Below are positions 1 through 64,000 of a DNA stretch of 64,000 bases, in pieces (positions within the stretch are counted from its first letter, which is position 1; each line of letters starts with the position of its first letter). Source of the DNA: Azolla caroliniana. Lineage: Eukaryota; Plantae; Polypodiophyta. The stretch spans positions 25,048,001-25,112,000 of the forward strand of contig JBHGNT010000001.1 of the NCBI GenBank assembly GCA_043228905.1. The letters are read 5' to 3'. A program made the position numbers and the translations under genes. The notes beneath the pieces were generated by a model, which was not told where the DNA came from, ran no database searches, and was given only the letters and a program-made list of their open reading frames with translations.

Positions 1-1314
1 TGCACCCTCTTGGCCCGCTTGGCCTTGCATGCCCTCCGGGAAGCCTCTTTTTCTCTCCTCGATGCGTAGTTCTTTGCTCTCCATGCACCATCCTCCGCTC
101 TCATCGTTCATCCGCCGATCCCGGCAACTCACCGCTCCGTCTCTTGCTACGTGCTTGCCTCTCAAAGGCTCGACCGGTCCGCCGTTGCCGGTCACTCATT
201 GCCGCTCTTCCGGGTGCATGCTTGCTTCTTGGCCCTTCGTCGTCCGTAGTGCATGCTCCGTTTTACGTCGTAATGCATGCCTCGTGTTACACGCTTCATC
301 CGCCACAAACCCGACCTCCGTGTCGGTCTCTTTGTTCTTCGTTGCCATAGCCCCTTCCAACTCCGGTTTGCTGTCTTGGCCCTGCTCGTCCGTCTTCCCG
401 CATCGGATATCCACTATGATCCCCGATTCTGCATTTGCCTCCAACTCCTCGCCGCCACCCGTCGTCTCTTTGGTCTTACGTTGATCCGCAACCGCTAAAG
501 TCTCAAGAATAGGTGTGGAGGGTCCCTCTTGCTCTCGGCCTCTCACCGATCTGTACTCGTCGTGCCCGGTTACCCTCCTTCTCGCTCTTACCGGCTCCCA
601 TTGTAACCGTAATCGGCCGGTAAGGAGTCGATCAAACAATTACGGTCTTGCCGGTTTCTTTCGGTTTGGGCCCGGTTGACCGGCCCCCGCTTCACTCTTC
701 TTCCGCTTCATCTTCCGGTCGAGTCGGTCCCCGACTCTCTCCTCTTTGCCACTCCCAACCTCTCCGTCAGTCCTCTTGTATATGCCCATTCCGGGCATCA
801 CATCCTCATCTTCGTACGTGTTCGCTCCGGGCCATGCCCCCTCACAGCCACCGCCCTTCTCTCCGGTCTTTATGTATGCATTTGAGTGCAACCGCCATAG
901 TCTCCAGCCCCTGTGTCGAGGGGTCTTGCCTTCGTCCGCTACAATCTTCGTCGTCGTCTCGGTTGCCCGCCTTCCCGCCGCCACCTTCCGTCTCTCCGAT
1001 CTCACGTGGGCTCTCGGGGCCGATCGCCGAAGTCTCTAGGACCGGTGTGGGTAAGGACCCGGCACCGCCGCTCGTTGTCCACAGCTACCCCGCCTCCGAT
1101 CACGCAAGCCTCGATTACGCTTGCCGCCGTCTCTTCCATGTCGTTGTCTTGGTTGCCCACCTTGCCGCCGCCACCACCCGTCGCTCTAGGTCTCACGCCG
1201 GCACTCGGGCCGACCGCCGGAGCCTCTAGGGCGGTGTGTGTAAGGTCATGGCACCGCCGCTTGTCCCCTCCCCACTCGATGTTTCGGGCCGCCATGTCCC
1301 GAATACGTAGTTAC

Positions 1315-1763
1315 TGTCATGATATGGCAAGACTCGAACCCATGACCTTAGGTTATATGGGTCGAGCTCTTGACCATTATATCATCTATTGTAATACTTA
1401 GGATATTATTTTCATTTACATTTTGTTATAGGAATCAATGTATATTCCAGATTTTTCTGGAACATTCTAGAAGCTTCAGGATTACTCCTGAGAACACTAT
1501 AAAAGAGGGCACTAGGCATTATGTTGAACCAAATTGGTTCAATGCCAGTCTTTAGCCTCATAGCCCTTTTGTACTTACTCTTCTTATAATATATAATCTG
1601 TTATCATCATCTCTCGTCCTCGCTATCTCTCCTTTGTTTTCTTCCTCTCTCGGGAGTCTTACGCAGTCCCGTCCCCTTAGTCCTAATAGTACTTCCCTTC
1701 TCTAGTACTAATTCTCTCTCTGTTTAGTACTAATCCTATCTCTGTTTAGTACTATTCCTGACA
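1315..1763 (+). repeat. 5' LTR of element D
   Basis: Direct repeat of 6396-6844; TATAAAA at 1498-1504. Confidence 0.97.
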
Positions 1764-1834
1764 GTTTGAACCAATTTTCCCCTCTGTCTCTCTCCCTTCA
1801 TACTAATCTCTTATTTCTCTTTTCTTTTCATCCC

Positions 1835-2815
1835 ATGACCACAGTTAGCGCTCAGGAATATCAATCTATTTTCTCGGAGTTTAAATGCCTAAAAGAGAAG
1901 TTCCTTGCTTTGGAACAAGAAAATCAACAGTTGCTGGGGGATCTTCAACAAATCTCCTTAGAAAAGCAGCAAACGCAACAACAACATGGGGAACTTGCAT
2001 TACGTGTGCAACAACTCGAAGCAACCATCGTAGCGATGCAACAACAAGGCCCCGGAACACAAGGGATTCATAAGGAACCCAAGATTGGCCTTCCCACGAA
2101 GTTCGATGGAACACGATCGTAGTTTAGAGGGTTCCTTAATCAGGTACGATTAGTTATTCAAATGCATCCTTCCCGATATCCTACCAATGCATCACGAGTG
2201 GGTTTAGTAGGGACGTTGTTAAGTGGCTCAGCGTTGGTATGGTTCGCTCCACTGTTGGAAAAGGAGTCTCCATTACTCAACAACTTTGAAGAGTTTATAG
2301 GTGAGTTTAAAGCATGCTTTGGGGATACTGACAGCATAAGGACCGCAATCAACAAAATCCGGCGATTACGCCAAGGAGACCGTCCAGCCTCTGCATATGC
2401 TGCAGATTTCCGTCTACTTGCCGTTGACATCCCTTGGGATGATCAAGCGCTGATGGAGCAATTTCGTTATGGTTTACACAACGATGTCAAGAATTTACTC
2501 TTGACTTTCCCTGAAGAGCCAAAGTCCTTAACAGAAGCAATCAGTCGCGCGGTAAGATGTGATAACCGCCTCTTTGAGTGACGTTCGGAACGACAGCTAC
2601 AGATGCCGAGGGCAAGATCAGAGCCCACCTACGCCTCAATGGTAGCAAAACCTTTACCCAGGGAGTACTATAATGCGCCTCCAGTGAATACTCCGACTCC
2701 GATGGAGATTGACACTACAGTAGGGATATGTGATAGTACTAATAGTACTAATAGCCTAGATCTAGCGAACAAATTTGATGTCCTTAGTCAGTTAGAAGAA
2801 GAGTTAAACGACTAA
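1835..2815 (+). pseudogene. gag: gag (Retrotrans_gag, PEG10/sushi-like) with in-frame stops at 2120 and 2579
   Basis: Coiled coil, PxKFDGxR, LRQGxRPASxYAADF, PMEID motifs. Confidence 0.9.
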
Positions 2816-5800
2816 GTCCAGCCAAAATAGGAGCCGTTTGGTTGGACAGCCCTAGATCTGTGCAGCCCATTAGTGGTTCCATTCCCTCTAAGCATGTTAG
2901 CAATGTGTTCGTAGCCCAAGTAACAGTTAGTACTAAAAGTACCCCTCTAGTACACGTCTTAGCACTTCTAGACTCCGGAGCTAATTCTTCCTTTATGGAT
3001 AGGAATTTTGCCCAAGCTCATCAAATATCTCTTAGAAAACTTCCGTGTCCAGCCTCTGTAGTCGTCATTGATGGTCGTCCCATTGCTTCCGGAAATATCA
3101 TAGAAGAGTCAGAACCCGTTAATATTGTCCTAGATAACTTAGCATGTGTAGTATCATTTAACATTATTAGTATCCCAGAACATCCCATCGTTTTGGGATT
3201 ACCATGGTTCGAGTTACATAACCCAGACATAGATTGGAGAACAAGAGAAATCCAGTGTCGACAAACCCGAGGATCTACTCAGAAGATTGCCACCATTTCA
3301 CTACATTAGTTGCGGGAAGAAGGACGCAAGGAAGAAATGTTTCTCTTCGCAATATCACTAAAACCCTCCAACACCATTAAAGAGGAGTCCACCGTTCAGC
3401 TTCCAAAGAAGTCTCATCATTATGCCGATGTATTCGATAAAGTACGAGCCAATACACTTCCTCACCATCGACCATATGATTGCCCCATCGATTTACAACC
3501 AGGGAAAGAGCCACCATGGGGACCGATCTACAATTTGTCACCAACCGAGCTAGAAGTCCTTCGAGCCTATATAGAGGAGAACTTGGAGAATGGATTCATT
3601 CGACAATCGAAATCTCTAGCCGGCGCACCCATTTTCTTCGTCAAGAAAAAGGATGGCTCACTTCGTCTGGTGGTAGACTACCGTGGCTTGAATAAAGTTA
3701 CAATCTGCAATAGGTATGCACTTCCCCTTATCTCAAGTCTTTTAGAACGGATCAATGGTGCCGGGTTCTTCACAAAGATCGACTTACGGGGGGCCTATAA
3801 CCTCGTACGGATCCGACCAGGAGATGAATGGAAGACCGCATTCCGCACTAGATATGGGCACTTCGAGTATACGGTCATGCCGTTCGGCCTCACTAATGCA
3901 CCAGCTGTCTTCCAGCACATGGCAAATGATATATTCCAAGATCTCTTGGATGTGTGTTTGATCATCTACTTGGATGATCTACTGGTTTATTCAAAGACCG
4001 AAGAAGAGCATGATTCTCATGTACTGTTAGTACTTACTAAAACGACTTCGAGAACATGGTCTTTACGCAAAGCTAGAAAAATGTAGTTTTGGGTGCAACC
4101 AGGTGGAATTTCTCGGCTACGTCATTTCCTCAGAAGGCATCTCCATGGACCCAGCTAAGGTCAAGACGGTGGTAGAATGGCAGGCTCCGCGCTCGGTGCG
4201 GGATGTGCAATGCTTTTTAGGGTTTGCCAATTTTTACCGGAAGTTTATACAAGATTACTCAAAGCTCGTTCTGCCTCTCACACAGCTTACCAGGAAGGGA
4301 CAATCGTTCGTTTGGTCTGAAGAAGCAGATATGGCTTTCGAGAGTCTTAAAAAGGCATTTACATCGGCTCCAATTCTAGCTCATGTTGATCCGGAACTAC
4401 CATTCATTATCGAAGCTGACGCATCGGATTTCGCATTGGGGAGCATTCTGTCACAACAGGGGAATGATGAGAAGCTACATCCTGTGGCTTTTCACTCACG
4501 CAAGTTTGACGCCGCCGAAATCAATTACGAAATTCATGATAAGGATCTATTGGCAATAGTGGACTCGTTTATGCAATGGAGGCATTTTTTAGAGGGGTCC
4601 TCTCATCAAGTCACCGTATTCAGTGATCATAAAAACCTTGCCTACTTTCAGGATGCTCGAGTGTTAAATCGACGTCAAGCTCGGTGGGCCCACTTCCTCA
4701 CGCGTTTCGACTTCAAAATTACATATCGTCCGGGGAAGCACCAAGGGAAGGCAGATGCATTATCACGGCATTCGTATCTTACACCGCGTCCCGGCGAGCC
4801 GGCTTTTGATAACCAAAAGCAAGTAATCTTGGGACCGGCACGACTGCAAGCAACACAGGTTTTTGGCATGCCCATGGATTCCCACGTTATCAATATCATA
4901 CGTGCGGACCTGAAGACAGATGCTTTCGCCCAAGCTATACTAGCACAGATTGATCCCTCTCGAGCGTCGTGTTCACAGTCACAACCACCAGGTACGGACT
5001 ATCGGCAATTCAAATACCATGATGGATTACTCTTCTTGAAAGAACTTTTGTATGTTCCTAATGGTTCTTGCCGCCTTCGAGTAGTACAAAACTGTCATGA
5101 CACATATACAGCTGGGCATTTTGGTAGTACTAAAACATTAGATTTAGTACAACGATCATTCTGGTGGCCCCATATGCGACAATTTGTCGAAGATTTTGTT
5201 CGGACTTGTGATGCATGCTGCAGAGCGAAAATGCCGAGGCATCATCCCTATGGTTTATTAGAACCATTACCAATTCCAAGCAAGCCATGGCAATCCATTG
5301 CTCTCGACTTCATCACAGATCTTCCAGTCTCTAAGGGGTTGAATGCGATTCTAACAGTGGTAGATCGATATACGAAGATGGCTCATTTCTTGCCATGTAC
5401 TAAGGAAATCTCAAGTGAAGACACCGCCGAAATTGTCATGCGTGAAGTATGTCGACATCATGGACTCCCCGATAGTATCGTCAACGATCGTGGACCCCAG
5501 TTCGTGTCAAAATTCTGGAAGCACCTTTTTAAAATGCTCAAGGTCACTTGTAACCTCTCCTCCGGCTACCACCCACAAACCGACGGCCAAGCTGAACAAA
5601 CAAATCAAACGCTGGAGCAGTATTTGCGGTGCTTTCTCAGCTATCATCAGGATAACTGGGTAGATATTCTCCACTTTGCCGAATTTGCCTATAATAACTC
5701 TATCCACGCATCGACTAAAGTTTCGCCATTTTATGCTTATACAGGATGTCACCCTCGGTGGAGTGTACTTGAAACCCCAGAGGTGTCCATAAATCCTTGC

Positions 5801-6403
5801 GCGGAGGATCGTTTGGAGCAGTTACGCAAGATACAAGCAGATTTATGTACTCATCTCCAGCAAGCTCAACAAACACACAAGGTCTCTTCGGATCGTCATC
5901 GACTTCCATCTAGTTTTAACATTGGAGATCGGGTGTGGCTGCTACGACGACACATCAAGACTACTCGCCCATGTGAGAAGTTGGATTATCGGCGATTAGG
6001 TCCTTTCCATATTATCGGGAAGATTAATGATGTCGCTTTTCGTCTCGATCTACCTCCTCAACTTCGGATACATCCGGTGTTTCATAGTTCTCTCCTTGAA
6101 CCCTATCACGAGAGCACCATCCCAGGGCGTATTATACAACCTCCACCCCCGATCGAGCTTGAAGATGGACCGGAGTACGAGGTTGCCGCCATCCTTGATT
6201 CCAAGATTGTTCGCAACAAGCTCTACTATCTAGTCGATTGGCTAGGCTATAGTCCCAGCGAATGTACTTGGGAACCGATCGAGAATGTGACCAATGCTCG
6301 TGCGCTTCTTGAAGACTTCCATCGGCAATATCCACACAAACCGGGTCCTCCATCCAAAACGACTCGTGACACTCGTCGTTTTAAAGGGGGGATAGTGTCA
6401 TGA
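2803..6403 (+). pseudogene. pol: pol (protease LLDSGA, RT YLDD, RNase H DASD, integrase HHCC/DDE/GPF, chromodomain YLVDWLGY); stop at 3307, frameshift ~4030-4040
   Basis: ORFs 2842-3309, 3310-4086, 4103-6403. Confidence 0.95.
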
Positions 6404-6844
6404 TATGGCAAGACTCGAACCCATGACCTTAGGTTATATGGGTCGAGCTCTTGACCATTATATCATCTATTGTAATACTTAGGATATTATTTTCATTTAC
6501 ATTTTGTTATAGGAATCAATGTATATTCCAGATTTTTCTGGAACATTCTAGAAGCTTCAGGATTACTCTTGAGAACACTATAAAAGAGGGCACTAGGCAT
6601 TATGTTGAACCAAATTGGTTCAACGCCAGTCTTTAGCCTCATAGACCTTTTGTACTTACTCTTCTTATAATATATAATCTGTTATCATCATCTCTCGTCC
6701 TAGCTATCTCTCCTTTGTTCTCTTCCTCTCTCGGGAGTCTTACACAGTCCCGTCCCCTTAGTTCTAATAGTACTTCCCTTCTCTAGTACTAATTCTCTCT
6801 CTGTTTAGTGCTAATCCTATCTCTGTTTAGTACTATTCCTGACA
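6396..6844 (+). repeat. 3' LTR of element D
   Basis: Direct repeat of 1315-1763, preceded by PPT. Confidence 0.97.
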
Positions 6845-6930
6845 GTTACCGGCCTCCATGGCCGTCCCTTCACCGCAAGGCAAGAGGGTGGCTTGCTCCG
6901 CACCCTCTCCCATGTCGCCGTCGTACGCTC

Positions 6931-7584
6931 TCACGGCCTCCGTATAGGCCCCATCTTTCGTGTGTAAGGAGGCGTCTTTTCCTCCACGTCCTCCGATCCT
7001 CTCGGGCCCGTCTCCATAGTAGACCCTTCTTCGGCTTCGATTTGTGCCTTCACAATCTCGTACGCTTCCCGTACCAAGGCTTCGAGGTCGAGCTTCACTG
7101 AACCGTTCCGCGGGGAGCTTTCCTCCGTCGGCGGTGACGCATAGTCACTCACCATCCTCCTTTCACCGCCGCTTACGGGCCATGTTGCGGACGACCGCAT
7201 CTCCTCGTGTTGTCGGCATATCCTCTCTACCTCATTCCAATCCTCGGTGAGGCCGTATGCCCCTTCATCATCTTTGAGTTCGGGTAAAATGGTCATTCTC
7301 CCCTTTTCATCGACTGACTTTAAAAATAGTAGGACCTTGTCTGCCCCCACCGATCTTCGGTCCCGGTCCGAGAGTTGAGCAAAACGATGCTCGAACTCTC
7401 GGAATGCTTTCATTGCGCTCGCAGGAGCCTTCGCCGATGCTACCCATAGACCGAACTCGCGTTGATCATACTCACATGCCTCGTCCCGTCTTTCTCTTTG
7501 CCTTGCAAAATCCCTCACCATCCTCACCATTGCTTCCATGATGTCTTCCTCTTCCATCCTCTTTCTCCCTTGCCGCCTATTCAC
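6931..7584 (-). CDS. gag-like ORF of element C
   Basis: Immediately downstream of the PBS; similar to element E gag 9828-10739. Confidence 0.65.
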   Translation of the reverse strand: MNRRQGRKRMEEEDIMEAMVRMVRDFARQRERRDEACEYDQREFGLWVASAKAPASAMKAFREFEHRFAQLSDRDRRSVGADKVLLFLKSVDEKGRMTILPELKDDEGAYGLTEDWNEVERICRQHEEMRSSATWPVSGGERRMVSDYASPPTEESSPRNGSVKLDLEALVREAYEIVKAQIEAEEGSTMETGPRGSEDVEEKTPPYTRKMGPIRRP

Positions 7585-9827
7585 GTCAGGTTCACCAAAG
7601 ATGTCGCGTTGTTACGCGCGTGCGCGTAGAAGGGGCGGGACCACGGGGGTCTCGGACTAGGGAGTAGAGGAGAAAGAATAAGACATGATATGGAGGCTTA
7701 GCTCAAGAGGAGAAGAGGAAAGAATAAGACCATGACATAGAAGGAGAGATCGGCGGAGACAAGAAACTCAACCAGTTATGTTAAAATGAACAAATGATCA
7801 CCACAATGGTGGCCGCATGGACCGCACCAAAACTATGAGAAAACCCTAACCGAAACCCTAACCCTAAAGCGGTAAGAACTCTAGACTAAGTGGTATACCT
7901 CTCATACGCAAAATAGGCAACCCCTTCATAAGTGACCCCTCCCTTCCTTTTATAGCCCAAGGAGGGAGGGACCTTACAATGTGGGATAAAATTTCCCATC
8001 TTATTTCTATACACCATTCCCTAGTATACGTGTGCACATGTTGCACACCACCGACTTGCCCATTCCACCCCGGTTTCACACTATAGCCGGAAATCTTCAC
8101 GACAACATAAAGAAAAAGGGAAGAAGAAAATGTTGGAATACGATTTCGGCAGTTCCGAGTCAAACCGAAGCCAGCCCGATTTCGGACCAATCAAAAAGGA
8201 ATCTCCACGGAAGAGGTCGAAATTGACCGAAAAGACCGTGCAATCGGGTAATCACGAATTACACTGATCTACCCGCCTGAAGAACCTTGTAAAGAGGTAC
8301 AGGTACAATGAATACATGGTGCACCATTACGCATACATGACACAAGTGGCGGAAATGCGTGAGCCGGAGAGCTACGCAGAAGCGGCGAAAGACGCAAATT
8401 GGCGTGCCGCGATGGAGGAAGAGATGTGCGCATTAACAGAGAATGAGACTTGGGACATGGTTGACGCACCAAAGGGTGTAAAGCCGATCGGATGTAGATG
8501 GGTGTTTAAAGTGAAATACAACACTAACGGCTCGGTCAACCGATATAAGGCCCATTTGGTTGCAAAAGACTACACACAAAAGCACGAAGTAGATTACGAT
8601 CAAACCTTCGCCCCAGTCGCGAAGATGACGTGTGAGTTCTGTTAGCTGTAGCGGCGACGAAGGGGTGGCATCTACATCAGATGGATGTAAAGAATGCATT
8701 GTCGTGAAGATTTTCGGCAATAGTGTGGAAATCCCATAAAACGTACGAAATCGAGTATGAATCACATAATACAATAATTGTGAAGATAACATTTTTAATA
8801 TCTAAGTACAAAATGATGGAGGTTTCGAATGCACTTTATTACACGAGAAATGGACAACTAAATGTCAAGATATTAGGGTATAAAGTTTGTGAAAGAAAAG
8901 AGAAAATTGTGAGATATCCCACATAGGCACGATAAATATGGCTCTCATCATATATAAGGTGGAGCAAAAGATATTATCTTTGTGTCTATGTGTGGAGCAT
9001 AGAGAGGTCAAGGTAACTTGAACTAAGAGTGGAGGTGGGCTAGCTACTCGTAAAGGGTTTTGACCAACCAAAACCGGACCGGCGATGGAGACGGTGAACC
9101 GATGGCATCCGGCGACGGCACCGGCATCTGGCGAGGCACCGGTAACCGACGGCATCCGGCGGCAGCACCGGTATCCAGCGAACCGGTGTCCGACGACTAG
9201 ATAAATAAATATATAAATATATATACATATTTACATATACAAGGAGGGCAAGTAAGGATTCGAACCTTGCACCTCCAAGTTAGGAGTCAATTGGCTTACC
9301 ATTAAGCCATGCTATTTAGTTGAAATTATATTTCTATCATTGTACTTTTACATGTAAATTCTCATACATGAGAGCTAAAATGAGTGACATGGTTATCATG
9401 CACCACATGTAATACTTAAGCGCCAAATGGCAAACATGCAATTTATGCATGTCTTGTACCCTCACATGCATCATATGCATGAGAGCATCTATAAAAGAGG
9501 GAAGGGGGAGGAGAAAAAACACGGTTTTTTTTATTATGAAATTAAGAAGAAGAAATTCGTTATCAAATTGATGGTGTAACTTGTTTCTTAAATCCAAAGA
9601 TAAAACTTCAATCAATCTTTCTCAATCATTTAATCTCAACTTCTCTCTTTCCCAATCTATCTTAAGTACTTTCTCGCCAAAGCTTGTATCGACTTTGAAT
9701 CCATTCGGTCCAGAACCCCGGCGGTTCCGCCTCACGATCCGCGCGTACTGACGGATCTTCATGACATAATTAAGTGGTGAACCTGACGTGAACGAGGTGG
9801 CAGGAAGGATCAAGTCGAGATTAAAAC

Positions 9828-12029
9828 TTGGAGATGGCGTCCTCAAGCAACCAAGCGGGAGAGCTCGAAAGGATGATGCTAATCGTCGAGCAAATGATGA
9901 GATCTCGGGACAACGACGCGAGCGTGGAGAAGGCTGTCGATCGTGTCGTAGAGCTCGAGGGCCAATTCGATGGAAGGAATGTTATGAAGTTCCTTGATGC
10001 ATATAGAAGGGAGATGAATCAGAGGGACGTGTCCGAGGCACGTCAAATCGCAAGCTTCAAGAGAGTTGTCGCCAACAACATCCAAAGACGCGTCATCGAG
10101 CTTCAAGAAGGTAAGACAACATGGTCTGAGTCCGAGAAAACGATACTAGCGGAGTTCGTGACTGAAGACTCAACGAGGATGACTCGACATGCCCTGATGA
10201 AGTGGATAAAGAAGAAGAATAAGAAGATGAGCGTCTCGAGGGTGTACGACGAATTCGACCAGATGTTTAGTCGTCTCCCCAATACGGACCAAGTGTTGCT
10301 TGAAGAGGACAAGACTTTGTACTTCTTGAAGGTCGTGGACATAAAGGATAGACGGGAGTTGGGGACTCTTCTCGAAGATGATACCCAAGCAAATGGGCTT
10401 GTAGCGGACTGGATCGCGGTGAAGCGGGCATGCAATAGGCTCGACAAGCGTCGCCAATGGGTTGATGACACCGACTTGACGGGATCGACTACCATGGAGA
10501 AAGCAAGACCGCAGAAAGTAGTTGAGCCGCCAAGACAAAGTAACGTGGAAGAAAAGAAGATTGATGACTACATCATTGAAGAGCTAGCGAAGAAGTTCGA
10601 GAAGGTCACGCTAGCCAACATGAATCGTCGGGGCCCTAAAGGGAAAGAACCCTTTAGATGCGTGTGGTGCGATAGCATGGACCACATGAGAAGGGATTGT
10701 GCGAGCCTTCGAGAGGCGATTCGACAAAATATTGTATAGATAGAGGACAACATGATCTGCTCAAGCGAGACTAGAAGACCCCTACGGGTGAATTTTGGAA
10801 GAGGAGGAATGAAGAAATCTATGGAGGATGCCGATGCGACTCATGTGGATGCGATGCACTATGCTGCGTCGGCCGGAATAAGAGTCGGGAAAGACAAGAC
10901 TGAAGCTACTAGAGCGGGAGCAAAGTTTTGGACTTCCGTTCTCGAATATGAGAAGAAGGGAAAAATCACATCGAACGAGGTAGAGCTTGCGGACCGAAGC
11001 GTGCAAAGCATAACCGGGTGGTCGAATCCGGTGGACGACAACACCATACTCGCAGAGGTGATGTGCGACAACCACGAGGTGTTCGTCGAAGAAAAGAGAA
11101 AGAGAATAGAAGAGCAAGGGCCATCAAAAAGACATGAAACAAGGAACGCAAAAAAGAAGGACGATGCGGAGACGAGTCGACCTTTACAAACGGAGGAACG
11201 AGAATCAAGCCAAAAAGGGGAGCCAAGCATACGAGTTGAAGAAACGGTTCGGCCCGTGAAGGTTGGTGTCGAAGACCCCGCTCGGAGGACAAGGACTATA
11301 CCTACCTATAAGCTAAGGTCAGACATAGAGCAGACGATGGACCTAAAGAAGATTCTCGAAGAACGAGTTCTTGATAGCCACGTAACTTTTTCCTTGAGGG
11401 AATTGCTTGGCATTATGAAGGAGTTCCATGACACGATCGTGGACCTTGTAAAGAGAAAGAGACAACAATCGGACGAGGAAGAAGAGAAGCTGCAAAAAGC
11501 AAAAACGAATGCCATAATGATGGCAAGAGACGAAATCGATGAAGATATGGTGGACAGCCACTACACTCGACCTCATTGGGCACGAGCGACAACGGAGACG
11601 CCGGTGAAGATCGGGGATAAGAAAGAGACCGTCGTAGCCTTGATCGACCACGGCTCGGAGATCAACCTCATGTCAACCGACTTCTACAAAAAGGGAAGAT
11701 GGCCAATCAATACAAACCACGGATGGAAGATTCGTGCGGCAACAAAGTCTACGGAGGATTTGTACGGAGCTTGTCCCAATGTCAAAGTCACGATCGGGGA
11801 TGTGGAGATGGATCAACACTTCTTCGTACAAGAATCGGCGTCGCATCCTGTCATCCTAGGGCAACCTTATATCACATCATCTCGGATGGAGACCAAAGTG
11901 TTCGATAATGGAGCAGCCTTCGCACGAATAAAGAGTCTTGACAACCAAAGATCGGTCCAATTCCTAACGGTGCGAGCCAATCATGAAAGGAATCGGGATA
12001 GTCTCGGAGGCGAATCCTCGGATTTTTAG
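9828..12029 (+). pseudogene. gag: gag-protease of element E (zinc knuckle CVWCDSMDHMRRDC; protease LIDHGSEIN), one in-frame stop at 10737
   Basis: ORFs 9828-10739 and 10752-12029 are in the same frame. Confidence 0.88.
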
Positions 12030-15000
12030 AGCGGACTATTGAAGCATGGGGCACAAATAGTCCGAGCAATCACAAGACCCCACAAGAAAGAAGAGTGCGT
12101 GGATTGCAAGGAGAAGCAACATGTGTCACATCAAGTGGCGCATGTAAACTAGTACTCCCCGACACGAAGCACAAGCGCCGGATACAAGAATTTGAGAAGA
12201 TGCTGAAAGAAGAGAACATAATAGAAGAAGGAGAGTTCGTGACTCATATTATGGAAGAAGCCTCATTTAACGACACCATCGGCGAAATCGAGGACGTCGT
12301 GGACTTGAGCTATCTTGACAACCAACGCGTGATTTCGGTTAACTCCGTCAACATGTACGCTATCATCGATGAATACCGTCGTGGCATCTCGATGAAGGAA
12401 GCTGACATCAACACGAAATATAAAACGGTGGATAAGAAGATCAAGCCAGTTGCGATTCCGCTACCGGAAGATAGCTGGCAAAAGATGAAGGAAGTCGCTA
12501 ACGATCCAAGCTTAAGAGATCCGAAGAAGATAGGTCATGTCTTCACCAAAGAGATGAAGGGGAAGCTACAAGTTGGAAAGGAGGATTTCCTTCTCCTTGA
12601 AGAGGAGCGAATGTTTCGCGATATGCTTGAGAGACATGGGAAGGCTTTCGCATTCTTCCCATGAGAAATCAGATGCGCCGACCCAAAGGTTATAGAGCCG
12701 ATGGTGATCTTCACGGTGCCTCATGTGCCTTGGAATTTGAAACCGATACCGGTTCTGAGAGCACACCTTCCGAAGCTGATCGAGCTCTTAAAGGAGAAGG
12801 TGAGTATGGGAATTCTAGAACCGTCGAATGCTCCTTATTCCAATAGGTGGTTCATGGTGCCGAAGAAGAATGGATCATTGCGATTCATCCAAGATCTTCA
12901 ACCCGTCAACAAGGTGACAATTCGAAATGCCGGAATCGGTCCGAGTGTGGACGAATTTGCCGAAGCGTTTGCAGGCCGGTCCATCTACTCCATTGGCGAT
13001 CTCTACTCCGGATATGACCAATTCCAATTGGCGATCGACAGTTGGGACATTACAACCATGAGGACTCCGATCGGGCTTCTGCGGATGTGTACCTTACCCC
13101 AAGGCGCAACGAACTCGGTGGCTCATATGGTGAATGCCATGAATAAAGTCTTGAAGGATTGCATTCCGGACATCACGATGTCATTCTTTGATGATATTCC
13201 GATAAAAGGATGTTCAGATGAGGAGAAAGATGAATCGAAAGATAAGGAAGGTTGTAGAAAGTTCGTTGCAGATCATATGAAAGATTGCGAGAAGGTGCTT
13301 CAAAGGCTCGAAGATGCGAATTTGACATTTTCGGGAGAAAAATCCGCATTCGGGCAACCGGAGATCTTGGTGGTAGGTCACTTGTGTGGAGCATACGGCC
13401 GGAAGCCCTCGCCATCCAAAGTGAACGCAATCCAAGACATGAAAGAAGAATGCGAAAACCAAACGGAGGTTCGAAGGTTCATTGGAGCGTGCGCATTTTA
13501 TCATATATGGATTCCTCACTACGCTCATGTCGCCGAACCGTTATATGGACTACTAAAGAAAAGAATAAAGTTTGAATGGCGAGACGAGCACACAAAGGCG
13601 ATGCGAAGATTAAAGAAACTGCTTCTTGAAGCTCCGGCACTAAGGAAGGCCGACTATGCCAAAGGGAAACCAATTTACGTGACCGTAGATACGAGTCCAA
13701 CCGGAATCGGGTGGGTCATCAACCAAGAAGGTGAAGATAATGCGCGATATGCCGTCCGGTTCGGAGCAAAGGTTCTCAGCGAACGGCAACAAAGATATGC
13801 CCAAGTCAAGCGGGAACTTTGGGGTATTGTGTCAGCAGTGAAGACGGACAAAGATTACCTGATCGGGACAGAAGTGATAATAGAGACAGATTGTCTCCCA
13901 ATTCTCGGAATGGTCTTGGGATGTGCGACCCCAGATCTTGCTATGCTAAGGTGGATCGCCTACATCAAGTCTTTAAACCCAGAGATCCGTCACATTGCAA
14001 GGAAGAAGAACGCCATGGCTGACATGCTGTCGAGGGCAAGATTTTCAAATGGAAGTAACATGGTTTCGGAAGATGAAGATGTCGCCCTCGACTTCTTCAA
14101 GATGGCTCGATTGTCAGCGGAAGACCAGGACACGCAAACCCTCCACGCCTTCAACGAGAACGAGTACGAAGGAGAGTGGTTACTCATTGGTAGATTCCTA
14201 AGAACATTGACGGCAGATGCTTCGTTGACAAAGGAGGAGGCCCTACGAATCCGAAAGAAAGCTTACCGATACTTCTTGAAGGGAGGATTCCTTTGGCGAC
14301 ATCCAAAAAGAAGGACAGGAATACCACGTCGAGTGGTGGTAAAGAAAGAAGAGCAAGAGACGCTGATGACCGAATTCCACGAGAGTGCTTGGGCAGGTCA
14401 TATAGGAACATGGGCGACGGTCGAAAAGTTGAAGGAGAAGTACTAGTGGCCAAGCATGTACAAAGATGTACTCCATTTTGTGTTCACATGCGAAACTTGC
14501 CAAGTATATTCAAATATACGTCATCGTGATGAGTTAAACCCGACATACCCACTCACCATACACTTCAAATGGATGGTGGATCTGGTCTCGATGCCAATGG
14601 GAGTGGGACAAATGAAGTACTTAGCGCTGGCAAGGGAAGACTTGACAAATCAAGTGGAAGGACGAGCCTTGACAAATAAGACGACTTCAGCCGTTTGCAA
14701 ATTTCTACTTGAAGATGTTGTTTGCCGATATGGATTTGTAGGGAAGATAGTGGCCGACCGAGGGGAGTTGGACGCGCACAAAGCAACGGAGCTCTTCAAA
14801 AGACTAGGCGTGAAGCTCTCCCTCACGACTGCCTACAATCCGAAAGCAAATGGGAAGATCAAGCGAGGGCATGGACCTATCGTTAAAGGCATCGTACGGG
14901 CATGCAACGGTCGAGTCGGGAATTGGGCACGACTATTACCCTATGCCTTGTGGGCCGATAGAACGATACATAGCTCGGTGACAGGGTATATGCCGACGGA

Positions 15001-15514
15001 GCTTATGTATGGACAAAAGCCGATTATGCCCATTGAAAGGACGATCGCCTCATGGGTAGCGATACCGTGGGAGAACGAGATGAGCCGAGAAGAATTATTA
15101 GCAGCGCGGATAAGGCAACTTGAAAGAAGACCTGAAGATTTAGAAAAAGCGCGAAAGATGATGAAGGCAGCCCGAGTAAAAAACAAAGTTCGGTTCGACA
15201 ACACGCATCGACTTCGTCCCAAGAAGATTAAAGAAGGGGATTGGGTTTTGGTTTACGACAGCACCCTTGACAATCAACACAGTACAACAAGGAACTTCGC
15301 AAGAAGATGGTTCGGGCCATATGTGGTGACAAGTGCCAACGATAATGCCACATACCACCTTGCGGAACTAGACGGATCAAGGTTGGTCGTACCCATTGCG
15401 GGAAAAAGATTAAAGCTTTTCAAGAAAAGACAAGACAAGGATCCTGACCTCGATTACCTCGACGATGAACATAATAGGCCGGATGAAAATGAAGACATGG
15501 AGGAATCTAATTGA
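12020..15514 (+). pseudogene. pol: pol of element E (RT FFDD, RNase H VDTS, integrase) with stops at 12662 and 14444
   Basis: ORFs 12095-12664, 12701-14446, 14456-15514 share one frame, -1 relative to gag-pro. Confidence 0.92.
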
Positions 15515-18500
15515 TCATCGTAACCGAAATCTCACTTCTTCTCTTCTTGGCACGTACCGGAGGACGTGCGGTTTGGTGGGGGTGGATGTCGTGAAGATTT
15601 TCGGCAATAGTGTGGAAATCCCATAAAACGTACGAAATCGAGTATGAATCACATAATACAATAATTGTGAAGATAACATTTTTAATATCTAAGTACAAAA
15701 TGATGGAGGTTTCGAATGCACTTTATTACACGAGAAATGGACAACTAAATGTCAAGATATGAGGGTATAAAGTTTGTGAAAGAAAAGAGAAAATTGTGAG
15801 ATATCCCACATAGGCACGATAAATATGGCTCTCATCATATATAAGGTGGAGCAAAAGATATTATCTTTGTGTCTATGTGTGGAGCATAGAGAGTTCAAGG
15901 TAACTTGAACTAAGAGTGGAGGTGGGCTAGCTACTCGTAAAGGGTTTTGGCCAACCAAAACCGGACCGGCGATGGAGACGGTGAACCGACGGCATCCGGC
16001 GACGGCACCGGCATCTGGCGAGGCACCGGTAACCGACGGCATCCGGCAGCGGCACCGGTATCCGGCGAACCGGCGTCCGACGACTAGATAAATAAATATA
16101 TAAATATATATACATATTTACATATACAAGGAGGGCAAGTAAGGATTCGAACCTTGCACCTCCAAGTTAGGAGTCAATTGGCTTACCATTAAGCCATGCT
16201 ATTTAGTTGAAATTATATTTCTATCATTGTACTTTTACATGTAAATTCTCATACATGAGAGCTAAAATGAGTGACATGGTTATCATGCACCACATGTAAT
16301 ACTTAAGCGCCAAATGGCAAACATGCAATTTATGCATGTCTTGTACCCTCACATGCATCATATGCATGAGAGCATCTATAAAAGAGGGAAGGGGGAGGAG
16401 AAAAAACACGGTTTTTTTTATTATGAAATTAAGAAGAAGAAATTCGTTATCAAATTGATGGTGTAACTTGTTTCTTAAATCCAAAGATAAAACTTCAATC
16501 AATCTTTCTCAATCATTTAATCTCAACTTCTCTCTTTCCCAATCTATCTTAAGTACTTTCTCGCCAAAGCTTGTATCGACTTTGAATCCTTCCGGTCCAG
16601 AACCCCAGCGGTTCCGCCTCACGATCCGCGCGTAATGACGGATCTTCACGACAGCGTTCCTACAAGGCGATCTTGAGGAATAGGTGTACATGGTATAGCC
16701 CCCCGGATTTCTATCCGAACAGAACACTTCGGTAGTCTGCCAATTGAAGAAGGCGTTATACGAACTTTAGCAAGCCCCGCGAGCTTGGAACGCGAAGATT
16801 ACGCAACGATTGCGTAGAATGGGGTTTACGACGTCCAAATCGAACTCTTCATTGTTCAATCGGCAAGGTTGACATGGACCGGAGTGTCTTTTACTTTATG
16901 TTTATGATTTAGTCATTGCCGGTGCCGACCTGGAAGAAATCAGTCGTAAAGTCTCGGCATCGTTCGAAATGAAGGATCTTGGCGACCTTCATTACTTCCT
17001 CGGGATCGAAGTGATCCATTCTCCCGAAGGCATATTGATCAGTCAACATCATTATGCGCTGAATATGCTCTTCAACTTCAGGATGGCAGATTCTAAGGCC
17101 ATCTCGACCCCTCTGGATAGAAACATAAAGCTTCGCCAAGATTCGGGAAAGGCATGCGACCCGACATGGTTTCGACAAATGGTCGGAAGCCTCATCTACT
17201 TGACGATCACTCAGTCGGAATGATCAGTCAATTTATGTCGCAACCCACAACAGAACACCTTCAGTGCGCGCAAAGGATATTACGATATGTCAGCGACACA
17301 AAAGACATGGCGTTATTGTATCGTACAGACGTAGCGGAGCAATTAGTCGGCTACAGGGATGCTGATTGGGTCCGAAATGCCCACGATCGTAGATCCACAT
17401 CCGGATACGCATTCTCATTAGGAAGTGCGGCATTCGCGTGGAGCAGTAAGAAGCAACCGACAATGGCACTGTCAGCACGGAGGTCGAATATCGAGTGGCG
17501 ACTATCGCTACGTGCGAAGTCATTTGGCTGAAACGGCTATTGCACGATCTACACGTAGAGGTGTCCGATCCAACGACGATCTACTGTGACAAGCTCAACA
17601 ACATCCACCTTGCGAAAAACCCTATATTACACGCTTGGACTAAGCACATTGAGGTGCACTACCATTTTGTCCGCAAGCGTGTCCTTTCTGGTGAAATCGA
17701 ACTGGCGTATGTTCCAATGGGTCGGCACATTGCCAACATCTTCACCAAGCCCCTTGGTCTCGACATGTTGCGGCATTTCTCGGATGAGCTAGGTTTGGGT
17801 CACCTCGACACGCCGAACTTCAAGGGGAGATAGGAATAGGAGCGTGAACAGGAGCGGTAGTGATCACGATGCCGAATTGGATGAAGAATTCGATTTCGGG
17901 CGGGCTGAAGAAGCCGAAGAAGAAAACAGGGGCCGTAATCGCAAGGAAGCGCTGAAGACAGCCGAACAAAGGGGAAACAAAGCCAAGAAAGGCGTAAAGG
18001 CCAAGACTAAGACATGGTTAGATGTAGTTAAGGGCCTAAAGACAAAAGGTGAATTGGAGACAGCCAATTCAGATGTAAGCGAAAACGAGTCGATAGTGAC
18101 TGATTTAATCGAAATGTTCAATACGGACATTACGAATCAACTAAGGGTGAAGCGGAGGAAAGGGCAGCAAAAGAGGCACCAACACTGCGACAGAAAGGGA
18201 GCTGAGAAAGGCCACATGAGTAGAAATGTCGATCGAAAGGGCCGAAGCGTGCGGAATCGAACGGGTCGAGGAGCGCGAGCGAGGCGTGAAGCCAGGAGAG
18301 GCCGGAGCGAAGATCCAGAAAAGCATATGGAACCTCAAGTTGAGCTTGAGGGGAAGTGTTAAGAGACAAGCTCAACATTGGGTGCGTAAACGGATGCATA
18401 ACCCAGTGTGTAGATTGGGTGCGTAAAACCGTACGCAAAATATGGTCGTGGCGGTGTTTAAACCGAAAGGCCATTAGAACGTTATTCCTCATAAGGAATA

Positions 18501-18781
18501 GTTTTGGGAGTTAGTGTAGAAGGCTCATTTATGAGCGGTCAAGTACTGTCAGTACTTGTGTCAGCCCGATAGTCCAAGCTTGTATAAAAGATGGTCACTG
18601 AGCATGAAATATGTATAGAGAACATACAGAGACTTATTTTTTAATATAGTTTTGTGCTTTCTTCTCACTCTGTCTTTCCCTCTCCTTCTCTGTGATTTTT
18701 GCATTTTATTGGACTGTCATACTTTTGAACCCTGTACTCTATGCTCTTATGCATATGCTTCCGCACACATACTCTTTTACA

Positions 18782-20593
18782 CTCTTCGATGTAGCACCCA
18801 AGATGCGTGAATCGAACTTGCATTCCCTGGTCGATGATCTAACCAACCAACAGCAGTTTCTTGGTTATTGTCGGGATGTGCAGCACATTCATGGGTTTCC
18901 CTTTTAGCCCAACATGGCTGAGGGGAACTTCGACGACATGTTTGATGGTATGCGGAGTGTCATCTCCTGTTTCCACCACTCCTTGTTTTTCCGGTTTCTC
19001 CAAGTACAAGAACCATTCCTCATGACTTTTCATATGATTTGATGCTCCAGAATCAACATACCACACCTCGTTCGATTTCAAGGTGTTCACGGCCATCGAA
19101 TTGTCCTTGTGCTTTATTATGAAGGCTAGGCCCGATCCATTTCCGGTTCGTTTGGAGCCTTCGGCGTAGTGCGATTTCTGACACCTTCCTACATCTCTTC
19201 CGCTCGATCCGGCTTTGTTCGAATCGGCTCTCTTCTTCCAGCACTCGCTCTCCCTATAGCCTTTCTTGCCACAGTACCAGCATTCCGTCGCGGCCTTCTC
19301 TTGCCGGCTTCCGGCGCCGCTATGACTCCCCCTGCTTCCGGAGGTTTCGAAATTACTTCCAGCATTTCAATTATGCCGCACGTTCTGCTCTTTTCGGCCG
19401 CCTCCATTGCGTGCCGATCCGCCTCGTCCACCACGACCACAGGGCTTGTCTTCCTCCATGTACAACATCCTATCATCGGCGTTCATACTTGTCGACCCAC
19501 CCGTGTAATTTTCCTCCATGAGCAACATCAATTGAAGCTTGAAGAATGAAGGCGTATTCTCCCTTGTGCAGACTTCCGTTCGGAAATGCTCCAAATTTTG
19601 ATGTTAATCCTCCAAGACAAACCTGCACCATTTCGTCCTCCTCGACGTTCACGTTGACGGAGGCGAGACAGTCATAGATCTCCTTGATTTGGGCCATGTA
19701 ATCGGCCATAGACAGATCTTTCTATCGGACATTGTTGAGCTCCTGCCTAAGCTGCAACTTCCTGGTCGTGCTAGCGGCGAAAATCCCCTTGAGATTCGCC
19801 CATGCGTCCTTTGGCATTTTGGCATCCTGAATGTAGCTCAAGAGCTGGTCGCTCACATAGGACGCAAAGCAATAAAGAATTCTGCGTGCCGCTTATTCCC
19901 AAGCCGAAAAATCTTTGTGTGTTGATTCGAGTGTTGTATCATTAGCTCCTTCAACATAACTCCAGTAACCATGACCAAGCAGGTACTAGTGCATCTTGTA
20001 TGACCAAGATGCGTAGTTGCTCCTGTCGAGCTTCTCAGTTGGTAGCGAGCTTCCCATTCCTCTATCCATATTGTTGTCTTAACCTTTCCGAAAACAATAA
20101 CTTAACTCTGTCTTTATGGCAAGCTTTTTTGTCGGCTACAGAGGAGTCTCAACCCTCACACTCGGATACCATGTAAAAGAATATGTGTGCGGAAGCGTAT
20201 GCGAAAGACATAGAGTACACGGTTCGGAAGTACGATAGTTCGGTAAAACACAAAAAACATAAAGAAAGAGAGGGAGAGACAGAGAGAGTAGAAAACGAAA
20301 CTATATTTAAAAAGTAATTCTCTATATGTTCTCTGTACATACTTCGTGCTCAGTGAGCACCTTTTATACAAGCCCTGACCATTGGGCTGACACAAGTACT
20401 TACAGTACTTGACTACTCATAAATGAGCATCCTACACTTACTCCCAAAATTATTCCTTATGAGGAATAACATTCTAATGGCCTCTCAGTTTACATACTGC
20501 TACGGCCTATTTTTTGTACGGTTTTACGCACCCAATCTACGCATTGGGTTACGCACCCATTTACGCACCCAATGTTGAGCTTGTCTCTTAACA
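18782..20593 (-). mobile_element. Ty1/Copia element A: 5' LTR 20172-20593, PBS, gag-protease; interrupted by element B
   Basis: PBS TGGTATCCGAG (iMet-like) 20161-20171; gag start MGSSLPTEKLDRSNYASW ~20057; protease WYVDSGAS (18839-19096); LTR related to element B LTR. Confidence 0.88.
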
Positions 20594-23500
20594 CGCATCA
20601 AATCCTTCAGTGTTGTAGGCCACAATAATCCGCTTCGCCATATCTTCCTTGCCGTTGCGTCTCCATCATAATGTCCACCGGCAACTCCATAGTGAGCTTC
20701 CCATAAAATTGTGTCCTTTTCGTCGCTCCGGACCGCTCTTCGCCATATACCATGAGCTCCCTTGTGGTAGAACGTATCCTGCAATAAATAAAGGTGTCGG
20801 CTTTGTACCGCCAACCATTTCCATTCATCTCGATTTAACTCTTCTAGAGGCATTCCAGTGTTGAGGAAGTGATGCATGTTCATCAACCATTTGTCCTCCT
20901 CAATGACCATCCCATCCACTGTGTTTTCCGTTGTCACCCTAAACAGTTTTGCATCCGGTAGTTCATCTCGGACCCCGTCGCCTGCCTCTCCAGATTCCAA
21001 TCGGCTCAAGTAATCCGCTACTACATGTTGTACTCCCGATCTGTGGTAGATTTCAAATTCAAACTCCTATAGAAGCAGTGTCCATCGTGCTAGTTTCCCG
21101 GTTAACGATGATTTGGAGACCAAGTATAGCAATGCCCAATGATCCACATGGAGGTAATGAAGGTACTTCGTTACATTGTATACCATTCCCAAGGCTTCCC
21201 TTTCCATTGTTGAATAATTCTGTTCTACATGGGAGAGCTTCCGACTAGTGTAGTAAACTGGCCGGTACCACTTCGGTTCAATGAGCTACATAAGAACACT
21301 GCCAATCGCAATATCAGATGCATCCACAAACACATGAAATTCCTTCGACCAATCCGGGGGTTGTACCACCGGTGCCTGGGACAACATTACTTTGAGCGCA
21401 TGGTATGCCCTATCCCCCAGTTCCGTCCATTGGAAGGGTGTCCGGTGTACGACTGCATGTAGTGGTGTCGCAAGGTCGGCCAAGTATCGGAGCATCTGGC
21501 TATGCCACTGGATTTGTCCTAAAAACCAGCTTAAAGCTTTGGCGGTCGTCAGTGCAGGTGCTTCCAAAATGGCTTTAACTTTATCCGGGTCCATCGCAAT
21601 CCCGTCCTTACTAACGATATGACCTAGTAGCATGTCGTTGGTTACCCCGAATATGCATTTCGCCGGATTCAGACTTAGTCGGTAACCTCTGCATTTTTCC
21701 AGGCATAATTGGAGATGGTTAAGATGTTCTCCTTTCCTCCTATACACCGCAAAGTCATCTAAGAACACATGCATAAACGTTGGGATAAACTCCCCAAAAA
21801 TTTCCATGATGATTCTCTGGAACGTTGTCGGTGCCATCTTTAGTTCGAACATCATCACGACCGCTATGAAGACTCCCCATTTGGTTACGAACGTTGTTTT
21901 CTGCTAGTTTTCCGGGTGCATCCTAATTTGGTTATACCCCCTAAATCCGTCGAGGAAACTATACACCTTCTGACCCATCACCGCATCCAAGACTCCATCC
22001 GTGAATGCATTGGTGATAGTGGCAGCGTTTAATTTCCAATAATCTACACAGACCCGGATTTTCCCATTTTTCTTAGGTACTACCACAATTGGGCTTAACC
22101 AGGTGGCCTTCTTCACCGGCCGGATGAAACTGACCTGCAGCAACTTATCGATCTCCTCCTTCACTTTAGCGGCATAATTCAGATTCATCCAGTAACGTCT
22201 CTGTGCTACCGGTTTCACATCCTTGCTCAAATGGATCTGGTGCTAATACAATTGTGGGTCCAGTCCCCGCATGTCCTCATATGACCACGCAAATACATCC
22301 CGGAATTCTTTCAATAATGTTACCATTGCCGATTTCTCCTCCGGTGACATTTCTTTGGCCACATGTACCGGTCTTGTTTCTTCCCCAGTTCCTAAATTCG
22401 CTTCTTCCAAATGTGATTCTTTCACCTGTTGTGATACCGCCATCTCCCACTCTAGGGCTTCTTGTGCTTGGTGCAGTTCCTGAATTGCGTCCCGATCCGG
22501 CTCCTCACCAGCATCATCCGGGTGCATGATATATGAGGAGACCGCTTCGGCAACATCTACTTCAAACAGAGGGACTATCTTTGGGTTCTCCTCGAGGTAT
22601 CGATCTACTTCTTCATCGGCAAGCCCTTCCAACATGTTCACGCTTTCGTCATACAACGGTGTTACTTCCTTGCTTGCGCCTGCACAGGGTTGTGTTGGTA
22701 CTCTCACCTTAGTTTTCCCTCTTCGGAACGTAATATTGTTCTTCTGCCAATTTTGTTTAATATGAGCAGTCTGTAACCATGGTCGTCCTAGCAATAGAGG
22801 ATATGCTCCTTGCGCGTTCAACTGGAGGACCACCGCAGAAATTCGGAAGGCATGGCCTCCAATTGTCACTTCCAAGTCCCAGATCAATCCGGTTGGTCGT
22901 ACCGAACTGGTGTCGGGCATGGTTCCCATTCCTGAATTCCTAGAGTGTCGCATGTTCGAAGGCTTATTACATTTACTCTCGATCCACCATCAACAATTGT
23001 CCCCGGTACTTCTCGTCCCTTGATGATGGCGGTGATTCCTGGACTGCTCCTGTCTACCACTGTCGATCCCTCTTCCGGATTTGAGAAGAACGTCGGAGCC
23101 AATGTGGGACATGGTGGGGCCAATGTTGATTTTAAACCATCTGTGAATCGGGGCAGTAATTGCAGCAATCAACCCAGTGGTAGCATGATTTGGCATTCCC
23201 GTAGTGCCTACCACGTGGGGTTCTCCTGCCACATCGTCTCTATGGGTTCCTCCGATGTTTTCCTTTGCTCCTGTAGTTAGGTGACATTCCGTTCGTTCGC
23301 TTTTTCGATCCATTCTGTGGCTTGTTTTCAGATAGCTTCTTGAGCCTCCCATTTGGCCATCTTCCCTTTCGACCTGGTGGTGACTTGCTGGATGTTAGCC
23401 ACCTCCGCGACCATCATGTTGACTGCCGACTGTTTTTCGTTAGTCTTCACTAGACACTGATTGTTGTAGTGCCCGTCCTATCGACAATAGTAGCAATACA

Positions 23501-25772
23501 CCTTCTGTGTATTGCTAGACTTTGCTTTTGGTGTGTTACCCGACTAAAAACCAGATACTGCTTGGTTGGGCTCCTCTCTTCTTCGTTGTTCCGATTGAGC
23601 CCTAGTTATGCTTGTATCCAGCTCCCGTTGGTAATCCTTCACCGGTTCTCGACGCTCATCTTTTTGAGCGTTCCGTTTTTTATTATAGCGTCAGTTGTTC
23701 CGATATCCTTGCCAGCTCCGATCATCATAGTCTCCCCGTTGATCCTCTCTCCTCTGATTGTAGCCGAGGGAGTAATCTCGATCATAACGATCGTCGTTAT
23801 AGTCCTGACTTCGATCATTTCGGTCCCGGTCATAATCGTCCCATCTATCGTTGTATCGGACGTCTTGTATCGGTCTATAGCGATCATCTCGCCGAAATCG
23901 TTCTTCTTCGTCTTCTCGGTCGTTCCGGGTTTCAATGTGTCGAACTGGTGCAGCTTGCCAATTTAGCAGGTTGTATTCACAGCAATCCATTGTGTGTGAC
24001 CGGGAATGGCATAGCATGCATTGCAATCTCATCATGCACTCTATTGTTGATTGCCTAGGATTACGGCACATCGTGCATTGGACAGCCTGGCGAAACCGTA
24101 GGTCCTCTCCGGGAGGGAGTGCTCGTTGGAGTGCCCCCATCGTCAGCCAAGAACTATTCTTGTCCATTTCCATGACCCACGCAATGACCTGGTCTATTGT
24201 GCTGGTCTGAAAATCTATGACTGCACACAGTGTTCGGAGGGGTTCCTAGAGCGCTGCCAAAAATACCGCTTTCTCTTCTTCTTCTGGCGGTGCTCTAGTG
24301 AGTTGACTATGCATTTCCTGGAACCGTATGACGAGCTGATGAATGGTTACTATTGGGTCCTATCGTGTCATATAGAATTATCCAACAATTTCCCTTTGAT
24401 CCACCTGCCTGTGGAAGAATCGTAGAAACCTTGTGTTTAACTCTTCAAATGTGTCAATATTGTTGGGGAGGTACTTAGAGTGCCATTGTGTCGCTGGTCC
24501 CTCTAAAGTCATGCCGAATTCCGCTATTTTTTATCGTTTGGCCTCTACTTCGGTCACTCGTTGGGAGACATGGTTTGCCTCCCATGTTTGGAGAAATGCG
24601 TATACGTGGGCTTCCGCGTCCGGGTCATCCAAATACTTCGGATATTGCTAAAGCATTGTGTTGTCGTTTTCTTGTGTTGCCGGGGGCGGTGTCGGAACTC
24701 ACTCCTCCAGTTCCTTCGGTGATTCGGGTGGTGATGTTGGAACTCACTCCTCCTGTTCCTTTGGTGACTCGGGTGGTGGTGTCGGAACTCGCTCCTCCTC
24801 TTGGTGGTCCACGCCACTCGTTTTGTCCGGAGATTCCGGTTTTGTTGTTTCTGGCTCCAATTTTGTTGTCTCTGGCTCCGGTGTCAGTATGTGGTCCCAC
24901 TCGTCGTCTTCCGGGTCGTCTGGGGTATCGTGGCTAATACGATAATTCGATTGGACGATGTGTTCGCCGTCCAAATCCATTTCGATGGCAGAGAACGCTT
25001 TCGAATCACCATCTCTTGCAGCAAGTGTCTGCAGAATGGACTCTGCTTCCTGAAGACTGCTCAGACTACTTCCTTCATCTGGGTGGTGGTTCTGTTGCAA
25101 TCAGAGTGACTCCTCCGCGACCCGCCGAATCACCCTGGAAAAAGACCGATCCACACGGATTTTCTCCGCCGCCTACTGGTACGCCTCCCACTTCCGCAAT
25201 CTCTCAATTAGTCTTCTTGCTCGTTCGGCAACTGGGTCGTTCGTTGGTCTAGTCATCCATTCCCCCGTTGTTCACTTCTTTCTACAAGAATCGTGGTCGT
25301 CCAAACTGTGTTAATCCTGGGTTGGACAAGCCACTAACATAGGGTGTCCTTCCAGAACACTTCACCAAAGGGGTGGTACAGTAAGGAATGGGAAGACCGT
25401 AACACTAAACCAATCCTCTCCGATTGTTATCCATATCGATTAGTTACACGCATAGGATCAACATCATTAAGCACAAAACGGAAATGACAGGATAAACAAT
25501 ATATGAAAATAACAGCACTTCCCTATTAATTATCCGTCTCCAGTTACATCATATCCGGATCCTTTTATAGGTATCCAACTATGTTACAAACTGGTGCCAA
25601 CCGGCAACCAGCTACGAACCGGTCCGGATCCGGATTGGCATACCAATTCCAGGTCCATCTGTCTGATCTTATAATTATAATAATTAATTCTAATTACAAC
25701 TCCCTTTATCCCAAAATTGGATCCCCTTTCATACTTTGGCCTAACCAGCCAACACCTCTACCGATGACAACA
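20594..25772 (-). mobile_element. Decayed Athila/Tat-like Gypsy element F (gag, protease IVDGGS, RT FLDDF, RNase H DASD, start of integrase); interrupted by element A
   Basis: ORF fragments 20524-21009, 21286-21858, 21904-22230, 22243-22953, 22884-23168, 23691-24173. 5' LTR approximately 25374-25772 (boundaries uncertain). Confidence 0.8.
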
Positions 25773-25975
25773 CATCCAATATCGATTTTGAGCATTAGCA
25801 CGAGGAGGCACCATTATTGATCGTAATATTGGCCAGACCACTGAATATGTGCACTCTACCTCAACCCATACAAGACACTCTTGCTTCAATATATCTTCAT
25901 ATTCCACTAGTGGCCTCCACAGAACAATATGAACCAAACTTTTCTCATAAAACACTGGCAATTTATTGAGTAATT

Positions 25976-25980
<5 letters not shown>

Positions 25981-26035
<55 letters not shown>
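25981..26035. repeat. (CT)n microsatellite
   Basis: ~27 CT units. Confidence 0.95.
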
Positions 26036-26037
<2 letters not shown>

Positions 26038-27608
26038 CCCCCCTAAAGAAAGGAAGAAGATCACATTATGTGAGAAGTCACAATATGAAAGTAGTATATT
26101 TCTCCAAAACACTTTAACGTCGCAAATAATATGATAGTGTAGTGGTTAGAATCTTGAAATGGAACAAAATTCTAGGTTCAAGTTGAGTGTGTCACACCAA
26201 AATTTGTGAAGGCTTTAGTATGATATCATGCATACTCTCTATCTCACTTCATACTCTCTATCTCACTTCCTATAAGCTAACCTAAAACCAGTAGTTTCCC
26301 TTTCCATAAGCCAAGGGTTGAACAAAATAACATCACATTATAAAGGTAATATTCACTAGAGATTCCATGCTAATAACAATGTGAAAATATTGCCTCTATA
26401 CCCATATAGGAGAAGTTATACATACCCACACACATATGCTTAATAGATTTATGGCATTTTTCTTTGTATTTAGTATGATTTGAAAACATTAAAATCATGA
26501 TTCTAAATCTTGAGGAATGGTCTTGAATCTTGATGTGCGCTTATTGCAAATCTCCTCCTCATTCTAGCTCATGGATTCACAAGGTGCTCCAAAAATGAAA
26601 GGATTTATAATATTCAAAGCAACACATTTTCTACAATAAAAAAGATTGGGAATGATATTGTTACCCTTTGGTGGGCCCATGCCACCAAAGACTTCTATCA
26701 AAGCACGTCTTGTGATCCTCTTCATGTGCATATAATTTTTTCTAGATAGTTGCTAATGAAAATAAGTAGGTATGGCGTTAAATGAAACACTTCTAATACA
26801 ATATATATAGTCTTGATTTTGTGAGGTATACCTTGTTATTTCAAGAAACATTATCATGGGGAAATTAAAATAACTAGTACAACTTCACATCAAAACTTGG
26901 AACACGAGAGACCTAGAGGTATGTTCTCCATAAATTTGTGTAATGCTTTGCTTTTGAAGATCTTACATGAAGACGTAATTTAGCTTTTGCTCAGTTTTAC
27001 AAAGCATGCTACTCCGTATAGCCACTTTTTGTTCTACATGAATATTGTGGTACTACATACACCAACACTTTTTCTATCCTTCACAAATACAAAATATTTG
27101 TTGTAAAGGTAAACAAATACAGAGTGCAACAACTAGATCTTTCGAGCATTTTGTCGATGAAAGACGAGCTTAAGGTTGGATAGAACTTATAAGGCTACAA
27201 TGATTGGGACACATGCTTCCGAGCAAAATGCGAAATATTGGAGAATGGACATGGGACTTGCGTTCTTTATTTTTCTCCAATACCCCCCCCCCCCCCCCGC
27301 CCCCCCGAGTTTCGGTTCGTGGAAACCGTTACAGGTGTGGAGGGCTGACGGGGAAATTAAGGAAAACCCGAGGGCATGCAAGGGAGAGAAAATAATTTAC
27401 AGAAGGAATTTTGGGGGGGCTATTGGCCCTGTGTATTTCGTAGACTCGAATACGAAGGGGAGGGAGGCGGGTAAATTTCTGTTGCAGGCAGAGCGAGCGA
27501 GCGAGCGAGATTTGTTGAGAGACTGAATAGATAGATGAATGAGGAGGGAGGATGTGGGCCTCTGAATGATCAGAAACGCCCTTATTTTATATATAGTACT
27601 GAAACCCT

Positions 27609-28157
27609 TCATGACCTCCAGGCTATGGAGTTGCCACAATGGCATGCAGATCGACAGCATGCGCCACAGAAATTGCAATGGAATATACAGCAGCCGTGGT
27701 TTTCAGGGATGGAATTACATATACAAATATTGAGAATCGAAGAAGGAGGAGGAGGAGGTGGAGGTGGAGGTGGAGGTGGAGGTGGAGGAGGATCTGCAGG
27801 AGGAGGCTTTGGGGGATCTGCAGGAGGAGGCTTTGGGGGATCTGAAGGAGGAGGCTTTGCGGGAGGATCTGAAGGAGGAGTGGGGGGCGGAGGAGGCGGC
27901 CGATGCTTGCAGTAATGCGCGAGCTTTATACCGAGGTAAGAGATGATGGCCAACATCACAAATGCGGCAAGCGCCGCAATGACTGTAACATCATTGGATC
28001 CAAGCCCATTATCAGTGCCACTCTGATTTTGTTGAGTGTAATTGCAGGTAGTGCTTTTAATACCACATGGAACATATTCATTTGCGCTACCCGGAGGTGG
28101 AGGTGGAGGTGGAGCAGGAGCAAGGTCTTGCCAACAATGGTATCCTTCGACACACAT
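27609..28157 (-). CDS. Putative single-pass membrane protein, Pro-rich with Cys-rich C-terminal tail (182 aa, unknown function)
   Basis: ATG-initiated intact ORF; hydrophobic segment VIAALAAFVMLAIISYLGIKLA; repeated (S/A)DPPKPPP; 10 Cys in the last ~40 aa. Confidence 0.55.
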   Translation of the reverse strand: MCVEGYHCWQDLAPAPPPPPPPGSANEYVPCGIKSTTCNYTQQNQSGTDNGLGSNDVTVIAALAAFVMLAIISYLGIKLAHYCKHRPPPPPPTPPSDPPAKPPPSDPPKPPPADPPKPPPADPPPPPPPPPPPPPPPPSSILNICICNSIPENHGCCIFHCNFCGACCRSACHCGNSIAWRS

Positions 28158-28222
28158 GACAGGTTGCGTTCAGCCGGATTATCTCGCCAATGTCACACAA
28201 TCCGCCGCCCTGGAGAAGTTTC

Positions 28223-28421
28223 GATTCAATTCAAAACTGACATTCCTTGTGATCTTTGATGATCCTTATCTATCTATACATCCACCCCTAGTCCTCCTCT
28301 CAATGATTAATTGTTGGCTTTAGACTTATTGATTCAATTCAAAACTGGCATTCCTTGTTATCCTTGATGATCCTTATCTATAGTACATCCACCCCTAGTC
28401 CTCTCAATGATTAATTGTTGG
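28223..28421. repeat. ~108-bp tandem duplication upstream of the Pro/Cys ORF
   Basis: GATTCAATTCAAAACTG...ATGATTAATTGTTGG present twice. Confidence 0.85.
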
Positions 28422-31400
28422 GTTTATACTGATGTTAATCATATCCAAATCACAAAACACACATCAAGCTCACTCACACTATATATTGAAAAACGAACAC
28501 CATGATCACCCAACTAACTTTTATGTGTGGGGAGACTTGTCAAACACTATGATCATCACACAAACACTATTGAAGCTCATTATATTATGTAGAAACGCAT
28601 TATATTATGTAGAGAGACACATAGTATAAGAAACTTCAATATTGGGACACCTAAAGCTAGAATAATATTCCAGCTACAACAAGCCTTCATCTTCCAAACC
28701 ACACATAATTTGAAATTTTACAACTAAAAAGCATGATCCCATTTCCCCACGACCTTACAATCATCCGAACCACATGTTTTCTTTTTATTTTTTTAGGAGC
28801 TCCTAAGAATCGTCCGTCATCTGGAGTAATTATTTCGTCATGTCTCGTCCACTTGCCATGCTTGCCCAATCACCTCAATAATGCTCACATTACGTGTAGA
28901 ATAAGATTAACATGTTCTAGTAACCCTCCTTGTATCCAAGGACCCACCATTGAAATTTGGATGTGTTTGTATCCGATTGATGTGTTGATCAACATACGTA
29001 CATTTTATTTCAACGCATTTTCCACGGCTCATTTGTCATGTATACACCACACCTTGACATACCCTAGTAAGACTCAAAATGAGATTATGAACCTCCATGA
29101 TTGTAACTTCTAACCACTATGACGCATTTCCTCCTATCCTTAATACCAAGGTTTTAAAGGTCGGTTTGTATAGGATTAAATTGCCCAATTTATAGAAAAT
29201 TTTCTAAACATCATTTTCATGACAATAAACACCTCTAACATCTTGTGGTAATCTCACAACTTGACTTCTTGCAAAAACATTCCCATTTTCCGTTAGGCAC
29301 CTTAACTCTTTCTATAACAATAATAATACTAAAGGAATGTAAAAGACAGTCTTCGCATTATTCTGTTTAAATGGATTTTGTTTTTGAAAAACTTTGGAGT
29401 TAAAAAGATGAGTCCAATCCTGACATTCTCTTTTCAAAAAAGAACGTACAAAGACCAACTAGGAAACGTTTGTGAAGGAAAATGACTTGTTAATGAAGAG
29501 ATTAAAATTTCTTTTCAAATGTGAGCATTACCTCCAAAAACAAATAAACATAAATTTTTACATCATGATCAACAAAGATTATACTAGATGCCTTTGTTCA
29601 AAATGATAAATATTGGTTCAAATTTGGCAAGTTTCCTCATCCCAAGGTATAAGCTTCATATCACAACAAAGCTTAATAATTAACAATGTATTTAAGATGG
29701 GCAATGCGACCTCTTTGTCAATAACAAACATGTGAAGCAAGCTAGTAACCAACAATGTAATTAAAGGTAAGCGATATATCATATGACCTCTTTTTCAAAA
29801 ATAAACATGTGAAGCAAACAAAGTCTTCTAGAATCTTCTTCTTGATATCGGTACATACAGTGGAAAGACGAGCTATTTTGTCTTTTTCTATGGGAATAGG
29901 TTTTTTCGACGCTACACACGAAGGATTATTTGTCATATTACACTTCGTTTTTTAACGCAAGCAAAAGATTAACTTTAGGACAAATAGAGTAAGAAAAGAC
30001 AATAACATTTTTAATTGTATTTAATGAAAGACCAAGTCCACACTTGCATTTCCTACCAAGGTGATAACAAATTTTCTTTTCCAAAAAGTGAAGAAACATC
30101 TTTTTGGCAAAACTAAGTCCGGACAATTAGAATTTCCCACCGAATTAACACCGTATTGTACTTTTGAAAAAAAACATTTTGGTTCTCTCACCAATTTTGG
30201 AATTAAAAAAGCCACAAATGTTTTTTGTTAGGCATGACTATTCATTTGTGCAAAGGAAACCTTGATTGTATGGATGAATACCCCATGCAAGACATAGTAC
30301 ACACATTGCTAGGGAGGAAGCCACAATATCAACTACATCGTAACTAGTTGATAGTACCCTTTATTGGATACTTATGTGACTGTATATACATCCATATCTC
30401 TCGAGAGGCATATCTACACATTCTTTATCAATAAATTGCACCCTTCATATTGTGTGTGTCCTCCTACATATGCCTAGAAACACATTAACCTCGAAAGATC
30501 AAAACCACACATACTATGTCTTTCATTATGTTTTGGAAGAACAAAATGGTGTGTATTTTAAATAAACTTAATCATTAGGACAATAGTCGAGAAAGTCTTG
30601 TAACAAGTTCCAAACACCATCATCAAAACTTACTTCTTAAACTATGATGGATACAATTTAAGTCCAATACACGCATTTCCTACCAAGGTGATAACCAAGA
30701 GGGATGATGGTTGACATAGGGATAATATCAGTACATACGTAGCTGCAAGTTTGGTGTCTACAGTGGGTTGAGAAAAGAGAGAGATTACAAGAACTTTCTC
30801 TACATGAAGAGCAGTAGCCCCTTAATCCTCTATCACACACACACTCTTATATACAATAGTGTGCTTCATTATGCTTGCACACATGCATGCCGCTACGTGT
30901 CACTATGCATCACTTTTGCTACTTCTTCTTGCATGCCACAAGGCATTCTTTGAGTTCTGGCACGTGGATGGTTGAATCTATCATCCAAGTCTTCGAGAAA
31001 GTTGTAGTATGTCAAGGTAGCTTTACAACAAGACATCGGTCATCAAAATTCAATATTCCCTTGTAAAGTTATGACGAAAACATTTAACTAGTTATTATAA
31101 ATGAAACTTTCTAACACTTTCCACATAACCTCAATTCTTCCAAACTACCTTTGTACCCTCAATATTCAATTATCCATAAACACATCCCTAGTGTCATATT
31201 TGTCTTCTAGTATTTTTCTACATGTTATGTAACACAACTATTTACAATATAACAATGGCGGCTGATGACCAACTTGCAATGACAACAATAACTAATGTTG
31301 TTGTTGCGTCTCTCAAAGGACATCCCATTGTTGCTCCTTCTTTGCTCTTTGTTTCCTTCTCGTGCAATTCTTCATGGAATCATTCCTCGAAGGTTTTGGG

Positions 31401-33604
31401 CCTTCATGAATTGAATTCCACAAAGGCCTAGACTCATGGGGATGCATGTGTTCAAACACAATCCTCTTCCGCACCATTTCATTCTCCCCAAATCCTTTGT
31501 TGCGAACATCATTTGCCGATTTTCTTTTGCTCGTAATTTTCCATCTAGAGCTCGGATTCACGATCCGAGAAAAAATTTCCCGAACCTCACAAAGTCCTTA
31601 ATACATTGATGTGGAGAACTTTGATGTGTAGATCCATGATCCAACGTTTGCCAGAATTAAGGCAATTTAACGTGTCAATTCAAGCTCCATTCTTAAATTT
31701 TTGAGCCAAAATGGAACATTACAATCCTTAATCAATTATGATTCACAAGGAGTGAAAATTACAATTTCATTCTCCACAATTACAAGGATTTTGATACATA
31801 AGCTAAGAACTTCTAGTAACTAACAATATTTCCCAAACTCAAGATTTAGTTACAATTGTGTTTTTTTAATTTAATACAATGACTTCTAAAAGGTTAAGGT
31901 TGATTTTATTTTTTAATAATATCACCCTTACATAGGATTTAAGAGATTAAGATGAAGAAAGCAAAGGGCTTAGAAGAGTGTCATGGGGAGATCCTCGAGT
32001 TTTGACGGCCGCATCTTTTGTCACCGTAGATCTCCTACCTCCCCTTGATTTGTTATCCCCTAACAATCCTTTCACTAATGAAATTAGTGTCTCTCTCTTG
32101 AAATGTCTCCCTTCCCCCCCCTTGGGGACATTGACCTCTCGTTGTCCTTTTATAAGCTTCGCCCATGTACCTAAATGGGAACTTGTAGTATGAGTTGCCA
32201 CTTGCCCCCAACACTCAACTTTCCCAAAAGTGCATTCCTCATTTTGTTGTACCACATTCCTCATCCCCATGTTGTAAACCATCATTTCCCCCGTATGTTG
32301 CCCAACGAGTTCAAAGCTTTGTCCTCAAGTCTCGATTGAATAGCTTTTACAACTTGAGCTACATTTAGTTATTGATTTGTGTTTCATCTCATCACATGTC
32401 CTTTGAGTTACATCTTCCATAAAACCTTTAACTTATCGTAAGCTTGAATTCCAACACTTTTCACCCTCTGCACATGTCATGTCATGACAACACTTTAATT
32501 CTAACCATGTTAACCACCTCTTGTTCAACTACTTCAAATTTATTGATGCCCTCTAATCAGAAATAGAGCAAATGGAGAAAGGAGAGTGGTCATTGATTGC
32601 CTCAAACATCATTACGTTGCACTACTTTTTTAGCAATCTAATCTATTGAGCTACCTCTCCTATCACACTCATCAACCATTTCTATCCAAACTCAACTAAG
32701 TGCTAAGAAATATTAGGTTGACATCTAACTCTACACCCAACTTTATGCTAATAACCTCAAATTGTGGCTAGAAACCAACCCAACAAAAGATCAATATTGG
32801 GTCACTTCCGTACCAACCCTCTCCTCAAACCTTGAAATGTTCACAAACACATATTAGATATTATAGATTAAAGATAGCATGCAATAGGTGGGAAAATACA
32901 AGGACTAAAGCTTAAGCATGTCCCTCTCCCCTAAATCATTTTCTTGATCTCAATTTATAAATCCAACCTTATACTAATAGAAGCTTGGTAGTGATAAGCT
33001 ATGGTACATTCCCCCACACTAACCATGAGGTAGTTCTTTGGAAGATTACCCAAGAAGTAGTTTTTCTACGAGAGTATTGAAAGAAATTACATTGTTTCAT
33101 GTTATTTGACACAAAGACAATGGGTGTTTTAATACTTTATACATCTCAACCTAAGACCAAAGATAGAGATCATTTTCCTCTTTTTGAGATATATTGGGAT
33201 TACCTCACACTTACAATATGCTCGATACTTTTGTATTTTATTGTACGCATGGAGTTAGAGGATATCTACGAATTTTGAAGCGATTTTTTATTTGGCAATA
33301 TTGTTTATTGGAGAAAGACAAAATTATTTCCCGAATGGGGTGTTCTTCTTTCTTATTAGCGATTTGACATAGCCCACTACCCATGAGTGACATCATCAAT
33401 CAGTTGTGCCATTATAGTGTTTCTTACACATTTTTAATATAATTGAGTGCTTTCACCAAGAGCAAGAGAAACAAAGAGAAAGATATTTTTAATGTTCACT
33501 GGAGACTAATTGCAATCTCTAAGACGGGGCCTAGCCCATGGTGACAATCGAGCTAGGCTTCTCTCAATTTTATGACTTTAATGTTTTGGCCTGACAATCA
33601 AGGC

Positions 33605-33608
<4 letters not shown>

Positions 33609-33654
<46 letters not shown>

Positions 33655-34197
33655 CTATTATCGTCTTCGAAGATCAAATATGACCTATGAGACCAAAAAT
33701 ATTACATTTCACATAATACATGTGAAAGTGAGTAGCAACTCTCGATGTTCAGGAATTTTATTGATGAATGTTGCAATCGAGAATCCACATTGTGATTATG
33801 AGATAAATTTGTGCGAGGATTGGATTTGGTTGAAGATGTATGGAAAGCATAGTCGAACATGATCAAAGCCTCATTTATAGAGGAATCTAGTAAGAGAGAG
33901 AGAGAGAGAGAGAGAGCTCAATTGTGGACTGTGGTACAATTGTAGTGGTTTTCAAATGCATTTATTTAATATAATTGGATATTTTTATCATCTTTAAAGG
34001 TCAAAATATATTAGTTATAACCTAAATATAGCATTTGCACATAATACATGTGAAATGAGTAGCAACTCTCGATGTTCAAGAACTTTATGAATGAATCTCA
34101 CAATTGAGAGTGCACATTGTGATTGTGAGAGAAGTCTATGCACGAATTGGGTTTACTCAAATATGTGTAGAAAGCATAGTTGAATGTGATCAAAGTT
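33609..34197. repeat. Two (GA)n tracts, each followed by a diverged ~170-bp direct repeat
   Basis: CACATAATACATGTGAAA.TGAGTAGCAACTCTCGATGTTCA at ~33710 and ~34039. Confidence 0.7.
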
Positions 34198-34206
34198 AGA
34201 GCATTG

Positions 34207-34967
34207 TGTTAAGGATTAGGTAATTAATTAAGGAATAATTATTACCTAATTATGTGATTAAGTTAAGCGATTATGTTGTCGTGATGTTTTTCGTCCATGG
34301 TGAGAAAACCGAGCGGGATAGAGAAAACGGAGATGTGCAACATTGCACATGAACTTAGGGAAATTGTAACATAGGGACAAATAAGCAAACGTAAAGTGTA
34401 AGGAATTAAGGTGCATTGAGTAGGACGGTTAGAGGAGAGAGAGTTAAGGCCCATCAATCTCAAGATCGGGGCAAATATTCTCCTTTGAATGAAAAGGGGA
34501 ATTGACCACTCCTATTGTATTGTGCCTCACCCCTTACCACTATAAAAGGGAGTGAGGGGTCCCTTTTGAAGGGGTTGCCTATTTTGCGTATGAGAGGTAT
34601 ACCACTTAGTCTAGAGTTCTTACCGTTTTAGGGTTAGGGTTTTGTTTAGGGCTTCCTTATTTATCTTCGGTTAGGGTTTTCTCATAGTCGTTTGGTGCGG
34701 CCCATACGGCCACCATTGTTGTAATCATTCGTTTGTTTTAATATACCTTGTTGAGTATCTTGCCTCCGCCGATCTCTCCATCTATGTCATGGTCTTATTC
34801 TTTCCTCTTCTCCTCTTGAGCTAAGCCTCCATATCATATCTTATTCTTTCTCCTCTACTCCCTAATCCAAGACCCCCGCGGTCCCGCCTCGGATCCTACA
34901 CGTACTCACAGAATATCGCGACAACGTAGTGAAAGATTAAGTGATATGTGCGTGTATGTGTGTGAGA

Positions 34968-35017
<50 letters not shown>

Positions 35018-35306
35018 TGAACAACACAAGATGGGGGATGAGTAAGTTCAAATACAAAAATACCTTCAATGAGGTATATATAGGTTTCATGTGCAAGGGT
35101 GCACATGTGCTAGGAGAATATAGGTACAACGTGTAATTCCTATATTAAATGAGCATGGAGTGGTGGATCTACAATGTATCCCACTCAAGTACAAAATCCT
35201 ATTTAAGGCTTTATGGTCCACACACTAATTAGATTCTATCTAGGTAACTACTAAGTTACGTGTGTTGACTAACTAACTAAACTAAGTTGAGCTTGATCTC
35301 TCAACA
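34207..35306 (-). mobile_element. Copia-type solo LTR containing a nested Gypsy solo LTR
   Basis: TSD CATTG 34202-34206 / 35307-35311; terminus GTTGAGCTTGATCTCTCAACA resembles the other Copia LTR ends here. Confidence 0.75.
34277..34923 (+). mobile_element. Solo LTR of the element C family
   Basis: TGTCGTG...CGCGACA; 34570-34890 matches rc of ~7630-7930; 4-bp TSD ATGT/ACGT. Confidence 0.88.
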
Positions 35307-38290
35307 CATTGTTATATCAAAGTGTGATACTCAAACTCTCAAACTTGTTTAGAACAAAATGTGCATAGTCGACTACTCTCATCACTTGTTCCCCAATGCT
35401 CTGCCTCACATCATAGTGAGTGTGAGTTAAGTATCATGAAAGCAGACAATGGGATGAGCTCTAACATGTATTGTTGTGTGTGATTTCCCCATTATGTGAA
35501 GAAGATGGTTTTGTAGTTAGGTGCAACATATGTAGTATAATATGTGGCGCGTGAGCCTCCACATTTTTCCCATGCATTGATACAGTGGCATAGCAAAAAG
35601 GCTTCTTTCCCTTAGAAATCTATTGATGCACCATGAACCAAGTGTGTTGCCTCCATCAAAAATACAAAGTTGCTTTTATGTGACTTTCAGATATTTTTCC
35701 TTGCTTCCCATATTATTCTAGGAAGTCGACGTGAGGAACGTTTTTTAACCTTAAGCATGTATTCAACAACCCTTTCTATGGCTATGATCTCAATGGGAAG
35801 TGATATTGTCTTTTGAAGATTCCCAAGAGAGAGAGAGAGACCAGCTCCTCATTTTGGCAAATCGCGATTATGAAAGCCTTCTACAATTCTTCAAAACCTT
35901 TCATGCAGTTCTTCTATTTTTCATGCGTTCATGTTGCATAATGGCATGTAGTGTTGATGGTGGGCAGTCGCATGCGGTGATGGGGTAGTGGAGATAAGTG
36001 ACGATGGGTAATAAGAAATAAAGGAAAGGAGAGGAGAGATTAATAGCTTAAAAGTAGGGAGGGAGGAAGAAAACCAAATGGAGGCAATAAAACATGCATG
36101 AATGGGGAGCAAGAGGGGGAAATGATAGAAAATGGAAAGGGAATAAAAGTGTAAATGACAAGAATGAGTTGTATGGAAAAATAAAAAACATTTTCATTTA
36201 AAATAGATGAACTAAGAGGTAGACATAGGGAAATATGGCGAAAAGAAACAAAAATGACCCCTGAAATGGATCCTACACAACCTTGAATGTATTAATGCAT
36301 ATGACCATTGCGACATCTATCTTGACCTCAACACTTAATATTAAGTGGCTTTATGATAAGCCAACTAAAATAACTTGGCAATGTTGTTGACAATCACTCT
36401 TATTAGATGGAGAGTATGTGTTTGGATGGTTAGGATTTGATTTTGCCTATGCTTTGGCACTTTGTTCTAGCCAAGGAATGTGACATGACCTCATGGTCTA
36501 GTTGATGTGCAGGTATATGAGTTTCAACTGCCCACTTTGTTTAGATTGTGTTCTCAACCATTGAGCGTGAACCATGTTTGGTGGGGATCAAGTGGTTCAA
36601 GTCTTGGTTTCCACTCATGTTCAGGAATCAATATTCAATGCCGCGCTCAAACTACCCTTCACTCCTTGTGAGGGTTTTCGATACTTATCATAAGGCACTT
36701 ATTCATTGTCCACAGTAATGTACAATTGTTCTTTTGATGAACATGTTCATTTTTATACCTTCAATGGGAAGGTCCACTTGGTTAGATACCCAAGATTTTT
36801 AGTATATCCCTTTACTTGTGTCTCCTAGAGCACAATTCCTCCAATTCAAAACACACATTCATCTTGGAGTGTACATTACTTGGTTATAAACCATAGGTTG
36901 CCTTTTGTAGCACGTCCACAATGTTTGAACACATTAACACTTTTTTGCTCTCATGAGCACGTGTTGCATATTGAAACTTACTTCCTACCTAGGAGCACAT
37001 GTTGCAAATTTTTGTACAACAATGTTATAAGCATAACCTTACGAACCAATTCTATAACTCATTTTAATGGGTTCAAGATAGTTAGGAAATTGATTATCCT
37101 AGGAACTAGTACAAACCCATATGGACCTATGATGTGTGGGAAAACATAGTGGTTTGAGAGCCTTAGGTGCTGAGTTATATAGAGGGACTAGCTATTCCTT
37201 TCAGTACGACATCTTGAAACACTACCAAGACTCTATTGGTGAGGTAAAGTTCTCTTCTTTAGATCCATTATTCAACATCCAACGTATAAATTATAATGTA
37301 AGGTAATATTTGGTGATATGGAACACCGATGGTATTTTATTTTCATCTCATGTCCTTTGCTAGAGGGTGACCATGTGGTTAAGCACCCTTAATCTATTAT
37401 TTTCCTTAATCTCTTATAACCCCTCCTCTGTATGAAGCTATGAAGCGAACTCAACTTATATATAGTCAGTCTCCTACACAAATTTTGCTTTTCATGTGTG
37501 ATGTCTCTATTTTCCCTTTTTCTCTTCTTAAAGCACACTGAAATAGTGTGTTTTGTTGTGATGTTCACATTGTGCCAAATGTATCATGACATGTTATCTA
37601 TTATTATCTATTAACTATCAACTATAACAACAATTATTGGATTATTCTAAATCTTTGAGTAATATTGTCATGAAGGAAATTTCTTCATCAATATTTTCTC
37701 TAATAATATTCTCACGAAATTTACTATAGGATACAACAAAAGGTCTTGGGTTCAAATATTAACTTTCACACATCTTTGTTACACTACCATTTGTCCTAAT
37801 CAAGCAATTTCCAAACAATTGATAAAACCATGTCAACAATAGTTTTTTTCTTTCTCTTCTTATTCAAGCTATAAACTTATTGGTAGAACTCCTACTTTTA
37901 TGTATCTTTGTACCACCATATCACTTCCCCTTAAACTACATGCCATATTAGTGTGTCAAACTCAGGACCCCACAATCTCCAAACAATTGACAAGCATATG
38001 TTCTTATTATTCTCCTTATTCTAGTTAAGAATCTAGAAGCCTAAAAGGCAATTGATACTACCGTGTGAAGTTAATGCCACTATGCTTCAAGAATGTTTAC
38101 CATCCTCGTCCTCGTACTCTAGACTTGTATATCTATCAACCTATGTCTAACTCGAGTTCTACACCAGGAAAATATGCCAACATTTATTAATAGGCCAAGC
38201 TCTTATTTGTAACAAGAAAATTGGGCTGAATTGCTCAAAATGATGATTTCTTGGGCTGAATTATTCAAATTGATGGTTTCTAGTTCCTAG

Positions 38291-38786
38291 TAACAATCGG
38301 CAACAGTTCGGTTTGGTTTGAGAGGGTCCAAACCGAACCGTTCAAATTTTTTGAAACCTAAACCTAACCTAACCAAACCGCGAAACTGTTAAACTGAACC
38401 ATTAAACATTTTTCAAACCATTAAACCATTAAATCGTAAAAACTATGGTTTTGTGGTTTGGTTTTGGTTTTCAACATAGGTCAATTTATTTATTTATTAT
38501 TTATTATTTTTAAAAATTTATAATATTTCAATATTTAGAATTTTTAAATTTTTTTAAATGTTCCTAAAATGTGAGAATAAGGTGTAAAAATAAAAAGATT
38601 GTTTAAAAACAATTTTTAAAATTTTTAATAAAAATTTAAAAAAATAAAAAATAAAAACCGTTAAACCGTTTAAACCGCGGTTTTTGACTGTTGAAACCAA
38701 ACCGAAACCGAAACCAAACCGTTGAAACTGTTAAACCGCAGTTTCATGGTTCAGTGCAGTTCAGTCCGAACCGTTGCCGATTGTTA
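38291..38786. mobile_element. hAT-type MITE
   Basis: TIR TAACAATCGGCAAC.GTTCGG at both ends; perfect 8-bp TSD GTTCCTAG (38283-38290 / 38787-38794); AAACCG subterminal repeats; AT-rich core. Confidence 0.92.
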
Positions 38787-39759
38787 GTTCCTAGAAAGAA
38801 ATTTGGGAAAAAGAGCTTGTTGAAAAGGAAATTACATATTAAGGTGGCAAGTTTGTAGCTTTTGGAAGAAATTCCGGGTGACTACTTGATAACCACCCCA
38901 ATGAGGTTCATTTCAACAAACAAATATGAGGTAGGAAGAGTGAAATACCAAACACAAACCAATAGGCTATAGTCAGCCGTGTGTTAATTAACAGCTGCAT
39001 TGACACTATTAAAATATAATTCCGTAATACTTATTCCTTAAAAACTCACAGAAAAGTCATTAAGGATGCATCTCATATATTTTCATAACTTCAATTCCAG
39101 AAATCCAAATAAATTATACACAGATAACTACCTCGTCCCAAGTCAAACAATATAGACCCAGTTGACAACTAGAATTAAGAAGACAAGTGATATTATAAGC
39201 CTTGTTATTCAGCGAACTTAGCACATGCATTCCAATAATGTAATACAAAGAGAAGATACAGAATGTAAAAAAAAATAGTTTGCATTGATTTGTAATATAT
39301 ATCGAATGCACAAGCCAACAAACCAGGTTTATACACATTCTCTTACAATCTCACACTGCCAATAAGCAGAAGTATGTAAATGCTACTCATGACTTGTAAT
39401 TCATCACAGAAACCATACAAAGATGTAGCCTACTTGCAAATATTGGCCATGACCACAGAACTCTTCGCTATATATATGTATATATATGGAATGAAATAAT
39501 AAGATGTTCTTTCCATTGGACAGAAAGTGTCTGCCATTCACCTCTAAATGCCCTATTCACATTCTTATAAGAGATCTTGTGTGCCAGGCTTATCATTGTA
39601 ATTTGTAATAATCCAATCCCAATACACACAATGAAATCCACTGTTGGCTTCTCGATGCATTAGAACTATGGAAACAGCAGTTCCATTATATATATATATA
39701 TATACACACATGACTCTCCAACATCCTTCTATCTTTTTGTGACAAAGCATGAACCAATA

Positions 39760-42700
39760 TCACCATGGTTTGTATATACCATCTGTTAGTTGTGGCATCA
39801 ACTCTGAGAGGGATGAAAACATTACCGAAAAGCCTTGAATCGATGAAGAAACCAATTCATTCATTACATGCCTGAAAGAACCAAAAGGCAGCTGACCAGC
39901 TAGAATCGGCAATATCAAAACCATCAAAAAGTGAAAAAACAGCCTCCGAAACCAGAAAGGTATTCCCATCCTCCTTTTCCTTGCAATTGAAGGTGAGCCA
40001 TGTAAAAGATGGTAGAAGAAAGGCGCATAACAATTAGCTAATGCATGTAGAACACAAAAGAGCTCCCACATAACTAGCCATTTCATACCATTTCCACCTA
40101 AGCTATCCACAGAGAGTTTTCCAGCAAATCCACATATCACTCCAAGCACAATAATAAGTATAGTGGCTGGCATTCTTTGGCTAGAGCTTGTTACACTTCG
40201 TCGGAGAAGTGATGCTGCTACGATTGCTACAACCACTGATCCGATGAGGATTCGCCCTGCTACCGTGATATGGCACACAAATGACTGAAGCTTTCCTACC
40301 AATGAATCAATAGAGTTGTACAACCAATCCACACCAAATCCTAGACTACGCCTTGGCTCCTAAAAGAAAATTTTCACAAAAGCAAATGATGTGTATAAGT
40401 TCAGAGGGACATATGTTAATATCGAAATAAATTTATGTTAAAGTTTTGAAAAGTTCCTAGAATATATTTCTACATTGTCTCACACATATTTTCTCATGTT
40501 TTAATAGAATGTATAGGTTTAGATCAGAGAAGGATGCATAAGATATCCATAGAGTCATATCACACTTGACATCAAAAAGATTTATGTTGAGTTTTCATAA
40601 GTTCTTCCAATGTATCTATACGTTTTTGCATGTTTTAATAGAAATTATAGGTTTCAACTTCAACACCATTTAGAATTTTTCTTTTATGATGCAGTTAACC
40701 ATTAAATCTTAGAGGGACTCATTTCTATGATTTTAGAAACCAAATGGTGTATAAACACATTGGGTACCTGTACCAACAGTTTTAGCAATCTAGACAATCA
40801 AAAGTCCCACTTTTTTTAAGTAAAAAGCATAAAAAACTCTTCTTTACCCTAATTTCAGGATCTCTGGGACCAGAAATTCAAAAGCATTTAATAACTTTCT
40901 TTCATAATGTTATTACACCAGAGCTGCATGCATTTTATATGAAGTTGAAAGAGATATTTAAAAAGCACCAAAAAGCAAAATAATGGTTATGCATACCTTG
41001 AATTCTAGTGGTTTGCATGATGACACAAGATCATTCAATAGTGAAAAGGAGTATTTTCGCACACCATAGGCCAGTGATATAAGCATGATAAATAATCCTG
41101 CCACCAATTCATCTGCACATGTGCTACTAAAGGTTGTATATGCCAAATTCGCCTTTTCTTCCAAGATTGTGCTCTCCTTGAAGCTTGCTCTTGACTTGTT
41201 TAGCAAGATGTGTTCTCTCATAAGATCATTAGATATGGATGTCAATTGTATTTTCTCTTCTTCTAATACACGTTGCTTTAGTAAATGTGCCACCTCAACA
41301 GATTTGATTTGATTCCGTTGCTCTTGAGCTTGCACATACCTCTCAAGGAAAGAAAGAAATGACCTCTGATGATCCAGAGGGCCCTCTCCTCTATACTTTC
41401 TTTGCACTAAAGAAACAGCATTCAAGCCTCGCTCCATCTTTGGATTAACATTAGAAACCTCTTGACAAAAATTACTAGAATATTCCGTAGAATAATCTAG
41501 TTCGGTCACACCATCTCTAGCATATGGAAGTAGCAAGTTATTATCCTTCAATGGAACCCCATCTTGGATACAGTTGAAGATGACATTGTTAGTCTTACTT
41601 GGGGTAAGATCTTCTGGTACAAGATCGTTATCAGAGCATAAATTCTCACTCAATGTGATCCTTTGCAGCTTGTCAACAATGATATCTTCCACCAAGGCAC
41701 AAGCATCTTTAGCACTAGAGGTAGAATTCCCCTCATCATCCAATAACAAACTTTCTATCTTTTCTGATAAAAGAGAGACTGGGTTAGGCTTCTTATCAAG
41801 TATATGTGATTGAAATTCATCAACAATGGTTGTCGCAAGTTCACAATTCATCCCAGTTGAAAGAGCTACTTCATTCGAAACTTGAACTACTTTAGTTATA
41901 TCCAAGTTGTCACTTCTCTTGTGAGAATTAGACTCTCTGTTCTTAGCTGATTTTGAATCAGTTACTTCATTAGAAATTTCGTCAATTTGAGTTATATCCA
42001 ATTTGTCAGTTCTCCCGTGAGAACTGGACTCTATATGCTTAGCTGATTTTTGAGATGAAATTTCAGGATCCCTAGTTTCATTGCTATATTTTTCTATTCT
42101 GGTAGAGCGCTCGCCAACCTCCACTTCTGGACTTATACAATTTCCATCCACAGACTTATTTTGTGACACCTTCAAATGCTGTAAACAAGCATCATGAACC
42201 CTGCATATGGTTGTATATGTAGTTCGGAATGAAGCCATGAAATCATCTAGTATTCTCAAAGATTCACATTCTCCAACAACCTAGATGGTATACACAAACA
42301 AAAATAGTATCAACCAAGACTGCTATAAATATGTTAACAAAAATTGGGGGCATAAAATTCCCTTAACAAACATATAGAAAATGAAAACATCGAAATGAGG
42401 GTTGTAAAACAATGCTCAACCAGCATATACAAAACATGTTCTTCAAATGAAGACTGTAAAAATATATAGATTTCATATCAACACATGAATAGCAAGCTCG
42501 AAGACAGAAATGATCAAATTTGTTTAGCTATTCTATGAAAAAGAAATGATGTAACTTGAGGTATACAGAAAAGGTAGAGATTTACCACAGCCAGTGAGTC
42601 TTTGAAAGCAATTTTGAAGAGCTGTAGAAATAAGATACCGAAAGAAATCATCAAACTATGAAGGCACCCCAAAGTATCCAGATTGAGTAAATAAACCTTA

Positions 42701-44957
42701 CCATGTTAATCTTGTCTGCTGGCACAGATGATCCACAATTAGAGGTTGTCAAAAGAACCTACAAAAAATGTAGGAAGTTTCTTATATCAAACACCCCCTA
42801 AATTATAGTTTGCCACGAATGGCTATCTGCAATCTATTAACAGCCAAGTTGTTCCACTCAGATTGAATAGAGTTATATTTTTAAAATCTACCATACATTA
42901 TCTCCCACTTTTTTCCCTGGTTTGACGAAATTGGCAAGCTATTAAAATCTAAAAACCTTGATTCCAACAAGTTCCAAAGCATCTAACTAATCAAGAGTGG
43001 AGCTTTCAATTTCCATGCATTTTTCTATTTTATATTCAGGATCTATGGTATATGAGACTAGAACATGACAATATTTAGTATTTTCTTGAACATGCTATGA
43101 ATCCTCTGAGAAAACAAAAATTAAACAAACGATGGATTGATACCTCAGCAAATACTGCACCTACAGCAGAGCCAATAGGGCTCCCAAGTGTCTGATTGTA
43201 ACCATTTTTAACATGTAATTTTGACGAATGGTAGCGCACATATTCAGAATTTTTCTCTTCACAAACAGCTTCTATGTTCTTCTCTTCTATGCACATGTCG
43301 TTTGAATCATCCCATTTTCTCCCCTGGTTTTGCATCCTTTTGAATCCCCAAGATATCGCAAGAAGGAATTTGGTCAATACCAACAACCCTAAGTTAAGCT
43401 GCAGCCAAGCTGACAAAGCATGGCCTTCAATCTCTCTATCTCTGCATACGGATAAAAATGCATGCTATATGAATAAGACTAAAACTGTATGCCATATAAA
43501 TTCCCTTCTGGGTGAAAAGAAAAAGCATTTAATTTGAGAAATCCAGCCAAACAAATATGACTACAGTGGTCATCACAATTACAAAACCTTCAATGTACAG
43601 TAATATGATCAAATGCTAGAATCTATCGGTAGTAAAGAGTTTAAACAAGATAATCAAGGGGGAAAACACAACAAAATTGGATGTCAATTCTAAATTTGAT
43701 TGTCAGGTTATGAGTGACGCCTCTAACTCTGAATGCATGTCTAACTCCAGATTTGGTATAAGGGTTACAGTTATGGTCAAACGATTCTAAGTCAGAATCC
43801 ATTATTTACTCCAAGAAACCATGCTGCAAAATTCATGAATAACCAAAAAAACATTTAAATATTGAGAAATCAAGAAGAGAAAACATGACCAAACTGACCA
43901 TCAATGCTAAAGTTTGAATATGGGATTTCAAAATTGAGTTTAGAGCTCGGGTTGTGAAATAATGCTTCTGAGTCAGAATATACAACTTATTAATTTCCAA
44001 ATTTGAAAGTAGGGTTCAGGTTTTGAGCAAACTAATACCTCTAAGAAAGACACACCAACCTTTCTCCAGATTGGAGGTAAGGTCAGGATTGCCCTCTAAT
44101 TCAAAATCCATGTTTTACTTCAATTTCAAGTATAGCACAATGACTGAACAACTTTAAGTCAGATGCCATGTTTATTTCAAAGTATGAGTGTAATGTTATG
44201 ATTGAACATCTTCAAAGCTTTTTGTTCTAGAAAAGTACCTGGATTGCTCCATTGTAAGTTTTCCATCTCCATCTCCACTTGGAAGATCCTTTTGAGGATT
44301 CAACTCAACTAAATGTTGTTTAGAACACTCATCAGAGTTTATACTAGAAACAGGACTTCTTGTTCCCGCCATGTTTCTCTGCTCCTCTTGACCATGTTCA
44401 ATGGGAGAATCCAAGATCAGCATCTTGGGAATGGCATTTTCACCAAATACTGAGGTTTCCAGGTGTGGAATCTTGAGAATTGAATCTCCGTTAACCGGGG
44501 ATTCAATAAGTGGAAACTTGGAATCGTAATCTTCGTCAATGGAGGATTCAGAAAGTGGAACCATGGCGTCTTCAGTTATGGGAGATTCTAAAGGTGGAAA
44601 CTTGGGTTTTCCTTCAATTGAAGCTGGGGTCTTGATTTCTTCATCCATGGAATCTGGAATCTTGGGTTCTACGTAGATGGAATCTTCCAGAGATACTGAA
44701 AATCGGGAAACTGAAGAAGAAGAAGAAGAAGCAGATTCTAAACATTCAAGCCATCGCCCAAGAGCTGTTTCTTCTTGGCTCTTGTTGATACAGAGGAGCT
44801 CATCTTTGTTGAGCCCTTGTTCAGCATGAGCTTCACAAGTGTGAGTAGGAGAGAAAGCAAGGAAGACCCAAAGAAGAGGAAGAAGAGAACAGAGTTGAAG
44901 GGAGTTGGGTTCCATGGCAAGCAGAAAATTAGGTGCAGACGAGGTCCATGGTAGCAT
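39760..44957 (-). CDS. CPR5: CPR5-like nuclear envelope/pore membrane protein, 6 exons: 44957-44239, 43441-43144, 42758-42702, 42621-42586, 42280-40997, 40359-39760 (997 aa if started at 44957)
   Basis: All five introns are GT-AG and in phase. CPR5-like motifs: TLGSPIGSAVGAV; SRASFKE..CADELVAGLFIM..LAYG..YS; RS.TSSSQRMPATI; GVICGFAGKLSVDSLGGNG..WL..WELFC. Confidence 0.88.
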
Positions 44958-46211
44958 GGGAAACGCAAAGAGAGAGAGTTTTTAAGGAAAAGGCCATACA
45001 TAAGTCTCTCCGATCGATCGATGATTCTCTGTACTGTTAGACAGAAGAGACAGAGAAGAGAAGTCCGGCGGAATCAAAGGTGAGTTTGAACTTGTTGGGG
45101 GGGGTGGGGGGGGGGGGGGTTAATTATATTTCTCTGTGTTTTCTGCCCACCTCCTTCTCCTCTCCACATACATACATACATACTGGTATATGTATATGTA
45201 CATATGTGGGTACTCTGTTTCGCTTCCAAAGAAACAGAGAGTAAAGTAAAAGTGGGTACTCTGTTTCGCTTCCAAAGAAACAGAGAGTAAAGTGAAAGAA
45301 GGAGAGAGAGAGAGTTGGAGGGCATTTAGTGAATTAGGAAATATGTGGAGTGGCATGTAGTGTGCATGCGGGATATTAGGTTTCGAACCCACTCCATAGT
45401 GCTAGAATGCTAGTAGTTTAATGATAACATACCAATAGGGTAAGCTAATTACACTAATTAAGTAATAAAGCGTCAAAAGTGGAAGGAATTGAGATGATTT
45501 TAATTGACATTCACAAACTCTCCATTCACATGTAATCGTGCTCACATCACTCTTGCTAATGCCACTCTAATTCCTCCCAATGCCATTTACATATTTTTAA
45601 TGCGCATTCGCTCGAGGGAACATATGAACAATGCCTTTCTTGCTTAGGCTCGTCGTGCTCCTGTCTAGCCTAGTTTGAATACAAGCGAGTAGACGCAAGA
45701 ATGTGATGATGCCTAGTTGTTGTATGATGTGTATTTGGATGTAGTCGTCAACAAGGATGACGTCGTTTAAAATTTAGAAACAATCTACACGAAGGCCACC
45801 ACTAAGACGTCGCATGCGCGATACTTTTCATTTGGTTAGAGTAGAATGTGCGTATTCGAGATTCAACGATGCAAATTTACGTACGAGTGGAAGAATCTAG
45901 CGGCTGGTATCATGAGACGAGAACGGTATCTACACATCGGAGATTGACAGTTTGAGACGAAAACTCTTCTCGAAGGTCATTTGTATGGTCATGAATGCTT
46001 TTCTATGGATTACATATGTCACACCGCATACCTTTATCCGATAAACCCATTTAAGCTCATCTCCATAATGTGGCGAGTAATAGAATGGTAAGGTAAGTGA
46101 CAAGAGATCCTATGAAAAATACGATGATCAAGAAATATGATGAGAAATAAGAGATCCTATCCGTTCACATGTGAGATCTTCATTCCTTTCACTTTTCGAT
46201 GAAAGGTCGAA

Positions 46212-46284
46212 GATCCTATGCCCTAATGGATAAGGTGTTGGTCTTCGAAACCAAAGATTCTAGGTTCGACCACTAGTAGGATCG
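46212..46284 (+). tRNA. tRNA-Arg(TCG)-like, ACG-type body, mutated
   Basis: GATCCTA/TAGGATC acceptor stem; TTGGT-CTTCGAA-ACCAA anticodon arm; GGTTCGA B box. Confidence 0.75.
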
Positions 46285-46522
46285 GTTTAGAATCGTGTAG
46301 AATCGTGACCCGAAGTCATAATGCGCATTCGTCTCAACCGTCTAGAAAATGCGCGGATCTTGTATCCACTGTTTTGGCTTAATGGATGCATTCATTTACG
46401 AGGATGATGAGGGTTAATAGGTAAAAGAAATGGAATGGTTTATCTGGCACAAATTCCTCATCAAAAGTGTATCACATGTCAATCACGATCCTCAATAGAA
46501 GTACAACCAATGGAAAACCGAA

Positions 46523-46602
46523 GATCTTATGGCCCAATGGATAAGGCACTGGTCTACAAAACTAGAGATTCTAGGTTCGATACCTGGTACCTGGTAGGAT
46601 CG
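46523..46602 (+). pseudogene. tRNA-Arg(ACG) pseudogene (anticodon decayed to ACA, 7-bp duplication in 3' half)
   Basis: Aligns to the other ACG copies. Confidence 0.8.
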
Positions 46603-46892
46603 ATTAGGATTAGGTTACGCTTCTCGAGAATCGGAATACAATGATGACAACGAGACTGCTCAGTAATGTTGCGCAATCAATATATGTGTGGATTCCTTGG
46701 GGTAGGGATAACATCACGTATTTGAACGTAATCATCGATCACGACGATGTCGTTTACATATTTTTAATGCGCATTTGCTCGAGGGAACATATGAAGAATG
46801 CCTTTCTTGCTTACGCTCGTCGTGCTCCTGTCTGGCCTAGTTTGAATACAAGCGAGTAGATGCAAGAATGTGATGACGCCTAGTTGTTGTAT

Positions 46893-49800
46893 TGTGGCGG
46901 TCACATCGACTGCACCCAAATTAGGCCCCTACCAAGCCCCCATAATTAGAAGAGCTAATTGGAGCGGGAGAACACCCTCCACGCTAAGAGTAGTCTATAA
47001 AATGTAATTTGGAACGTAATGGAAAGGGAGGCTATTCTTGAGAGCATTTCACATGTTGGTGGAGATGACGGGCCAAGCAACCCCAACTCACGACCCCAAC
47101 AACACACGCCACGATGTAACACGACAACAACGGCGACAACGCAAACTCAATGAATCCGGAATTCCTACAACAACAAATTCAAGAACATCAACCCACATCG
47201 CCAATCAACCAATTGGTTCAAGCCCTGTCCAACATTATTTTACAAGTTAACCATACTAACCAAGCCATGTTGTCATTTCTTTCAGCATGATCCGAACCAC
47301 AACAGAATCTCCCAGACCCTCAAGTTCGCCCAAAACCATTCTCTGGCCTACCATAGGAAGATGTCCTCTCTTGGCTGGATCATTTCGAAATGGTGGCCAG
47401 TTACCACCAGTGGTCACACCCCCGGAAGGCAATGGAAATGAAGACACTCCTCGAGAATATCGCAGCAACATGGATCGTCCAACAACCCGAAGAGACATGC
47501 AATGTCTGGGATCTGTTACAGGCAGCCATGTTTCGGAATTTTGCTCATCAAGACTCCCGACAGACAACCCTACAACAACTAGAGTCAATTGCCCAACAGC
47601 CACGCGAACTCATCACCCAATTCGTGGTTCGGTTTGTGCAGATCCTACGTTGGGCTGATGCCAACATGTCGGAAGACATGAAGTTGTTTTTTTCTGGCCG
47701 CATATCCGACATGACCTCCGCCACCGTGTACGCGATCAAGGCCCGACCACACTACACGAAGCCATCCTCACCGCCCAACGCATTGAAGCTGTAGACGCGC
47801 GTGACATGCACACACCAGGTAATCTCAGTCACGATCATACAAACACTATGCCAGCAGCCACTCCCATGGACATCGATGTCTAGAACGCGCAATTACGCGC
47901 CAAAGCGTGCATTGCCCGAACGAGACAGCCAGGGACACCCCAAATGTTTCTACTGCAACAACTATGGCCACATTCAGCGTCACTGTCGAAAGTGGCAAAA
48001 TCACCAACAGAAGTAGAACGTCCAATTAGCCGACGTTGCCTCCCTCTCTGAGCTCTCGGAAAACTAATGTGCGGGGTGCCACAAGGAGAGCCACCCCCGC
48101 ACGTCCATGCCTCCACGTCATCAACTTCTCCCGTTTCTCCCACGATCGAGCCGCCCCCGCACGTCCACGCCTCCACGTCATCAACTTCTACCATTTATAC
48201 CACGATCGAGCCGACCCCGCATGTCCACACCTCCACGTCATCAACTTCGCCCGTTTGTACCACAATCGCCCGCCTCCAGCACACGACCCAAGAAGTTCTC
48301 CTCGACTCCAGTAGCAGCATCTCTTCATCATCGTAGATTTAGTCACCCAATTACAACTTCCCACGAGCCATGCACTGCCCATTAAAATCCTCTTCGGCGA
48401 CCAACAACGGTTGTACCACTCACATACGCAAGTCATGTGCATGCTCACCATCAGTTCCGCCCAAATCCAACATCGTTTCTACGTCCTCCCGCGCCAATTG
48501 TTCCCAATCACCCTAGGTTGTGATTGGTTCCTCCATAGTCGAGCCTGTCTCGATTTCTCCTCACAACAACTCATCCTCCCCAATCACCTTCCGATCGCGC
48601 TCTTCACTACTCCGCAAGATACCACCCACATCAGCAACACACAGTACTTGGTATCACCGCCAAAGCGCATCCACGACATCCGACGGCTCCTAGCCACCTT
48701 TCCCTCGTTGTCTACACCACCTTCAAAACCTCCCTCAGTCCGTTTTCCGATCCACCACACGATTCCTACAAGCAACGGCCGCCCCATCAGCGCACCTCCC
48801 CAACGTCGCTCGCCTCTTGACCACGAGCGCATCGACAATGCCGTCAAAACTATGCTACAATAGGGGCTTATCACACCTTCCAAGAGCGAGTGGATCTCTT
48901 AGCCACACATGGTAAAGAAAGGGGATGGCTCTTACCGTTTTTGTGTCGACTTCCGACAACTAAAAAATGTCACCACCCACCTCGTATCGACGACCTCCTC
49001 GACCAGCTCGGCAAATCAAAGTACTTCACCTCCCTCAATCTAGCATCGGGATATTGGCAGATCCCTATGAATCCTAAAGATGCCCACAAAACTGCATTCC
49101 GCACTAGGAAAGGCATTTTTCAGTTCACACGGATGCCCTTCGGCCTATCCGATGCTAGGAGCACATTCCAGCGAATGGCTAACGCCATCTTCGATGATCT
49201 CATCACCCGCCGCGCCGTCATCTTCTATCGAGACGATATTCTGATACACACAAGCACTTGGGAGGAACACCTTCAAGACCTTCGGGAGGTCCTAACTTGT
49301 GTTCAATGCTATTGATTGCAGCTGCAATGGAAGAAGTGTCGATGGGGTAGTACGTGCTTCCACTTCCTCGGGTACGCCATCTCCTCCGACGAAGTACAAG
49401 TGGACCCAGAGAAGACGGAAGCAGTCCAAAAATTCCCACGCCCCACCACAGTCAAGCACCTTCAACACTTCCTCGGCCTCCTCATGTTCTCTTTTCGTTT
49501 CATCCCACGACTAGCCGACCTGTCAACCCCACTATGCGCGCTCTTGCAAAAAGACGCACCTTTCCTATGGACTGAAGCCTGCAAATCCTGCTTCCTACAG
49601 CTCAAGCGAACACTCCAAGCCTCTGACCTCCTGGCCCACCCTGATTTCACGAAGCCTTTCCATTTGCAGATGATGCCTCCAATGTCGGCCTTGGTGCGGT
49701 CCTGCTCCAATTCGACGACAACGACCACCTCCGCCCAATTGCCTACATATGTCGGTCACTTACCAAAGCCGAACAAAACTACTCGACAACTGAAAAAGAG

Positions 49801-51585
49801 TTGCTTGCCATCGTCTGGGCATTCCATCGTTTCCACCCATACCTAAATGGATCAAATACATCTGTTGAAACTGACCATCAGCCATTGCTCTCCCTCATAA
49901 AGAAGGCTCATCCACCCGGTCACTTACTCCGTTGGGCTTTGGTGCTACAGGATTACACATTCACTCCACGTTATCGCCGTGGTCCCCAGAACATCGTCGC
50001 CGATGGATTGTCCTGCATATCCTTTCAGGTGAACCAGATCGCCTCTAACACAATCGATTTCCCCATATCCTCGTCCCAAATGGCCAACATGCAACAACAC
50101 GACAAAAAAATCCAAGACATCTGCCACCGCCTACGAGCCGAGCCCACATCATCCCTCACCAAGCAATTCATGATCCAGGATAATGTCCTGCTTTTTTGCC
50201 AAGTAGGCAAGGAACCCCGGGTCTACGTGCCTGAGCAACTGCGCCTGTCTTACCTTCGTTTCTTCCACGATCACCCATTGTCTGGCCACTTGGGTTTTCA
50301 TAAGGTGTTAGACAAAATCCGTTGCAAATTCTATTGGCCGGGCCTACGCCACGAGGTCACCTCCTACATCAAAGCATGCAACTTATGTCAGGCCATCAAA
50401 TCACCTCAAGTGGCTCAAGGCCTCTTACGTCCGATACAAGTTCAAGCTCCATTTGAAATTGTCGGATGGGACATTATGGGCCTCTTTCCCGAATCACAAG
50501 AAGGGAAAAAATTCATCCTCGTCATAACCGAGTACTTGACGCGTTGGGCTGAGACGACCGCTATCCCCGATGCGAAGGCTATGACCATCGCCTCCAAACT
50601 ATTGGAGAAAATCATCTTCCCCCACGGTTGCCCACTCCAAATCTTGTCCGATCGAGGACCCCAATTCAACAGCGAGCTCCTACGCCTCGTTTCTACACAA
50701 TTAGGAATCCAACAATTATTCATGTCACCCTACCATCCGCAGACGAATGGATTGACGGAGCGCCTCAATCGAACCTTAAAACAACAAATCTCAGCCTACA
50801 TTGATCCGCTGCACTCGACTTGGGACTAGATCTTGCCCTTCGTTACACATGCCTACAACACAACTGTGCAAGCCTCCACCCGCATTAGCCCATTTCGGGC
50901 CCTTTACGGAAGGGACCCGCGCTTACCCCCAAAAGTGGCAGTCCAGCAACCAATCACACGACTCCACTCTGACGCAGCAGTGTCTTGGTGGTCCCACCTA
51001 CAATAACTCCAATCCCTCCTCCGCAAAGCCATCACGAGCAACCTGCACCAAGCACAGCTACGCCAAAAACGACAACACGATGCAGGCTGTGCCGACCATC
51101 AATACCACGTTGGCGACAAATTCCTCGTCTATTTCCCAATCTCTCATCGCGGCCTTAGCGAATTGCTCATGCACCGATGGATCGGTCCCTTCAAAGTTCA
51201 AAAGCAGATACGCAACACTACATATCTGCTCCGCCGCGCCTCCAACAACGGCTCTACCTTTCAATCTCGTACGAAGCCCTTCCATCAGCTACCATCACCC
51301 CTGCCCACAATCATGCCCGAGCCCCCGCCCACGCCCACACCCGTGTCATCCCCCCGCCTAGAACTGTCGTCCACGCCCCGTCGCGATCTGACCGCACAAT
51401 AACTTTTTTTTTTAAAAGGGGGAACTCTGCGGTCACATGGACCACACCCAAATTAGGCCCCTACCAAGCCCCCATTATTAGAAGAGCTAATTGGAGCGGG
51501 AGAACACCCTCCACGCTAAGAGTAGTCTATAAAATGTAACTTGGAACGTAATGGAAAGGGAGGCTATTCTTAAAAGCATTTCACA
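46893..51585 (+). mobile_element. Compact Gypsy element G (~4.7 kb, ~160-bp LTRs, tRNA-Ala-like PBS), decayed
   Basis: LTRs 46893-47053 and ~51426-51585; PBS TGGTGGAGATG 47057; PPT AAAAGGGGGAA ~51414; zinc knuckle CFYCNNYGHIQRHC; RT YRDD; integrase WDIMG/SDRG/ERLN. TSD not clean. Confidence 0.9.
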
Positions 51586-52392
51586 TCTAAAAATTTATGT
51601 ACGAGTGGTAGGATCGATTAGGATTAGGTTCCCCTTCTCGAGAATCGGAATACAACGATGACAACGAGACTGCTCGGTAATGTTGCGCAATCACTACATG
51701 CGTGGATTCCTTGGGGAAGGGATAACATCACGTATTTGAACATAATCATCGATCACGACGATGTCGTTTACATATTTTTAATGCGTATTCGCTCGAGGGA
51801 ACATATGAAGAATGCCTTTCTTGCTTAGGCTCGTCGTGCTCCTATCTGGCCTAGTTTGAATACAAGTGAGTAGACACAAGAATGTGATGACGCCTAGTTG
51901 TTGTATGATGTGTATTTGGATGTACTCGTCAACAAGGATGGCGTCATTTAAAATTTAGAAACAATCTACATGAAAGCCACCACTAAGACGTCGCATGGGC
52001 GATACTTTTCATTTGGTTAAAGTAGAATGTGCGTATTTGAGATTCAACAATGCAAATTTACGTACGAGTGGAAAAATCTACCGGTTGGTATCATGAAACG
52101 AAAACGGTATCTACACATCGGAGATTGACAGTTTGAGACGAAAACTCTTCTCGAAGGTAATTTGTATAGTCATGAATGCTTTTCTATGGATTATATACGT
52201 CACACCGCATAGCTTTATCCAATAAACCCACTTAAGCTCATCTCGTTAATGTGGCGAGTAATATATTGGTAACGTAAGTTACAAGAGATCCTATGAAAAA
52301 TACGATGATCAAGAAATATGATGGGAAATAAGAGATCTTATCCGATCACGTGTGAGGTCTTCATTCCTCTCACTTTTCGATGAATGGTCGAA

Positions 52393-52465
52393 TATCCTAT
52401 GGCATAAGGGATAAGCCGTTGGTCTTCGAAACCAAATATTCTAGGTTGGAACCCTAGTAGGATCG
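52393..52465 (+). pseudogene. tRNA-Arg(TCG) degenerate copy
   Basis: Anticodon arm intact; A box and B box (GTTGGA) mutated. Confidence 0.75.
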
Positions 52466-52738
52466 GTTTGGAATCGTGACCCTCGTGTACGTCGACATCA
52501 AGAACACGACGACCAAGAATAATTCACGGAGTCATATTGCGCATTCGTCTCAACCGTCTAGAAAATGCGCGGATCTTGTATCCATTGTTTTAGCTTAATG
52601 GATGCATTCATTTATGAGGATGATAATGTTTAATAGGTAAAAGAAATGGAATGGTTTATCTGGAACAAATTCCTCATCAAAAGTGTATCGCATGTCAATC
52701 GTGATCCTCAATGGAAGTACAACCAATGGAAAACCGAA

Positions 52739-52811
52739 GATTCAATGGCCCAATGGATAAGGCGCTGGTCTACGAAACCAAAGATACTAGGTTCGATCCT
52801 TGGTAGGATCG
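52739..52811 (+). tRNA. tRNA-Arg(ACG), acceptor-stem mismatches
   Basis: TGGCCCAATGGATAAGGCGCTGGTCTACGAAACC, matching plant cytosolic tRNA-Arg(ACG). Confidence 0.75.
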
Positions 52812-53543
52812 ATTAGGATTAGGTTCTACTTCTCGATAATCGGAATACAACGATGACAACGATACTGCTCGGTAATGTTACGTAATCAATACATGCGTGG
52901 ATTCCTTGGGGAAGGGATAACATCACGTATTTGAACGTAATCATCGTTCACGACGATGTTGTTTACATATTTGTAATGCGCATTTGCTCGAGGGAACATA
53001 TGAAGAATGGCTTTCTTGCTTAGGCTCGCCGTGCTCTTGTCTGGCCTAGTTTGAATACAAGCCGGTAAACGCAAGAATGTGATGAAGCCTAGTTGTTGTA
53101 TAATGTGTATTTGGATGTAGTCGTGAACAAGGATTACGTCCTTGAAAATTTAGAAACAATCTCCACGAAGGCCACCACTAGGATGTTGCATGCACGATAC
53201 TTTTCATTTGGTTAGAGTAGAATGCGCGTATTCGAGATTCAACAATGGAAACTTACGTACGAGTGGAAGAATCTAGCGGTTGGTATCGTGAGACGAGAAT
53301 GGTATCTACACATAGGAGGTTCACAGTTTGAGACGAAAACTCTTCTCGAAGGTGATTTGTATGGCGATGAATGCTTTTCTATGGATTACATACGTCACAC
53401 CGCATAGCTTTATCCGATAAACCCATTTAAGTTCATCTCAGTAATAAAAAATACGATGATCAAGAAATATGATGAGAAATAAGAGATCCTATCCGATCAC
53501 GTGTGATATCTTCATTCCTTTCACTTTTCGATGAATTGTCGAA

Positions 53544-53591
53544 GATCATATCGCCTAATGGATAAGGCGTTGGTCTTCGAAACCAAATATT
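53544..53591 (+). pseudogene. 3'-truncated tRNA-Arg(TCG)
   Basis: D and anticodon arms present; T arm deleted. Confidence 0.75.
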
Positions 53592-53787
53592 TTGTATCCA
53601 TGGTTTCGGCTTAATGCGCGGATCTTGTATCCATTGTTTTGGCTTAATGGACGCATTCATTTATGAGGATGATGATGTTTAATAGGTAAACGAAATGGAA
53701 TCGTTTATTTGGCACAAATTCCTCATCAAAAGTGTATCGCATGTCAATCGCGATCCTCAATGGAAGTACCACCAATGGAAAACAGAA

Positions 53788-53860
53788 GATCCTATGGCCC
53801 AATGGATAAGGCGCTGGTCTACGAAACCAGAGATTCTAGGTTTGATCTCTGGTAGGATCG
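53788..53860 (+). tRNA. tRNA-Arg(ACG), T-loop variant TTTGA
   Basis: Full 73-nt cloverleaf except T-arm changes. Confidence 0.78.
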
Positions 53861-54636
53861 ATTAGGATTAGGTTCCGCTTCTCGAGAATCGGAATACAAC
53901 GATGACAACGAGACTACTCGGTAATGTTGCGCAATCAATACATGCGTGGATTCCTTGGGGAAGGGATAACATCACGTACTTGAACGTAATCATTGATCAC
54001 GACGATGTTGTTTACATATTTTTAATGCACATTCGCTCGAGGGAATATATGAAGAATGCGTTTCTTGCTTACGCTCGCCGTGCTCCTTTCTCGGCTGGTT
54101 TGAATACAAGTGAGTAGACGCAAGAATATGATGACGCCTAAATGTTGTATGATGTGTATTTGGATGTAGTCGTCAACAAGGATGACGTCGTTTAAAATTT
54201 AGAAACAATCTACACGAAGGCCAACACTAAGACGTCGCATGTGCGATACTTTTTATTTGGTTAGAGTAGAATGCGCATATTCGAGATTCAAACATGCAAA
54301 TTTACGTACGAGTGGAAGAATCTAGCGGTTGGTATCATGACACGACAATGGTATCTACACATCGGAGGTTCACAGTTTGAGACGAAAACTCTTCTTGAAG
54401 GTCATTTGTATAGTCATGAATGCTTTTCTATGGATTACATACATCACACCGCATAGCTTTATCTGATAAACCCATTTAAGCTCATCTCCTTGATGTGGCG
54501 AGTAATATAATGGTAAGGTAAAAGACAAGAGATCCTATGAAAAATACGATGATCAAGAAATATGATGAGAAATAAGACATCCTATCCGATCATGTGTGAG
54601 ATCTTCATTCCTTTCCCTTTCGGATGTAAGGTCGAA

Positions 54637-54709
54637 CTACCTATGGCCTAATGGATAAGACAGTGGTCTTCGAACTCAAAGATTCTAGGTTCGATCGCTA
54701 GTAGGATCG
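54637..54709 (+). pseudogene. tRNA-Arg(TCG) degenerate copy
   Basis: CTTCGAA loop; stems partly broken. Confidence 0.72.
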
Positions 54710-54983
54710 GTTTAGAATCGTGACCCTAGTGTACGTCAACATCAAGAACAGAATGACCAAGAATCAATGACGGAGTCATAATGGGCATTCGTCTCAACCG
54801 TCTAGAAAATGCGCGCATCTTGTATCCATTGTTTTGCTTAATGGATGTGCATTCATTTACGAGGATGATGATGTTTAATAGGTAAAAGAAATGGAATGGT
54901 TGATCTGGCCCAAATTCCTCATTAAAAGTGTATCGCATGTCAATCTCGATCCTCAATGGAAGTACAGGCAATGGAAAACCGAA

Positions 54984-55056
54984 GATCCTATGGCCCAACG
55001 GATAAGGCGCTAGTTTACGAAACCAGAGATTCTAAGTTCGATCCCTAGTAGGATCG
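54984..55056 (+). tRNA. tRNA-Arg(ACG), several substitutions
   Basis: 73 nt, acceptor stem intact. Confidence 0.72.
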
Positions 55057-55777
55057 ATTAGGACTAGGTTCTGCTCCTCGAGAATCAGAATACAACGATG
55101 ACAACGAGACTGCTAGGTAATGTTGCGCAATCAATACATGTGTGGATTCCTTGGGGAAGGGATAACATCACGTATTTGAACGTAATCATCGATCACGACG
55201 ATGCCGTTTACATATTTTTAATGCACATTCGCTCGAGGGAACATATGAAGAATGCCTTTCTTCCTTACGCTTGCCGTGCTCCTATTTGGGCTAGTTTTAA
55301 TACAAGCGAGTAGTCGCAAGAATGTGATGACGCCTAGTTGTTGTATGAGGTGTATTTGGATGTAGTCGTCAACAAGGATGACGTCGTTTAAAATTTAGAA
55401 ACAATCTACACGAAGGCCACCACTAGGACGTCGCATGTGCGATACTTTTTATTTGGTTAGAGTAGAATGCGCATATTCGAGATTCAACAATGCAAATTTA
55501 CGTACGAGTGGAAGAATCTAGCGGTTGGTATCATGAGACAACAACGGTATCTACACATCGGAGGTTCACAGTTTGAGACGAAAACTCTTCTTGAAGGTCA
55601 TTTGTATGGTCATGAATGCTTTTCTATGGATTACATACGTCACACCGCATAGCTCTATCTGAAAAACCCATTTAAGCTCATCTCCTTAACGTGGCGAGTA
55701 ATAGAATGGTAAGGTAAGAGATAAGAGATCTTATGAAAAATACGATGATCAAGAAATATGATGAGAAATAAGACATC

Positions 55778-58700
55778 TGAAAAGAATGGCATGCGGAAGC
55801 AATATAGGAAACCGAACAATCGAAAATGCAGGTTTAATGGAAACCTTAGGATTGGACAGGACGCACGGGAGAGACCGAGAGAGGGTAAATACAAGAACTT
55901 AATTCAAAAATAATACTCGATCTGTACATCGTGTGTGTTCCATGAAAACTTTTATACAAGTCCCTTTTGGACTGACAGAAGTACTGATAGTACTTTAATG
56001 CTCATAAGGAGCCCCTACACTAACTCCCAAATATATTCCTTGCGGAATATCTTTTTGATGGCCTCTCGGTTTCTGCACCGATCCGGCCTTGCTACGGACC
56101 GGTCTGCATACCGGTTTCCAACTGATCCGGCCTAACCGATCGGTCCCAACCGATCCGGTCCTCGGCTTGCTCAGCCGATCCGGCCAATGTTGAGCTTGTC
56201 TCTCAACACTCCCCCTCAAGCTCAACTTGAGGCTCTTCGAGATCTTCCGTATCACCGCTCCGGTTCCTCCTGGCTCCACGCCTCGCTCGCGTTGCTTGGC
56301 CTGTTCGACTCTGCGCGCTTCGACCTTTGTGGTCGGCTTGTCTGCTCCGACAGCTCTTCACGGCTCCCTTGCTGTCGCGGTGTTGGCGCTTCTCCTAGTG
56401 CCTTCTTTTCTGCTTGGCCCTCGGTTGATTCAGTGTATCCGAATCAAACATCCGAACCAACTCGGCTACCTCCGATCGGTTTTCGCTCTCGTCCAAGTTG
56501 GCTGTCTCCAACTCGTCTTCGGTCTTCTTGCCCTTGACGATGTCATCTCCCCCATGCTTAGTTGGCTTCGGCTCTTTCTTTCGGCTGCTCCCCTTATGTC
56601 CGCTTATAGACTCTTCCGCGGATCTGCCCTCGGCTTCTTCAGCCGATTCGAAGTCGAATTCGTCATCCGACCCGGTGTCGTAGTCTACGTCTTCCGGAAC
56701 TTCTCTCCCTCTTCCGTGGTCATTCGGGACGTCTCTCCCCCTCAAGTTTGGCACGTTGAGGTGACGCAACCCAAGCGTACCCGAGAACTGCCGCAACTTG
56801 TCCAGACCAAGAGGCTTGGTGAAGATGGCAGCTGTTTGCCGATCCATTGGAACATACTGAAGTTCGACTTCACTAGAAAGGACACGCTCACGGAAAAAAT
56901 GGTAGTGCACCTCAATGTGCTTCGTTCGTGCGTGGAAAACAGGGTTCTTCGCGAGCTGGATGTTGTTGAGGTTGTCGCAGTAGATCGTCGTCGGATCGGA
57001 CACCTCCTCTTGCAGGTCCTTAAGTAGCCACTTCAGTCATATGGCTTCGGATGTCGCGACAACCGCTCCTCGGTACTCAGCTTCGGTGCTTGACAGTGCA
57101 ACTGTCGGCTGCTTCTTATTGCTCCACGCTATCGCGGTACTCCCAAGTGAGAATGCATATCCGAACGTGTATCGGTGATCGGTGGCATTGCTAGCCCAAT
57201 CATCATCGGTGTAGCCGACCAACTGTGAGGCTGTATCGGTCCGATATAACAGTCCTCGGTCCTTAGTGCCACTTACATACCGCAGTACGCGTTGTGCACA
57301 CTGAAGGTGCTCCTCGGTAGGTCGCGCCATATACTGACTGATCACTCCGACCAGATAACTAAGATCTAGTCGGGTGATTGTCAAGTAGATAAGGCTTCCG
57401 ACAATTTGTCGGAACCTCGTCAGGTCGCATACCTTTCCGGAGTCGGGGCAAAGCTTTATTGTTCTATCCAGAGGAGTTGAGATGGACTTACAGTTTGCCA
57501 TCCTGAATTTTAAGAGCATACTCAGTACGTAATGCCGTTGGCTGATCAATATGGCTTTGGTGGTGCGGATCACTTTGATCCCAAGGAAGTAATGAAGGTT
57601 CCCCAGATCCTTCATGTTGAATGATGCCGCGAGCTGGAGCTTCACGCGGTCAATTTCACCTAGGTCAGCGCCGGTGATGACCAAGTCATCAACATATAGT
57701 AAAATATTGACCGGACCGAGTCGACCTTTCCGGATGAACAGGGAAGGGTCTAATTTTGACGTTGCAAAGCCCATCCGACGCAGTTGCTGCGTGATCTTCG
57801 TGTTCCAGGCACGCGGGGCTTGCGTCAGTCCGTAAAGGGACTTCTTCAATTGGCACACTATTGACGTGTTCGTTCCGGAGTGAAATCCGGGGGGCTATAC
57901 CATGTACACCTATTCCTCAAGCTCACCTTGGAGGAACGCATTCTTTACATCCATCTGATGTAAGTGCCACCCCTTTGCAAAGCCCATCCGACGCAGTTGC
58001 TGCGTGATCTTCGTGTTCTAGGCACACGGGGCTTGCGTCAGTCCGTAAAGGGACTTCTTCAATTGGCACACTACTGATGTGTTCGTTCCGGAGTGAAATC
58101 CGGGGGGCTATACCATGTACACCTGTTCCTCAAGCTCACCTTGGAGGAACGCATTCTCATCCATCTGATGTAAGTGCCACCCCTTTGCCGCGGCTATCGC
58201 AAGCAAAACACGGACGGTCGTCATCTTCGCGACCGGCGCAAACGTCTCATTGTAGTTGATGTCGTGTTTCTGTGCATAGCCTTTTTCCACTAACCGGGCC
58301 TTGTATCAATTGATCGAGCCGTCGGTGTTGTACTTGACCTTGTACACCCACCTACATCCGATCGACTTCACACCCTTCGGTGCGTGAACCAGGTCCCAGG
58401 TCTCGTTTTCCACTAATGCGTGCATCTCTTCCTCCATCGCGGCCGCCAATTCGCGTCCTTAGCCGCTTCTACGTAGCTCTCCGGCTCACGCTGCACGGGT
58501 CATGTACACATAATCATGCGCCATGTACTCGTTGTATCCGAACTGCACAACTGGATTCTTCTGGCGGGTAGATCGGCGTAATCGGTCATTAGCCAATGTT
58601 GAGGTCTTCTCGGTCGACGCGGACTTCGCTCTTGAAGACCCGTCACCACTTCCTTCGGAGTCGGACTCGCGTCGGTCTGACTCATTCCTATCCGTGCTGG

Positions 58701-61697
58701 AATCTAACACCTTCTTCTTCCCTTTCTCTTTGAGTGTAAGCCGTCTCCTTGGCTTCCTACGCGGGAAATGCACAACCAAGTCTCCACTACTCGCCGGCTC
58801 TTCATCGGACTGGTTGAACCGACTCAATCATCCATTCGGTCCGCTTAACCGAAACGAAATCGAACTCTCTTCGTGGGTCCCGATTTCAGGCTCATCCGGA
58901 GGTATCTCGGCCTCGCTGACCTCATCGTCAGAACTCAGATTGGAGGTGAGGTCCGGAGTTGGAGGCAAGTACCAGGATGCAGACTCGTCAAACACAACGT
59001 CGCGGCTCACGCGCGCTTGTTTGGTATGCGGGTTATAACAGTTATAACCCTTCTGCTCGTCCGAGTAGCCTACCAAGATACATTTCTCGGCCTTTGCATC
59101 CAGCTTCCTCCGTTTCTCCTTCGGCACATGCACATACGCAATGCTACCGAAAACTCGTAAGTGTCGCAAGTTCGGCTTCCTTCCGAAATACAGCTCGTGC
59201 GCCGACACTTTGTCTCCGATCTGGTTCTGGATGTATATCGCGGTCCTTACCGCCTTGGCCCAATAGAACTTGGGCAAGCCCTTTTCTTCTAGCATTGCCC
59301 GTGCCGCTTCCACAACCGACCGATTTTTCCTCTCGGCCACGCCGTTTTGCTCTGGCGTGTATCTACAACTTAATTCGCGCCGAATTCCCATCTGTTGTAG
59401 ATAACCGTTGAATTGACCGGAAAAGTATTCTTTTCCGCCATCCGACCGTAGGCACTTGATCTTTCTTCTTGTTTCCGTTTCCACGAACCCTTTGAGGTCC
59501 CGGAAACAGTCGAAGACTTCACTCTTCCTCTCGATGAGGTAGATCCACGTGTGCCGAGTTTAGTCGTCGATGAAGGAGACAAAATATCGGCTCCCGCCAA
59601 GACTAACGTTTTGTGCCGGCCCCCACACATCGGAGTGTATCACGTCAAGTTTGTTCCGGCTCCGGTTACGCTCGTTGGGGAAGGGAAGTCGGTGTTGCTT
59701 CCCAAGCTAGTAGGCTTCACAAATTTGTGCCTTTTGGCCACTAAATTTGGGCAATCCGAACACCAGTTGTTTCGATTGCAGGTCTTGGAGCCGCTGGTAG
59801 TTGACGTGGCCTATCCACTTGTGCCATAAGTCGATGTCTGACGCGAGTTTTTGTCCCTTCGCGAACATTGCAGTGCCACCGTCAGTAGAGTCGAGGATGA
59901 AGCACCTGAGGTGTGTAAACCGAACCTGCATCCCCTGGTCGACGATCTGCCCGACCGACACTAGATTCTTCGTGATTGTCGGGACATGTAACACGTTCAT
60001 AAGTTTCCCTTTCTACCCGACATGGCTCAAGGGAACTTCACCGACATTCGCGATCGGATGTGGAGTGTCGTCTCCGTATGCGACTACTCCTGGTTGTGTT
60101 GGTTCTCAAGGTATGAGAACCACTCCTCGTGGCACGTCATGTGGTTTGATGCACCGGAGTAGACGTACCACACCTCGTTCGACTTCGGGGTGATCTTCTT
60201 CATTGAGTTTGCTTCATGTCTCGTCACGAAGACTGACCCTTTTCCGGCTTCTCCGGATCCTTCGGCGTAGTGCGATCGTTGCCGATTTCCTTTGTTGGTC
60301 TGTCCGGAACCTGTTTTAGACCCGGTTCTCTCCAAATCAGCACGCTTTTTCCAGCACTCGCTCTCCCTATGGCCTTTCTTGCCACAATACCAGCATTCCG
60401 CGGCGGATTTCCCTTGCCGGTTCCCGTCGCCTTGACTCTCCCTGTTTCCGGAGGTTCCGGAATCGTTGTCGGCATCACTTTAGTGCCTTCTTCCTTGATC
60501 CCGTCGGCCGCCTCCATTGGGTACCAACTCGCCTCGTCCACCACGACCACGGGGCCTATCTCCCTCTGTGTACAACATCTTGTTGTCGGCATGCGTGCTT
60601 GTCGACGCACCTGCGTGGTTCTCCTCTATAAGGAGCATCGACTGTAAGTCGAAAAACGACAACGTATTCTCCCATGTACACACAGCAGTTTGGAAAGCTC
60701 CGAACTTTGACGCCAAACCCCCCGAGACAGACCTGGACCATCTCGCTTTCCTCGATGTTCACATCGATGGAAGCTAAGGAGTCGCATATTTCCTTGATCC
60801 TCGAGGTATAGTCAGCCACTAACAACTCACGTTGTCGTAGGTTGCTCAACTCCTGTTGGAGCTGAACCTTCCTGGCTATGGTGCTCGCGGTGAAGATATT
60901 CTTTAGATTTCCCCATGCACCCTTCGGCGTTTTTGCATCCCGAACGTAGCTTGATAGTTGTTCGCCCACACAAGACGCGAAACAGTACAACACTCTGCTC
61001 GCCGATTGTTCCCACGCTGGGAAGTCTTTGTGTGTCGAATTGGGTGTTGTAACATTTGCTCCATCAACATAGCTCTAGTAACCGTGCCGAAGCAGGTACT
61101 GGTGCATCTTGTAGGACCAAGATGCGTAGTTGGTTTTGTCGAGCTTCTCCGTCAGAAGCGAGCTAGCCATTCCTCTGTCAAGCGGTTTTCTTGTTCTTCT
61201 TCGTTGCTTTTTCCTTCACGCAAAGTCCACTGCAGACGTTCTCAACCCTCGCCCTCTAATATCATGAAAAGAATGGTGTGCGGAAGCAATATAGGAAACC
61301 GAACAACAGAAAACGTAGGGTTTAATGGAAAGCTTAGGTTTGCACAGTACACACCGGGAGAGACAGAGAGAGGGTAAACACAACAACTTAATTCAAAAAT
61401 ATTACTCGATCTGTACATCGTGTGTGTTCAATGAACACTTTTATACAAGTCCTTTTTGGACTGACAGAAGTACTGACAGTACTTCAATGCTCATAAGGAG
61501 CCCCTACACTAACTCCCAAATATATTCCTTGATGAATATCTTTCCGATGGACTCCCAGTTTCTGCACCGATCCGATCTTCTTACACACTGGTCTGCATAC
61601 TGTTTTCCAACCGATCCAGCCAAACTGATCGGTTCCAACCGATCTGGTCCTCGTCTTGCTCAGTCGATCCGCCCCATGTTGAGCTTGTCTCTCAACA
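55778..61697 (-). mobile_element. Full-length decayed Ty1/Copia element H inserted in the tRNA array
   Basis: LTRs 55778-56208 and 61265-61697; TSD ACATC 55773-55777 / 61698-61702; degenerate iMet PBS 61254-61264; PPT 56209-56219; integrase (RSDGGKEY, QNGVAERKNR), RT (LYVDD), RH (KHIEVHYHF). Confidence 0.95.
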
Positions 61698-61757
61698 ACA
61701 TCCTATCCGATCATGTGTGAGATCTTCATTCCTTTCACTTTCGGATGAAAGGTCGAA

Positions 61758-61830
61758 GTACCTATGGCCTAATAGATAAGGCGTTGGTCTTCGAACCCAA
61801 AGATTCTAGGTTCGACCGCTAGTAGGATCG
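61758..61830 (+). tRNA. tRNA-Arg(TCG)-like, mutated; followed by TTTT
   Basis: CTTCGAA loop, GGTTCGA B box, T4 at 61832-61835. Confidence 0.7.
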
Positions 61831-62105
61831 GTTTTGAAACATGACCCTAGTGTACGTCGACACCAAGAACACAACGACCAAGAATCAATCACGGAGTCAT
61901 AATAGGCATTCCTCTCAACCGTCTAGAAACTGCGCGGATCTTGTATCCACTGTTTTGGCTTAATGGATGTGCCTTCATTTACGAGGATGATGATGTTTAA
62001 TAGGTAAAAGAAATGGAATGGTTGATCTGGCACAAATTCCTTTTAAAAAGTGTATCGCATGTCAATCGCGATCCTCAATGGAAGTACAACCAATGGAAAA
62101 ACTAA

Positions 62106-62178
62106 GATCCTATGGCACAATGGATAAGGCGTTGGTCTACGAAACCAGAGATTCTAGGTTCGATCCCTGGTAGGATCG
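62106..62178 (+). tRNA. tRNA-Arg(ACG), best-preserved copy
   Basis: GATCCTATGGCACAATGGATAAGGCGTTGGTCTACGAAACCAGAGATTCTAGGTTCGATCCCTGGTAGGATCG folds as a cloverleaf. Confidence 0.82.
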
Positions 62179-62899
62179 ATTAGGATTAGGTTTCGCTCCT
62201 CCAAAATCGGAATACAATGATGACAACGAGACTACTCGGTAATGTTGCGCAATCAATACATGCGTGGATTCCTTGGGGAAGGGATAACATCGTGTATTTG
62301 AACGTAATCATCGATCATGACGATGCCGTTTACATATTTTTAATGCGCATTCGCTTGAGGGAACATATGAAGAATGGCTTTCTTGCTTAGGCTCGTCGTG
62401 CTCCTGTCTGGCCTAGTTCGAATACAAGAGAGTAGACGCAACAATGTGATGACGCCTAGTTGTTGTATGATATGTATTTGGATGTACTCGTCAACAAGGA
62501 TGATGTCGTTTAAAATTTAGAAACAATCTACACGAAGGCCAACACTAAGAATTCACATGCGCGATACTTTTCACTTGGTTAGAGTAGAATGTGCGTATTC
62601 GAGATTCAACAATGCAAATTTACGTACAAGTGGAAAAATCTAGCGGTTGGTATCATGAGACAAAAACACCATCTACACATCGGAGGTTCACAATTTGAGA
62701 CGAAAACTCTTCTCGAAGGTCATTTGTATGGTCATGAATGCTTTTCTATGGAATACATACGTCATACCGCATAGATTTATCCGATAAACCCATTTAAGCT
62801 CATCTCCTTAATGTGGCGAGTAATATAATGGTAAGGTAAGAGACAAGAGATCTTATGAAAAATATGATGATCAAGAAATATGATGAGAAATAAGACATA

Positions 62900-64000
62900 T
62901 GAAAAGAATGGTGTGCAGAAGCAATATAGGAAACTGAACAACAGAAAACGCAGGTTTAATGGAAACATTAGGTTTGTACAGTACGCACGGGAGAGAGAGA
63001 GAGAGAGGGTAAACACAAGAACTTAACTCAAAAATAATACTCGATCTGTACATCGTGTGTGTTCGATGAACACTTTTACACAAGTCCCTTTTGGACTGAT
63101 AGAAGTACTGACAGTACTTCAATGCTCATAAGGAGCCCCTACACTAACTCCCAAATATATTCCTTGCGGAATATCATTCTGATGGCCTCCCGGTTTCTGC
63201 ACCGATCCGGCTTTCCTATGCACCAATCTGCATACCGTTTTCTGCACCGATCCGGCCTAATCGATCGGTTCGAACCGATCTAGTCCTTGGCTTGCTCAGC
63301 CGATCCGGCCCATGTTGAGCTTGTCTCTCAAGACTCCCCCTCAAGCTCAACTTGAGGCTCTTCGGGATCTTCCGGATGACCGCTCCGGTTCCTCCTGGCT
63401 CCACGCCTCGCTCGCGCTCCTTGGCCTGTTTGACTCCACGTGCTTCGACCCTTTCGGTTGGTTTGTCTGCTCCCACGGCCCTTCACAGCTCCCTTAATGT
63501 CGCGGTGTTGGCGCTTCTCTTGCCGCCTTCTTTTCCGCTTGGCCCTCGGTTGATTTAGTGTATCTGAATTAAACATCCGAACCGAATTGGCTACCTCCGA
63601 TCGGTTTTCGCTCTCGTTTGAGTTGGCTATCTCCAACTCGTCTTCAGTCTTCTTGCCCTTGATGGTGTCATCTTCCCCATGCTTGGTTGGCTTCGGCTCT
63701 TTCTTTCGGCTGCTCCCCTTATGTCCGCTTTTGGACTCTTCCGCGGATCCGCCCTTGGCTTCTTCAGCCAATCCGAAGTTGAATTCGTCATCCGACTCGG
63801 TGTCGCGGTCTACGTCTTCCGGAACTTCTCTCCCTCTTCCATGTTTGGCACGTCGAGGTGAAGCAACCTAAGCGTACCCGAGAATTGTCGCAACTTGTCC
63901 AGACCAAGAGGCTTGGTGAAGATGTCGGCCGTTTGCCGATCCGTCGGAACATACTAAAGTTCGACTTCACTAGAAAGAACACGCTCACACACAAAATGGT
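62900..64000 (-). mobile_element. Second Copia (element H family): 3' LTR 62900-63333 plus pol 3' end; continues beyond window
   Basis: LTR and RH/extension homologous to 55778-56900; inserted after ACATA at the same position in the array unit. Confidence 0.92.

Follow-up and report, generated by a model that had tools for sequence, protein, structure and literature searches.

Positions 45586 to 62898 of the window (the whole 64,000-nt stretch of DNA analyzed) are occupied by ~1196-bp units arrayed head to tail. Every unit contains one tRNA-Arg(TCG)-type and one tRNA-Arg(ACG)-type gene, all on the plus strand. The array contains five genes of each type and one 3' fragment, with a TCG-to-ACG start spacing of 311 to 348 bp. 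ARAGORN detected 6 tRNA-Arg genes in the window, a search with the Rfam tRNA model under a permissive threshold detected 10 copies, and blastn with the best copy as the query recovered all 11 pieces. These methods agree with the original prediction, which had placed ~1196-bp units with this same complement of genes at 45580 to 62899. No unit-like or tRNA-Arg-like sequence was found by blastn outside the array within the rest of the 64-kb window.

The repeat period is 1195 to 1196 bp, and the array amounts to five units plus parts, numbered here by their TCG-type (T1 to T5) and ACG-type (A1 to A5) genes. The reference for the blastn delimitation is the one complete unit of 1196 bp (53788 to 54983), which contains A3 (53788 to 53860) and T4 (54637 to 54709). 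Upstream of it lie a partial first unit (45586 to 46522; unit positions 224 to 1196) with T1 (46212 to 46284); a segment at 46523 to 46892 (unit positions 1 to 363) with A1 (46523 to 46600), for which the Rfam match is also partial; a segment at 51606 to 52738 (unit positions 63 to 1196), which begins with the last 11 nt, a 3' fragment, of an ACG-type gene (51606 to 51616) and contains T2 (52393 to 52465); and a unit shortened to 1049 bp by a 123-bp deletion (52739 to 53787), with A2 (52739 to 52811) and T3 (53544 to 53591), the latter ending after tRNA position 48. Downstream are 54984 to 55777 (unit positions 1 to 794), with A4 (54984 to 55056); 61698 to 62105 (unit positions 790 to 1196), with T5 (61758 to 61830); and 62106 to 62898 (unit positions 1 to 793), with A5 (62106 to 62178).

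The array is interrupted by one Ty3/gypsy element and by a tandemly duplicated block consisting of a unit and a Ty1/copia element; both of its long gaps are LTR retrotransposons. The gypsy element (46893 to 51590, plus strand) has Pfam RT_RNaseH, Integrase_H2C2, and rve domains in an open reading frame at 49801 to 50829 and short LTRs (46897 to 47054 and 51429 to 51586) that are 96% alike, and its insertion was accompanied by the loss of most of one unit. The copia element (55778 to 61697, minus strand; Pfam RVT_2 and SH3_retrovirus) has LTRs of ~431 bp that are 89% alike and a 5-bp target duplication, ACATC, at 55773 to 55777 and 61698 to 61702. A second copia copy, 87.8% identical to the first, begins at 62899 on the minus strand and runs off the window at 64000, so the array probably extends beyond the window end. 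This copy occupies the identical position in the unit, with a junction that matches to the nucleotide, and together with 61698 to 62898 it repeats the 7121- to 7122-bp block at 54577 to 61697, a spacing common to the units and the copia element. Moreover, T5 is the sister of T4 in the gene tree (support, 96/93), with four derived changes in common. Because of the equal spacing, the matching junction, and the T4/T5 relationship, two independent insertions at one nucleotide were rejected in favor of a single insertion followed by tandem duplication of the 7.1-kb block.

None of the 10 tRNA gene copies in the window is intact. They score 24 to 52 bits against the Rfam tRNA model, versus 69.4 (UCG) and 62.7 (ACG) for intact relatives, and every full-length copy is changed at 3 to 10 of 73 positions relative to the intact gene. 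The damage consists of broken stem pairs or the loss of invariant C56 or of the B-box G52/G53:C61; in every copy, either box A or box B is altered or stems are broken. Among the TCG-type copies, T1 has three changes, with pairs 10:25 and 53:61 broken (51.2 bits); T2 has seven changes and three broken pairs and has lost C56 (38.3 bits); the truncated T3 falls under the Rfam gathering score (27.6 bits); T4 has 10 changes and seven broken pairs (24.1 bits); and T5 has five changes and four broken pairs (43.7 bits). Among the ACG-type copies, A1 has a 5-nt duplication in the T arm and acceptor and an anticodon mutated to ACA (35.6 bits, from the partial match); A2 has six changes (41 bits); A3 has three, including the loss of C56 (51.6 bits; window-specific variants T56, T61, and G64); A4 has four, with pairs 29:41 and 52:62 broken (49.9 bits); and A5 has three, with pair 12:23 broken (50.2 bits; window-specific variants including A12 and T27). 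By these marks, all 10 are classed as pseudogenes. Except at T5, the first run of at least four T's lies 88 to 166 nt 3' of the genes, and in the intact relatives, too, neither gene has such a run within 88 to 165 nt. Working Pol III genes without a nearby T run are unusual.

The window genes show no sign of constraint: divergence from the array consensus is 5.1% for ACG genes and 10.1% for UCG genes (8.2% when the truncated copy is left out), compared with 4.6% for spacers, so that the genes have changed at a rate equal to or above that of the spacers. Of the 328 changes from consensus, 137 are C>T or G>A. Rates of change are 8.4% at CG, 10.1% at CHG, and 2.9% at CHH sites, versus 1.2% for A/T transitions, and this bias toward C>T at CG and CHG sites suggests that the array locus is methylated and silent. 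A presumed-RNA run (X6), available as contigs in which starts, ends, and levels are unreadable, yielded no contig over 51606 to 55777.

The same cassette occurs on six contigs (L001, L002, L004, L007, L009, and L011) from five metagenome assemblies, which were scanned with a UCG arm pattern that fixed positions 23 to 47. In these relatives both 73-nt genes form complete cloverleaves (63 to 69 bits). The UCG genes are identical in 7 of 7 cases and the ACG genes in 6 of 7. The spacers are 72 to 82% like those of the window and 87 to 92% like each other. The UCG gene is judged to be retained under selection in the relatives because all seven copies are identical while the spacers differ by 8 to 13% mutually and by 18 to 28% from the window.

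A high-copy version of the cassette is present in the sequencing runs of two organisms. In run X1, contigs with a depth of ~3500 to 5000, versus ~30 to 50 for contigs of the window locus itself, bear the consensus letters at the damaged sites 53848 and 54638-54639. Consensus letters also appear at all three sites in run X2, but in run X3, from the second organism, they occur at high depth only at 53848, with a depth of ~21 at 54638-54639. Since summed depth is not copy number, only the ratio of single high-depth contigs to locus contigs was used, giving a rough figure of a hundred copies. From the conserved genes of the related contigs and the consensus letters of the high-depth contigs, the cassette family looks alive elsewhere, and we infer that its intact copies function as tRNAs. 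The predicted history of amplification followed by decay thus holds for the window copies but not for the cassette, whose related contigs retain it in intact, conserved form.

Between the intact UCG gene and the intact ACG gene there are 5 differences in 73 positions (at 13, 34, 59, and both members of the compensated pair 27:43); the two have in common the acceptor stem, the T stem, ~13 nt of 5' flank, and ~17 nt of 3' flank. The UCG gene is identical to its ACG neighbor at 68/73 positions, to angiosperm ACG at 60/73, and to the usual angiosperm UCG at only 47/74 (63.5%); identities to angiosperm references are hand counts against sequences from a few non-fern species in the PMC12652284 supplement, where the usual plant tRNA-Arg(UCG) gene is 74 nt long. 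The arm that places UCG on an ACG body is absent from those same sequences, and positions 8 to 48 of the ACG gene are identical to tRNA-Arg(ACG) of Arabidopsis and other angiosperms. A tree joins the two cassette genes and separates them from environmental TCG genes with the same anticodon arm (87/92). Two features of the original prediction are borne out here, namely, a TCG gene with the body of plant tRNA-Arg(ACG) and a compensatory swap (CTGGT/ACCAG to TTGGT/ACCAA), which is a true compensated 27:43 pair fixed in the intact relatives. A relationship of the TCG gene to the canonical plant UCG gene, the outcome that would have contradicted it, is not seen: their identity is ~63%.

On these comparisons, the UCG gene is the sister of its ACG neighbor and, as befits an isoacceptor shift, lies nearer to an Arg gene with another anticodon than to the gene with its own. 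An isoacceptor anticodon shift is the best reading of the UCG gene because of this sister relationship and its distance from the usual plant UCG. We infer that the shift ran from ACG to UCG, with angiosperms as the only outgroup; the parent of both genes was by then a divergent ACG isodecoder that differed from angiosperm ACG by four compensated stem pairs.

The chief rival to a shift is that UCG belongs to a distinct tRNA-Arg(UCG) lineage of long standing, in which concerted evolution within the tandem array, through gene conversion from the adjacent ACG gene, replaced the acceptor stem, the T arm, and the near flanks. An environmental eukaryote (L010) is identical to the UCG gene at positions 8 to 48 (T13, T27:A43, and UCG) on unrelated acceptor and T arms, and four other sequences (L003, L005, L006, and L008) bear UCG on a C27-G43 "ACG-like" arm; the anticodon arm therefore serves UCG in other organisms, and the UCG "core" may be older than the cassette. 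T13 is also the state of angiosperm Arg-CCG and Arg-TCT genes. Because L010 has the same UCG anticodon and D arms, a recent fern-specific shift is likely but not proven. However, the search pattern fixed positions 23 to 47, so only T13 in L010 counts as free evidence, and T13 is a single transition that restores a pair. Half-steps at 27:43 occur in the ACG-type genes A5, A2, and L004, as conversion or recurrent mutation predicts, but they are accounted for by C27 and G43 being CHG sites, the most mutable class in the array. The tree joins the two cassette genes against L003 and L010, the angiosperm UCG gene is far off, and the likeness of UCG and ACG extends into both flanks, as duplication of DNA predicts. 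The old-lineage explanation is thus distinctly unlikely.

Still less probable is that part of the array is working, with the least damaged copies (A3, A5, and T1) transcribed and used, perhaps conditionally. These have only three changes each and, at 50 to 52 bits, exceed the Rfam gathering score, and some clustered tRNA genes of Arabidopsis that are silent in most tissues are reported to be reactivated in root tips (PMC12308677). But A3 lacks invariant C56, A5 is broken at 12:23 in the A box, and T1 is broken at 10:25 and 53:61; the genes show no sign of constraint relative to spacers, the mutations have the bias expected of methylated DNA, and the retroelements within the array are old, as judged from the 89% likeness of LTRs. 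Such copies might still yield some transcript, but their use we consider very improbable. The least credible alternative, to which we give almost no weight, takes the unit for a satellite or tRNA-derived SINE that is nowhere functional as tRNA, its tRNA-like parts being relics of a retroposon head. The degeneracy of all window copies, the lack of a nearby Pol III terminator, and the high copy number would fit, but the period is constant, the head-to-tail order has no exceptions, tails and target-site duplications are lacking, and no dispersed copy occurs in the remaining 45 kb of the window. The relatives' two 73-nt genes are complete and invariant while spacers diverge (at ~13% spacer divergence, 146 nt would stay unchanged with a probability of ~1e-9). 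With tandem copies only and complete genes rather than heads, the SINE was rejected, as was the dispersed form of it raised in the original prediction.

The locus is thus very probably a side array, dead and invaded by transposons, that derives from a nuclear cassette of two tRNA genes whose UCG gene arose by anticodon shift from ACG. The intact cassette spans ~1.2 kb, with a tRNA-Arg(UCG) gene followed by tRNA-Arg(ACG) on the same strand, and both genes contain separate internal A and B boxes for Pol III. A duplicate of the neighboring ACG gene would have become UCG by a change of A34 to T, after which C13T (closing the 13:22 pair), C27-G43 to T27-A43, and T59C would have become fixed. Unequal crossing-over would then have amplified the two-gene unit head to tail, with both genes kept intact elsewhere in the genome and in related plants. 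In the window, maintenance would have ceased; gypsy and copia insertions would have followed, unequal crossing-over would have duplicated the 7.1-kb block of unit and copia, and the 10 genes would have drifted at a neutral rate with the bias of methylated cytosines. A bolder extension, which we offer tentatively and think rather doubtful, is that the cytosolic tRNA-Arg(UCG) of this lineage comes wholly or mainly from the shifted gene, coamplified with its parent to ~100 or more copies and replacing the usual land-plant UCG. Since a T-run terminator is missing from the ~100 nt after each gene, transcripts of the cassette could have long trailers, or both genes could be read into one precursor.

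Tandem tRNA clusters and isoacceptor anticodon shifts are both known. Taken alone, the window is the ordinary half of a contrast, a pseudogene array, but a dead, methylation-scarred, transposon-invaded array set against a conserved cassette elsewhere provides a natural comparison through which to ask whether homogenization, selection, or chromatin state maintains a tRNA array. With the cassette, arginine also joins the few plant tRNA isotypes found in tandem clusters, and the cassette offers a clear plant case of an isoacceptor derived from its neighbor by an anticodon change and a compensated stem pair.

Tandem nuclear tRNA clusters of plants include Ser-Tyr-Tyr and Pro in Arabidopsis, Ile and Ala in maize, Gln in barley, and multi-isotype repeats in the moss Ceratodon, and those of Arabidopsis are methylated and mostly silent (PMC11700998, PMC12652284, PMC13437025). 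The array resembles them in its ~1-kb unit with one to several tRNA genes and its head-to-tail local duplication. Unlike them, it involves Arg, which is not named as a cluster former in those three papers; its two genes are isoacceptors of one amino acid and mutual sisters, and the window array is fully pseudogenized and split by LTR retrotransposons. With six tRNA-like copies in 4.2 kb (51606 to 55777), it reaches the density of five or more tDNAs in 5 kb (PMC13437025) if pseudogenes count, but at two genes per 1.2 kb it is under that of at least three per kb (PMC11700998). No Arg-Arg array was found described in the text of the literature searched, as the original prediction had supposed, but tandem pairs of tRNA genes for the same amino acid with different anticodons have been reported in bulk (PMC12652284). 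The fern Azolla filiculoides has ~7500 tRNA genes (PlantRNA 2.0, cited in PMC13437025 and PMC13578239); these papers report no more than totals, with no mention of an Arg-Arg cassette, and such a complement would accommodate a high-copy one. Rogers and Griffiths-Jones (2014; PMC3923123) surveyed primates, flies, nematodes, yeasts, and enterobacteria, but no plants, and reported isoacceptor shifts, proven by synteny, in which a small number of central positions changed while the acceptor end stayed as it was. The cassette is similar in that the first anticodon base changed in a duplicate, with middle changes at 13, 27:43, and 59 and an unchanged acceptor end. It differs in that the shift rests on sister similarity and an outgroup and in that the shifted gene was later amplified with its parent.

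The tRNA-Arg array occupies window positions 45586-62898 and consists of head-to-tail units of ~1,196 bp, each with one TCG-type gene (UCG anticodon) and one ACG-type gene. In the interval from 46.2 to 62.2 kb, ARAGORN called six tRNA-Arg genes, the Rfam tRNA model recovered ten tRNA copies at a permissive threshold, and blastn with the best copy as the query found all eleven tRNA-Arg pieces. These comprise five TCG-type copies (T1 to T5, starting at 46212, 52393, 53544, 54637, and 61758), five ACG-type copies (A1 to A5, starting at 46523, 52739, 53788, 54984, and 62106), and the 11-nt 3' end of an ACG-type gene at 51606-51616. Repeat finding and blastn, with the 1,196-bp full unit at 53788-54983 as the reference, placed unit positions 224-1196 at 45586-46522, 1-363 at 46523-46892 (followed by an insertion), 63-1196 at 51606-52738, a unit with a 123-bp deletion at 52739-53787, 1-794 at 54984-55777 (followed by a second insertion), 790-1196 at 61698-62105, and 1-793 at 62106-62898, where a further insertion begins and extends beyond the window end. 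The remaining 45 kb of the window contains no unit-like sequence. The array coordinates, copy counts, period, and gene spacing of the original prediction were all correct. Immediately left of the array, at 45371-45400, lies a B-box-like motif, GGTTTCGAACCC; no tRNA was called there, and the motif may be left over from some other tRNA-derived sequence.

Every full-length copy in the window is damaged, with 3 to 10 of 73 positions changed relative to the intact UCG and ACG genes of a related metagenome contig (L001:68-140 and L001:570-642, respectively). Among TCG-type copies, T1 has lost pairs 10:25 and 53:61, T2 has three broken pairs and no longer has C56, T3 ends after position 48, and T4 and T5 have seven and four broken pairs. 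Among ACG-type copies, A1 carries a 5-nt duplication and an ACA anticodon, A2 has lost pairs 6:67 and 27:43, A3 lacks the invariant C56 and has a weakened 53:61 pair, A4 has lost 29:41 and 52:62, and A5 has lost 12:23. The window copies score 24 to 52 bits with the Rfam tRNA model, versus 69.4 for the intact UCG gene and 62.7 for the intact ACG gene. The ACG genes have diverged from the array consensus by 5.1%, the UCG genes by 10.1% (8.2% when the truncated copy is excluded), and the spacers by 4.6%, and the tRNA genes in the array are kept no better than the spacers.

C>T or G>A changes make up 137 of the 328 departures from the array consensus. Counted per site-copy, they occur at a rate of 8.4% at CG, 10.1% at CHG, and 2.9% at CHH sites, with A/T transitions at 1.2%, the pattern expected of methylated-cytosine deamination in the two symmetric contexts of plant methylation. 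Because of this bias at CG and CHG sites, we infer that the array has probably long been methylated and silent. The Arabidopsis tRNA clusters are reported to be methylated and mostly silent (PMC11700998).

Two kinds of LTR retrotransposons interrupt the array. A Ty3/gypsy element on the plus strand (46893-51590) encodes RNase H, an integrase zinc finger, and an integrase core between short LTRs that are 96% alike. At its right end (51591-51616), the array resumes with ~15 nt resembling unit positions ~510-525 (...TACGAGTGG) that abut the final 11 nt of an ACG-type gene; the gypsy insertion was accompanied or followed by a deletion with microhomology at this site. A Ty1/copia element on the minus strand (55778-61697) encodes RVT_2 and a copia-type SH3 domain, and it has LTRs of ~431 bp that are 89% alike and a 5-bp target duplication, ACATC. 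A second copy of the copia element starts at 62899, at the identical unit nucleotide and in unchanged orientation. Unit and copia sequences alike follow a single period of 7,121-7,122 bp, forming a higher-order repeat (54577-64000) composed of unit 790-1196, unit 1-794, and copia. T4 and T5, which lie one such period apart, have four derived changes in common and are sisters in the tree (support, 96/93), and the three copia LTRs are about equidistant (11 to 12%). The identical junction, the derived changes common to T4 and T5, and the equidistant LTRs argue for a single copia insertion and a later duplication of the unit-plus-copia block by unequal crossing-over, which is enough to explain the whole pattern. 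Two independent copia hits on one nucleotide, as might arise from Pol III-targeted insertion, are not needed.

In related contigs outside the window, the cassette is preserved. A scan of public metagenome contigs with the UCG anticodon arm (positions 23-47 fixed) recovered six contigs from five assemblies (L001, L002, L004, L007, L009, and L011) that bear the same two-gene cassette, tRNA-Arg(UCG) and then tRNA-Arg(ACG), with both genes complete. The spacers of these relatives are 72 to 82% like the window unit and 87 to 92% like one another; their UCG genes are identical in 7 of 7 cases and their ACG genes in 6 of 7, the seventh (in L004) having C27T, a G-U wobble. At ~13% spacer divergence, the probability of zero change in 146 nt is ~1e-9. 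The consensus of the window array departs from each intact gene at a single position, indicating that the array began from a good cassette. In L001, the UCG-ACG spacer exceeds that of the window by ~155 bp, owing to an internal tandem duplication (250-558) whose two copies are 83% alike, and the units of this related cassette measure 928 and 1,433 bp, versus 1,196 bp in the window.

Public contigs were aligned, with a likeness of 80%, to positions 51606-55777. Some contigs of run X1 reach a depth of ~3,500 to 5,000, and those matching the window locus almost exactly have ~30 to 50; the high-depth contigs carry the consensus letters at damaged sites 53848 (T>C) and 54638-54639 (TA>AT). Run X2 has consensus letters at all three of these sites, and X3, from a second organism, has a high-depth consensus letter only at 53848, with a depth of ~21 at 54638-54639. 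Contig depth, which is not a copy number, gives a rough figure of about a hundred cassettes. Judged from these contigs, the cassette family looks alive outside the window locus. The predicted ongoing decay thus holds for the window array, with its damaged genes and spacer-like divergence, but not beyond it, where the cassettes of relatives are conserved. Most likely, the window locus is a dead side array, invaded by transposons and probably methylated, within a tRNA-Arg(UCG)/tRNA-Arg(ACG) cassette family that is still alive.

Five positions differ between the intact UCG and ACG genes, whose acceptor and T stems are shared, as are flanking stretches of ~13 nt (5') and ~17 nt (3'). C13T closes the 13:22 pair, which in the ACG gene is mismatched (C-A); C27T and G43A jointly convert a C-G pair to T-A; A34T changes the anticodon; and T59C lies in the T loop. 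Identities to angiosperm tRNA references (PMC12652284, supplement) were counted by hand. The cassette ACG gene is identical to tRNA-Arg(ACG) of Arabidopsis and other angiosperms at positions 8-48 and matches angiosperm ACG at 65 of 73 positions, the differences being confined to four compensated pairs (3:70, 4:69, 7:66, and 51:63). The usual plant tRNA-Arg(UCG) has 74 nt, its D, anticodon, and T arms are unlike those of the cassette UCG gene, and the two match in only 47 of 74 columns. The cassette UCG gene is the sister of its ACG neighbor, and with angiosperm ACG as the outgroup, its five states appear to be derived. It likely arose by an isoacceptor anticodon shift, a type of change catalogued in PMC3923123 (Rogers and Griffiths-Jones). 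The original prediction had proposed such an anticodon-shifted sister, a compensatory swap in the first anticodon-stem pair, and a different body for the usual plant tRNA-Arg(UCG), and the comparison bears out all three.

It is improbable that the cassette UCG gene instead descends from an older UCG lineage and acquired its present acceptor and T arms through conversion by the ACG neighbor. A tRNA-Arg(UCG) on L010, another contig returned by the scan, is identical to it at positions 8-48 and differs in the acceptor and T arms, as such a lineage might, but only T13 is free evidence there because the scan pattern fixed positions 23-47. The tree places the cassette UCG and ACG genes together, apart from the L003 and L010 genes (87/92), although 73 columns resolve little. 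The half-steps at 27:43 that A5, A2, and the L004 ACG gene show sit on CHG sites, the most mutable class in the array, and so need not reflect conversion. An isoacceptor anticodon shift remains the preferred reading. The L010 gene itself (1216-1288; 69.5 bits) has C54 in its T loop and lies on a eukaryote-like contig of 48% GC. The scan also returned L003, L005, L006, and L008, in which the UCG gene keeps the C27-G43 arm within plant ACG-type D and anticodon arms; these contigs bear very dense one-strand clusters of 8 to 19 tRNA genes each, with repeated Ile-UAU/Leu-UAA/Glu-UUC modules, and may come from a giant virus or protist.

In the window copies and in intact L001, L002, and L004 alike, both genes lack a stretch of at least four T in the first 88 to 165 nt or so downstream. 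The absence of a T run close downstream is unusual for Pol III genes. The first T run lies at a roughly conserved distance, ~110 to 123 nt after the UCG gene and ~159 to 166 nt after the ACG gene, a position that implies extended 3' trailers or an atypical terminator. On the 5' side of the UCG gene, the adjoining 60 nt contain a block conserved between the window (46150-46211, 52331-52392, and 54575-54636) and L001 (8-67); it holds CACGTG together with a repeat of the tRNA's initial 9 nt (GATCCTATC). These 9 to 11 nt of the tRNA 5' end recur ~100 nt upstream, so this spacer retains short remnants of the 5' end of the gene.

Tandem tRNA clusters known in plants include Ser-Tyr-Tyr and Pro in Arabidopsis, Ile and Ala in maize, Gln in barley, and multi-isotype repeats in Ceratodon (PMC11700998, PMC12652284, PMC13437025), and 220 tandem pairs are reported in which both genes serve one amino acid but differ in anticodon (PMC12652284). 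An Arg-Arg cassette is named in none of the literature texts searched; for the fern Azolla filiculoides, a very large tRNA complement is given only as a total. Most isoacceptor shifts involve a change in the first anticodon base together with changes in the middle of the molecule (PMC3923123), and the cassette UCG gene resembles them in both respects. The cassette belongs to kinds already known, plant tRNA clusters and isoacceptor shifts, and the window locus is a decayed form of it.
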